Part shown: positions 1-32,000 of the stretch, piece by piece | How the letters are laid out: every line of letters begins with the position of its first letter | Position numbering within the stretch: position 1 is the first letter of the stretch | NCBI GenBank assembly: GCA_965219535.1 | Contig: CBDCNV010000002.1 | Coordinates: forward strand, 60,001-92,000 | Reading direction: 5' to 3' | From: Opitutales bacterium | Lineage (GTDB): Bacteria > Verrucomicrobiota > Verrucomicrobiia > Opitutales > PNEW01 | DNA length: 32,000 nt | The notes under the pieces: model-generated | What the model was told of the DNA's origin: nothing | What the model saw: the letters and a program-made list of their open reading frames with translations, nothing else | The model's database searches: none | Translations under genes and position numbers: made by a program

Positions 1-2602
1 GTTTATTATCGCTTTGTCTCCTTTTTATTACCTGATATCCAATATTGCTGTTGTATTTAATATCGAACTTGCCTGAAACAGGTTCGCCTCCTGGAAGTTT
101 CAGTTCGCCGCTTTCCTCTACTAAAGCTACTCGCACAAGACTTTCGTCGTAATCCCTGTTTCCGAGATATAGATAATCACTTAACCAATGGATAGATTTT
201 CTTGGAACGACGGCAGGTGCATGGTGTTGCGCCACATTGACAATCTGTTGCATGATGCACACTGCCAATTCTCTCCACCGGTATTTGTTTCTGGCTCTAA
301 TATAGGTCGGTAGAATTAGTGTAATGCCCCCCTCTAGTAAAGTCAATTCCACACCTCCTTCAGGGTGAAATTGTATGTTTCTTAACAGTAATACTTGCAC
401 GGATTCCTGTTTGCTGTAACGCGTTGTTGCCTTGTTTTCTGGTAAAGTAGTACCTGCCTTCGATATCCCTATCTGAGCCATTGATTTCATCGCCTTGATA
501 CCAACACGATGTTTCCTTCGATTACCGTTGATTAGCTCATGCTTCCAAGTTGCCATCTGATCCTGCTCATCCCGTTCCTGATAAGTGTCTTCAATTAATC
601 CACGGATGTCTCGAGGGATCGAAACATCTCGTTTTTCATGCCAGACTTTAAGGCTTCTGCACAATACATAAGGATTATAAACAAATGCGGTGTTTCCAAA
701 TGCTTTTTCTGGGTTTTCTATTGCTGCACCCAGTTGCGGTGCGATAATCCAAGCATCACGCTTGGCCTCTGGGGGCCGCGATCTCTCAGAATGCCGCCAT
801 AATCGACCCAAGCGCTGTAACAACATATCAGTTGGGCAAAAACGTGTAATTATGAAGTCAGCGTCAATATCCAGTGATTGCTCGAGGACTTGGGTTCCTA
901 CCAGAATCCGTCCCTGGTCGTTCCGTTCTTTCACGCAGCCTTTTCCAAAAAGTTCAACCCAATACTGTTCAATTCTGTCCCGATCCTTTTTTGTAAAACG
1001 AGAATGTAAGAGACCACATCTGATATTCATTTCATGTGTTCGGGCTGCGAGCCGAGAATAGATATCCTGGGCTTCGGACACTGAGTTTTCTACCCACAGG
1101 ACTTGCTGTCCTTCCCCTGCACGTTGCAACGCTTCATCAATGGCTTCTCTTTGCTTAACCCACGACAAATGCACCGTGTCGTTTGTCGGAACCATAAACT
1201 CGATTTCTTGCAGATCACAATCCAAGGGAAATACAGAAACTAGAGGGTAACCATGTTTCTTTGGAGCCACACCCAGTAATTCTCTGCGTTTATCAGTGGA
1301 GAGAGTTGCACTCAATATAATGACTGTGCATTGGAGTTGACGGAGTGCAGAGACAAGTACTTTCAATAAGGTTCCAGTGTAGACATCATAGCTGTGGACT
1401 TCGTCAAGAATCACAACTTTTCCGGCCAACCCGAACGTTCTGACAAAGCCATGCTTCACGTTCATAACAGCCATCAGTGCCTGATCAATGGTTCCGACCC
1501 CGAAAGGTGCAAGGATTTTGCGTTTGGTTGACTCGAACCAGGACCCTCCAGGTTGGCCCTCTACACCCATTTGAGTTTGTTTGAGCCAGGCATTCCCATG
1601 CAGCAGAAAAGCATCCCGGTGCTGACAGCTATCAGTTAAGATTTGTCCCAGAAAATTAACAACGCGGCCAAGAATCTTCTCTGAGGTAAGCTGCGTAGGT
1701 AGGGCGAAATAGATACCTGTAGCTCGGTCCTTCACCATTATCCGGTAGGCGACATAAAGAGCGGCTTCGGTTTTACCAATCCCCATCGGTGCCTCCATAA
1801 CATAAACACCCTGGGTATTACAGCACTGGATTAATGTCTGCTGAATTGGCCTAGGGGCAAAACCGAAAATATCTTCAAAGCTCTGATCTTTCTTTAAATC
1901 GGGTCTCATAAAGCCAGCTGAATCCAACACTTTACTGATCTGCGATTGCCATTCTTGACTTGGAACGTCAAAAAAAGATCCCGACCCTATCCAGTCCGAA
2001 ACGGTTGTCAGTCCTGATAACACGCTCGCGTGAAAGGACCCGTTAACTTTGGGGAAATCACAACTTAGCAACTTCTTTAATTCCCCATAAAATTCGCTGC
2101 GCCGATTTTGCCAGGATGTCCCGCCAAAGCACTCATCACCGGCTGATCTGCCCCCCAGGTTAGGTGTGTACCCGTGGTGTTGGCCCAAAATTTCCGGTAT
2201 GAATTCACCCACATTCATGGCTTTGGCGGTAGCCATACTTGCTCCGGCATGGCCACCCCAATTTTTTTCGATGTCGGGATCAATCCCTACAAGTTCATCG
2301 ATTGAATTGAACACGTATCCGTCACACCCACGATAGATCTTTTCCTGGAATGTAGGACTGACCTTGCCCCAGTCATGAGCGGCCGCAATCAACTCTGATC
2401 CAAAAGGAAAGAGGATCTCCCGCAAAAATTTCGGCTGTCTTGAGATAAGCTCCCTAGCCACCTCACCAACAATGTGACAATGATTAAGAACGCATCTACC
2501 TCCCTTTTTCTTTTCACCGTCAATATATGTTTTAGCGAAACACTTTGACTGCGCCAATGCGTTACGAGCAGTTGTCAATTTAATTTTTTGGAATCTTCGC
2601 AT
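1..2602 (-). CDS. cas3: Cas3 CRISPR-associated HD nuclease / SF2 helicase; 3' end runs off the window and the gene is missing from the ORF track
   Basis: Hand translation of the reverse strand from the ATG at 2602..2600 gives 867 uninterrupted codons down to position 2. N-terminal HD-type motifs: LNHCHIVGEVA, AAAHDWGK, GQHHGY. Walker A-like MEAPMGIGKTEAAL, DExH-type box VILDEVHSYD, then ILSATL. TQVLEQSLDIDAD is characteristic of the Cas3 helicase C-domain. Confidence 0.9.
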   Translation of the reverse strand, partial: MRRFQKIKLTTARNALAQSKCFAKTYIDGEKKKGGRCVLNHCHIVGEVARELISRQPKFLREILFPFGSELIAAAHDWGKVSPTFQEKIYRGCDGYVFNSIDELVGIDPDIEKNWGGHAGASMATAKAMNVGEFIPEILGQHHGYTPNLGGRSAGDECFGGTSWQNRRSEFYGELKKLLSCDFPKVNGSFHASVLSGLTTVSDWIGSGSFFDVPSQEWQSQISKVLDSAGFMRPDLKKDQSFEDIFGFAPRPIQQTLIQCCNTQGVYVMEAPMGIGKTEAALYVAYRIMVKDRATGIYFALPTQLTSEKILGRVVNFLGQILTDSCQHRDAFLLHGNAWLKQTQMGVEGQPGGSWFESTKRKILAPFGVGTIDQALMAVMNVKHGFVRTFGLAGKVVILDEVHSYDVYTGTLLKVLVSALRQLQCTVIILSATLSTDKRRELLGVAPKKHGYPLVSVFPLDCDLQEIEFMVPTNDTVHLSWVKQREAIDEALQRAGEGQQVLWVENSVSEAQDIYSRLAARTHEMNIRCGLLHSRFTKKDRDRIEQYWVELFGKGCVKERNDQGRILVGTQVLEQSLDIDADFIITRFCPTDMLLQRLGRLWRHSERSRPPEAKRDAWIIAPQLGAAIENPEKAFGNTAFVYNPYVLCRSLKVWHEKRDVSIPRDIRGLIEDTYQERDEQDQMATWKHELINGNRRKHRVGIKAMKSMAQIGISKAGTTLPENKATTRYSKQESVQVLLLRNIQFHPEGGVELTLLEGGITLILPTYIRARNKYRWRELAVCIMQQIVNVAQHHAPAVVPRKSIHWLSDYLYLGNRDYDESLVRVALVEESGELKLPGGEPVSGKFDIKYNSNIGYQVIKRRQSDNK

Positions 2603-2762
2603 GAAACAGTAATTTTCAAGTTAATGTTACACAGGTTTAAAAGGTTGAATATCCTAGCAGAGTTACCGAAACTAAACCACGTAGTTGGTTAGTGCGGATG
2701 CGATTATTAAATGGTTTAGGCTATAGGGGAAGTCAAGGCAGTGGGGGGAGAAAGGCCGTAGA

Positions 2763-3583
2763 CTAAGGTAAGCTAGATTTTTCGGTGGTATGTTCAATTA
2801 ATCCTCTTTGCTGTTCAGCGAACTGGACCGGACTGATATAACCGAGCGACCGGTGCGGGCGCGAGGTTATACTTCCAGTTCCACTCTTCGATAAGCATCT
2901 TGGTTGCAGTCTAGGTCCACAACGGCGCGCCATTGAGACACTCCTGTTTGAGCCTTGCATAATAACTGCTGATATAGCCGCTGTGCGTGCGCTTCGAGGG
3001 TGGATATACCGGGGCTGGATTCCCTCTGACAACGAGCCCATTCACGCAGGTCGTCTCCGAAAAACTCGAGCCCATTGTCACTACTAATGTACTTTGGTGC
3101 GCCCTGTTCTTGGATTAGTCTAGCCATCACCTGTTGGCCCTTTTGGCTATCGATTGTTAGGTGCACATGGATACAGCTGTAATCACGGTGTGTATTCGTC
3201 AAAAACCGTGAGCATGAGAAGCTTGTGATTTCTTTGGGGATGTCATAAATAAAGTCTACAACAGGGTTACGGTTGGTAGCCTTCCTCAGCAGCTCACGTG
3301 CTACATTTTCCCCGGAGCTTAAAGTTTTCGGGAATCTGAGGTTTGTGTCCAAGAATCACAATTGTTTCCGAAGACTTCCTTCTGTAGTTCATTCAGTCGT
3401 TTGGCTTGGTTCAGCCTCATCATCACCAACTCCCGCTTTCAGTGCTGCAAGCTTTGCCCGTTAATGCATTTCTCCCTGGCATACATTGATGATCAATCTT
3501 CGCGCTGTTTCTGCCTCACCTCATCGGCAGTTTTTCTGTTCAGTGCTCTATCACTTCTCTTTCTTTATCTGGAGCTATACTAG
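2763..3583 (-). pseudogene. IS3-family transposase remnant (OrfA/OrfB, multiple frame breaks); boundaries approximate
   Basis: ORFs 2867..3352 (..YISSDNGLEF..) and 2763..3041 (..HRSLGYISPVQFAEQ..) carry IS3 DDE-core and C-terminal signatures in different frames. Hand translation of the minus strand near 3360-3440 gives an OrfA-like coiled-coil piece, ..RLNQAKRLNELQKE.., followed by a stop. Confidence 0.75.
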
Positions 3584-3746
3584 TCGGCCAGTCTGATTTT
3601 TCAAGCCGAACAGTTATTGTAACCTCGATTAGGTCGAAACGAGTTGCAAGTAATAGAAAATCTACTGAGGATTTTGAAGAATACCCGTTAAGGATTTTAT
3701 CCCCAATAGCTGTGGGAATGGATCGCTAAATATTGTGGCGCAGCGG

Positions 3747-4331
3747 TTATCCGCGAGGGATACGAATACCATTATCCATCATGTAGAACAGGGCGGCGAT
3801 TTCGAACGTCATATTCGCATCCTCGATAGCTTCATGCTTGCTACTCATTCTCCCTGCGACCCCCATCACTTCTGCCACGTTGTCCAAGTTGCTGCCCCTC
3901 AACTGACCATTATTAAAATCCTGGAACCGTAACATGGTGCAATAGCTTTTGTTGCGGGTGAGTGACTTCACACCCGCCCGCTTGAATTCAGCGTTCAGGA
4001 AATTCTTATCGAATGAGACGTTATGGGCGATGATTGGGCGGTTGCTGATGAAACCTCGAAGCTGATGAGCACTGTCGGCGAAGGATCCCTTATTTGCGAC
4101 ATGTCTGTCTGTGATGCCATGTACGCGGGACGCTTTAACAGAAATACTACACTGTGGATTCACTATCACATCCATCGTCTCACCGAGAAGACCTTGAGGA
4201 TTGTCCTGTAGAGCCTCGAAGTGCACACGGACCATCGCCACTGCCACGATTCGATCAGTTTCAGGGTCGAGGCCAGTAGTCTCCACATCTACCACAACCG
4301 CTTCATCGAAACCTCGGAAAATCGTCACCAA
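3747..4331 (-). CDS. DEDDh 3'-5' exonuclease (DnaQ / Pol III epsilon-like), stand-alone, 194 aa
   Basis: ExoI VVDVETTGL, ExoII IIAHNVSFD, ExoIII SKHEAIEDA (H-x4-D). The start is TTG (4331) or GTG (4328), with an AAAGGA Shine-Dalgarno-like sequence a few nt upstream. Confidence 0.85.
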   Translation of the reverse strand: MVTIFRGFDEAVVVDVETTGLDPETDRIVAVAMVRVHFEALQDNPQGLLGETMDVIVNPQCSISVKASRVHGITDRHVANKGSFADSAHQLRGFISNRPIIAHNVSFDKNFLNAEFKRAGVKSLTRNKSYCTMLRFQDFNNGQLRGSNLDNVAEVMGVAGRMSSKHEAIEDANMTFEIAALFYMMDNGIRIPRG

Positions 4332-5039
4332 CTACTGTCCTTTCAACCTTTTGCAGATGCACGAATCATAGCTTTAATGGTCAAGGCCAATACTCGTCCA
4401 GCGACGACCTGACCACGACATCGACGATGTGCATCAGTCGTTCATTTCCGGCGGCTCCGGCCAGTCGAACTTCTACGTCGGAAATAAATTGGACGGGCTG
4501 TGGTTGGCCTTTGCAATGGGTTTAGTCGTCTTAGCTATCTGTTCTTCAGTTAAAGGATAATACGCTTTGGGGGATGGGTGGACAATTCACTCTCGTTTGC
4601 GGCTATAAGTGTATATAAATCCCATAAAATGCAACAAGTTTTTGGAAAATGTGACCTTTAAGCGGCTAGAAAAACAGAACATAGTATTCTTAGACACCCA
4701 GATACGGTCATAAACCGTGCATTTGACGGACTCAATCAGCGTCTGGGGGAGAGGCCCCTTCTATTACCCTGGATCGGTTGATCAATACAGGCTAGCGTCT
4801 TGATCTAAAGCACACGCAAGTACTGGACGCGGTAATTGGGGGGATGACATTCGTGAGACCGAAATGGAATCCTTTCCTGTACAAGATGGTGCATTTAGAG
4901 TTTGAGCGCTTCGATAAGCTCTGCGTCTTTTAGAACAATGCTCCATTAACCTGGTGAGCAGGCGAAAGGAACTCATCAGGTAGCATGTCACTATATTTCA
5001 ACGCCTGTTAGTTGTAATCAAAGTGGTCGTGACCACACA

Positions 5040-6360
5040 AACTGGTCCACTGTGAGAGTTAGTCTGGAGAGGTTAATGTTGAAGTTAAGTTGGTAGAGGA
5101 AGTCAAGGCTTGGGTGCAATGAGGGCGTAGCCCGAATGGAGCCCAAGCCTTTGGTATTGATGTCTTCAGCAAAGCGCCGTGGGGTGACATTGCCGAGGCT
5201 GCGATGGGGACGGATATGATTGTAAAGCCAGCGCCAATCTTCGATCACCACACGTGCTTCGGTTAAAGTCCATAACTGTTCACGGTTTAAACACTCCTCG
5301 CGAAAACGGGCATGGAAAGATTCGATGTATCCGTTCTGCCAAGGACTTCCTGGTTCGATATAGAGGGTTTTGATTTTCATCGCAGCTAGCCAGGCTCGCA
5401 ATTCCCTTTCAATGAATGGCTTCGCATGTCGTCGCTGCGCTCCTCGGAACGGAACCGTTGTCGCTGCGAATATATTGTGGCGGTCCATGCCTCTCGATCA
5501 TTTTTTGCATGATACCGCGAACGGTTTCCCCGTTGATATGGCGATCGACATGGATGACCGGACATTCGCGGGTCTACTCGTCGAGGAGGGTCAGCATTTT
5601 GAGACTCCCACCGCGGACCGTTTTATCGTGGATAAAATCCCAGGTCCAAACCTGGCCGGGATGTTCGGCCTTTGTCGGCAGCCCGTGTGCAGACACCCCT
5701 GCGTCGGCGTCTTGGCTTGCGTTGGGGGATCGGCAGGCCCAGTTCACGTCGCAGACCTTGCACGAGACGTTTACCCACATGCCAGCCTTCGTCCTTCAAC
5801 AGCTTCGTGATCTTGGGATAGCCCCACCTGGCGTATTGCCGTGATAACCGCCTAACTGTCGCCTTCAGTTTCGTTAGCCAGGCATCCGGATGCTTGGCCC
5901 TATACGCATAGGTGCAACGGTGCAGGTGAAAGTATCAGCACGCTGCACGCATCGAACACTGACCCCGGGCCACAAGTCTCTCTGCCACTTGCCGCTTGTG
6001 CCCAGGGCTTACTACCGAGCGTAAGCGACATCTGCCATTTTTTTTCGAGGGTCTCCTGCAGGATCTCTATCCCCAGCATCTTGTCTGCCAGCATCCGTTT
6101 TAGCCGCGCGTTCTCCTTCAAAGAGCTCTTTCATCCGCTTGGCTTGGTTGACATCAGTCATCCCCAACTCACCCTTCCAGCGGTGGAAGGTCTGTTCGCT
6201 GACGTTATTCTCCCGGCACACTTCTTGGATCGATTTACCCCTGTCTGCTTGCCCCAATATACGTATCTTCTCTTCGGTGGTGTTATCTTTTGCCTTTTAT
6301 TGTCTGAGTCCTTTCTAGGTGGACCAGACTAACTTTTCAAGTGTCTCTGTTTTCGTGGTC
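5040..6360 (-). mobile_element. IS3-family insertion sequence, about 1.3 kb, transposase inactivated by frameshifts
   Basis: OrfB pieces: 5018..5488 (GSPWQNGYIESFHARFREECLNRE..YNHIRPHRSLGNVTPRRFA) and 5574..5780 (WTWDFIHDKTVRGGSLKMLTLLDE). OrfA pieces: 6012..6257 (VSEQTFHRWK) and 5900..6121 (ENARLKRMLADKMLGIEILQETLEKK). Imperfect terminal inverted repeats: 5040 tgaccacacaaactggtccac...agtctgg versus 6323 ccagactaac...gtggtc 6360. Confidence 0.8.
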
Positions 6361-6584
6361 TCGACCACCATCTTATGATTGCCCTTAGATACATTGCCTA
6401 GTTCTTCGTCTAAGTTTAACCATCCTACTTTATTTCTGATGATTTTTTCGTTTATTATCTCTTTGGGTTACTCCTCTCTTGGCTAGCCCCCCAGAGATCT
6501 GATTGGTTCTAATGTTTTCAAAACAGGGTAAACCTAGTTTTTACCAGCTGTTAGATTTTATCGTAACTAGTGCATATAAACAAT

Positions 6585-6697
6585 GCTCGGGCTCCACCCT
6601 CGTTGCGCCCAGGCATTGGCTTCCTCTACCAACTTAACTTCAACTTAAATCTCTCCAGACTAACTCTCCCGGTGGACTATTTTGTCTAACCTCACCA
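6585..6697 (+). mobile_element. Solo right-end fragment of the same IS3 lineage (opposite orientation)
   Basis: gctcgggctcca...cttcctctaccaacttaacttcaac...ctccagactaactctc..gtggac..tttgt matches the 3' end of the 5040-6360 element and of the 22485-22793 fragment. Confidence 0.7.
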
Positions 6698-6788
6698 GTC
6701 TCATTATTTGTTCATTTATAAGTTTTATGTTTAATTTAGTTAGCAAAGGTTTTATCGAATTTAATCGATCGATTCATTAGAGTATTGA

Positions 6789-7562
6789 TTATAATGGAAG
6801 CTTTGAATAAGCTATTTTTTTTGCTATCCCATGTAATGCCTCAATATCTTTGAAATCAGATAGACCTATTATTTGGCAACCGTTCTCTCTCGTAACAAAA
6901 GGGAGAGTTTCATTGTCAATTGGAGGATTTCCGATGATAAGGGAAACGTAAAACCCTCGTAGGATAACGCCGTAACGTCGATGATTATTCCCCCATCGAT
7001 CAATAATTATGCCAGCGATAAGATCAGGAATATACTTTCCATCAATCGTCACTTTTACGATCATAATTCCAAATTCACTTTCTTCAGGGACTGAAGAATT
7101 CAAAATGATCATTCGTAGCTTTTCTTGATAGGGACCGAGTTGGATTGCTTGGAAAAACCGAGTATCAAGCGATAATCGCCAAAATACACTGAGAAAAAGA
7201 AGTTTAAATCGGCTGTAATCTATATTCTTGAGTGCTTTTCCTCCTTCAAAGACTTTACCGTCATTGAGTTTTAATGGTTTAGCTATCTCCCAAAGATCAC
7301 GGTCGAACAGTCTGGCAACATAGTCTTCATTCTTTTGTAGGATACCTTCACATGTATCGCAGAATAAATAAAGCCAGAATCCATTTTGATGAATCCCTAT
7401 AAAATCTGAATTCTCCCGAAAGGAAAAAAATCTTCTTATTTTTTCTTCTTGGTATAGCGTGTTATAAAAGAAATTTGGAATGATGTGGGAACGGCAAAGG
7501 GGCCTTTCGTTCTCGCATAGCTTACATATGCCTCGTTTTCTTTTCTCCTGATCGGACCCCAT
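6789..7562 (-). CDS. Hypothetical protein with N-terminal Cys cluster (CKLC-x8-C-x-SHIIP ... CDTCE), 257 aa
   Basis: Intact ORF in a markedly AT-rich segment. The CxxC...C..SH..P...CxxC arrangement suggests a zinc-ribbon or HNH-like metal site. I recognise no other family signature. Confidence 0.6.
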   Translation of the reverse strand: MGSDQEKRKRGICKLCENERPLCRSHIIPNFFYNTLYQEEKIRRFFSFRENSDFIGIHQNGFWLYLFCDTCEGILQKNEDYVARLFDRDLWEIAKPLKLNDGKVFEGGKALKNIDYSRFKLLFLSVFWRLSLDTRFFQAIQLGPYQEKLRMIILNSSVPEESEFGIMIVKVTIDGKYIPDLIAGIIIDRWGNNHRRYGVILRGFYVSLIIGNPPIDNETLPFVTRENGCQIIGLSDFKDIEALHGIAKKIAYSKLPL

Positions 7563-7575
7563 TATTTGTACCTGT

Positions 7576-8801
7576 TTAAGTGAGAGAGTTACCGGGTGTT
7601 AATGGTTTTAGGATTGATGTATAGGAAAGCTTTTGGCGAAGCGAGGGCGTAGCCCGAACGCGGCCAGGATCGGAAAGGAATCTGACAAACTCTTGTGGGC
7701 TTTTAAAGCCTAAACGACTGTGGGGATGTTCATGGTTATAGATCTGACGCCAGTAGTTCGATTACCCCTTGCTCTTCAGCCACGCTGAGCAACACTTCAC
7801 GGTTCAGACACTCATCGCGTAAGTGGTTGTGAAACGACTGGATGAAACTGTTTGTTATTCTCACTAAGGCTCGTTGAGGTATCGCTACGCTCGGTAGCCA
7901 AGGACTGCTCGGATCGCTATATACCGCCTTGATATTTTTGTCTGACAACCACAGCTGCACCTGATGAGCGATGAACTTACTACCTTTATCACTACGGATA
8001 TAGCTGGGAGTTCCTTCCTCTTCAATGGCCTCCCCAAGCACAGCGAGGACATCGGTTGAGGTGAGTTGACGAGCTACCCGGATACTCAGACATTTACGTG
8101 TATACTCATCGATCAAGATCATTATTTTGAGCTTGCCGTCGTTGTCTGTACGATCATGGACAAAGTCCCAGGGAGCAAACGTGATTGCGACTTTTTGCTT
8201 TAGTAGGAGTCCCCGTAGAGACTCCTTGGCGGTGTCTACGCTTTTCGGGAGCTTTACCTGCAACCCTTCTAAACGTCGTATTCCCTGGACAAACTTCCTG
8301 CTTGTTGTCCAACCTTCCTATACGAGCAAGGCATTGATGCACCGGTAACCGTAACAGGGATGTTCACAGGACAAGGTTGCAATCCGCTCGGCCAACCGGT
8401 GAGCCTACTTACTGGCCCGCTTGGGTCGGTTGCTGAACCTTTACCAACTGAGGCTTAGATAAACACAAGCCCTCCACAACGAGCAAAGCCCTCTCACAGC
8501 CGCACCTTTTACTGTTTGCTGCTTCTGCTTTGGGCTCACCACTTTTTTGACAGTGTTTCCTCCAGCATCTCATTCTTGAGCATTAGATCAGCAAGCAGCT
8601 TCTTCAGCTCGGCTTTTTCTTTTCAGTTCTTTAAATCGCTAGAACATCGGCCATCTCTAAATGGCCAAACTATTTACTGCAGCGATAGAAGGTATGTTCA
8701 CTTACGTTGTTGCTACTGCAGACTTCCTTCACGGTTTTACCGGTATTGGCTTGCCGCAGTATTGCTAGGATCTGTTGTGTTGTGTATCTTTTTCTTTTCA
8801 T
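7576..8801 (-). pseudogene. IS3-family transposase (OrfA+OrfB) with frameshifts; element ends not defined
   Basis: 8670..8963 contains MKRKRYTTQQILAILRQANTGKTVKEVCSSNNVSEHTFYR (OrfA HTH). 7736..8263 contains WDFVHDRTDNDGKLKIMILIDEYTRKCL..IRSDKGSKF..QSFHNHLRDECLNRE. Hand translation of 7576-7735 in another frame continues YNHEHPHSRLGFKSPQEFVRFLSDPGRVRATPSLRQKLSYTSILKPLTPGNSLT*. Confidence 0.8.
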
Positions 8802-10248
8802 TGAGCTTATCCGTTTTTCTCCATAACTTCTCTCTGTAAATAATTCGATTTTTTTGGTCACTCCATCTAGACTACCTGCTTCATTGGTTGGGTAGGCGTA
8901 AACACTTCGTGGTCGCACAGCAAAAGCTTCTTGTGTCCGATAAGTGGATATCGACGATGGCATTCGAGCGTACAGGCGATCATACCGAGGCTTACCGGTA
9001 GAATTTAGAAGTAAGGTGTTGCCATATTGAGCCGATGAGAGACGCCAAAGCTCAGAATCCTGTATAAAGAGCTGCCGGGTCAGGAAGATTTTGGCGCGAG
9101 GTTGCCGACCGTGGATGTGGGCGGACTCTTATTTTCTTTCGTCTATGCCTCGTGCAGTTGCCCGGGAAAAGTCGACCGCAAGCGAGCTATTGAATACACG
9201 GTCGATTAACTGAAGTGCTTTAGAGAACATGTCTGGGAGCAGCGCTAGAGCTCGAAACGGAGCTTACTGTGTGGTGCTTTCAATGTCTTGTCCAACCCCC
9301 ATACACTGGATGCCCTACTTAACAGAAGAATAAAGGTAGTAATTGACATCATTGCTCGACTCGGGATTAGTCGACCTGTATCATCACCTGCACCCAGACG
9401 ACAAAGATGGATTTAGCTAAGGATTCAATCCTCATAATAGCGCGTCATTGCCATACTCCACCTTATTATAAGTACAAAAAGCACTGCCGATCATCTTCGA
9501 TGTGATTTGTAAACCTTGGAATACTGTAAAGAGGTAAAAGAACTCAAAAGTCACAAATGGCCTCAAGGCATGTCCATTATCGGGGATTTGCACGAAATGG
9601 ATACTTGTTTGTCTCAGGTTGACACAACATGGGATCTTGAGACATGCAGGAATACCTGCGGCAACATTTGGATTTTTCGAGTAGCAGTTAGCCACGGAGG
9701 ATGCTAGGCGTTACATATTTGGTTCCGGTCGATGTGGTTGGTCCGGGAGGAACTGTGTTGTGGAGCGGAGTGGGGATCGACGCAGTCTACTTGGCGGCGT
9801 GGAAGAAGGGATGCGGGAGCGCCGAACGGAAACGAAAGGCGTTGGTTCTGGTGGAGATCGTAGTGGAAGGATGCTTATGGGACGGATCTGGCTGGGAACG
9901 ATTGTTGATGCTTCGAGTACCAGTCAGCTGCCCTTCATGAGGAACGCTGTTGCACATAGCCGCGTGGTCCACAACGATGGCCAGATGAGTTTATCGGCAG
10001 TTGCCGCACTGGGGATGGCGGACCGAAGTGACGACCGTTTGGAACCATCCCGAGTCAGCTTCGACGTTGCTGCCCCACGTGGAACGAGACCATTCGCGGG
10101 AAAACATTCTTAGTATGCCATTACCTCAGATGTCTTAAATGATCTGGGTATAATATATATTAAACAATTATAATGTAGTATATATTGGTTACATAAAAGA
10201 AAAAAATATAATCCCAGTAATTTAGACACCTAGCTAAAAAGACATCCT

Positions 10249-10277
10249 TTGCAAAACGACAAATAATTGGTTATAAT
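10249..10277 (+). promoter_or_regulatory. Sigma70-like promoter candidate (TTGCAA - 17 nt - TATAAT) in the AT-rich leader of the 763-aa gene
   Basis: -35 TTGCAA at 10249-10254, a 17-nt spacer, and a perfect -10 TATAAT at 10272-10277, about 190 nt upstream of the ATG at 10470. Such matches arise easily by chance in AT-rich DNA, and the host sigma consensus is unknown. Confidence 0.3.
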
Positions 10278-10469
10278 GAAGCTACAACTTATTATAAAAT
10301 TTATTTAAAACATGACAATGAACTATTTCAACAATTGATAACGATGCGTATTCGCAAGAAAATTATCAAATTTTTAATATATCTATCGATTTCTTGGCCT
10401 ATCCCTATAAACCTGGTACGAATAACGGGGTTCAATCAAATGTCCAAATAAGTTTTGAAAGCATGTACG

Positions 10470-12746
10470 ATGCCACTCAGTTCGATATCAAAAGAGCAAC
10501 AAGCTAAAGCTAAGCAAGAAGGTATGGATGAAATCCAGAGCCTAGCAGCTCATTTGAAGGATTTAATTCTCTCTCAACCGCCGCTAGACTTGCTCGGCTA
10601 CGTTTACGGCCAGATACTGATTGATTTGAATGCTGCCTCTTCATTAGGCGAAGAGGTTGCATCCAATGATGACAGTATCTCTCAGGTGCGTTATCAACGT
10701 AATCAGAAGCTTGAAAAGGTGCAGTTTGTTCTGGAATATATTCATGCAGTTTTTTCATCTTTTGAAGAAGGCAGTGCAGAATCGCTCGGTAAAAAAGTCT
10801 GCGAAGAGATATTAGATGTGGCAGAACAATTGCGATTTAAGACTCTGTTGCATTGTATGATCACATCGAATAGCATAGAGGATGGCATGTTCGGCCCTAA
10901 GACGGCAGAGGTAGAGTTTTTTGCCAAAACCAACTGGGTATCGATCAGAGGCAACCGGTATCAGGTTCTTGAAGAAGAGTTTTTCAACTTCACACTTGAG
11001 ACACATGACACAGTGCTCCGCCATACTTATGGGGCTAGCTCGAGTGAAATTGCTGCCGGCTTTCAGAGTATGGCTGATTCTGTGCGTACAGGGTACATGA
11101 GTGCAGTATATTCGATGATTGAACAATGGAAGTCTGTGCAAGAATTTACCGCAGAGCGTGGCAAAACCCTAAATGATGTAGCTGGAGAATGGTTAGCGGA
11201 ACAGCCGGAACGCTCAGAGGCGTTGTCGGGCAACTTCAGCGATTTCTTTAGTGGTGGCATCTGTAATATGAGCAAACATTCTAGTTTACCAGCGATTCTG
11301 CTGGAAGATTTGTCGTTCAAACGAGGCGAAGAAACAGAATTTTTTGAGGCCGGTTCATATTGCGGGACTCCACTGCGTACGCTGCCTGCTCGAAAGAAAC
11401 CTCTAGTCCAACTGCATGGTGAGTACTTCGCAATCGATCCATGTTTCCCTCGAGATTCTGCCTATCGGGCTCTACTCTGGAACCTGCTACAACGTAACCC
11501 TCAATACAAAAATGAATTCGATACTTTACAAAAAGAAATGAGCGAGGAGGCGTTCCAACGTATCTTCAGTGAGCAATTAGCGGGCTCAACCGTAAACCAG
11601 GATTTTTTTTACAAAGATATTGATACTGGCAATTGGTGCGAGAATGACACGCTTATTAGACTTGATGATATTCTAATTTTGATTGAAGCTAAGGCAGGTG
11701 CTGCTGCGTCCATTGCTTCACCGGAACTCGACTTTGACAGGCACGTTCGCTCTGTTCAGGATCTTATCATTAAAGCCTACGAGCAATGTCGCAGGTTTTT
11801 TCGCTATCTTAGTTCAGCAGACGCTGTTCCAATCTATAAGCAAGAAGCTGGTAATTATGTCGAACTCGACCGTGTCCGTTTAGCCGACTATAGGGTCGTT
11901 TTACCAATAGGGCTAACTGTGGAATCATTTACGCCGTTTTCTTCAATGTGTAAGGAATTGCCAGCTATCCAACCAGTGCTGGGTCGATATCCATTTATAT
12001 CAATTTCAATTGACGATCTGCTCGTGATTAATCGATTTCTGCCAACCACCGGCGAGTTGGCCCATTACTTTGAAGTCCGTCAAGCCATGGCAGGAATAAA
12101 GGGTTCAAAGTTATATGATGAGATAGACCATCTCGGTGCATACATCCAGAAAAACAGGATTGACCATGATTTAAAAAACCAACTAGCCAACGGTGCATCT
12201 ATGGTAATCTTGGATGGAATGTGCGAAATAGTTGATGCCTACTTCGAGGGAAAAGATTGGGTTTCTAACCCAATTCCAACGCAAGAGTTCCCGAACGATT
12301 TAAAGGCAATGCTTCACAGTCTCAACACGTCAAGAGCAGCGGGCTGGTTAAGCTGCGAAAGTCACATACGTAATTTTAGCCATGAATCGCGGGATATAAT
12401 TTCAAATACGCTCAAAAAATTACGCATGACCCTTAGTGAGTTTGACTATCGGTATTTCTTAGTTCCTGAACCGGAGCCGATAATGTTTTGGCTACAACTA
12501 ATAGGAACAGAACACAACGCCGACCTAATGCTGGAAAAAGCACAGGCAGGTGCTATCTCCGCAAACTCGTCGAAGATTATATGTGTTTTGGCTTGGGTGT
12601 CACTGAATGGCTACTATGCCAGTGCTGAACGTATATTTGTAGACATTCCATTAGAGAGAGACACTTCCAATTCCCACGTTTTACCGACGCGGAACGTATG
12701 GCTGCACGATGCGAACCGATTATTAAACCAGATAAGAATGTCGTAG
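10470..12746 (+). CDS. Large orphan protein with a central PD-(D/E)xK-like nuclease motif; ORF track starts at TTG 10455, first ATG at 10470
   Basis: Long intact ORF. The motif ..CENDTLIRLDDILILIEAKAG.. fits the D-x(n)-(D/E)-x-K pattern of restriction-endonuclease-fold proteins. I see no other recognisable domain. The C-terminus appears frameshifted (see next feature). Confidence 0.7.
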   Translation: MPLSSISKEQQAKAKQEGMDEIQSLAAHLKDLILSQPPLDLLGYVYGQILIDLNAASSLGEEVASNDDSISQVRYQRNQKLEKVQFVLEYIHAVFSSFEEGSAESLGKKVCEEILDVAEQLRFKTLLHCMITSNSIEDGMFGPKTAEVEFFAKTNWVSIRGNRYQVLEEEFFNFTLETHDTVLRHTYGASSSEIAAGFQSMADSVRTGYMSAVYSMIEQWKSVQEFTAERGKTLNDVAGEWLAEQPERSEALSGNFSDFFSGGICNMSKHSSLPAILLEDLSFKRGEETEFFEAGSYCGTPLRTLPARKKPLVQLHGEYFAIDPCFPRDSAYRALLWNLLQRNPQYKNEFDTLQKEMSEEAFQRIFSEQLAGSTVNQDFFYKDIDTGNWCENDTLIRLDDILILIEAKAGAAASIASPELDFDRHVRSVQDLIIKAYEQCRRFFRYLSSADAVPIYKQEAGNYVELDRVRLADYRVVLPIGLTVESFTPFSSMCKELPAIQPVLGRYPFISISIDDLLVINRFLPTTGELAHYFEVRQAMAGIKGSKLYDEIDHLGAYIQKNRIDHDLKNQLANGASMVILDGMCEIVDAYFEGKDWVSNPIPTQEFPNDLKAMLHSLNTSRAAGWLSCESHIRNFSHESRDIISNTLKKLRMTLSEFDYRYFLVPEPEPIMFWLQLIGTEHNADLMLEKAQAGAISANSSKIICVLAWVSLNGYYASAERIFVDIPLERDTSNSHVLPTRNVWLHDANRLLNQIRMS

Positions 12747-12838
12747 GTAAACCATCGAAAAGAAAAATGCGAAGAAATGAACCTTGTTGGTGCGGTAGCG
12801 AGAAGAAATTCAAAAAATGCCATGGACGAAATCAGTGA
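12629..12838 (+). other. Open frame (-1 relative to the 763-aa ORF) encoding a SEC-C zinc-binding motif; probable displaced C-terminus of the upstream gene, or a 46-aa ORF from the ATG at 12698
   Basis: Hand translation gives ..FTDAERMAARCEPIIKPDKNVVGKPSKRKMRRNEPCWCGSEKKFKKCHGRNQ*. CWCGSEKKFKKCH matches the SecA C-terminal SEC-C metal-binding motif (C-x-C-x8-C-H). The frame overlaps the last ~118 nt (12629-12746) of the 10470..12746 ORF. Confidence 0.6.
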
Positions 12839-12921
12839 TACAATTTAATTCCAGTAGTTACGATAAGATCTGAGAGGTGGTAAAAAACCGGGTTGCCCTA
12901 TGTTGGGAACAATAGAACTAA

Positions 12922-12947
12922 ACAGCCCCAAGGGGCTGTTGTTGTTT
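12922..12947 (+). terminator. Rho-independent terminator candidate downstream of the SEC-C frame
   Basis: acagccc-caag-gggctgt stem-loop followed by tgttgttt, about 85 nt after the stop at 12836-12838. Confidence 0.55.
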
Positions 12948-12969
12948 AACTTCCCACACAGAGTTACCT

Positions 12970-13630
12970 TTTGCTAGTGTCTGTCAGATCTGATCATTAC
13001 TAGTACACATAAAATCCATCGACCAACGCTCCTGGACAGCGCAAGCTGAGGGCGGTGAGAACTCCCTTTGCCGACACGCTTTTTAGACATTTTCCTGCGC
13101 ACTTCCAGTTCTTTAACCTTGTAGATCCAATAAACGCGTTTCTTTCCTAACAACCAGTCTTCCCGCTTTAATAACACCCTAATTCGCCAATACCCATAGT
13201 GCACGCGGACGGTGGCGATGTTACGGATACGCATTACCAGTGCGCGGTTCGTCCTTCATCACAGGTTGGTCGTTATAACTTGACAAATACAACGGCAGCA
13301 ACCTGCATGCCTAGCGTTTGCTCTCCTCACAGGTTTCCACTAAACAGTCAGCAAACACCATCTTGCGTACAGGTTTAATTCGGTTGAACCCCAAGCCCGT
13401 GTATTTACCGTCCCAGCGGTGGAAGGTCTTGCTCTGCTCACGCCTGACTCTCGGCACCCTCCGTCTGTCCTTTGATCCCTTTCTATCAGTCTTAGGACAT
13501 AGATCATTTGTGTTTTACGATAGCAGTTTCCCTTTGCTTTTCATGGAAGTTTTTTCCCTGTCTCTTATTAACTTTTCCACCCATCCGAGACTAAATCTTT
13601 GCTCGTCCAGTTTTAAGAGGACAAGTCACA
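12970..13630 (-). mobile_element. Truncated IS3-family (IS407-like lineage) left part: OrfA plus the N-terminus of OrfB
   Basis: 12974..13234 reads ..VHYGYWRIRVLLKREDWLLGKKRVYWIYK.. (OrfB N-terminus). Minus-strand hand translation of 13300-13545 gives MKSKGK...EQSKTFHRWDGKYTGLG with stops (OrfA). The terminus lies near 13630 (tgtgacttgtcc on the minus strand). Confidence 0.7.
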
Positions 13631-14074
13631 GTCCTTTTGTTTCATTAAACTTATCGAATTGATTCATCTCCACGAGGGACTATCCGCCAGAAACGATCTG
13701 CTTCACCAGTTGTTACCAGATAGAGATAGTATTTGCGGATCACTGATTCGGAGTTACCCACCTGAAGCGCGGCGTCTCCTACCGAGCGGAAGGATCCCAC
13801 GGTCATCGATATATAAGTATGACGAAGGACATTTTGGGTAAGTTTGCGCTCTTCACGGACATGAGCTAGCATGTCGGGGAACCTTCTTGTTGGAATGATC
13901 GGGTAGCAGGCAGGAGGATACTTCTCCAGCCAAAGACTAAGGTTGGGCTGGATTTTAATGGCACGCTTTTCCTTAACTTTCGAGACCTCCGGTTCGATAA
14001 GAATAATCCCGGTATCCATACGGATATGCTTGGGTTTGAGTTTGCTCATTTCACCGTGCTTCCAGTCGGGTCTG
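13299..14074. repeat. Copy 1 of a diverged direct repeat (IS3 OrfA region + IS end + integrase 3' part)
   Basis: Aligns by eye along its whole length with 21389-22150, same orientation, at very roughly three-quarters identity. Shared strings include ccacccat..gactaaatctttgctcgtccag, gagggactatcc.ccagaaacgatctgct and ctcctaccgagcggaagga.cccac.gtcatcga. Confidence 0.75.
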
Positions 14075-14876
14075 ATTCCTGCAAACAGGGCTAATGAGAA
14101 GTAAGGCACCATGCACCCGGATTCACCCCACCATAACCCGTCCCTGCTCTGCTCTTGCCACGATAAAATTCCAGCCACTCCATCAGTTCGGTTGCTTCAT
14201 TAGCAGAGTGAATCTCCGCGCTACCCATGCGTTGTTTTATTTTATACTGGGGGACTTCCAGAATTGGGTTTTCTCCAACATATTTTTTCGACGCACAGTA
14301 TTTGAAGAAAGTGCTTAGGTAACTACGGCGGTTATTCCATGTTTTAAGAGAGAGCACTGCTTTTGAGCAATGGTGTCGTGTGTCGAGGTAAGTATTAATC
14401 TCAGCAGGTTGAATTTCATTCACGATTCGTTCCGCGAATATACCCTTTAATTTTTTCATCTCACGAATGATGCCCTGCTCCTGGCAAAATGAGATGATAC
14501 CAAGCTCCATTTCCATGGATTTATGATCGCAATACTCTCAGACCGCCTCTTCGACCGTCATGGTCTCGGCAGCTACTTTATAATGCGCTAAAAATAGTTA
14601 ACCGCGAAGGTGAGCGGTTTATTGGACTTGGCTTGGTTGAGAAGATTAATAGCTGCAGTGGCCTCTTTGTTCTGCCGGTGGGACAGGGTTGTCCAAACGG
14701 TCTTCCCTTCGGATTGTTCGTTTAAATACCGGATAGATAACTGTTGACGCTCTGCGATGGCATCGTTGTGGGACTTGAAATTCTTGCGTATTTGCTTGCC
14801 GTTTAGGGTGCCGGATAAACGCCATGCTTCTGACCTGCTGAAGATATATAAGATTTTTCCTCATATTCTCTATCAT
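13651..14876 (-). pseudogene. Tyrosine recombinase / phage-type integrase, disrupted by several frameshifts and an in-frame stop
   Basis: 13651..14178 carries the catalytic C-terminus (..LRHTYISMTVGSFRSVGDAALQVGNSESVIRKYY..). 14091..14516 carries the SAM-like N-domain. Hand translation near 14600-14830 gives the arm-binding-type N-terminus ..EAWRLSGTLNGKQIRKNFKSHNDAIAERQQL.. in a third frame. Confidence 0.8.
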
Positions 14877-15135
14877 CTCTCGCTAACAATATCGTGACTA
14901 CTTCCTCGTCTTGTAAAACGGAGTGTAAAAGTATATAGGTATGCAATGGGCGACCGTATTTGCATACCATATTGAATTCCTGACAATTACTGCCAAATTT
15001 GATGTGATTTCATTCCATTGGATGCCCATCCATTCCTTTTTAAGAATCAGATAATTCTATAGATAAAGCTTTGAATATAAGCTAAATGATTCATAAAGTT
15101 AACTTTAGTTAAAAATATAATATTTTAATAACAAG

Positions 15136-15163
15136 TCGAATTCAAGTCTCGTCTGTCCCGCCA
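15136..15163 (+). other. Possible decayed tRNA 3'-end fragment (att-site relic)
   Basis: tcgaaTTCAAGTctcgtctgtcccgCCA has a T-loop-like TTCAAGT, a 7-nt acceptor-like stretch and a terminal CCA. Only 3 of 5 T-stem pairs form, and there is no upstream tRNA body. Confidence 0.2.
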
Positions 15164-16720
15164 TTTATCAAGAGCTTACGAAATTATGAGCCCATGGCTT
15201 ATACTCATCTATCAGTCTTCGTTACATCTTATTACCTGCAAGTCACTTACCCTTTCGCACGACCTACCCATTTCTTTGTCGGTTGAACTGTATCCTATGT
15301 GGTCTTCAATCAGCAAAGTCAGGACCATAAGTGTCCCCCCTTTTCCGGTAATGTATCGTCTCGGGTATCCAGAAACTTATTCGTGCCTTGTGGGTTAGTT
15401 CCTTTACGGAGGAAAACCACCCTGTAGTTGTGTTGGAAAGCATCCACAAAGGCATAAAGAAAAGGCAGGACTTAAAACTGAAACTAATGGTAAGAATGGT
15501 AACGACGCCACAGTCCTTCAGGGACTTGACAAGGTCGGATCCAATGGAAGCGCTCTTCCCTCGTTTGCTGATGATAAGTTCGACAGGATGAGGTTTGATT
15601 CTTTTAGCCCAATTAGGAGACACAGGATCTGAAACGCTGGGTTTATTGGTTTGTCTCGTGGTGTGTGATGAGTTTCGTAGAAGCACGTCTTGAGCTCCGT
15701 TCGGCCAAGACGCGTTGTGCAAATAAATGGCTATTACCCCGATCGCACGGTGGCAGCTAATGTCAGTGCAATGTGTAATTCGACGCCAGAATTACGATGG
15801 AGGCCACAATCAATGAGCAAATTGCTGTCATCTGAAGATTCAGTGTCAGAGTTGTGTAGGTAAATTCTTGAGCTCAAGCATCCGTGAATCAAACTGGTAG
15901 TTACATCTTCATTATTTTCAGAGCTAACTTTCATACATAATCGATAGCTACATTTAAATAAATACGATGAAATGAAACGGCTTTCGCTATTTAACGCTAT
16001 ATGCTTTTATTTAGTTTCTCTGGACATAAGCGATAAGCTGATTCATAAGTGCTTATTAATTAACATAAAGAGTTGATTAATAAGGGGTGAGGGAAGGGAG
16101 AGTTTAACCCCTTGTAGAAGGCTTATTAACCCTCCTCTTTACCGGCTAAGGCTTGCCTGAAATTTCTACTTTTGTATATCCTGCAACTTCGTAACGGTAA
16201 CGTTATATTCGGCTAGTCGTTTCCTGTACGCCAGGGTAAGAAACAGGATCTCACTGTAAAAAGTAGCCCACTAAAAAAAAGAGGTCGGATCGACACGATC
16301 CTGTACTTATCTATCTACGAATCGATACTGAGAGGTTGTCCACTATTAAGGTTAAAGTGGTAACACTAAAAAGGTGACTATTCCTTCGAAGGTTGCTTAA
16401 ACAGGTCATTATCAGTACCAGTGAGCGCGGATAAAAAGAGAAAGTTCAAGGAAAAGTTAAATCCACTGTGATTATGTTACTTGAACCGGGTTACGGATTC
16501 ACTTGAGGTAGAAGGCCTTGGATGGTTACCCGCACAACGGTTATTATCTGTAATAGCAACGACTTGATCTTAGAGGTTACCCTATCGGGAAGTATTAAGT
16601 GTCAGCTTGCTATTGGTTGTTCATTCTCCTGGTTAAAGTCATCTACTTTTTGTCTCCAAAGCCCCTTGTCTTCAAGTGATAGGACCCCTTTTTAGTACAG
16701 TTTTACGGGGACACGTTAGA

Positions 16721-16821
16721 TGTTAATGGTTTTAGGATTGATGTATAGGAGAGATCTTGACGAAATAAGGGCGTGGCCCGAACGCGGTCAGGATCGCAAA
16801 GTAATCTGACAAACTCTAGTG
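16721..16821 (-). mobile_element. Solo 3' fragment of an IS3-family transposase gene (related to 7597-7697)
   Basis: tgttaatggttttaggattgatgtatagga...gggcgt.gcccgaacgcgg.caggatcg.aa.g.aatctgacaaactct.gtg is shared with 7597-7697, where it encodes the transposase C-terminus. Confidence 0.7.
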
Positions 16822-16873
16822 CACACATTCTTCATTCCTATTCCTGTGTGGTTTTATGAAAGTGTGAAGCATT

Positions 16874-17471
16874 ATGAAAACTGTTTCTGTCATCAGCCAG
16901 AAAGGAGGCTCAGGGAAACTACCCCTCGCCTTACACTTGGCTGTGGCTTCCATCTCTGAACAGCGCAATACGGCCGTGATTGATCTCGACCCACAAGCCT
17001 CGGCGACGAAATGGTCCGATCGTCACGATGCTGATTTGCCGGTTGTCTTTTCAGCGCATGCCAGTCGCTTGCACCACGAGATGCATCACGTTGACGAGAC
17101 TGGCGGCGAAATCCTATTTCTCGACACAGCACCGCATTTGGACAGCGCAGCATTGGAAGCCGCGAAGATTTCCGTTCTTATTCTGATCCCTTGCCGTCCT
17201 GCCATTCTCGATATGGAGGCCATATCGAACCACCCTTGATCTCGTGAAAACGATCGGCAAGCCGGTTTTCGTCGTGATGAATGCTGTTGCTGCGCAAAGG
17301 AAAGAGGCCGAGGAAGTGGTCTAGGCGAGCGTTGCGCTCGATATTCAGGTCTGCCCTGTACGGCTGGTTAGTCATGTGGCGTTTTCCCGATCGCTGATAA
17401 CTGGCCAGACTGCGCAAGAGTTTGAACCGGATGATAAAACCGCCCATGAAATTACGCAATTGCCAACATGA
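16874..17471 (+). pseudogene. parA: ParA-family partition ATPase, frameshifted and with an in-frame stop
   Basis: ISQKGGSGK (deviant Walker A), AVIDLDPQASATKW and FLDTAPHLDSAALEAAK are present. The frame changes near 17235 and continues LVKTIGKPVFVVMNAVAAQRKEAEEVV*..VCPVRLVSHVAFSRSLITGQTAQEFEPDDKTAHEI, with a TAG at 17322-17324. Confidence 0.8.
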
Positions 17472-17537
17472 AGGAGGTTGATTGACACAACCTGATGTTA
17501 ACAACATTAGTAGCTGCTGACTAAAGAATCAGAACAT

Positions 17538-20117
17538 ATGAATTCGTGCCTATTTTTTACCAAAATATTCCGATCAATCTGCTTGAAGCACTTTCTGGTG
17601 CTGTGTTTGATGCTATTCCTGTTCTCCGATCCGCGTGTCTTAGCTCAGAATGAAGAGATTGTGGAACTCGAAGAATTAGTAGTGCTCGGTTCCCGCAGTC
17701 CATTACGCACGGTTGCCGATTCTCCAGTGCCGGTGGATGTGATCGAGCCCGATGCTTTACTTAATCTGGCCGATACGGACATGGATGATATGCTAAGAGC
17801 GATTATCCCCTCTTACAACGTCAACCAGCAACCCATCAGTGATGCCGCTACGCTGATGCGCCCGGCCAATCTGCGAGGGCTGCCCCCGGACGTCACTCTG
17901 GTCTTAATCAATGGCAAACGGCGTCATCGAGGCAGCGTGATTACTTTTGGAGGAGGAGGTATTTCGGATGGGGCGCAAGGTGCTGATCTTTCTGTCATCC
18001 CGGCCATTGCGCTCGATCGTGTGGAAGTCTTACACGACGGGGCATCCGCTCAGTATGGCTCCGACGCCATCGCCGGAGTTATTAATTTCGTGCTCAAGGA
18101 CAATCCCGATGGAGGGACGCTCAAAGCCCACTGGGGTGAGACCTACGATGGAGATGGCGATACTTTCACCGTTTCCACTAACATGGGCCTGCCGTTGACC
18201 GATGCGGGCTTTGCGAACTTCAGTCTAGAATACAAAGAAGCCCAGCCCACCAGCCGCAGCGTTCAGCGTGCCGATGCCCAGGCCCTGATAGAGGCGGGCA
18301 ACACCGAGGTGCGCACCCCTGCCGCACAAGTCTGGGGCGCTCCGGAGGTTAAATACGACTTTAAATTCTTTGCCAATGTGGGCCTCGACCTGGGCAACAG
18401 CGAAGTCTACTCCTTTGCTAACTGGGCAAAGCGGGAGATAGAAGGCGGTTTCTTTTTTCGCAACCCTAACACCCGCAACGGGGTGTTCAGGGGACCGGTG
18501 GTCGATGAGACCCCCACCATCCTGGTGGCCGATTTGACGGGCGATATGTCCGGGACCCCTCCCGTGGTCAAAGTTATCGAGAATGTGCCCGATGCGGCCG
18601 CTCTGGCCGCGGTGGCTGCGGACCCAAATTTATTTGCTTTTAACGAGCGCTTTCCCGGTGGGTTCACCCCTCAATTTGGAGGTACCCTGACAGACGTAAG
18701 CCTCGCCGTGGGTATCAGGGGGGAGTTGGATAACAGCTGGCTCTATGACCTGAGCGCCGTTTTCGGTCGTAGCAATTCCGACTTCTTCATCAAAAACACG
18801 ATCAATCCCCAACTGGCCACCCAACAAACCAACATCCCCACCCAATACGAACCCGGCGCCTACACCGAGACCGATCGCGTCGTCAATTTAGACCTCTCCA
18901 GACAATTAGACAACGATATTTTCCACTCCCCGCTCAATGTTGCCTTCGGCTTTGAGTATCGCGGTGAAAATTTCAAGATCGAAAACGGGGAGCTTAATTC
19001 TTTCTTTATCGACCCCATCCTCGCCGCCCAGGGTTTCGGGATCGGCTCCAACGGCTTCCCCGGCTTCAAGCCGGAGGACGCAGGAGAGGCTGACAGGGCC
19101 AGTTACGCCGCCTACCTCGACTTCGAAGCCGACGTGGTCAAGGATCTTTTAGTCGGTGCAGCGGTTCGCTATGAGGACTATGAAGACTTCGGGGATACCT
19201 TAAACGGCAAGATAACCGCTCGCAGACAGCTGACCGATAACTTTGCCCTGCGCGGCTCGTTGAGCACCGGGTTTCGCGCCCCGACGGTGGGGCAAACGAG
19301 CGTTCGCAATGTGAGCACTACATTCACCAATGGAAGACTGGCAGATCAGGCGACCCTGCCGCCCACTAATCCCATTTCGGTGCAAAAGGGCGGCAGGTTG
19401 CTGGAGCCGGAAACCTCCACTAATGTTGCCCTCGGCACGGTGCTTACCCTCGGTGATCTCAACTTGAGCATCGACTATTACAACATTACGTTGGAAGACC
19501 GGATCGCTCTCACCAGTGTCCAGATTTTAACGCAGGAGGATATAGACGCGCTGCTGGCTCAGGGGGTCGCCGATGCCTCCAGTTTCACCGGCATAAGATT
19601 CTTTACCAACGATTTCGATACCACTACCCAGGGAATCGACATCGTTGCCTCTTACTCCACGGATCTATTTGGTGGCGATAATACACTCTTCAGCTTCGCG
19701 GCCAACTGGAATGAGACCAAGGTTAACCGGTTCAATCCGGAGATCATCGATCCGCTGGTGCGGGTAGGGCAACTGGAAAAAAGCCTGCCCGAGGTCCGCT
19801 TCTCCCTGACTGCTAACCACTACAAGGGGCCTTGGCGGTTCCTCGGCCGCGTCCAATACTATGACGACTTCTTGGAGTTCCATGGGAATCAGGCTTCCCT
19901 GCCCATCAACGCCACTGCCAAGTGGTTCTTTGACGCAGAGGTGGCATACACTTTCAACGAGAGGGTAACCTTTGTGGCGGGCGCGCAGAACCTCTTTGAC
20001 AATTATCCGACCGAAAATCCTCATGCGGAGATTCTGGGGGCGAGATACCCTAGGGTTTCGCCCTATGGATTTAACGGCGGATTCTATTACTTCAAGGCCA
20101 TTTGGAAATTCCGCTAA
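17538..20117 (+). CDS. TonB-dependent outer-membrane receptor, 859 aa
   Basis: Hydrophobic N-terminal signal-like segment. Plug-domain start ELEELVVLGSRSP and GKRRHRG..SDAIAGVINFVLKD. Beta-barrel-like repeats with GFRAPT. Aromatic-rich C-terminal strand ..GFYYFKAIWKFR. Confidence 0.85.
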   Translation: MNSCLFFTKIFRSICLKHFLVLCLMLFLFSDPRVLAQNEEIVELEELVVLGSRSPLRTVADSPVPVDVIEPDALLNLADTDMDDMLRAIIPSYNVNQQPISDAATLMRPANLRGLPPDVTLVLINGKRRHRGSVITFGGGGISDGAQGADLSVIPAIALDRVEVLHDGASAQYGSDAIAGVINFVLKDNPDGGTLKAHWGETYDGDGDTFTVSTNMGLPLTDAGFANFSLEYKEAQPTSRSVQRADAQALIEAGNTEVRTPAAQVWGAPEVKYDFKFFANVGLDLGNSEVYSFANWAKREIEGGFFFRNPNTRNGVFRGPVVDETPTILVADLTGDMSGTPPVVKVIENVPDAAALAAVAADPNLFAFNERFPGGFTPQFGGTLTDVSLAVGIRGELDNSWLYDLSAVFGRSNSDFFIKNTINPQLATQQTNIPTQYEPGAYTETDRVVNLDLSRQLDNDIFHSPLNVAFGFEYRGENFKIENGELNSFFIDPILAAQGFGIGSNGFPGFKPEDAGEADRASYAAYLDFEADVVKDLLVGAAVRYEDYEDFGDTLNGKITARRQLTDNFALRGSLSTGFRAPTVGQTSVRNVSTTFTNGRLADQATLPPTNPISVQKGGRLLEPETSTNVALGTVLTLGDLNLSIDYYNITLEDRIALTSVQILTQEDIDALLAQGVADASSFTGIRFFTNDFDTTTQGIDIVASYSTDLFGGDNTLFSFAANWNETKVNRFNPEIIDPLVRVGQLEKSLPEVRFSLTANHYKGPWRFLGRVQYYDDFLEFHGNQASLPINATAKWFFDAEVAYTFNERVTFVAGAQNLFDNYPTENPHAEILGARYPRVSPYGFNGGFYYFKAIWKFR

Positions 20118-20219
20118 AACTACCCCCTATTGTCCCTCTTCTCATCGACATCCCAATGATCACCAACGGCGATAGAGTAACGCACGGTTCAAAGATGGTA
20201 CCTTTTGCAGGGTGTGATA

Positions 20220-21389
20220 TGCTCCCATTTACTAGACCAAGCTCAGTGTTAGGATTTGCTGGTTGGAGGGGGGCGGTTATCAGTTTGCATATGGCTTGCT
20301 GGGCGTATTCGGCCGGAGGCCGCCGGAGGCCGATAGCCCAGCGAACTGCGTAGTCTTTGAGTATTATAATCGAGGCGGTATGGTGTAAGCTTTTCCCGTG
20401 CCTCAGCCAGGGAAAAGAAGATCTCTGGGTTAAGGAGTTCGTCGCGTAGCTTGCCATTGAAGAACTCAATGTAAGCGTTCTCTGGTCGGTCTACCTGAGA
20501 ACTCGGGCCCGCTATCAACGGTGATGGCCTTGGGTAAACCACCGGTGTTTACCGATGCTCTCTCCAGCACCTCGATGACTTTGCCGGCGTCGATGGACTG
20601 ATCGGCGTAGAGCACCGGGCAGAGCGGTCATAGCGATCCACTACTGTAAGCACCCGGAAGCACCGCCCATCCGCCAACTTACCCTCCATGAAGTCCATGC
20701 TCCTGTGTTGGCGTGAGGCTCGGGCTTGAGCCAGCTGCACCCGTGGCAGGGAAGCCCACTTCTTACGCTTTTGGATGCGCACTTCCAGCCCCCTCGGCCT
20801 TGTAGGTGACGTAGACACGCTTGGTGGCCCACCGGCCAGCCTCTCGCTTTAGCAAACACTGTCGGACGCCGATAGCCGTAACGCATGCGCAATGCTGCCA
20901 GATCGCCGATACGCACGGTCAGCGCTCGATCGTCCGGTTTTGGCTTGGGCCAACACATAAAGCTTGACCCGTTAAGTTGCAGCAACCTGAACCCGCAACG
21001 GTAGCTGATCTCGAAGACCTCCGCGGCCTTACCCACCAGCTGCGCCTTGCGTACAGGCTTCAGAGCTATATTGAGACGATCTCCTGCAGGATATGTTTGT
21101 CCAGGCTCAGGTCGACCACCAGCTTACGTAAGCTGTTGTTCTCGTCTTCCGGCTTCTTCAACCGGGGTAGCTCGCTTACGCCTATGCCGCATACTGCTTC
21201 TTCCAGCGGTAGTAGGTCTGCTCCGAGACTCCTGGCTCGCGACACACATCGGCGATCCTGCGACCGCTGTCTGCTTGCCGCAAAGCGTAGATGATTTGTT
21301 CTTCTTTATAGTCTTTATAGCGTTTACCTTTGCTTTTCATAATGGACCGGGTTCCATTCTATGAACCCCGATCCAACCCAATGGGATCA
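20220..21389 (-). mobile_element. IS3-family (IS407-like) insertion sequence with a frameshifted transposase, inserted into an older IS remnant; left boundary approximate
   Basis: OrfA by hand translation from about 21352: MKSKGKRYKDYKEEQIIYALRQADSGRRIADVCREPGVSEQTYYRWKK..EDENNSLRKLVVDLSLDKHILQE. OrfB pieces: 20641..21036 (MRYGYRRP..), 20549..20818, and 20249..20542 (IEFFNGKLRDELLN..SSLGYRPPA). Termini: tgatcccattggg (minus strand at 21389) versus tgctcccattt (20220). Confidence 0.75.
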
Positions 21390-22150
21390 ACCTGCATACC
21401 CGGCGTTTGCTTACCTCATAAGCTTCCATTATCCACTTAGCTATCGACTTTTTGCGCAAAGGATTAATTTGCTGATTCCTAAACCTGTATATTTACACTT
21501 CCAACGGGGGTAAAGGCCTTGTTCGCACAACTCGGACCTTCGGTATCCCTTCGTCCGCCTTCTGCCTGCTTTATGAAATAGATCATTTGCTCTTTATGAT
21601 AACGCATGCCTTTTCTACTCATGGGTGGTTTTTATCCTGTCTTTTATCAGGTTTTCCACCCATGAAAGACTAAATCTTTGCTCGTCCAGTTAAATGGGAT
21701 CAGGTCACAGTCCCTCTATTTTATTAAGCTTACTTAACTGATTCATCCCGAGGGACTATCCACCAGAAACGATCTGCTTTTTCAGTAGTTACCAGGTCGA
21801 GATAGTAATTACGGATCACGGATTCAGAGTTGCTTGCCTGAGGTGCAGCGTCTCCTACCGAGCGGAAGGACCCCACCGTCATCGAAATATAGGTATGCCG
21901 TAGGACATTAGGTAGAGTTTGCGCTATTTACGGACATTAGCCCACATGTCGCGGAATCCCCTTGTTGGTATGGTGAGGTAGCTGCCAGGAGGATACTTCT
22001 CCAACCAGAGGCTACGGGTTGGGCTGGATTTTAACGGATCGCTTATCCTTTACTTTGGAGACATCCGGTTCGATAAGGATAACCCCGGTATCCCTATGGA
22101 TGTGTTTAGGTTTGAGTTTGCTCATTTTACCGTGTTTCCAGTCAAGTCTG
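21389..22150. repeat. Copy 2 of the diverged direct repeat: IS3 OrfA remnant + IS end + truncated integrase 3' fragment (about the last 135 codons, minus strand)
   Basis: See copy 1 (13299-14074). No ORF of 60 aa or more survives here. Similarity to the integrase stops abruptly at 22150. Confidence 0.75.
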
Positions 22151-22484
22151 TAAACAAAGTTTCTCTTAATCTACTTCATAGGGAAATCTGGAGGTGCCAA
22201 TACAGGTACCGTTTCGATTAAACTTGTCTCCACCGGGCGCATAAATTTATTGTTTTGCATCACAAGGGTCTGTTAATCGAGATTATTAAATTCACTCAAA
22301 AATTATTGACCGATTCCTGGCTGAACCTTACCAAAAAAGTATGATTCCTGCCCATTCCTGCCAAACATTTTGAGGCAAGGTCAGGAAATTAGAGGAAAAT
22401 ATAAATTATTATTGTGCCGTTATTTAAGTATAACTAATTGTTAATAAGCAATTTATAAGGCATTATTGAGTCCCGTTCATAGTC

Positions 22485-22793
22485 GGTTACATCGAATCGT
22501 TCCATGCACGTTTTCGCGAGGAGTGTCTAAATCGTGAACAGCTGTGGACTTTGACCGAAGCCCGCGTGGTGATCGAAGATTGGCGCTGGCTTTACAATCA
22601 TGTTCGACCCCACCGCAGCCTCGGCAATATTACTCCACAACGTTTCGCTCAAAACCTCAATACCGAAGGCTCGGGCTCCATTCGGGCTACGCCCTCATTG
22701 CGCCCAAGCCTTGACTTCCTCTACCAACTTAACTTCAACATTAACTTCTCCAGACTAACTCTCTCAGTGGACCAGTTTGTGTAACCCGACCAG
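22485..22793 (+). mobile_element. 3' fragment of an IS3-family element (same lineage as 5040-6360)
   Basis: 22551..22784 reads MTEARVVIEDWRWLYNHVRPHRSLGNITPQRFA...LYQLNFNINFSRLTLSVDQFV, nearly identical to the C-terminus of ORF 5018..5488. Upstream hand translation gives GYIESFHARFREECLNREQLW. Confidence 0.8.
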
Positions 22794-23072
22794 TAGCAAT
22801 ATGTTAGCAATATCAATTTTACTTACCGAGTGGATAAGGAAAGGATCTGGATAAATTGCGGATAAAGATAGGTTGAATCAATATCTACAAATAAACAGTC
22901 GATATTTATATATGGGCAGAATGAATTTTTATGTAACCGTCGCACAGCCGAGAAAAAGGCTGGTGAGTGTGATTAGAACAGAAATTTCACAAGCGGCCTG
23001 ACGCCCGATGCGAATCCAACCTTATCCCAACTCCAACCCCTTATCCGACACCCAGAACAATCGGCTCCACCC

Positions 23073-24134
23073 CTAAAAGAGCAACTCCCGACAATCCCAG
23101 TCGAGAAACTGCCCCATTCTAGCTTCAAATGTCGAAAATCTTTTCCAAACTAAGGCAGGGAAAAGATTGGCAATAACCGAAAGTCTATAGTCATACAAAC
23201 AGTCATTCCAATCGTAACCCGATACGCCGCCCTCCAGAAGTCCGTTATAATAATACCGCAACAACCCTTCCTCCAGAGATCGACGTCGATCAGGTTCCTC
23301 ATCCGAAACAAGGTAACACAAATCATAAGTCCCAAGACCTCGCTTGTATGTCTCCCAATCAGAAAAATACAAAGCATTTCTCGACGAGTCCTTAGGGTAA
23401 AAGATATTATACTTATGCAAATCCCCATGCAAGAGCGTCAACCCACTCCCCCTTCCAATTCGCTCTAGATACAACCTTTCCCATTCTTCGACAGATTTAA
23501 GAACAAGCCCATGCATTTCTTGAGACAATTCATCCGAGAACTTTGATGCGAATCGAAGAAACTCTTCCTCTCTCCACAATCGGCAATGATCCTTCACGAC
23601 ATCCGCAGTCGATGCTTGTATCATCCGCAAAGGCCCCCCTGAAGCTCGCATAAAGTCTTCTCCCAGCAACTCCGGAGCATCCCACCATCCGGCATGAAAC
23701 TTCAATACCTCATCAATAATCTGTTTATACAGATCGATCGTAAAAGCCTCCCCCTTAGGGGGCTCAATATCATGCGTGTCAGATGCATCCTCGAAAAGGA
23801 AATAGCATTGCCGCGAAGATCTATCAAAATCAAAATCATAACGCCTCACCGTTGGAGGACTCGAAATCCGTGCTGCAATGTCATTATAGAAAATCGATTC
23901 ATCCAAACCGCCTCCGAACCAATCCTCCCGATATCGCTTCAAAATTATATTGCAATGCAGACCAACTTCAACATCACCAGAATAAGTAATTTTTAAAGGC
24001 GTTAAAAAGGCCGCCGTTGATTCAAACTCCTCGCCAATCTGCACATCCTCCACGAAACCGTCCGAAAGATATCCATTCTTTCTAAAACGTTCAGTCAACC
24101 AACTTGGGGTAATTTGCTCCGCACGAATCATCAA
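23073..24134 (-). CDS. Phosphotransferase, APH / choline-kinase-like protein kinase fold, 353 aa
   Basis: Brenner-type catalytic motif LLHGDLHKYNIF (HxDxxxxN) followed by YFSDWETY (D-W-E metal-binding region), at the spacing usual for aminoglycoside/ecdysteroid-kinase-like enzymes. Confidence 0.7.
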   Translation of the reverse strand: MMIRAEQITPSWLTERFRKNGYLSDGFVEDVQIGEEFESTAAFLTPLKITYSGDVEVGLHCNIILKRYREDWFGGGLDESIFYNDIAARISSPPTVRRYDFDFDRSSRQCYFLFEDASDTHDIEPPKGEAFTIDLYKQIIDEVLKFHAGWWDAPELLGEDFMRASGGPLRMIQASTADVVKDHCRLWREEEFLRFASKFSDELSQEMHGLVLKSVEEWERLYLERIGRGSGLTLLHGDLHKYNIFYPKDSSRNALYFSDWETYKRGLGTYDLCYLVSDEEPDRRRSLEEGLLRYYYNGLLEGGVSGYDWNDCLYDYRLSVIANLFPALVWKRFSTFEARMGQFLDWDCRELLF

Positions 24135-24393
24135 TCGACTCTCTTTGTTAATTAGCTCTCGCCTTACGGCACTCTGTTATTATCTTCAGTTAGGAAAGAG
24201 CATCAAAATGCCCAAGTCGAGAACAGATATCCAAATAATACCATTTATCAATAAGACTTGCATCAGTCAACTAGAGCTGAAGCACGGGACTACCTTTTAC
24301 CGAACAAAGAGACAAACCTTCTTGAGGCGATCGATTGATGCACCCTGGAAAAAGTGGACACGGAATTCTCTCTTAGAGAGGATCCCTACTTTG

Positions 24394-24765
24394 TCAAAGA
24401 AGAGACGTTTCAGCGTCGAGTTCAAGAAGGAAGCAGTGCGACTAATGCTGCTGGAAGGGCGTTCCGTCTCGTCCTCAACGCTTCGCTCCGGAGGCGTTTC
24501 TGTCTTGGGCGAGTGATATTCTGTCCCGATGCGGCAGCATCCACAGCTGCTACGAAGCTGGCCCCCTGGGGCTACTCCTGCACCGCAGGCTGGTCGAGCT
24601 TGGGATATCCAATCATGGACATGAATATGCCTCGAAAAGTTGGATAACAGTGCGGCTCTTGATATTGATAAATCAAGTAAACAAATAAGAACGTATACAT
24701 CAGAATTTAAGCAGGACGCAGTGAATATGATGCTTTCTAGCAAGGGCTCAATCGCCCGGAAATAG
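24394..24765 (+). pseudogene. Two short IS3-family OrfA (HTH) fragments
   Basis: ..SKKRRFSVEFKKEAVRLMLLEGRSV.. (end of ORF 24145..24516), and by hand translation ..KQIRTYTSEFKQDAVNMMLSSKGSIARK* (about 24670-24765). Confidence 0.5.
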
Positions 24766-25071
24766 CCTCGCTTGCCGGACTCGCTCCAATCACCCTCCAG
24801 TCCGGGCAATGGAAAGGGCGATACTTTTCTCGACAGCGGCCGATCCAGGGTCCACAGAGCTCTCTATCTCGCCGCCCTCAGCGCGTCTCGATACAACGAG
24901 ACTCTCAAAATGTCTTCTACAAATGCTAGAAAGCCCGCCAAGCTGGCACTATGTGCCGTGGCAAGAAAGCTGCTCACCGCACTTGGTCGTGACCACGACC
25001 AGGAGGGCTTGTACTTATCTCAGCCTCAGTGGGTCAACGTACAGCTACCGGCCCAAACAGGCCAGTAATAA
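24766..25071 (+). pseudogene. IS110-family transposase 3' fragment (frameshifted)
   Basis: Hand translation gives ASLAGLAPITLQSGQWKGR. In ORF 24772..25068, ..GRSRVHRALYLAALSASRYNETLK...KPAKLALCAVARKLLTAL matches the conserved C-terminal region of IS110/IS1111-type transposases. Confidence 0.65.
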
Positions 25072-25077
25072 AGCTCA

Positions 25078-26770
25078 GCGGTTGGTTCCGGCGCATTCCC
25101 GATGGGTATTCTGCAAACCCTCACCCTGGTACTGCGCCGTCTTGACCCCGACAACGCGCTTTGGGAGCAAATTCAGAAGAAGCGGGCCAAGGCCCGAGCC
25201 GGTGCGACGTTCGACACTCATGATCAAGCGGCTCGAAGCGAGGCTCTCCGCGAGATCAGCGACACTTTCGAAAAGTACCGACAGTCGGACTTCGGCCGAA
25301 AGCTCTACCTCATACAGAATGCCATCTACGGCGTGGATATCCAACCCATCGCCTGCCAAATTGCCAAGTTGCGCTTTTTCATCTCACTCGTCATTGAGCA
25401 GGACCCTGACCTCGGCGCGCCCAATCTTGGCATCAAACCGTTACCCAATCTGGAGACACGGCTCGTCGCCGCCGACAGCTTGCTCAGCTTCAAGGCCGAA
25501 ACCGGCGACTTACTTCACCATAATGCCGTGGCGTCGAAGCAACGGGAGGTCGCGGCGGTACGTGATCGCTACTTCCTGGCGGACAGCCGGCCGAAGAAGC
25601 TTGAATGTATGCAGGCGGAGAAACGTCTGCGCGACGAGTTGCAGGACATATTGGAGACCGAGCGCCGAATCTGGGTTACAGTCCAGGATCGGGACATAGA
25701 AAGCATGGCGGCGAGATTTCCCAACGCGGATACCCGTGAGACCTTTCGAGCGAAGGAGCTTGGCAAGCTCGCTCTACGACAACGCGAGTACGATGAGACT
25801 TTGGCCGCGGCCCGTTTGATTGCCGAATGGGATCCCTACGACCAGAACGCTCACGCCGGCTGGTTCGACCCCGAATACATGTTCGACGTTTCGGCTGGTT
25901 TCGATGTCGTGATCGGCAACCCGCCTTATATCCAGTTGCAGAAGGACGGAGGTCGCGCGAGAAAGAAATACCAAAACGCCGGCTACGAGACGTTCGCAAG
26001 TACTGGGGACATCTACCAACTCTTCTACGAACGAGGCTGCGGGCTGCTCAAACCACGCGCTGGCGTATTGGCCTACATCACTTCTAACAGTTGGCTGAAG
26101 GCAGAATACGGCAAACCCCTTCGCCAGTGGTTCGCCGAACGGCACATGCCGCTGCAACTGATCGAAATGGGCAAGAACGTCTTCGAGAACGCAATAGTGG
26201 ATACAGCGGTGCTGATTGTCAGAAACGGCACGGGCCACCCTGTGACGTGCCCGGCGGTGGACGTCGATCAGGCATCGGAAAACCGATTCCCGCCGCCCAA
26301 AGGAGACTGGGGGACGCTACAACCGGAGGGTGATCGACCATGGATGGCGCTTTCGTCGGTCGAGCGCTCTGTAATGGAGAAGATGGAAACCGTCGGCACA
26401 CCTCTAAGGGAGTGGGATATTTCCATTTACCGTGGAATTCTCACCGGCTACAACGACGCTTTCATCATCGACACCGCAGTAAGAGACCGCCTTATCGCAG
26501 AGGATCCATCGTCAGAAGAAATACTCAAGCCGATTCTCAGGGGTCGTGATATAGCGCGTTACCGTGCAAACTGGGCTGACCTTTGGCTGATATCAACGTT
26601 TCCCTCGCTCGGTCTAGACATTGACGCTTATCCGGCGATCAAGCGACATCTCTTGTCTTTTGGGAAAGGACGTCTGTCTCAGGAAGGACGTCAATTGCCA
26701 GGAGGAGGTCGATCAAGGAAGAAGACATCCAATGCATGGTACGAACTTCAGGATACTTGCTCTTACCATG
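25078..26770. repeat. Left arm of the perfect 1693-bp inverted repeat
   Basis: It is the reverse complement of 27607-29299 (paired coordinates sum to 54377). I checked the nucleotides at both ends. Mirrored ORFs in several frames have identical translations in the supplied track. Confidence 0.95.
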
Positions 26771-27210
26771 AGGAATTTGGAAAAGCGAAGCTGTTTTGGA
26801 TGCACATGACACCGTATGGGAGGTTCGTATTGGCCGAGCCAAATGTCGTATGCAACCAGAAATGCTTCATGGTAACGGGAATGAACCTCGAATACCTTTG
26901 TGCCGTCCTTAACAGTAAGCTGGTGACTTGGCTTGTGAGACGCACTGCTGTAACGACAGGAATGGGGCTTCCTCAGTGGGACAAGTTCACCGTTGAACGC
27001 GTCCCGGTTGTGCAACCGGACCACCTTGTCATGGACGAGATCGGGGACATCGTGGAGTCTATTCTTGCCGCCCTAGAGCGCGGCGACGTCCAAGAGGTGG
27101 CCAGACTCCAGCGGATGATCGACAGCCACGTTTTTGGGCTTTACGAGCTGACGGAAGTCGAACGAGAGGCGGTTTCAAGAGCTATCAGTGATTCGTTGCC
27201 AATTCAATGA
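25078..27210 (+). pseudogene. 5'-truncated second copy of the DNA methyltransferase gene carrying an alternative C-terminal module (silent cassette candidate)
   Basis: Starts inside SAM-binding motif I (..AVGSGAFPMGIL..). ORF 25102..27210 is identical to residues 539-1094 of the 1234-aa protein, then diverges for its last 146 aa. There is no N-terminal region, and an IS110 remnant abuts its 5' edge. Confidence 0.8.
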
Positions 27211-30200
27211 CTTCCACCTCCTCTGCGGAGATCCCGTAGGTCTCGTAGATTACCTCATTGATCCGCTTCTCGATCTGCGCAAGTTGCTTCTCGTCGGACG
27301 ACGTAACTGATCGAGCCTCGTCGACTAGCCTACACAGTGTATCGGCGGCAGACGGACGTAGTATAGCCACGGGTATCGACTCGACGTACACCTTCTTCCA
27401 CCGAGGCACGCCCATACCTGAGGTAGGCGCTGTTTTCAGAATGTACCAGTGTGCGAGTCGCGAATTGAGGAACGCACAGAGGTAGTTCATTCGCTCGCCA
27501 GTGATCATGAACGTTGTTGCCTCGATGAACATTCCGCTTTCGTCGTACGCAAATCTGCCCCGGTCGACCAGTTCTATCCAGATCACCTTCTCCGACGCAA
27601 ATGTGCCATGGTAAGAGCAAGTATCCTGAAGTTCGTACCATGCATTGGATGTCTTCTTCCTTGATCGACCTCCTCCTGGCAATTGACGTCCTTCCTGAGA
27701 CAGACGTCCTTTCCCAAAAGACAAGAGATGTCGCTTGATCGCCGGATAAGCGTCAATGTCTAGACCGAGCGAGGGAAACGTTGATATCAGCCAAAGGTCA
27801 GCCCAGTTTGCACGGTAACGCGCTATATCACGACCCCTGAGAATCGGCTTGAGTATTTCTTCTGACGATGGATCCTCTGCGATAAGGCGGTCTCTTACTG
27901 CGGTGTCGATGATGAAAGCGTCGTTGTAGCCGGTGAGAATTCCACGGTAAATGGAAATATCCCACTCCCTTAGAGGTGTGCCGACGGTTTCCATCTTCTC
28001 CATTACAGAGCGCTCGACCGACGAAAGCGCCATCCATGGTCGATCACCCTCCGGTTGTAGCGTCCCCCAGTCTCCTTTGGGCGGCGGGAATCGGTTTTCC
28101 GATGCCTGATCGACGTCCACCGCCGGGCACGTCACAGGGTGGCCCGTGCCGTTTCTGACAATCAGCACCGCTGTATCCACTATTGCGTTCTCGAAGACGT
28201 TCTTGCCCATTTCGATCAGTTGCAGCGGCATGTGCCGTTCGGCGAACCACTGGCGAAGGGGTTTGCCGTATTCTGCCTTCAGCCAACTGTTAGAAGTGAT
28301 GTAGGCCAATACGCCAGCGCGTGGTTTGAGCAGCCCGCAGCCTCGTTCGTAGAAGAGTTGGTAGATGTCCCCAGTACTTGCGAACGTCTCGTAGCCGGCG
28401 TTTTGGTATTTCTTTCTCGCGCGACCTCCGTCCTTCTGCAACTGGATATAAGGCGGGTTGCCGATCACGACATCGAAACCAGCCGAAACGTCGAACATGT
28501 ATTCGGGGTCGAACCAGCCGGCGTGAGCGTTCTGGTCGTAGGGATCCCATTCGGCAATCAAACGGGCCGCGGCCAAAGTCTCATCGTACTCGCGTTGTCG
28601 TAGAGCGAGCTTGCCAAGCTCCTTCGCTCGAAAGGTCTCACGGGTATCCGCGTTGGGAAATCTCGCCGCCATGCTTTCTATGTCCCGATCCTGGACTGTA
28701 ACCCAGATTCGGCGCTCGGTCTCCAATATGTCCTGCAACTCGTCGCGCAGACGTTTCTCCGCCTGCATACATTCAAGCTTCTTCGGCCGGCTGTCCGCCA
28801 GGAAGTAGCGATCACGTACCGCCGCGACCTCCCGTTGCTTCGACGCCACGGCATTATGGTGAAGTAAGTCGCCGGTTTCGGCCTTGAAGCTGAGCAAGCT
28901 GTCGGCGGCGACGAGCCGTGTCTCCAGATTGGGTAACGGTTTGATGCCAAGATTGGGCGCGCCGAGGTCAGGGTCCTGCTCAATGACGAGTGAGATGAAA
29001 AAGCGCAACTTGGCAATTTGGCAGGCGATGGGTTGGATATCCACGCCGTAGATGGCATTCTGTATGAGGTAGAGCTTTCGGCCGAAGTCCGACTGTCGGT
29101 ACTTTTCGAAAGTGTCGCTGATCTCGCGGAGAGCCTCGCTTCGAGCCGCTTGATCATGAGTGTCGAACGTCGCACCGGCTCGGGCCTTGGCCCGCTTCTT
29201 CTGAATTTGCTCCCAAAGCGCGTTGTCGGGGTCAAGACGGCGCAGTACCAGGGTGAGGGTTTGCAGAATACCCATCGGGAATGCGCCGGAACCAACCGCC
29301 GGATCAAGCACTCTTAGGCCAGCGATGGCACCTACCAGTGATTCTTTTTCTTCCGGTTCGAAGAAGTCGCCGGCATCGGCCTTCGCGTCTTCCCAGTTGA
29401 GCAGGTAACGCAGCCGTTCCCGCCAGAATTCATCGCCGCGGATGGTGGGTTGGGCATTCCCGGCCAAAGCGTCAACCAAGGCTTCGCCGACCATATAGTC
29501 CACCACCGGCCGCGGCGTGTAATAGGAGCCGGTAGCATTGCGGGCGGTTGCGCGTGTCTCTGGATTGTAGGCAGCGAGTAGGTTCTCGAAGACACGGCCT
29601 AGAAGCTCGGGGTCAAGCGCAACCTCGCGGTCGAGGGGCGTGCTCTCCTCGACAGTGAACTTGAAATGGCGAAAGAGGGTAAACAGTCCCTCCTGATCGA
29701 GAAGCAGACGCGCAGGCACGCACAACTCCTCGTCCTTGATCAGATCCTCAGTGAAGGCGTCAACCAGCCCGCCGTCCGCTACGGTGAAATCGTCCAGGCA
29801 GTCGAACAGTCCGCCATTGACGAACGGAACCTTCTCCAGGTTTCTGGCGAAAGCGTCCGGGTCGGTGAGCAAGTCGTGGTATCGGTACTTGGTGAAGTCC
29901 CGGTGGGAACTGGACGTTTGATTGCTGAAGCCACGCTTGTCGATTTCCGTGTTCAGGGTGGCGAAGAACAGGTTTTGCAGCACTGCGCGGTAATAGTCTG
30001 TCCGGTTAGACGTGTGGCGCTTGAGCGTAGCGCGCGAGAATTCTTCATCGAACAAGGTATCGGGGACCAACCCCTTTTCCTTCATGAACCAGATGAAGAG
30101 CAGCCTTGTGATGAGCCGGATGACGTGGCGTTCGGTACCTTCTTCGCCTGCGCCGTCGTCCGGGAAGCGGCACTCGGCGACAGCCCGCTCAAACCAAGCG

Positions 30201-30889
30201 AACAGTTTGCGGTAGAAACGCTTGTTCAGTGTTTCGATATCGAGCACCCGCTCCCACTCCTCGTGCAGCTCATCGAAACTACGGACCCCCGACTCGCGCA
30301 TGCGGGAGAACGCGAGGTCGGAAAGAATCTCGATATGCGCCCGATGCGGCTCGGCCAAGCGGATATCCTTCACCAAAGTCACCCTGTCCAACACGTCACG
30401 GCTATCGTCGCGTGTGTGCACGCGCCGGTGTGTGGTGGCCAGTGTCAACGTCGAACCGTGACGGAACAGGAGAATAACCGGCATCGCGAAGAGGCGGTTC
30501 ACGGCACGAGTCGTCTCCGCCAAGTGCGTGCGCGAATAGGCATCCCGCGCCATGTCCACCGCAAGGAAGAGGAAGGACTCTATCCGGCCCTGGTCGAACC
30601 CATGAGTCTCGAACAGGTCGGACTGCCGGACGATCTCTCCGGCTGTGAACTGGAATACGATTTCGACGGCGGTCCATGATTCGAATAGCTTGCGCTGCTT
30701 TTTGGTCAGCTTGTTGCTGTGCGCGAAGCGCTCGAGGAATTCCTGGACGCTGCCGACCTCTGCAGTCCGCTGGCTGCTGTAACCGAGCTCGTCGAGCAAC
30801 GCCGTAGCCCCCACCCTCAATGGCGCATCGTCGGCGAGATTGCCCAGTGCTTCGAGTGTTCCACAGGCTACGACTAAGCCGTTAGTCAT
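27185..30889 (-). CDS. Large gamma-class N6-adenine DNA methyltransferase, Eco57I/PglX-like with a TaqI_C-like C-terminal specificity region, 1234 aa
   Basis: Motif X GSYYTPRPVVDYMV, motif I VLDPAVGSGAFPMGIL, motif IV DVVIGNPPYIQLQ. Downstream come ITSNSWLKAEYGKPLRQWF, GILTGYNDAFII and AWYELQD, as in PglX / type IIG / type IIL enzymes. I recognised no PD-(D/E)xK or HNH nuclease motif in the N-terminal 500 aa. Confidence 0.85.
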   Translation of the reverse strand: MTNGLVVACGTLEALGNLADDAPLRVGATALLDELGYSSQRTAEVGSVQEFLERFAHSNKLTKKQRKLFESWTAVEIVFQFTAGEIVRQSDLFETHGFDQGRIESFLFLAVDMARDAYSRTHLAETTRAVNRLFAMPVILLFRHGSTLTLATTHRRVHTRDDSRDVLDRVTLVKDIRLAEPHRAHIEILSDLAFSRMRESGVRSFDELHEEWERVLDIETLNKRFYRKLFAWFERAVAECRFPDDGAGEEGTERHVIRLITRLLFIWFMKEKGLVPDTLFDEEFSRATLKRHTSNRTDYYRAVLQNLFFATLNTEIDKRGFSNQTSSSHRDFTKYRYHDLLTDPDAFARNLEKVPFVNGGLFDCLDDFTVADGGLVDAFTEDLIKDEELCVPARLLLDQEGLFTLFRHFKFTVEESTPLDREVALDPELLGRVFENLLAAYNPETRATARNATGSYYTPRPVVDYMVGEALVDALAGNAQPTIRGDEFWRERLRYLLNWEDAKADAGDFFEPEEKESLVGAIAGLRVLDPAVGSGAFPMGILQTLTLVLRRLDPDNALWEQIQKKRAKARAGATFDTHDQAARSEALREISDTFEKYRQSDFGRKLYLIQNAIYGVDIQPIACQIAKLRFFISLVIEQDPDLGAPNLGIKPLPNLETRLVAADSLLSFKAETGDLLHHNAVASKQREVAAVRDRYFLADSRPKKLECMQAEKRLRDELQDILETERRIWVTVQDRDIESMAARFPNADTRETFRAKELGKLALRQREYDETLAAARLIAEWDPYDQNAHAGWFDPEYMFDVSAGFDVVIGNPPYIQLQKDGGRARKKYQNAGYETFASTGDIYQLFYERGCGLLKPRAGVLAYITSNSWLKAEYGKPLRQWFAERHMPLQLIEMGKNVFENAIVDTAVLIVRNGTGHPVTCPAVDVDQASENRFPPPKGDWGTLQPEGDRPWMALSSVERSVMEKMETVGTPLREWDISIYRGILTGYNDAFIIDTAVRDRLIAEDPSSEEILKPILRGRDIARYRANWADLWLISTFPSLGLDIDAYPAIKRHLLSFGKGRLSQEGRQLPGGGRSRKKTSNAWYELQDTCSYHGTFASEKVIWIELVDRGRFAYDESGMFIEATTFMITGERMNYLCAFLNSRLAHWYILKTAPTSGMGVPRWKKVYVESIPVAILRPSAADTLCRLVDEARSVTSSDEKQLAQIEKRINEVIYETYGISAEEVEVIELATNH
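27607..29299. repeat. Right arm of the perfect 1693-bp inverted repeat (inside the intact methyltransferase gene)
   Basis: As for the left arm. It corresponds to codons 531-1094 of CDS 27185..30889. Confidence 0.95.
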
Positions 30890-32000
30890 TGCGTTTGCGT
30901 TCCAGGTTCCTCGTGATGACTAGCCATGTAATAAGGTCGAATTTGCCGAGCGGTTCTGGTTCCGGTAATTTCTCTGTGATTACGGCGCCGCGGTTGCGAC
31001 TGAGCCCGGTCAACTCCGCATCCCGGAAAGAACGGGCGATGCTGCGCAGTGCCGCAGCGAGCATGGCATCATGCTTCTCCATGCGTTGGCCCTGTTCGGT
31101 TTCCCGGTCGAAGGCGTCCTCCAGCGCGGTAATCGCTTCGGGACGGCCCGCCGCAAGCGCCCGGAACAGGGCAAGGCATTGTCGGGATTGCCGGAAGGTG
31201 TAGCGCACGGTGCCATCCTCGCGTACATAGACTAGGAAGTATGGCCAGAGGCGGTTCGGGGTGCGTGCGGCGGGGTCGCCGAAGCGTCTCAGGCAGAAAA
31301 TCGCACCGGGCCGCACCAGATCGGTCGCGCTGCCCTTGGTCTCCGGTTGGCCCTCATCCACAACGGCATGGATGCCCAACGGCGCAGTTTCCAGAGCTTC
31401 TCGATTCTGCTGGATATAGTGAAGCAGGTCGGCGACGAAATCATCGAGCGTAAGATCGTTTAAGCCAACGCCGTCATCGGTTTCCTCAATATCGAGAATC
31501 TCGTCGCGCATACGCGTCAACTGCCGGTCGCGGAAGGTAAGTTCCAACTGGACTGCCTCGGTGTGTTCGTCCTTGGTGCGGTCGTCGCGGTTGAGCGGGT
31601 CGTCGAGGCCGGTGGCAGCTGCATCGGCAAGCGCCATCCGCGCTTCGACGCGATTCTTCAGATCCAGATAGCAGTCGAGGTTCTCAGTCGGCCAGAAATT
31701 GGTCATGGCGACCTGTCGATTGCGGCTGCCAAGTCGGTCGATCCGGCCGAAACGTTGCATAAGCCGAACCGGATTCCAATGGATGTCATAGTTCACGACG
31801 AGGTCGCAGTCCTGAAGGTTCTGTCCCTCTGACAGGCAGTCGGTCGCGATCACGATGTCGATTTCACAGTCTTGACTGCCGGCCTGTTGCGCCCTAGGGG
31901 CAAACCGCTCCAGAATGTCGATAAACCGGGATGTTCCCGTGGTGCTCCGGTTGCCGTCCCCGCCGGTCACCAGCGCAATGTGAACGCCGAGCTCGTTGCG
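30882..32000 (-). CDS. SNF2/SF2-type helicase, C-terminal part only (5' end outside the window)
   Basis: Helicase motifs V-VI: ATDCLSEGQNLQDCDLVVNYDIHWNPVRLMQRFGRIDRLGS. The frame stays open to position 32000 (..RNELGVHIALVTGGDG..). The stop TAA at 30884..30882 overlaps the methyltransferase ATG (ATGACTAA, an 8-nt overlap). Confidence 0.8.
   Translation of the reverse strand, partial: RNELGVHIALVTGGDGNRSTTGTSRFIDILERFAPRAQQAGSQDCEIDIVIATDCLSEGQNLQDCDLVVNYDIHWNPVRLMQRFGRIDRLGSRNRQVAMTNFWPTENLDCYLDLKNRVEARMALADAAATGLDDPLNRDDRTKDEHTEAVQLELTFRDRQLTRMRDEILDIEETDDGVGLNDLTLDDFVADLLHYIQQNREALETAPLGIHAVVDEGQPETKGSATDLVRPGAIFCLRRFGDPAARTPNRLWPYFLVYVREDGTVRYTFRQSRQCLALFRALAAGRPEAITALEDAFDRETEQGQRMEKHDAMLAAALRSIARSFRDAELTGLSRNRGAVITEKLPEPEPLGKFDLITWLVITRNLERKRND

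What the first reader, a model, noticed from the sequence alone, without database searches (positions are those of the whole stretch)
25078..29299. Perfect 1693-bp inverted repeat within a defence-type DNA methyltransferase gene: candidate inversion switch
Positions 25078-26770 are the exact reverse complement of 27607-29299. I compared the outer ~140 nt and inner ~45 nt directly. Across the arms, the ORF track shows identical translations for mirrored ORFs in several frames: 26340..26549(+) = 27828..28037(-), 25774..26238(-) = 28139..28603(+), and 25676..25999(-) = 28378..28701(+). The right arm is codons 531-1094 of the intact 1234-aa methyltransferase, running from motif I through NPPY into the specificity region. 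The left arm belongs to a 5'-truncated copy with no N-terminal region. Recombination between the arms would invert the 836-bp centre and join the other C-terminal module to the full-length gene. This follows the logic of hsdS shufflons and of the duplicated or truncated pglX cassettes reported in some BREX loci. Three things differ here. The arms are unusually long and perfectly identical. No recombinase gene lies between or next to the cassettes; the nearest is a decayed integrase about 10 kb away. The partner gene is an SNF2 helicase rather than a BREX gene set.
Basis: partly seen in the sequence, partly recalled or inferred. Interest (0 to 1): 0.9.

Follow-up and report, generated by a model that had tools for sequence, protein, structure and literature searches.

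The report
Invertible methyltransferase specificity switch, recombinase lost
A real, perfect 1.7-kb inverted repeat lets a defence DNA methyltransferase swap its last 140 amino acids (part of its DNA-reading domain) by flipping an 836-bp segment. This kind of switch is already known, but this copy is unusual because its dedicated recombinase gene is missing and its repeat arms are very long.

Summary
In detail: 25078-26770 is the exact reverse complement of 27607-29299 (1693 bp, 0 mismatches). The right arm is codons 531-1094 of an intact 1234-aa Eco57I/TaqI_C-type N6-adenine methyltransferase. The left arm is a 5'-truncated silent copy. The 836-bp centre holds two convergent, in-frame C-terminal modules that are 30% identical.

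Comparative evidence supports an inversion switch. About 17 of 88 related loci carry a tail-to-tail silent cassette, almost always next to a conserved tyrosine recombinase (Fisher p = 7e-14). Two ~96%-identical Chloroflexota strains differ by exactly this inversion, with the crossover in a 14-15-bp core (TGCGCTTACCATGA). The window's arms end at that core. A Paracoccaceae relative carries the same module pair in the opposite state.

The window differs in two ways. No such recombinase is found in the 32 kb. The silent copy also extends ~1.3 kb further than usual, ending at a 7-bp microhomology junction with IS debris. Present-day flipping is therefore inferred to depend on homologous recombination, or on a recombinase encoded elsewhere. 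Flipping in this genome is not shown.

The kind is already published: Milman et al. 2023 describe programmed inversions in Eco57I-type enzymes partnered with PLD-SNF2 helicases. I rate this a new variant of a known kind, of moderate interest.

The parts
27185..30889 (-). Full-length methyltransferase gene, 1234 aa. It contains an N-terminal region of unknown fold, an Eco57I-type gamma-class N6-adenine MTase core with NPPY, and a TaqI_C-type C-terminal target-recognition domain.
   Evidence: Pfam Eco57I 1.9e-34 and TaqI_C 4.3e-14. PADLOC REase_MTase_IIG 3e-145.
27607..29299 (-). Right arm of the inverted repeat, codons 531-1094 of the expressed gene.
25078..26770 (+). Left arm of the inverted repeat. 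It is a silent 5'-truncated copy of codons 531-1094. It lacks the N-terminal 530 residues, including motif X (GSYYTP) and the first two residues (D-P) of motif I.
27185..27606 (-). Module V2a: the currently expressed C-terminal 140 aa plus stop.
   Evidence: It is 71% identical to the silent module of L016.
26771..27210 (+). Module V2b: the silent alternative C-terminal 146 aa plus stop, in frame with the left arm. It is 30% identical to V2a but keeps all 11 nearly invariant family residues of this region.
   Evidence: It is 68% identical to the expressed module of L016.
27607..27619 (-). Right copy of the family recombination core. It reads TGCTCTTACCATG (codons C-S-Y-H) and forms the exact inner edge of the right arm.
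26758..26770 (+). Left copy of the family recombination core (TGCTCTTACCATG), forming the exact inner edge of the left arm. The spacing of the pair (851 bp) matches relatives (847-861 bp in the closest).
30882..32000 (-). 3' part of the partner gene, a PLD(HKD)-SNF2 helicase-nuclease. It covers residues ~752-1122 of ~1123 and is open to the window end. Its stop overlaps the MTase start by 8 bp.
   Evidence: Pfam Helicase_C. PADLOC 'HKD+Snf2' 1.6e-35. It is 73-77% identical to the L084/L083 helicases. The PLDc_2 domain is seen in the L084 orthologue.
25001..25087 (+). Fragment of an IS3-family orfB (RRACTYLSLSGSTYSYRPK..AQRLV) joined to MTase codon 531. CGGTTGG (25079-25085) is shared by both partners, which marks an illegitimate microhomology junction and not an IS end.
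   Evidence: A second IS3 copy at 8392-8475 continues differently after CGGTTGG.
24400..24993 (+). IS debris occupying the position where relatives carry the recombinase gene. It comprises IS3 orfA fragments (24400-24471 and 24700-24756) and a frameshifted IS110-family transposase C-terminus (24759-24993).
   Evidence: (PF02371 1.2e-09; PF01527 3.5e-04).

Best explanation
The locus is a specificity-module inversion switch of a two-gene restriction-like defence system: a PLD-SNF2 helicase-nuclease plus an Eco57I/TaqI_C-type N6-adenine methyltransferase. One full-length methyltransferase gene faces a promoterless, 5'-truncated silent copy, tail to tail. Exchange between the two arms inverts the 836-bp centre. 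The full-length gene then ends in either module V2a or module V2b. By homology with CamA, these modules carry DNA-contacting loops of the recognition domain, so the methylated motif, and presumably the restricted motif, would change. In relatives a dedicated tyrosine recombinase next to the cassette performs the flip at a 14-15-bp core inside codons C-A-Y-H. In this genome that recombinase gene is absent. An inverted duplication extended the silent copy by ~1.3 kb, out to codon 531, and ended in a 7-bp microhomology junction with IS debris. I therefore infer that flipping now depends on general (RecA-type) homologous recombination across the 1693-bp identical arms, and that gene conversion also keeps the arms identical.

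Shown: the repeat; the in-frame alternative modules; the family architecture; a natural inversion in relatives; the core at the arm edge; the absence of the recombinase from the window; the junction structure.

Inferred: that this copy still flips; the RecA route; the change of specificity; the origin by templated inverted duplication.
For: The repeat is perfect and both junctions are in frame. V2b keeps 11 of 11 nearly invariant family residues despite 30% identity to V2a, which suggests it is a maintained functional module.

A tail-to-tail cassette is present in 17 of 88 informative related loci from many phyla. Fifteen of those have a conserved ~320-aa tyrosine recombinase within 6 kb, against 1 of 71 loci without a cassette (Fisher p = 6.7e-14). 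The closest canonical relatives, L084 and L085, read helicase-MTase-cassette-recombinase.

L081 versus L082/L086 (~96% identical) differ by inversion of exactly the two-module segment (877 bp). The crossover lies inside TGCGCTTACCATGA. The same core occurs once per copy in most cassette loci. In the window it sits at the exact inner ends of the arms with matching spacing.

L016 has the window's two module types in the opposite expression state, at 71% and 68% identity. Within 90%-identity clusters, proteins that are at least 95% identical over their first ~1050 aa can be only 32-65% identical in the last 130 aa.

CamA alignment combined with the CamA-DNA contacts (PMC8187626) gives this mapping. 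Q438/W439/R441 fall in the WYELQ loop just before the switch point. Y455/K456 and S472/A473 map to V2 positions that differ between V2a and V2b (E1106/L1107 vs H/M; E1123/A1124 vs N/Q).

No family recombinase is found in the window. The junction has microhomology.

Precedent exists. In S. pneumoniae only the 15-bp repeat needs the tyrosine recombinase PsrA, while the other inversions at that locus proceed without it (PMC4948785). Invertible regions without a nearby recombinase are known (PMC9881135).
Against: There is no read-level or population evidence for either orientation of this particular locus. The protein is not in the large collections, and the nearest metagenome hit is 71% identical. 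Perfect arm identity is equally expected from a very recent duplication with no ongoing exchange. The surrounding region is decaying: IS fragments and pseudogenes are present, so the system may be on its way out. In the pneumococcal precedent, deleting recA had no detectable effect, so a RecA route is not guaranteed. The core differs from the family consensus at one base (TGCTCT vs TGCGCT). The specificity change rests on a ~20%-identity alignment to CamA.
Confidence: 0.5

Rival explanations
1. Frozen relic. The locus descends from a recombinase-driven switch, but the rearrangement that deleted the recombinase and extended the silent copy is recent. The switch no longer flips at any biologically meaningful rate. 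The arms are identical only because they are young, and the region is in decay.
For: The recombinase is absent. The left flank is IS debris with a microhomology junction. Recombinase decay is also seen in relatives: L081 has an in-frame deletion of the catalytic region, L012 is frameshifted, and L083 is replaced by IS elements. Zero mismatches in 1693 bp fit a recent event.
Against: Identical inverted repeats of 1.7 kb are good substrates for homologous recombination in recombination-proficient bacteria (established knowledge). Both the silent module and the expressed gene are intact, and the partner helicase is open as far as it is visible.
Confidence: 0.25
2. Still site-specific. A cognate tyrosine recombinase encoded outside the window acts in trans on the two intact core sites. 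It could lie upstream of the helicase, as in L012, or belong to a second system copy. The long arms would then be incidental.
For: Both cores are intact and correctly spaced at the arm edges. L012 shows that the recombinase can lie upstream of the helicase. The window stops ~2.3 kb short of the helicase start. Sponge-symbiont-type genomes often carry several copies of this family; for example, the record OY764061.1 gave two loci, L027 and L076.
Against: In 15 of 17 cassette loci the recombinase lies directly downstream of the cassette, exactly where the window has the extended arm and IS debris. The core has one substitution relative to the consensus.
Confidence: 0.15
3. Assembly or amplification artefact. 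The centre and a short cassette are real, but the outer ~1.3 kb of the left arm is a fold-back chimera, for example from strand-displacement amplification or a misjoined read.
For: Perfect identity, an inverted orientation and a short microhomology at the outer junction are also hallmarks of inverted chimeras made by strand-displacement amplification (established knowledge). No other family member examined has arms longer than 453 bp.
Against: The structure is not a simple fold-back. It has an asymmetric 836-bp centre with two different intact modules at the family-typical spacing. An artefact would need a second chimeric junction at 25078 into unrelated sequence, and 7 bp is too short for an assembler overlap. 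The expected recombinase gene is missing altogether and not merely displaced.
Confidence: 0.06

Closest known systems
Gene-altering programmed inversions in Eco57I-type ('Cj0031-homologue') Type II RM-like enzymes with an adjacent phospholipase-D + SNF2 helicase gene (Milman, Yelin and Kishony, NAR 2023, PMC9881135; e.g. Bacteroides ovatus CP083813.1, confirmed by long reads)
   Same: Same gene pair: a PLD-SNF2 helicase immediately upstream of an Eco57I-domain methyltransferase. The inverted repeats overlap the methyltransferase coding sequence, and a truncated copy lies tail to tail. The inversion changes the protein's C-terminal part. The window meets that paper's sequence attributes: repeat of at least 44 bp, short CDS distance, tail-to-tail orientation and asymmetry.
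   Different: No recombinase lies in or next to the invertible region in the window. The arms are 1693 bp and perfect, against 36-453 bp and 79-100% in the relatives examined here. The silent copy reaches back to motif I. I could not fetch the B. ovatus record, so direct orthology to that locus is untested.
Type I hsdS shufflons (e.g. S. pneumoniae SpnD39III/Spn556II with PsrA/CreX; PMC4948785, PMC6620402)
   Same: One expressed specificity gene plus silent partial copies in inverted orientation. The repeats lie in conserved coding segments, and half-domains are swapped by inversion. A tyrosine recombinase is needed for the 15-bp repeat, while longer repeats invert without it.
   Different: The protein is different. 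Here the recognition domain is the C-terminus of the methyltransferase itself, with no separate HsdS. Only two alleles are possible in the window.
BREX type 1 pglX inversion cassettes (L. rhamnosus and B. casei in PMC9881135)
   Same: A large gamma-class N6-adenine methyltransferase of a defence system whose recognition region is varied by inversions against truncated copies.
   Different: The window's enzyme is not PglX: NCBIfam BREX models score 24-64 bits against cut-offs of 400-900. No brxA/B/C, pglZ or brxL is present in the window or in orthologous loci. In L. rhamnosus a middle segment is swapped by nested inversions; here the C-terminal end is swapped.
CamA (C. difficile orphan adenine methyltransferase, PDB 7LNI) as structural reference for the recognition domain
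   Same: It is the closest solved relative by sequence (E = 6e-12, query residues 805-1156). It shares the WYELQ loop, whose Q/W/R residues read bases in CamA.
   Different: CamA is an orphan 577-aa enzyme with no N-terminal extension, no helicase partner and no cassette. Identity is only about 20%.

Membership tests
Gene-altering programmed-inversion locus, Eco57I-type enzyme + PLD-SNF2 helicase class (PMC9881135) | Inverted repeats (at least 44 bp) overlapping the target coding sequence | tested here: met
   1693 bp with 0 mismatches, covering codons 531-1094.
Gene-altering programmed-inversion locus, Eco57I-type enzyme + PLD-SNF2 helicase class (PMC9881135) | A full-length gene and a truncated paralogous copy, tail to tail and a short distance apart (orientation matching, asymmetry), with alternative in-frame ends | tested here: met
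   ORFs 27185..30889(-) and 25102..27210(+) overlap by 26 bp. The C-terminal modules are 30% identical and both are in frame.
Gene-altering programmed-inversion locus, Eco57I-type enzyme + PLD-SNF2 helicase class (PMC9881135) | Immediately adjacent gene encoding phospholipase-D nuclease + SNF2 helicase | tested here: inconclusive
   The helicase C-terminal third is present and overlaps the MTase start. The PLD-bearing N-terminus lies beyond the window end and is seen only in orthologues L082-L085.
Gene-altering programmed-inversion locus, Eco57I-type enzyme + PLD-SNF2 helicase class (PMC9881135) | Site-specific recombinase gene in or next to the invertible region | tested here: not met
   tblastn with seven family recombinases found nothing credible in 32 kb (best E = 0.08, 30 aa). 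Relatives have the gene in 15 of 17 cassette loci. Sequence upstream of the helicase is not visible.
Gene-altering programmed-inversion locus, Eco57I-type enzyme + PLD-SNF2 helicase class (PMC9881135) | Both orientations coexist in one population (long reads) | not testable with these tools
   No reads are available. There is no identical protein on record and no near-identical contig.
Gene-altering programmed-inversion locus, Eco57I-type enzyme + PLD-SNF2 helicase class (PMC9881135) | Orientation polymorphism between related genomes | tested here: met
   Shown in homologous loci, not in the window's own species. The L081 versus L082/L086 segment is inverted. L016 has the window's module pair in the opposite state.
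Type I R-M hsdS shufflon | Separate HsdS specificity subunit with HsdM and HsdR | tested here: not met
   Pfam and PADLOC show a single Eco57I + TaqI_C polypeptide and an SNF2 helicase, with no HsdS/HsdM/HsdR.
BREX (PglX) | The MTase reaches the PglX family model cut-off, and brxA/B/C, pglZ and brxL are neighbours | tested here: not met
   NCBIfam BREX_1/2/5/6 MTaseX models score 24-64 bits against cut-offs of 400-900. No BREX genes are present in the window or in L081-L085.
DISARM class 1 (DrmMI + DrmD + DrmA/B/C) | DrmD-type helicase and DrmMI at family score, with DUF1998/DrmA, DrmB and DrmC present | tested here: not met
   DrmD models score 66 bits (window fragment) and 147 bits (L084 full length) against a cut-off of 610. 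No DrmA/B/C is present in orthologous loci.
Type-2 BREX-related (BR) system (PMC12839542) | DUF499 AAA+ ATPase and DUF3780 genes alongside the HKD-Snf2 helicase and an N6-MTase with a nested TRD | tested here: not met
   Orthologous loci contain only helicase + MTase (+ cassette + recombinase), with no DUF499 or DUF3780. The TRD is C-terminal (TaqI_C, residues 1014-1174). System definition taken.
Single-chain Type IIG/IIL enzyme (MmeI-like) | N-terminal nuclease domain fused to the MTase-TRD | tested here: inconclusive
   PADLOC REase_MTase_IIG gives 3e-145. However, the MmeI Pfam domains score below cut-off. The AlphaFold model of residues 1-430 (pLDDT 73) has no PDB fold match at E < 0.1. 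The nuclease is more plausibly the PLD domain of the partner helicase.

The most novel reading that the evidence does not exclude
A site-specific, recombinase-driven specificity shufflon has been converted into a recombinase-independent switch. A microhomology-mediated inverted duplication deleted its own recombinase gene while stretching the repeat arms from a few hundred bp to 1.7 kb. Flipping and arm homogenisation would then be taken over by general homologous recombination. This would be a natural snapshot of how programmed inversion systems shift between dedicated and housekeeping recombination. At the family level there are two further points. A ~14-bp recombination core is embedded in the C-A-Y-H codons and conserved across at least eight phylum-level lineages of mostly sponge-associated MAGs. 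A two-tier repeat layout (outer repeat at residues ~977-1035, inner core at ~1091-1094) would allow independent exchange of two sub-modules of the recognition domain.
Probability: 0.35. Interest if true: 0.55.

Novelty: new variant of a known kind. Interest (0 to 1): 0.42.

Why it matters
If this copy still flips, a 1.7-kb perfect repeat would be enough to keep an epigenetic and restriction-specificity switch running after loss of its dedicated recombinase. That bears on how phase-variable defence systems persist in IS-ridden, decaying symbiont genomes. More broadly, the family survey gives a testable system: a helicase-nuclease plus methyltransferase pair whose DNA specificity is set by a swappable ~140-aa module, with a defined 14-15-bp crossover site and a cognate recombinase. 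This is useful for mapping specificity determinants in TaqI_C-type recognition domains and for engineering them. It also matters practically. Such loci can be mis-assembled or collapsed in metagenome bins, and methylation-motif binning would see two motifs from one strain.

Tried and rejected
- Exact look-up of the 1234-aa protein found nothing on record.
- The genome-contig scan and the metagenome-contig scan found no sequence from the same species. The best matches were 65% and 71% identity, the latter partial. The flipped state of this exact locus could therefore not be sought.
- BREX membership, DISARM membership and Type-2 BREX-related membership were each tested and rejected (and neighbourhoods).
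- I first read the left flank as the end of an IS110 element that had inserted into a longer silent copy. Comparison with the second repeat copy at 8392-8475 showed that the last 84 bp are an IS3 orfB fragment cut mid-gene. The junction is therefore illegitimate and not an IS terminus.
- The decayed integrase at 13651-14516 is unrelated to the family recombinase.
- The promoter/terminator scan was uninformative: 1 promoter-like site against 3.6 expected.
- I tried to test whether the core's synonymous positions are more conserved in cassette-bearing genes than in cassette-less genes. The motif regex found too few cassette-less genes.
- The plasmid collection holds only distant homologues, at most 40% identical, and H5, the only hit inspected, had no cassette.
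- No further cassettes exist elsewhere in the window.

Full report
**Observation**

Window 25078-26770 is the exact reverse complement of 27607-29299: 1693 bp with no mismatch. It is the only inverted repeat of at least 30 nt in 23-32 kb. The outer edge is sharp. The inner edge ends after ...TGCTCTTACCATG. The '1724 nt, 99%' reported is a gapless run-on into conserved codons. The right arm is codons 531-1094 of ORF 27185..30889(-), 1234 aa. The left arm lies in ORF 25102..27210(+), 702 aa, which continues in frame into a different C-terminus.

**What the genes are**

The 1234-aa protein carries an Eco57I-type gamma-class N6-adenine methyltransferase core (PF07669, 1.9e-34; NPPY at 811-814). 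It also carries a TaqI_C recognition domain (PF12950, residues 1014-1174). PADLOC files it under 'Type IIG restriction enzyme-methyltransferase' at 3e-145.

The gene immediately upstream on the same strand overlaps the methyltransferase start by 8 bp. It is the 3' third of a helicase whose best PADLOC match is 'HKD+Snf2'. It is 73-77% identical to residues 752-1122 of the ~1123-aa helicases of the closest relatives and is open to the window's end. Those full-length orthologues have an N-terminal PLD (HKD) nuclease domain followed by an SNF2/ResIII helicase.

The system is therefore a two-gene helicase-nuclease plus methyltransferase unit.
- It is not BREX. PglX models score 24-64 bits against cut-offs of 400-900, and there are no BREX neighbours.
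- It is not DISARM. DrmD scores 66-147 bits against 610, and there is no DrmA/B/C.
- It is not the DUF499/DUF3780 'Type-2 BREX-related' system (neighbourhoods).

The first 430 residues gave a moderately confident AlphaFold model (pLDDT 73) with no PDB fold match. Whether the methyltransferase has a nuclease domain of its own remains open.

**The centre**

The 836 bp between the arms hold the two convergent gene ends, which overlap by 26 bp. V2a is the expressed module (140 aa) and V2b is the silent one (146 aa). They align end to end at only 30% identity. V2b nevertheless keeps all eleven positions that are nearly invariant in this region across 28 family members: F1097, K1101, W1104, F1113, L1137, L1141, N1142, G1158, G1160, W1164 and P1173 (read). 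This is what a maintained, usable alternative module looks like, and not a decaying pseudogene end.

The silent copy lacks the N-terminal 530 residues, including the GSYYTP motif and the first two residues (D-P) of motif I. It cannot be an enzyme on its own (inference from the sequence).

**Comparative evidence that this architecture is a switch**

The family is large; closest proteins are 65-74% identical. Of the loci fetched from species-representative genomes, most come from MAGs of sponge-associated-type lineages: Poribacteria, Caldilineaceae, Latescibacterota, Binatia, Arenicellales and others.

tblastn shows a tail-to-tail, minus-strand partial cassette covering query residues ~977-1229 directly downstream of the methyltransferase in many loci. 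Among 88 loci with a complete gene and at least 2.5 kb downstream:
- 17 have the cassette.
- 15 of those 17 have a conserved ~320-aa tyrosine recombinase within 6 kb downstream (usually 0.8-0.9 kb from the methyltransferase stop), 46-72% identical to one another.
- Only 1 of the 71 loci without a cassette has that recombinase (Fisher p = 6.7e-14).

The two exceptions are L012 and L045. In L012 the recombinase lies upstream of the helicase and is frameshifted. L045 has only a 39-aa fragment of a cassette. The closest canonical relatives, L084 and L085, read helicase - methyltransferase - inverted cassette - recombinase. In L083 the same layout is broken by IS elements.

**Direct natural inversion**

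Inside 90%-identity protein clusters, members that are 95-97% identical over their first ~1050 residues can be only 32-65% identical in the last 130. I fetched the contigs for one such pair from different samples, L081 and L082. They are collinear at ~96% identity, except that L081 8556-9432 aligns in reverse to L082 9993-9117 (877 bp, 95.4%). L086 has the L082 state.

The inverted piece is exactly the two-module centre. The collinear and inverted alignments overlap by only 15-18 bp. The two copies in each strain share just TGCGCTTACCATGA at that point, with unrelated sequence on either side. A 14-15-bp exchange site next to a tyrosine recombinase gene points to site-specific recombination.

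The same core, which encodes C-A-Y-H after the conserved WYELQDT motif, occurs exactly once in each copy in most cassette loci. In the window it occurs as TGCTCTTACCATG at 26758-26770 and 27607-27619. These are the precise inner ends of the perfect arms, 851 bp apart, against 847-861 bp in the nearest relatives.

L016 (a Paracoccaceae MAG, 59% identical overall) carries the window's two module types in the opposite state. Its silent module is 71% identical to the window's expressed V2a, and its expressed module is 68% identical to the window's silent V2b.

**What the swap would change**

The closest solved relative by sequence is CamA (7LNI; E = 6e-12; query residues 805-1156). In the CamA-DNA structure, Gln438, Trp439 and Arg441 read bases. 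These are the Q of WYELQ and the residues just after it. Further contacts come from Tyr455/Lys456, Ser472/Ala473 and Ser514/Ile517/Tyr521 (PMC8187626).

In the alignment, Tyr455/Lys456 and Ser472/Ala473 fall on query 1106/1107 and 1123/1124, inside V2. There V2a has E-L and E-A, and V2b has H-M and N-Q. The switch point thus sits right after one DNA-reading loop, and V2 carries at least two more. A change in part of the recognition sequence is therefore plausible. This is an inference from a ~20%-identity alignment.

Many relatives also have a second, outer repeat at residues ~977-1035 in addition to the inner core. This suggests two exchangeable sub-modules. In the window the region between the two repeats is identical in both copies, so only two alleles are possible.

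**How the window differs**

(i) No homologue of the family recombinase exists anywhere in the 32 kb (tblastn with seven queries; best E = 0.08 over 30 aa). A decayed integrase at 13651-14516 is unrelated.

(ii) The arms are 1693 bp and perfect. In relatives the repeats are 36-453 bp and 79-100% identical.

(iii) The silent copy starts at codon 531 and not at ~977. The extra ~1.3 kb occupies the place where relatives have the recombinase gene.

(iv) The outer junction is illegitimate. Left of 25078 lies a fragment of an IS3-family orfB (RRACTYLSLSGSTYSYRPK...AQRLV). A second, 82%-identical copy at 8392-8475 continues differently after the sequence CGGTTGG, and CGGTTGG is also the methyltransferase sequence at codons 531-533. 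Further left lie IS3 orfA pieces and a frameshifted IS110-family transposase end.

The simplest history is inferred as follows. A break near the short cassette repeat invaded the inverted repeat in the expressed gene. It copied ~1.3 kb of that gene in inverted orientation and rejoined by 7-bp microhomology, deleting the recombinase gene. An alternative is a larger inverted duplication that was later trimmed.

**Mechanism proposed and its rivals**

Best reading (0.5): a derived, recombinase-less version of the family switch that now flips by general homologous recombination over the long identical arms, with gene conversion keeping them identical. There is precedent. In S. pneumoniae the tyrosine recombinase PsrA is needed only for the 15-bp repeat, while the other inversions at that locus proceed without it, although recA deletion had no detectable effect there (PMC4948785). 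Invertible regions without a nearby recombinase are also on record (PMC9881135).

Rivals:
- A frozen relic whose arms are identical only because the rearrangement is recent (0.25).
- A cognate recombinase outside the window acting on the intact cores (0.15). The window ends ~2.3 kb short of the helicase start, and L012 shows that an upstream position is possible.
- An assembly or amplification fold-back for the outer part of the left arm (0.06). This is disfavoured by the asymmetric family-typical centre, the need for a second chimeric junction, and the complete absence of the expected recombinase gene.

None of these can be settled without reads or the rest of the genome.

**Comparison with what is known**

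[quoted passage not shown] The kind is therefore published.

The following appear to be additions, but they are incremental:
- the recombinase-less, long-arm form in the window;
- the 14-15-bp core inside the C-A-Y-H codons;
- the tight cassette-recombinase linkage;
- the natural inversion between strains;
- the spread of this family in sponge-symbiont-type MAGs.

I could not retrieve the B. ovatus record to test orthology directly.

**Verdict**

The repeat is real and is part of a specificity-module inversion switch by descent (about 0.9). Whether it still switches here is open (about 0.5-0.65 across the two active-switch readings). Novelty: a new variant of a known kind. Interest: 0.42.

Noticed in passing
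window 24400-25087: The stretch between a kinase-like gene (23073-24134) and the left arm is a junkyard of transposase fragments. It holds two IS3 orfA pieces, a frameshifted IS110-family transposase C-terminus and an IS3 orfB N-terminal piece.
   Followed up: yes
window 2867-3352, 5018-5488, 7736-8800: Several more broken IS3/rve integrase-core ORFs are present, plus an IS3 orfA-orfB remnant on the minus strand. Long intact ORFs are rare outside 17.5-20.1 kb and 25-32 kb, which suggests a heavily pseudogenised region.
   Followed up: partly
It is unrelated to the shufflon recombinase family.
   Followed up: partly
window 25000-32000 vs 1-17000 and 21000-25000: G+C is 0.53-0.61 over the methyltransferase-helicase unit, against 0.39-0.49 in most of the flanking sequence. 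The TonB-receptor gene at 17.5-20.1 kb is also 0.55-0.56. The defence unit looks horizontally acquired.
   Followed up: no
L081 9817-10557 vs L082 10383-11345: In L081 the shufflon recombinase has an in-frame internal deletion (246 vs 320 aa) that removes the segment containing the HSLRAG...Y catalytic region. That strain is probably locked in its current orientation.
   Followed up: partly
L012 5512-6452: Here the family recombinase lies upstream of the helicase instead of downstream of the cassette, and it is split over two frames.
   Followed up: partly
L009, L012, L048, L049, L057 (TRD regions): These loci have two tiers of inverted repeats. An outer one lies at residues ~977-1035 (spacer ~1170-1420 bp). 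An inner one lies at the C-A-Y-H core (spacer ~730-910 bp, but only 196 bp in L057). This implies two separately exchangeable sub-modules of the recognition domain. The outer repeat does not contain the inner core sequence.
   Followed up: partly
L024 14677-16238; L071 16377-17925; L035 10001-13573 and 18713-22270: L024 gave an additional tblastn hit with the alternative C-terminal module on the same strand, but it lies within the C-terminal end of the L024 MTase gene itself (11713-15405). In L071 the MTase gene is interrupted (query residues 27-996 at 10001-12820) and its C-terminal module lies ~3.5 kb downstream at 16377-17072, facing an inverted cassette. L035 carries two full-length paralogous methyltransferase genes in direct orientation.
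   Followed up: no
L018, L019, L022, L026, L051, L053, L061, L068, L072, L078 (about 0.5-7 kb downstream of the MTase); L009 15.5-23.5 kb: Many Poribacteria and Caldilineaceae loci have long arrays of diverged repeats with a ~102-bp period (34-aa repeat proteins) just downstream of the methyltransferase. L009 has an 8-kb array with a ~61-bp step.
   Followed up: no
window 29600-30889 (-), residues 1-430 of the MTase: The N-terminal region is highly conserved in the family, with many invariant residues. It gives only a weak DUF4391 hit and a weak MmeI helical-spacer hit. The AlphaFold model shows an alpha/beta domain at ~70-180 followed by helices, with no PDB fold match.
   Followed up: partly
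L166 (Parabacteroides distasonis plasmid NZ_OY725763.1, 21864-28527): A distant version of the SNF2-related protein + N-6 DNA methylase pair lies on a Bacteroidales plasmid without a cassette. It is followed by a TIR-domain gene and an AAA-domain gene.
   Followed up: no

Follow-up and report, generated by a model that had tools for sequence, protein, structure and literature searches.

A candidate inversion-driven specificity switch with long inverted repeats in a type IIG-like N6-adenine methyltransferase gene

We consider it fairly probable that the locus described here forms the variable core of a specificity switch driven by DNA inversion (a 'shufflon'), acting on a type IIG-like N6-adenine methyltransferase. 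In the window (the whole 32-kb stretch of DNA analysed), inverted repeats overlap the methylase coding sequence and flank an 836-nt centre. Recombination between the inverted arms would flip this centre, and the gene would then end, in frame, in an alternative of 146 codons instead of its present final 140. The inverted form would encode a 1240-aa enzyme, and its recognition domain would be altered in loops predicted to read base pairs beside the target adenine. The methylase is proposed to act together with the SNF2 helicase encoded upstream (a PLD-SNF2 helicase-nuclease in relatives). Switches of this type are already known, and the copy in the window stands out by its unusually long repeats and by having no visible recombinase.

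Recognition-module switching in a defence methylase alters which DNA is marked as self and which is attacked, and it can also rewire methylation-dependent gene expression. Together with its relatives, the locus offers a small natural collection of recognition half-domains that can be exchanged at defined junctions, which is of use in predicting or designing the specificity of enzymes of the TaqI_C type. Since the phenomenon as such is already in the literature, the locus is of value for its details and not for a new principle.

Inverted repeat, central modules and neighbouring genes

The distal arm (25078-26770) is a 5'-truncated silent copy of methylase codons 531-1094, and the proximal arm (27607-29299) lies inside the expressed gene, where it comprises codons 531-1094 and the first base of codon 1095. 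The two arms form a perfect inverted repeat of 1693 nt with 0 mismatches. Identity ends abruptly, with the first mismatches at 26771-26774 and 26780-26784, and its limit is the boundary of codons 1094/1095 (..CSYH), one base into codon 1095. The translation of the plus copy is identical to that of the gene along the arm and then continues into a homologous module: beyond ..AWYELQDTCSYH, 146 aa follow in the plus copy vs 140 aa in the minus-strand gene. The currently expressed TRD sub-module 2 (the minus module, 140 aa and stop, 27185-27607, minus strand) runs from GTFASEKVIWIELVDRGRF to ELATNH, and the silent alternative (the plus module, 146 aa and stop, 26770-27210, plus strand) runs from EEFGKAKLFWMHMTPYGRF to SDSLPIQ. 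Their 3' ends overlap in antisense over 26 nt (27185-27210), including both TGA stops (27208-27210 for the plus module and 27185-27187 for the minus module). Global alignment of the two modules gave a score of 194, vs -45 +/- 13 for shuffled sequences (z = 18.5).

The first-pass annotation had described two convergent, homologous but diverged modules with a sharp switch from identity, and the arm and module alignments confirm this. It had counted 33 identities among the first 80 ungapped positions, and our recount gives exactly 33; the 26-nt overlap of the stops on opposite strands agrees with both TGA positions, and the symmetry centre at 27188/27189 was likewise recovered. However, its module starts were 1 nt off, because the module codons begin at 26770 (plus strand) and 27607 (minus strand).

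Sub-module 1 of the recognition domain is of the B type (aa 1038-1094, ..RKKTSNAWYELQDTCSYH; 27608-27778, minus strand; mirror copy 26599-26769, plus strand). It is the same in both window copies, yet variable in most relatives. The stretch J1 (aa 977-1037, ..RANWADLWLI; 27779-27961, minus strand; mirror 26416-26598, plus strand) matches the usual outer inverted repeat of the family and has the lowest variability of the segments measured (0.96 bits, in an alignment of the C-terminal 444 residues). Of the region that varies across the family, only the second half differs between the two window copies.

The full-length methyltransferase gene (1234 aa, 27185-30889, minus strand) carries the minus module and encodes Eco57I catalytic and TaqI_C target-recognition domains (Pfam PF07669, 1.9e-34, and PF12950, 4.3e-14). 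The PADLOC model REase_MTase_IIG matches the protein at 3e-145, the best matched stretches listed starting from residue 349, and the homologues are 1180-1250 aa long. By its domains and gene order, the gene appears to encode a type IIG-like N6-adenine methylase of the Eco57I/TaqI_C type, downstream of an SNF2 helicase. No nuclease domain was detected by Pfam in methylase residues 1-430, which gave only sub-threshold matches to MmeI_hel and DUF4391; the order of the genes makes the separate PLD-SNF2 protein the probable source of the cleavage activity. The 3' part of the helicase gene (30882-32000, minus strand) overlaps the methylase start by 8 nt and continues past the window edge. This part contains Helicase_C (Pfam) and matches PADLOC 'HKD+Snf2' C3a139 at 1.6e-35. 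In L084, a related locus, the helicase has PLDc_2 and SNF2 domains, and its residues 752-1122 are 73% identical to this part. The helicase of relatives carries a PLD domain too, and in the window the N-terminal part falls outside the edge.

[quoted passage not shown] After frameshift correction, it matches Pfam PF02371 (Transposase_20) at 2.3e-8 with 34.7 bits (cutoff 21.3). Fragments of IS3-type OrfA (HTH_Tnp_1) are located upstream of this remnant. Long ORFs are scarce around the locus, where several IS fragments occur, and a tRNA scan of the window found none.

Position of the variable module in the recognition domain

The TaqI_C domain (PF12950) was matched at residues 1014-1174 of the full-length protein (53.2 bits, cutoff 26.5), and the breakpoint at 1094/1095 therefore falls inside the domain. 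The equivalent stretch of the plus copy reached 43.4 bits (cutoff 26.5). For the C-terminal 444 residues, CamA-DNA ranked first in the structural comparison (E = 5e-20, TM 0.61), and CamA was also their best sequence match, at about 20% identity; M.BseCI, BpuSI, MmeI, BrxX and M.TaqI were the other best structural matches. The earlier placement of the variable tails within the recognition domain is supported by the Pfam TaqI_C match and by the CamA-DNA complexes as the best structural match.

For CamA, the published contact list includes 13 base-contacting TRD residues (PMC8187626). By an alignment-based mapping only, the variable module takes seven of the 13 (Tyr455, Lys456, Ser472, Ala473, Ser514, Ile517 and Tyr521, HMMER alignment), with Ser514, Ile517 and Tyr521 extrapolated from positions just outside the aligned stretch. 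The remaining six contacts (Gln346, Ile349, Arg425, Gln438, Trp439 and Arg441) are in the now-constant part, in which the conserved WYELQ loop aligns with Gln438, Trp439 and Arg441. Several variable stretches of the module are at or near mapped contact positions. In the AlphaFold models of both variants, the secondary-structure elements have the same order, and pLDDT in the variable module is mostly about 80-97 (ten-residue blocks), with 60-63 at the module start and lower values in a few other blocks. The two variants may methylate, and so restrict, different motifs, a suggestion that rests on the CamA alignment at about 20% identity. CamA of C. difficile (PDB 7LNI and others; PMC8187626) is a 577-aa orphan enzyme without phase variation, unlike the methylase in the window.

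Related loci, history of the switch and alternative explanations

Among 50 loci (the window included) in which the C-terminal region could be detected and the sequence continued for at least 2.5 kb downstream, a convergent inverted cassette was found in 15, namely in 14 of the 49 relatives and in the window. Repeats in the relatives measure 54-250 nt, with the usual start near window-equivalent residue 977; the distal copies begin at residues 976-980, with L063 at 952 and L084 at 1017. Arms longer than 250 nt were found in the window alone among the 15 cassette loci. A 1092-nt repeat in L035 was considered as a second long-arm case and rejected, as it lies outside the methylase gene. A homologous tyrosine recombinase is encoded beyond the distal arm, immediately past the cassette, in 11 of the 14 cassette-bearing relatives (L001, L004, L006, L014, L015, L018, L023, L031, L042, L059 and L079). 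In L002 the tyrosine recombinase beyond the distal arm is broken by IS elements, in L016 the recombinase is located upstream, and the enzyme encoded in L063 is a serine invertase. A tyrosine recombinase also follows directly on the cassette in L083 and L084, the two full-length relatives closest to the window. The methylase of L084 is 68% identical to that of the window, and its 245-nt repeat ends at the same CAYH junction, with a distance between arms of 846 nt vs 836 nt in the window. Nested short repeats are present at the CAYH junction in L063, L023, L042, L006 and L018, and L063 looks like an intermediate state of nested-repeat inversion. In a collection of 5.8 billion proteins, the best match to the methylase was 74% identical, and neither the exact window protein nor the inverted chimera was found; the best related locus in a scan of genome contigs showed 62% identity, and the loci recovered by that scan did not include the window's own genome.

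Both modules have orthologues in other loci. The minus module is 71% identical to the distal cassette of L079, 72% to the proximal one of L083 and 72% to P0001, and the plus module is 68% identical to the proximal (expressed) cassette of L079, 68% to the distal one of L083, 88% to P0039 and 79% to P0033. In P0039, the plus module reaches 88% though the whole protein is only 59% identical. The orthologous module pair occurs in opposite states, with the B-type sub-module 1 and the minus module expressed in L083 and the window, and the A type and the plus module in L079, where the ends of the tblastn hits put the overlap of these two modules at about 20 nt. Between the window and L079, dN is 0.20-0.21 and dS 0.95-1.09 for the plus module, and dN is 0.19-0.20 and dS 1.3-1.9 for the minus module. 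These values (dN/dS about 0.1-0.2) point to purifying selection on both modules. Together with module identities of 68-72% to the L079 and L083 orthologues and of 100% between the arms, they agree with the earlier proposal of old cassettes in recently homogenised arms. The combination expected after inversion, a B-type sub-module 1 followed by a plus-type sub-module 2, is present in natural full-length proteins (P0033, with 86% and 79% identity to the respective sub-modules, and P0021, with 72% and 62%).

We infer that the window locus descends from a recombinase-driven switch like those of L084 and L083. In this reconstruction, the repeat, at first roughly 200 nt long, would have lengthened to 1693 nt and in doing so erased the A-type sub-module 1, and the recombinase gene would have been removed by an IS-associated rearrangement. 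Any present-day switching would therefore rely on RecA-type homologous recombination or on a recombinase encoded elsewhere, and the locus raises the question of whether long homology can stand in for a dedicated recombinase in sustaining a switch. A broader reading, which we offer only tentatively, joins the passage from a shufflon to a recombinase-independent RecA switch with a family-wide, two-tier combinatorial recognition domain subject to horizontal cassette exchange. Loss of the integrase would then have been followed by an approximately sevenfold expansion of the repeat to 1.7 kb of perfect homology, and RecA would flip the cassette. The two tiers would be an A/B-dimorphic sub-module 1 and diverse sub-module 2 cassettes, joined at conserved junctions after LWLI and CAYH, and this arrangement would have been kept across at least five phyla, many of the lineages being sponge-associated.

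It is doubtful, though far from negligible, that the locus is instead a fossil, in which the recombinase was lost via IS rearrangements, the minus module is locked on and the plus copy is a decaying silent remnant; the long perfect arms would then reflect one recent repair or duplication event and not continuing recombination. A tblastn search of the 32 kb with 12 family recombinases gave only chance-level matches (E <= 5), and Pfam revealed a kinase-like protein and nothing recombinase-like in the ORFs at 23073-24809. The window is the sole cassette-bearing locus without any identified recombinase gene, and programmed switching may therefore have stopped. The IS110 and IS3 remnants are exactly at the position of the relatives' integrase, the shortage of long ORFs and the IS fragments around the locus fit such decay, and the A-type sub-module 1 has been erased, in contrast to nearly all relatives. 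However, the 146-codon plus module contains no stop or frameshift, its dN/dS is about 0.2 across the window and L079 lineages together, and a recombinase outside the window could act in trans. Two perfect inverted arms of 1693 nt set 836 nt apart are well suited to recombination by RecA, which makes complete locking improbable. Much less probable is an assembly artefact, in which a true repeat of about 200 nt in a population of mixed orientation led the assembler to a foldback and a false 1.7-kb distal arm. Invertible regions are hard to assemble, and both the exact identity of the arms and their length, unique among the 15 cassette loci, would fit such an error. However, the distal arm has a clean end at 25078, beyond which lie 25 kb of unrelated sequence and no contig end, and its junction with the degraded IS remnant resembles a biological rearrangement scar; additionally, the two modules in the centre differ, which argues against a simple foldback.

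That the plus copy is an independent convergent gene, expressing a paralogue (a truncated methylase or specificity subunit), is more improbable still. The copy does contain an unbroken ORF of 702 aa with an ATG (25102-27210, plus strand), which scores for Eco57I and TaqI_C, but its length is due solely to the exact copying of the expressed gene in the arm. The copy starts inside SAM-binding motif I (..AVGSGAF), and the first ATG, past the GSGAF glycine loop, is an internal Met of ..FPMGILQ... A promoter scan of 24000-31200 gave one promoter-like site (minus strand, 24206-24179) vs 3.1 expected by chance, and none on the plus strand; in the same region, no terminator-like sites were detected between the two convergent ORF ends, with counts at or below chance. 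The ORF probably lacks its own expression signals. The distal cassettes of 14 relatives are short copies that start at window-equivalent residue about 950-980 (1017 in L084). We give least credence to phase variation of BREX PglX, by which the gene would be PglX and the switch would retarget BREX. The PglX models match weakly and locally over the catalytic motif, BrxX of E. coli is a distant structural match (E = 8e-10), and inversions of PglX are known (PMC9881135). However, the NCBIfam scores are far from their cutoffs (BREX_1_MTaseX 64 bits, cutoff 500; BREX_2 59.5, cutoff 400; BREX_6 32.9, cutoff 900). No BrxC/PglZ family was found in the genes adjoining the methylase in L001, L002, L083 and L084, whose neighbours are the helicase upstream and the cassette and recombinase downstream, and in the window the helicase C-terminus is the sole upstream neighbour visible. 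Identity with BREX PglX, to which the first-pass annotation had compared the methylase, was rejected on these cutoffs and on gene context.

Relation to known switching systems

In type I RM systems with hsdS inversion, such as Mycoplasma pulmonis hsd and Streptococcus pneumoniae SpnD39III, two specificity halves assort independently from silent promoterless cassettes through a tyrosine recombinase, with a change of methylation motif as the outcome. The combinations of sub-module 1 (A/B) and sub-module 2 in the methylase family are analogous to those of TRD1 and TRD2 in hsdS, whereas in this family methylase and recognition domain form one protein, without a separate S subunit, and there are two cassettes, not several.

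Gene-altering programmed inversions in the system class of the window were described by Milman, Yelin and Kishony (NAR 2023; PMC9881135). In that study, Eco57I-domain methylases were 16-fold enriched among predicted inversion targets, and long reads confirmed inversions in a Bacteroides ovatus (CP083813.1) 'Type II RM enzyme homologous to Cj0031' with a PLD+SNF helicase CDS upstream; invertible regions without a nearby recombinase have also been noted (PMC9881135). By its published description, the B. ovatus system resembles the window in the order of helicase and Eco57I-type methylase genes; both have inverted repeats over the methylase coding sequence and an opposed partial copy that supplies the alternative coding end, and homologues are spread over several phyla. 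Compared with this class, the window has perfect arms of 1693 nt (54-250 nt in relatives) and no nearby recombinase, and the variation concerns only the last 140-146 codons. Recent papers on BREX-related systems and on MANTIS gave, as far as searched, no pointer to the two-gene system of helicase and methylase. In the PglX shufflons of BREX type 1 (Lacticaseibacillus rhamnosus / L. casei; PMC9881135), the segment exchanged by inversion likewise belongs to a gamma-class N6-adenine methylase that determines defence specificity, the recombinase lies beside the cassettes, and nested repeats give intermediate states comparable to that of L063. However, PglX belongs to another family than the window methylase and has other partner genes, and its variable part is mid-protein with a constant C-terminus, whereas in the window methylase the C-terminus itself is exchanged.

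A near-palindrome joining two methylase 3' ends

The inverted repeat joins two ORFs from the ORF call: the methylase of 1234 aa (27185-30889, minus strand) and a partial copy of 702 aa (25102-27210, plus strand). Base-by-base comparison showed that its arms (25078-26770 and 27607-29299) are perfectly complementary over 1693 nt with 0 mismatches, that the symmetry centre lies at 27188/27189, and that mismatches set in abruptly at 26771. Arms and centre together form a 4.2-kb near-palindrome. The translations of both copies are identical as far as ..NAWYELQDTCSYH, beyond which 146 aa follow in the plus copy and 140 aa in the minus gene, and the global alignment of these two modules scores 18.5 standard deviations over shuffled sequences. 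The first-pass annotation had proposed two diverged, homologous tails after an abrupt break in identity, which arm comparison, translation and alignment confirmed; its count of 33 identical residues among the first 80 ungapped positions was reproduced. The overlap it described also holds, with 26 nt at the module 3' ends common to both frames on opposite strands (TGA stops at 27208-27210, plus, and 27185-27187, minus), but the module codons begin one base further out than it had placed them, at 26770 and 27607. The arms are 836 nt apart at their inner boundary, termed junction J2, and reach outward as far as codon 531, where the distal arm ends inside the copied gene's SAM-binding motif I.

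In both copies Pfam identified two domains, Eco57I (methylase) and TaqI_C (specificity; residues 1014-1174), and the top PADLOC models for the methylase were 'REase_MTase_IIG' (3e-145). Upstream lies a gene that overlaps the start of the methylase and continues past the window edge; it matches PADLOC 'HKD+Snf2', and its product shares 73% identity with the C-terminus of a 1123-aa PLD-SNF2 helicase from a relative. Helicase and methylase thus form a two-gene system, not BREX, in which the helicase is presumed, by analogy with relatives, to be a PLD-SNF2 helicase-nuclease. Identity of the methylase as BREX PglX was considered and rejected, with NCBIfam BREX PglX models far under their cutoffs (64 vs 500). 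Milman et al. (2023) confirmed by long reads programmed inversions in 'Type II RM enzymes homologous to Cj0031', and Eco57I-domain methylases were 16-fold enriched among predicted inversion targets (PMC9881135), so this kind of system is already known. The inverting Cj0031-like enzymes have an adjacent PLD+SNF helicase gene, as in B. ovatus CP083813.1, and homologues in three phyla (PMC9881135); the window shows a similar two-gene context, with a helicase gene beside its methylase.

Cassettes, recombinases and junctions among relatives

The exact window protein is absent from a large protein collection, where the best matches are 69-74% identical. Many of the related loci are long-read MAGs, and their lineages include sponge-associated Poribacteria, Latescibacterota, Dehalococcoidia/SAR202 and Spongiisociaceae. 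Among 50 loci including the window, in each of which the C-terminal region is detectable and 2.5 kb or more follow downstream, 15 (window counted) have a convergent inverted partial copy, or cassette, directly after the methylase gene. The repeat is 54-250 nt long in the cassette-bearing relatives, and their distal copy usually starts at window-equivalent residue ~977 and extends to the C-terminus. A homologous tyrosine recombinase lies directly past the distal arm in loci L001, L002 (where it is broken by IS elements), L004, L006, L014, L015, L018, L023, L031, L042, L059 and L079, the same recombinase is present in the two closest full-length relatives, L083 and L084, and a serine invertase (Resolvase) takes its place in L063, a Planctomycetaceae MAG locus (3483-5883). 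Repeat, inverted partial copy and recombinase make up the standard layout of gene-altering inversions that a recombinase drives. Of the 15 cassette loci, the window alone has arms >250 nt, and it alone yielded no recombinase gene of any kind.

The repeat of most relatives stops at ..LWLI (junction J1, residue 1037/1038), and the variable part consists of sub-module 1 (residues 1038-1094) followed by sub-module 2 (1095 to the C-terminus). Sub-module 1 exists as an A type (DTHNGY..TPYNLRNCAYH) and a B type (STFPSL..RKKTSNAWYELQDTCAYH, also written STFPSL..RKKT..WYELQDTCAYH), which differ by an indel of ~11 aa. Almost every cassette locus (L004, L006, L014, L015, L018, L023, L042, L059, L079, L083) has one A and one B, a pairing that spans Alphaproteobacteria, Latescibacterota, Dehalococcoidia and other groups, and among 120 full-length homologues the types of the two sub-modules assort independently. 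Five loci additionally carry a short repeat nested inside the first one, at the conserved CAYH junction (J2): L063 (32 nt, 97% complementarity), L023 (46 nt, 91%), L042 (51 nt, 84%), L006 (79 nt, 80%) and L018 (76 nt, 74%). The spacing of the J2 arms is 668 nt in L063 and 788-821 nt in the other four loci, which have the tyrosine recombinase. In L063, with its nested repeats of 245 nt and 32 nt, the methylase ORF breaks off at 932 aa and sub-module 1 lies on the other strand; the locus is apparently a captured intermediate of inversion. L084, whose methylase is 68% identical to the window's, has a single 245-nt repeat that includes B-type sub-module 1 in both copies and ends at J2; its arms are 846 nt apart. 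It resembles the window in this boundary, in arm spacing (836 nt in the window) and in having B-type sub-module 1 in both copies, but the window arms extend further outward. In L001, a 74%-identical relative, both cassettes (13104-14446) are out of frame, the proximal one directly after J1 and the distal one at J2; either real off-states or indel errors of long reads could account for this.

Recognition function and age of the modules

The closest solved relative by sequence is C. difficile CamA. For residues 791-1234 in the minus-module form, an AlphaFold model (mean pLDDT 74.6, with ten-residue blocks at ~80-97 across most of the variable module) gave CamA-DNA complexes as its best structural matches (E = 5e-20, TM 0.61), followed by M.BseCI, BpuSI, MmeI, BrxX and M.TaqI, and the model of the alternative chimera has its secondary-structure elements in the same order, with similar confidence. 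CamA contacts (PMC8187626) were transferred to the window via HMMER alignment. Gln346, Ile349, Arg425, Gln438, Trp439 and Arg441, which read base pairs 1-3 (PMC8187626), map ahead of the window breakpoint, the last three aligning with the WYELQ loop. Tyr455, Lys456, Ser472 and Ala473, which act on base pairs 4-6 beside the flipped adenine (PMC8187626), map within the variable module, to positions that differ between the window modules (IEL vs MHM, EA vs NQ). Ser514, Ile517 and Tyr521 lie just outside the aligned stretch and, by extrapolation, would fall near GVPRWKK in the minus module and GLPQWDK in the plus module. Several variable stretches of the module lie at or near mapped contacts, with the conserved scaffold motifs GRFAY, YLCAxLNS and SGMG between them. 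Together with the CamA match and a TaqI_C domain that spans the breakpoint in both copies (1014-1174), this mapping supports the earlier assignment of the tails to the DNA-recognition half, and we infer that the two forms recognise different motifs.

The proximal cassette of L083, which is the nearest full-length relative, is B+minus-type (84% / 72% identical to the window) and its distal cassette A+plus-type (68%); L079 is reversed, with A+plus-type expressed (68%) and B+minus-type silent (84% / 71%). Three genomes thus share this cassette pair, L083 and the window in one switch state and L079 in the other. When the window is compared with L079, dN is 0.20-0.21 and dS 0.95-1.09 for the plus module, and dN 0.19-0.20 and dS 1.3-1.9 for the minus module; both have evolved under purifying selection, also while silent in one lineage. 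No stop or frameshift was found in either window module. The window modules are old, and both have been maintained. Furthermore, B-type sub-module 1 with plus-type sub-module 2, the combination that inversion of the window would make, occurs in the natural full-length proteins P0033 (86% / 79%) and P0021 (72% / 62%). The C-terminal module of another homologue, P0039, is 88% identical to the silent plus module (26770-27207), while the whole proteins are only 59% identical, which suggests horizontal exchange of recognition cassettes between lineages.

The feature is real and its first interpretation largely correct. To the known system, this analysis may add a long-arm variant without recombinase, an organisation around two junctions (J1 and J2), an A/B dimorphism conserved in sub-module 1 and, as far as alignment can place it, a variable half mapped onto base-contacting loops beside the target adenine.

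Origin of the long arms and the flanking region

The long arms may have arisen when, distal to its cassette, an L084- or L083-like switch underwent a break or a rearrangement associated with IS elements. The conserved J2 homology would then have primed a repair that copied the expressed gene in reverse, past sub-module 1 and J1 and on through 1.3 kb of methylase body, replacing the original distal sequences and the recombinase gene. Long perfect arms are expected to be efficient substrates for homologous recombination, and inversion may therefore continue without a dedicated enzyme; alternatively, it may be driven in trans by a recombinase encoded elsewhere, because the arms still contain the ancestral J1 repeat sequence. 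The main rival to continued inversion is a locked, fossil locus. An assembly foldback is possible but unlikely, because a clean junction leads from the palindrome into 25 kb of unrelated sequence. It is likewise improbable that the 702-aa ORF encodes a stand-alone product, because the copy starts within motif I, a search of 24000-31200 for a promoter-like site on the plus strand found none, and the distal cassettes of relatives are short partial copies.

A stack of degraded mobile-element fragments occupies 24100-25068. A frameshifted IS110-family transposase C-terminus (PF02371, 2.3e-8) ends at 25068, its stop 9 nt ahead of the distal arm, and is preceded by IS3 OrfA fragments, two IS3-type OrfA (HTH_Tnp_1) starts. 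Region 1-25000 as a whole looks like a pseudogene-rich, IS-rich part of the genome: long-ORF density is very low (in 32 kb, only 18 ORFs reach 150 aa or more), GC content varies from 39% to 61%, and integrase-core fragments lie at 2867-3352, 5018-5488 and 7736-8263. A 299-nt inverted repeat (5035-5333 / 22484-22782, 90% complementary) of IS3-family integrase-core (rve_3) fragments flanks ~17 kb including a TonB-dependent receptor gene (17538-20117); the whole may be a composite element, or else a segment that can invert. A 763-aa ORF (10455-12746, plus) has no match in Pfam or NCBIfam, and a 353-aa ORF (23073-24134, minus), similar to the APH / ecdysteroid-kinase family, sits in a stretch of very strong negative GC skew (-0.33).

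What the first reader, a model, noticed from the sequence alone, without database searches (positions are those of the whole stretch)
27185..32000. SNF2 helicase coupled to a 1234-aa methyltransferase: two-gene defence-like module of uncertain class
The helicase stop and the methyltransferase start overlap (ATGACTAA, 30882-30889), which implies co-translation. An SNF2-like helicase beside a large Eco57I-type adenine methyltransferase recalls the DrmD-DrmMI pair of class 1 DISARM. The methyltransferase architecture also recalls BREX PglX and type IIG / type IIL enzymes. Downstream of the methyltransferase there are no drmA/drmB/drmC-like or brx/pgl-like genes, only the inverted cassette and IS debris. 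I saw no nuclease motif in the methyltransferase N-terminus. The about 290 aa following helicase motif VI (..DLTLDDFVADLLHYIQQNREALETAPLG..) carry no motif I recognise. Either the remaining components lie beyond position 32000, or the system has been truncated, or this is a distinct helicase-methyltransferase module. The block is visibly more GC-rich than the rest of the window, consistent with separate acquisition.
Basis: partly seen in the sequence, partly recalled or inferred. Interest (0 to 1): 0.65.

Follow-up and report, generated by a model that had tools for sequence, protein, structure and literature searches.

The report
Invertible two-gene restriction-modification module
The helicase and methyltransferase belong to a widespread but experimentally untested two-gene restriction-modification family (not DISARM or BREX), and the neighbouring "inverted cassette" is a spare target-recognition module that DNA inversion can swap in.

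Summary
A 1234-aa adenine methyltransferase (27185-30889, minus strand) starts 8 nt before the stop of a helicase. Only the last 372 codons of that helicase lie in the window.

It is not DISARM, BREX or a self-contained Type IIG enzyme. In 59 of 80 related loci the methyltransferase has a helicase partner; where full-length it is about 1100 aa. Six of the seven full-length partners scanned against Pfam gave a PLD/HKD nuclease-domain hit at the N-terminus. The only other recurrent neighbour is a tyrosine recombinase (12 loci). No DrmA/B/C, BrxC or PglZ was found.

The methyltransferase N-terminus is a divergent DUF4391 domain, not a nuclease.

The "inverted cassette" belongs to the system. A 1693-nt perfect inverted repeat ends exactly at a junction in the middle of the target-recognition domain. 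Inversion would exchange the last 140 codons for 146 different ones. Relatives carry the same tail-to-tail silent cassette, nested repeats and the same two allele types.

Milman et al. 2023 already confirmed such inversions in this architecture (Bacteroides ovatus). This is therefore a new member of a described but uncharacterised kind. Here the recombinase is missing, and sister strains have a decayed copy.

The parts
30882..32000 (-). C-terminal 372 codons plus stop of the helicase partner. The gene continues beyond the window end. Motif V lies at 31812-31847 and motif VI at 31728-31757. The last ~280 aa are a family-specific extension.
   Evidence: Translation. Pfam Helicase_C 5e-12. Best PADLOC hit is PDLC01075 'HKD+Snf2' at 1.3e-36, covering profile positions 640-920 of 948; the last 282 aa alone hit only that profile (7e-10). 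The fragment is 66-73% identical to full-length helicases that end at the methyltransferase start in L001, L002, L008 and L077. A predicted structure (pLDDT 70) gives RapA 6bog as the best PDB match, at E 1.5e-4 with a low TM-score.
30882..30889 (-). ATGACTAA: the methyltransferase start codon overlaps the helicase stop codon.
   Evidence: Sequence. The same 8-nt overlap is implied by the ORF coordinates in L001 and L077. In 31 of 50 relatives the genes overlap or lie within 100 nt.
27185..30889 (-). 1234-aa N6-adenine DNA methyltransferase that also reads the target. Domain order: DUF4391-like domain, helical spacer, gamma-class methyltransferase of the Eco57I family, TaqI_C target-recognition domain.
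   Evidence: It aligns end to end (aa 11-1229) at 60% identity with L001.
30245..30712 (-). N-terminal DUF4391-like domain (about aa 60-215), including the invariant motif PHRAH at 30335-30349. It occupies the position where Type IIG enzymes carry their nuclease.
   Evidence: The window protein hits Pfam DUF4391 only weakly (0.0098). Among 49 homologues, 14 hit DUF4391 at E<=1e-3, best 1.3e-7. There is no conserved D...(D/E)xK set among the invariant residues. No PADLOC Type IIG profile matches aa 1-213. The AlphaFold model (pLDDT 78) has no PDB fold match (best E 0.18).
29804..30121 (-). Helical spacer (aa 257-362), similar to the MmeI spacer domain.
   Evidence: Pfam MmeI_hel at 2.4e-4 to 2.7e-3, below Pfam's cut-off. 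PADLOC Type IIG profile PDLC03601 matches aa 214-321.
28193..29305 (-). Methyltransferase catalytic region: motif I DPAVGSGAF (29279-29305), the Eco57I domain (28193-29059) and NPPY (28448-28459).
27368..27850 (-). TaqI_C target-recognition domain of the expressed gene. Half 1 runs up to CSYH (aa 1091-1094). Half 2 begins at aa 1095.
   Evidence: Pfam. Alignment A3 and per-half identities.
27576..29299 (.). Inverted-repeat arm inside the expressed gene (aa 531-1104). It is perfect from 27607 to 29299.
25078..26801 (.). Inverted-repeat arm inside the silent copy. It is perfect from 25078 to 26770. All 13 mismatches lie in 26771-26801.
26771..27606 (.). Invertible core. It holds two tail-to-tail, 26-nt-overlapping alternative 3' ends. 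A2 (27188-27607, 140 codons) is currently expressed. B2 (26770-27207, 146 codons) is silent.
   Evidence: Sequence. A2 and B2 are 30% identical. A2 is 69% identical to the L077 silent cassette, and B2 is 67% identical to the L077 expressed end.
25102..27210 (+). Silent cassette, read as a 702-aa ORF. It copies aa 531-1094 of the methyltransferase and adds B2. It lacks the N-terminal 530 aa and the first two residues of motif I.
25002..25085 (.). Remnant of an IS-like element end, abutting the outer end of the silent copy.
   Evidence: It is 82% identical to the reverse complement of window 8392-8475. The same junction is kept in sister strain L083 (13285-13379, 92% identical to window 25097-25002).

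Best explanation
This is a two-subunit, ATP-dependent restriction-modification system whose specificity can be switched by DNA inversion.

Subunit 1 is the 1234-aa protein. Its C-terminal TaqI_C domain reads a short DNA sequence. It methylates an adenine there to mark host DNA (inferred from the intact gamma-class motifs).

Subunit 2 is the upstream, translationally coupled helicase-like protein. Six of the seven full-length relatives scanned against Pfam, and the fragments from L081 and L083, show an N-terminal PLD/HKD nuclease-domain hit. The helicase core is SNF2-like and is followed by a ~280-aa family-specific C-terminal extension. I infer that subunit 2 is recruited to unmethylated sites through the DUF4391-like N-terminus of the methyltransferase. 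It would then move along DNA using ATP and cut through an HKD site formed by two copies. This would resemble Type ISP and Type III enzymes and the SauUSI/MtsD type of motor-nuclease.

The expressed gene and the silent copy share a 1.7-kb inverted repeat that ends at the junction in the middle of the recognition domain. Recombination anywhere in that repeat flips the 836-nt core. It replaces the last 140 codons (A2) with 146 different ones (B2), giving a 1240-aa protein with a different second half of the recognition domain. Relatives do this with a dedicated tyrosine recombinase. Here that gene is missing, so any inversion would depend on general homologous recombination.

What is shown: gene structure, domains, conserved gene pairing, repeat geometry and allele sharing.
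What is inferred: the nuclease in this particular helicase, the DUF4391 coupling, the cleavage mechanism, and actual switching.
For: Conserved pairing. In 59 of 80 related loci a helicase homologue sits upstream on the same strand. In 31 of 50 full-length pairs the genes overlap or lie within 100 nt. No other gene family is shared apart from a tyrosine recombinase (12 loci).

Nuclease.
- Six of the seven full-length helicase partners scanned against Pfam gave a PLD-domain hit (PLDc_2, usually with RE_NgoFVII). The L081 N-terminal fragment gave a weak RE_NgoFVII PLD hit, and the L083 fragment a precomputed PLDc_2 hit.
- FLHGKLYH...GSSNFT is invariant in the eight aligned N-termini. One of these is sister strain L083, whose DNA is 97.5% identical to window 29480-32000.
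- The best PADLOC model is 'HKD+Snf2' at 1e-110 to 1e-124, against 1e-41 for DrmD.

No nuclease in the methyltransferase. Its N-terminus is DUF4391-like. On plasmids, stand-alone DUF4391 genes sit directly after homologous helicases (36-38% identity) and before a methyltransferase.

Switch.
- The perfect 1693-nt inverted repeat ends right after codon H1094.
- Tail-to-tail silent TaqI_C cassettes with inverted repeats occur in L002, L004, L012, L013, L014, L016, L021, L040, L057, L077 and L081. A tyrosine recombinase accompanies the cassette in all of these except L081; it lies downstream of the cassette, except in L014, where it lies upstream of the helicase.
- An inner repeat sits at the same CAYH..KEKL.W junction in L021 (46 nt, 91%), L040, L016, L004 and L081.
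- The A and B allele types are shared across lineages, and the expressed L081 gene is a B1+A2 mosaic.
- Milman et al. 2023 confirmed inversions with long reads in the same architecture in B. ovatus.

Constraint. Of 44 substitutions against the sister strain, 25 fall at third codon positions (p = 0.0012). The window also lacks the sister strain's 1-nt frameshift at 31172.
Against: - No member of this family has been tested experimentally, as far as the searched literature shows.
- The first two thirds of the helicase, including the nuclease, lie outside the window. That part may be broken, as it is in sister strains L083-L085, which have at least 3 frameshifts and a methyltransferase truncated near aa 470.
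- No recombinase homologue exists anywhere in the 32 kb.
- Half 1 of the recognition domain is identical in both copies, so only half 2 can vary.
- The silent copy is far longer than in relatives and abuts an IS remnant. It could therefore be a by-product of rearrangement.
- About ten relatives with full upstream flanks have no helicase, so the methyltransferase can exist alone.
- In MANTIS an HKD-helicase effector needs two further proteins, and cleavage has not been reconstituted in vitro. A two-protein mechanism is therefore not guaranteed.
- The DUF4391 assignment is weak for the window protein itself (E 0.0098; hhalign probability 13%).
Confidence: 0.65

Rival explanations
1. The family is the same, but this copy is a decaying remnant. 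The helicase is broken upstream of the window and the recombinase is lost. The locus would be, at most, an orphan methyltransferase on its way to pseudogenisation in an IS-ridden genome.
For: In three sister-strain assemblies (L083-L085; 97.5% nt identity over 2.5 kb) the helicase needs frames 3, 1, 2, 3 to align. The methyltransferase there ends near aa 470, next to IS sequence. The window is full of IS3-family fragments. No recombinase is present. The closest other relative, L081, also has both genes split.
Against: The 1234-codon methyltransferase ORF is intact with all catalytic motifs. The 372 visible helicase codons are open. The sister strain's 1-nt frameshift at 31172 is absent here. 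Substitutions are biased towards third codon positions (p = 0.0012).
Confidence: 0.3
2. The 1.7-kb inverted duplicate is an accident of IS-mediated rearrangement or inverted duplication. It is not a working switch, and the orientation seen is fixed.
For: The outer end of the silent copy abuts an IS-like end. The arm is about ten times longer than the repeats in relatives, which are 80-186 nt. No recombinase is present. Sister strains have deleted almost the whole quasi-palindrome, which suggests it is unstable rather than maintained.
Against: The inner end of the repeat coincides to the codon with the mid-domain junction where relatives have their inner repeat. The core carries two intact, in-frame alternative ends. 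Each has orthologues at 66-69% identity in other lineages, in the same tail-to-tail layout. A perfect 1.7-kb inverted repeat is a good substrate for RecA-dependent inversion (established knowledge). Zero mismatches over 1693 nt, against 2.5% divergence from the sister strain, suggests ongoing exchange between the arms.
Confidence: 0.3
3. It is a truncated class 1 DISARM system. The two genes are DrmD and DrmMI, and drmA/drmB/drmC have been lost or lie beyond position 32000.
For: SNF2-type helicase next to a large Eco57I-type adenine methyltransferase. DrmD and DrmMI profiles do match (E 1e-18 for the window proteins).
Against: Matches are confined to the shared helicase and methyltransferase cores. 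Full-length homologues score 161-165 bits on DISARM_DrmD against a cut-off of 610. DrmMI scores 63 bits against 484 bits for a Type IIG profile. None of the 80 related loci with +/-10 kb of flank shares a DrmA/DrmB-like gene. In this family the PLD domain is fused to the helicase and is not a separate DrmC.
Confidence: 0.03
4. It is a BREX or BREX-related (MANTIS/Gao_RL-like) system seen in part.
For: PglX profiles match the catalytic core. MANTIS uses an HKD plus SF2-helicase effector with a methyltransferase.
Against: PglX equivalog scores are 24-64 bits against cut-offs of 400-900. No BrxC/DUF499, PglZ or small MtsB-type (DUF3780 or DUF3870; the two sources differ) partner recurs in the 80 loci. 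The PADLOC 'PLD_Helicase' model scores 1e-22 against 1e-110 for 'HKD+Snf2'.
Confidence: 0.03
5. It is a self-contained Type IIG or IIL enzyme (Cj0031- or MmeI-like) that cuts DNA itself, and the helicase is an unrelated neighbour.
For: The best PADLOC hits are Type IIG profiles (1e-145). There are weak MmeI spacer and methyltransferase hits. Some relatives lack the helicase.
Against: The Type IIG profiles do not cover aa 1-213. No conserved acidic/lysine catalytic set is present. The N-terminus is DUF4391-like. The helicase is conserved next to it, with overlapping or adjacent ORFs, across many phyla.
Confidence: 0.04

Closest known systems
Programmed-inversion loci of Milman et al. 2023, class (b): a Type II RM gene (Cj0031 homologue) with an adjacent PLD + SNF helicase gene. 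Examples: Bacteroides ovatus CP083813.1 5322008-5329826 and CP044495.1. Source: PMC9881135.
   Same: A PLD-plus-SNF helicase gene sits immediately upstream of a large Eco57I-type methyltransferase gene, and inversions at inverted repeats alter that gene's coding sequence. Milman et al. found homologues in three phyla. Bacteroidales and Spirochaete relatives in my set (L050, L058, L075) have the same domain layout.
   Different: I could not fetch the B. ovatus sequence, so direct homology is untested. In the window the repeat is 1.7 kb instead of short, the recombinase is absent, and only half of the recognition domain differs between copies.
Type ISP restriction-modification enzymes (LlaGI, LlaBIII)
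   Same: The functional modules come in the same order: nuclease, SF2 motor, gamma-class adenine methyltransferase, C-terminal recognition domain. Both imply a single asymmetric site read by one recognition domain (review PMC3874165). This is the best model for how the pair may work.
   Different: Type ISP enzymes are one polypeptide with an Mrr-type PD-(D/E)xK nuclease. Here there are two proteins, an HKD/PLD nuclease, an SNF2-like motor and a DUF4391-like domain at the junction. No significant sequence hit to Type ISP structures was found.
MANTIS / Gao_RL (BREX-related type 2), effector MtsD; also SauUSI
   Same: The effector has an N-terminal HKD nuclease plus an SF2 helicase-like ATPase. 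A separate adenine methyltransferase chooses the site. MtsD is a dimer that forms one PLD active site (bioRxiv 10.64898/2026.09.23.753747; PMC12839542).
   Different: MANTIS needs a DUF499 AAA+ ATPase (MtsA) and a small MtsB protein, called DUF3870 in the MANTIS preprint and DUF3780 in PMC12839542. Neither occurs here or in the 80 relatives. The methyltransferase here is Eco57I/TaqI_C-type with a fused DUF4391-like domain.
Class 1 DISARM (DrmD, DrmMI, DrmA, DrmB, DrmC)
   Same: SNF2-type helicase, Eco57I-type adenine methyltransferase and a PLD nuclease domain are all present in the system. Milman et al. also found inversions in DrmMI.
   Different: There is no DrmA or DrmB. The PLD domain is fused to the SNF2 protein. 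All profile scores are far below the family cut-offs.
Plasmid and chromosomal cluster 'helicase-related protein - DUF4391 - site-specific DNA-methyltransferase (- DEAD/DEAH helicase)'. Examples: Shewanella baltica pSBAL67801 and Desulforapulum pHRM2a.
   Same: The first gene is a homologous helicase (36-38% identity over more than 90% of its length), and a DUF4391 module lies between helicase and methyltransferase.
   Different: There DUF4391 is a separate ~250-290-aa protein. The methyltransferase is a different ~630-aa enzyme, and a second helicase often follows. Here the DUF4391-like module is fused to an Eco57I-type methyltransferase.
Type I hsdS inversion systems (shufflon-like specificity switching)
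   Same: Silent, inverted recognition-domain cassettes lie next to the expressed gene. Nested inverted repeats allow half-domains to be exchanged, and a tyrosine recombinase is encoded alongside (established knowledge; Milman et al.).
   Different: The switched gene here is a single-chain methyltransferase with its own recognition domain, not a separate S subunit.
Type IIG / IIL enzymes (MmeI, Eco57I, Cj0031)
   Same: Helical spacer, gamma-class methyltransferase and TaqI_C-type recognition domain. These give the best profile hits.
   Different: The N-terminal PD-(D/E)xK nuclease that defines Type IIG enzymes is replaced by a DUF4391-like domain.

Membership tests
HKD-SNF2 helicase + Eco57I-type methyltransferase two-gene family (Milman class b; PADLOC model 'HKD+Snf2') | Large Eco57I/TaqI_C methyltransferase directly downstream of, and co-oriented with, the helicase | tested here: met
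   8-nt overlap at 30882-30889. The pairing is conserved in 59 of 80 related loci.
HKD-SNF2 helicase + Eco57I-type methyltransferase two-gene family (Milman class b; PADLOC model 'HKD+Snf2') | The helicase belongs to the HKD+Snf2 family | tested here: met
   The window fragment's best PADLOC hit is PDLC01075 at 1.3e-36, covering profile positions 640-920 of 948. The two closest full-length homologues tested against PADLOC (L077, L001) score 1e-110 to 1e-124.
HKD-SNF2 helicase + Eco57I-type methyltransferase two-gene family (Milman class b; PADLOC model 'HKD+Snf2') | N-terminal HKD/PLD nuclease domain in the helicase | not testable with these tools
   This part of the gene lies beyond position 32000. 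It is inferred from sister strain L083 (97.5% nt identity; PLDc_2 fragment with the HKD motif intact). It is also inferred from six of the seven full-length relatives scanned against Pfam.
HKD-SNF2 helicase + Eco57I-type methyltransferase two-gene family (Milman class b; PADLOC model 'HKD+Snf2') | Coding-sequence inversion between the gene's 3' part and a silent inverted cassette | tested here: inconclusive
   The repeat and cassette geometry is present and matches relatives. No read-level evidence of both orientations is available, and no recombinase is present in the window.
Class 1 DISARM | DrmA (helicase) and DrmB (DUF1998) core genes | tested here: not met
   They are absent from the window. 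No such family recurs within +/-10 kb in the 80 related loci. The region upstream of 32000 is unseen.
Class 1 DISARM | The helicase and methyltransferase reach the DrmD and DrmMI family scores | tested here: not met
   DISARM_DrmD scores 66.5 bits for the fragment and 161-165 bits for full-length homologues, against a cut-off of 610. PADLOC DrmMI scores 63 bits against 484 bits for a Type IIG profile.
BREX (types 1-6) | PglX-type methyltransferase above the equivalog cut-off | tested here: not met
   BREX-1, -2, -6 and -5 PglX models score 64, 59.5, 32.9 and 23.7 bits, against cut-offs of 500, 400, 900 and 900.
BREX (types 1-6) | BrxC ATPase and PglZ phosphatase in the locus | tested here: not met
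   Neither is in the window. Neither is among the conserved neighbours in the 80 loci.
MANTIS / Gao_RL (BREX-related type 2) | DUF499 AAA+ ATPase (MtsA) and the small MtsB partner (DUF3870 in the preprint, DUF3780 in PMC12839542) alongside the methyltransferase and the HKD-helicase | tested here: not met
   No such conserved neighbours were found. The PADLOC 'PLD_Helicase' model is a much weaker match than 'HKD+Snf2'.
Type IIG restriction-modification enzymes | Nuclease domain fused N-terminally to the methyltransferase in the same polypeptide | tested here: not met
   Type IIG profiles do not cover aa 1-213. No conserved D...(D/E)xK set is present. The region is DUF4391-like. The predicted fold matches no solved nuclease.
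Type IIG restriction-modification enzymes | Gamma-class N6-adenine methyltransferase with a C-terminal recognition domain | tested here: met
   Eco57I 1.9e-34, TaqI_C 4e-14; motif I lies before NPPY.
Type ISP restriction-modification enzymes | Single polypeptide with an Mrr-type nuclease, helicase, methyltransferase and recognition domain | tested here: not met
   There are two ORFs, and relatives carry an HKD nuclease, not an Mrr-type one.
Type III restriction-modification | Beta-class Mod subunit plus a Res subunit with a C-terminal PD-(D/E)xK nuclease | tested here: not met
   The methyltransferase is gamma-class Eco57I-type. The helicase C-terminus has no nuclease hit, and in relatives the nuclease is an N-terminal HKD domain.

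The most novel reading that the evidence does not exclude
The family would be a distinct, still unnamed class of ATP-dependent restriction-modification system, in effect a split Type ISP-like enzyme. An HKD-nuclease SNF2 motor would be coupled to a sequence-reading methyltransferase through a DUF4391 adaptor domain. That adaptor is fused here and free-standing in the plasmid-borne relatives. The single-chain recognition domain would be built from two exchangeable halves, and nested inverted repeats would shuffle them combinatorially (A1A2, A1B2, B1A2, B1B2), as happens in Type I S subunits. That would give DUF4391 its first proposed function. It would also extend half-domain shuffling from Type I S subunits to single-chain methyltransferases.
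Probability: 0.35. Interest if true: 0.6.

Novelty: new member of a known kind. Interest (0 to 1): 0.38.

Why it matters
It settles the class of a module that looked like a partial DISARM or BREX system.

The family is common in uncultured marine lineages. Many of the 80 related loci come from Poribacteria, Latescibacterota, SAR202/Dehalococcoidia and other groups that I know as sponge-associated.

It offers three testable ideas:
- DUF4391 couples a motor-nuclease to a methyltransferase.
- A single HKD domain on an SNF2 motor is the restriction effector.
- Halves of a single-chain recognition domain can be swapped by inversion.

For this particular genome the practical message is more modest. 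The copy has lost its recombinase and sits among IS debris, and sister strains have already lost the system.

Tried and rejected
- Exact look-ups of the 1234-aa methyltransferase and of the 702-aa silent ORF found no record. I therefore could not extend the contig or find an assembly with the opposite orientation.
- A megablast of 27000-32000 against plasmids found nothing.
- A Foldseek search of the methyltransferase N-terminal model (pLDDT 78) against the PDB gave no meaningful hit (best E 0.18). The fold of the DUF4391-like domain stays unassigned. My impression of a restriction-endonuclease-like strand order is not supported by any match.
- The Foldseek search of the helicase C-terminal model gave only RapA at E 1.5e-4, with TM 0.19 and rmsd 25 A. 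This is suggestive at best.
- Profile comparison of the N-terminal alignment with two stand-alone DUF4391 proteins was weak (E 0.0021 and 0.06; probabilities 13% and 1%). The DUF4391 link rests mainly on 14 of 49 homologues hitting the Pfam model.
- PDB sequence searches found only the methyltransferase and helicase cores (CamA, BseCI, TaqI, BrxX; Snf2, RapA).
- I suspected an IS110 fragment at 24772-25068, but Pfam gave no hit, so I dropped that label.
- Literature searches for a named system with this architecture, for DUF4391, and for the PADLOC label found no functional study.
- I considered that the long inverted repeat might be an assembly artefact. I rejected this because sister strain L083 keeps the same junction between the silent copy and the IS-like sequence.

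Full report
**1. What is in the sequence**

The region holds two co-oriented genes on the minus strand.
- The downstream one (27185..30889) is an intact 1234-codon ORF.
- The upstream one runs off the window. Only its last 372 codons are visible (30882..32000).
- The methyltransferase ATG overlaps the helicase stop in ATGACTAA (30882-30889).

The methyltransferase has Pfam Eco57I (aa 611-899) and TaqI_C (aa 1014-1174) domains. It also gives weak hits to the MmeI helical spacer and to DUF4391 in its N-terminal third. Motif I (DPAVGSGAF, aa 529-537) and NPPY (aa 811-814) are intact and in gamma-class order.

The helicase fragment has Helicase_C, with motif VI at fragment aa 82-91. The following 281 aa have no Pfam hit.

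The block 25078-32000 is 57.2% GC against 46.9% for the rest of the window. The TonB-receptor gene at 17538-20117 is also 54.7%. The factual observation is therefore confirmed. The caveat is that only a third of the helicase is present.

**2. The "inverted cassette" is part of the system**

The stretch 25078-26801 is the reverse complement of 27576-29299.
- Identity is perfect over 1693 nt (25078-26770 against 29299-27607).
- All 13 mismatches fall in the last 31 nt.

The plus-strand copy reads as a 702-aa ORF (25102..27210) with Eco57I and TaqI_C domains.
- It starts at the equivalent of aa 531, inside motif I.
- It therefore lacks the whole N-terminal half.

The two copies are arranged tail to tail and their ends overlap by 26 nt. 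Perfect identity stops exactly after the histidine codon of CSYH (aa 1091-1094). Beyond it:
- the expressed gene has 140 codons (A2);
- the silent copy has 146 different codons (B2);
- A2 and B2 are 30% identical.

Recombination anywhere in the arms would flip the 836-nt core and produce a 1240-aa protein ending in B2.

**3. Related loci define a two-gene family**

A scan of one genome per species returned 80 loci that encode relatives of the methyltransferase (32-62% identity). They come from many phyla.
- In 59 of them a homologue of the helicase lies upstream on the same strand. In 31 of 50 full-length pairs the genes overlap or lie within 100 nt.
- Clustering all ORFs within +/-10 kb found only one further recurrent family, a tyrosine recombinase in 12 loci. 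No DrmA/DrmB/DrmC-, BrxC-, PglZ- or DUF499-like family recurs.

The helicases are about 1080-1190 aa. Seven full-length ones were scanned against Pfam, and six gave a PLD-domain hit (PLDc_2, usually with RE_NgoFVII) at the N-terminus. All have an SNF2/ResIII core, Helicase_C and the C-terminal extension.

The motif FLHGKLYH...GSSNFT is invariant in the eight aligned N-termini.

Their best PADLOC model is PDLC01075, labelled "HKD+Snf2" (1e-110 to 1e-124), against 1e-41 for DrmD. The window fragment also matches that model best, including its last 282 aa, which match nothing else.

**4. The nuclease of this particular helicase is inferred, not seen**

Three assemblies of a sister strain (L083-L085) are 97.5% identical to window 29480-32000. 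They share the TonB-receptor region at 92.7%. Upstream of the shared part they carry a PLDc_2 fragment with the HKD motif.

In those strains, however, the system is decayed.
- The helicase needs four reading frames to align.
- It carries an 18-nt deletion and a 1-nt insertion relative to the window.
- The methyltransferase ends near aa 470.

The window lacks that insertion. In addition, 25 of 44 substitutions between the two lie at third codon positions (p = 0.0012). This points to some purifying selection since the split.

**5. The methyltransferase N-terminus is not a nuclease**

- Type IIG profiles match from about aa 214 onward but not aa 1-213.
- In an alignment of 49 homologues, the invariant residues of the first 200 aa are mostly Arg, His and hydrophobic positions. 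There is no D...(D/E)xK set.
- 14 of the 49 homologues hit Pfam DUF4391 at E<=1e-3 (best 1.3e-7). The window protein hits it at only 0.0098.
- An AlphaFold model (pLDDT 78) found no fold match in the PDB.

On plasmids, helicases 36-38% identical to this family are followed directly by a stand-alone DUF4391 gene and then a methyltransferase. Examples are Shewanella baltica pSBAL67801 and Desulforapulum pHRM2a.

From this I infer that DUF4391 links the motor-nuclease to the methyltransferase. It is fused here and free-standing there. This is an inference from co-occurrence only.

**6. The switch is a family trait**

*Silent cassettes.* Tail-to-tail silent TaqI_C cassettes of 150-340 aa, with inverted repeats to the expressed gene, occur in L002, L004, L012, L013, L014, L016, L021, L040, L057, L077 and L081. 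A homologous tyrosine recombinase (Pfam Phage_integrase) accompanies the cassette in all of these except L081. It lies just downstream of the cassette, except in L014, where it lies upstream of the helicase.

*Nested repeats.*
- The outer repeat is 80-186 nt and lies just before the recognition domain.
- A second, inner repeat sits at the CAYH..KEKL.W junction. It is seen in L021 (46 nt, 91%), L040 (51 nt, 84%), L016, L004 and L081.
- That junction is the very position where the window's long repeat ends.

*Two allele types per half*.
- Half 1: both window copies are type A1 (85% identical to the L077 silent cassette).
- Half 2: the window's expressed end is A2 (69% to the L077 silent cassette, 54% to the L081 expressed gene).
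- Half 2: the window's silent end is B2 (67% to the L077 expressed gene, 66% to the L081 silent cassette).
- The expressed L081 gene is a B1+A2 mosaic. Halves have therefore been exchanged during evolution.

*In the window.*
- No recombinase homologue exists anywhere.
- The silent copy's outer end abuts an IS-like end. Sister strain L083 retains that same junction, with 20 nt of the silent arm.
- The long silent copy is therefore ancestral in this species and not an assembly artefact. The sister strains have deleted almost the whole quasi-palindrome.
- Any switching here would depend on general homologous recombination across the 1.7-kb arms.

**7. Comparison with known systems**

*Same architecture, already described.* Milman et al. 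2023 (PMC9881135) list inversions confirmed by long reads in "Type II RM" genes homologous to Cj0031. In these loci the immediately upstream gene encodes phospholipase D and SNF helicase domains (Bacteroides ovatus CP083813.1). They report homologues in three phyla. That is this architecture, so the kind is already described. It is unnamed, and I found no functional study.

*Closest working models.*
- Type ISP enzymes have the same module order, but in one chain and with an Mrr nuclease.
- The MANTIS effector MtsD and SauUSI are HKD plus SF2 motors that dimerise to form one PLD site.
- MANTIS additionally needs a DUF499 ATPase and a small partner protein, which are absent here. Its cleavage has not been reconstituted. 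This cautions against assuming that two proteins suffice.

*Membership tests that fail.*
- DISARM and BREX fail on both gene content and profile scores.
- Type IIG fails on its defining N-terminal nuclease.

**8. Verdict**

The module is a new member of a known but uncharacterised kind. It is a two-gene, probably ATP-dependent restriction-modification system, with an invertible half of its recognition domain.

The DISARM/BREX analogy is only shared domains. The nuclease and the switch were missed.

Whether this copy still works is open. The methyltransferase is intact and under some constraint. However, the recombinase is gone, the locus sits in IS debris, the helicase N-terminus is unseen, and sister strains have lost the system.

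Noticed in passing
L083 15179-21082 (also L084, L085), minus strand; outside the window, in the sister strain: About 3.7 kb beyond the decayed methyltransferase lies another defence-like cluster. It has a 618-aa protein with HEPN_Swt1 plus SNF2/ResIII domains, a 572-aa Helicase_C protein (possibly one split gene), and a 794-aa SACS (sacsin-like) protein.
   Followed up: no
L035 10001-21891: In a Poribacteria genome, one helicase is followed by three tandem full-length methyltransferase paralogues (1214, 1155 and 1239 aa). They share direct repeats of 83-89% identity over their 5' parts. This is a direct-repeat array rather than an inversion cassette.
   Followed up: no
window 20249-22784 and 24145-25085; also 5143-6330, 8338-8865, 13008-13628: The window is littered with IS3-family fragments (rve_3, HTH_Tnp_1) and repeated IS-like pieces. 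These also occur in the sister-strain loci. Relative to L084, the restriction module sits in the opposite orientation with respect to the TonB-receptor gene.
   Followed up: partly
window 23073-24134 (-): A 353-aa ORF has EcKL/APH-type kinase hits (2.6e-6 and 8.5e-5). It lies in a stretch with unusually strong negative GC skew (-0.325) and is wedged between IS debris.
   Followed up: no
window 10455-12746 (+): A 763-aa ORF has no Pfam hit at E<=0.01 and lies in the lowest-GC part of the window (0.39-0.45).
   Followed up: no
L081 6639-13506; L082 10001-13561; lists: Many homologues in the protein database are 450-900 aa instead of ~1200. In L081 both genes are split in two, and in L082 the methyltransferase is split 744 + 430 aa, on long contigs. 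I could not tell whether these are real frameshifts (pseudogenes or phase variation) or assembly errors.
   Followed up: partly
L082 10001-18669: Here a methyltransferase relative has no helicase partner. It is followed by a 1157-aa TIR plus TPR protein and an SMC/AAA_15-type ATPase. A DarT/Macro gene lies nearby, so this looks like a defence island.
   Followed up: no
L081 5432-6475: A GmrSD_C (DUF1524-type) nuclease gene (1.5e-24) lies directly upstream of the helicase in the closest non-sister relative. It is possibly an added Type IV restriction gene.
   Followed up: no
L001-L080 (record titles): A large share of the related loci come from uncultured marine lineages that I know as sponge-associated. 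These include Poribacteria, Latescibacterota, SAR202/Dehalococcoidia, Candidatus Tethybacter and Spongiisociaceae. Several genomes carry two or three copies (for example OZ242010.1 gives L006, L032 and L039).
   Followed up: no
L083 13063-13284: In the sister strain, 222 nt of unassigned sequence fill the gap between the truncated methyltransferase (about aa 470) and the last 20 nt of the silent arm. Their origin is unknown.
   Followed up: no
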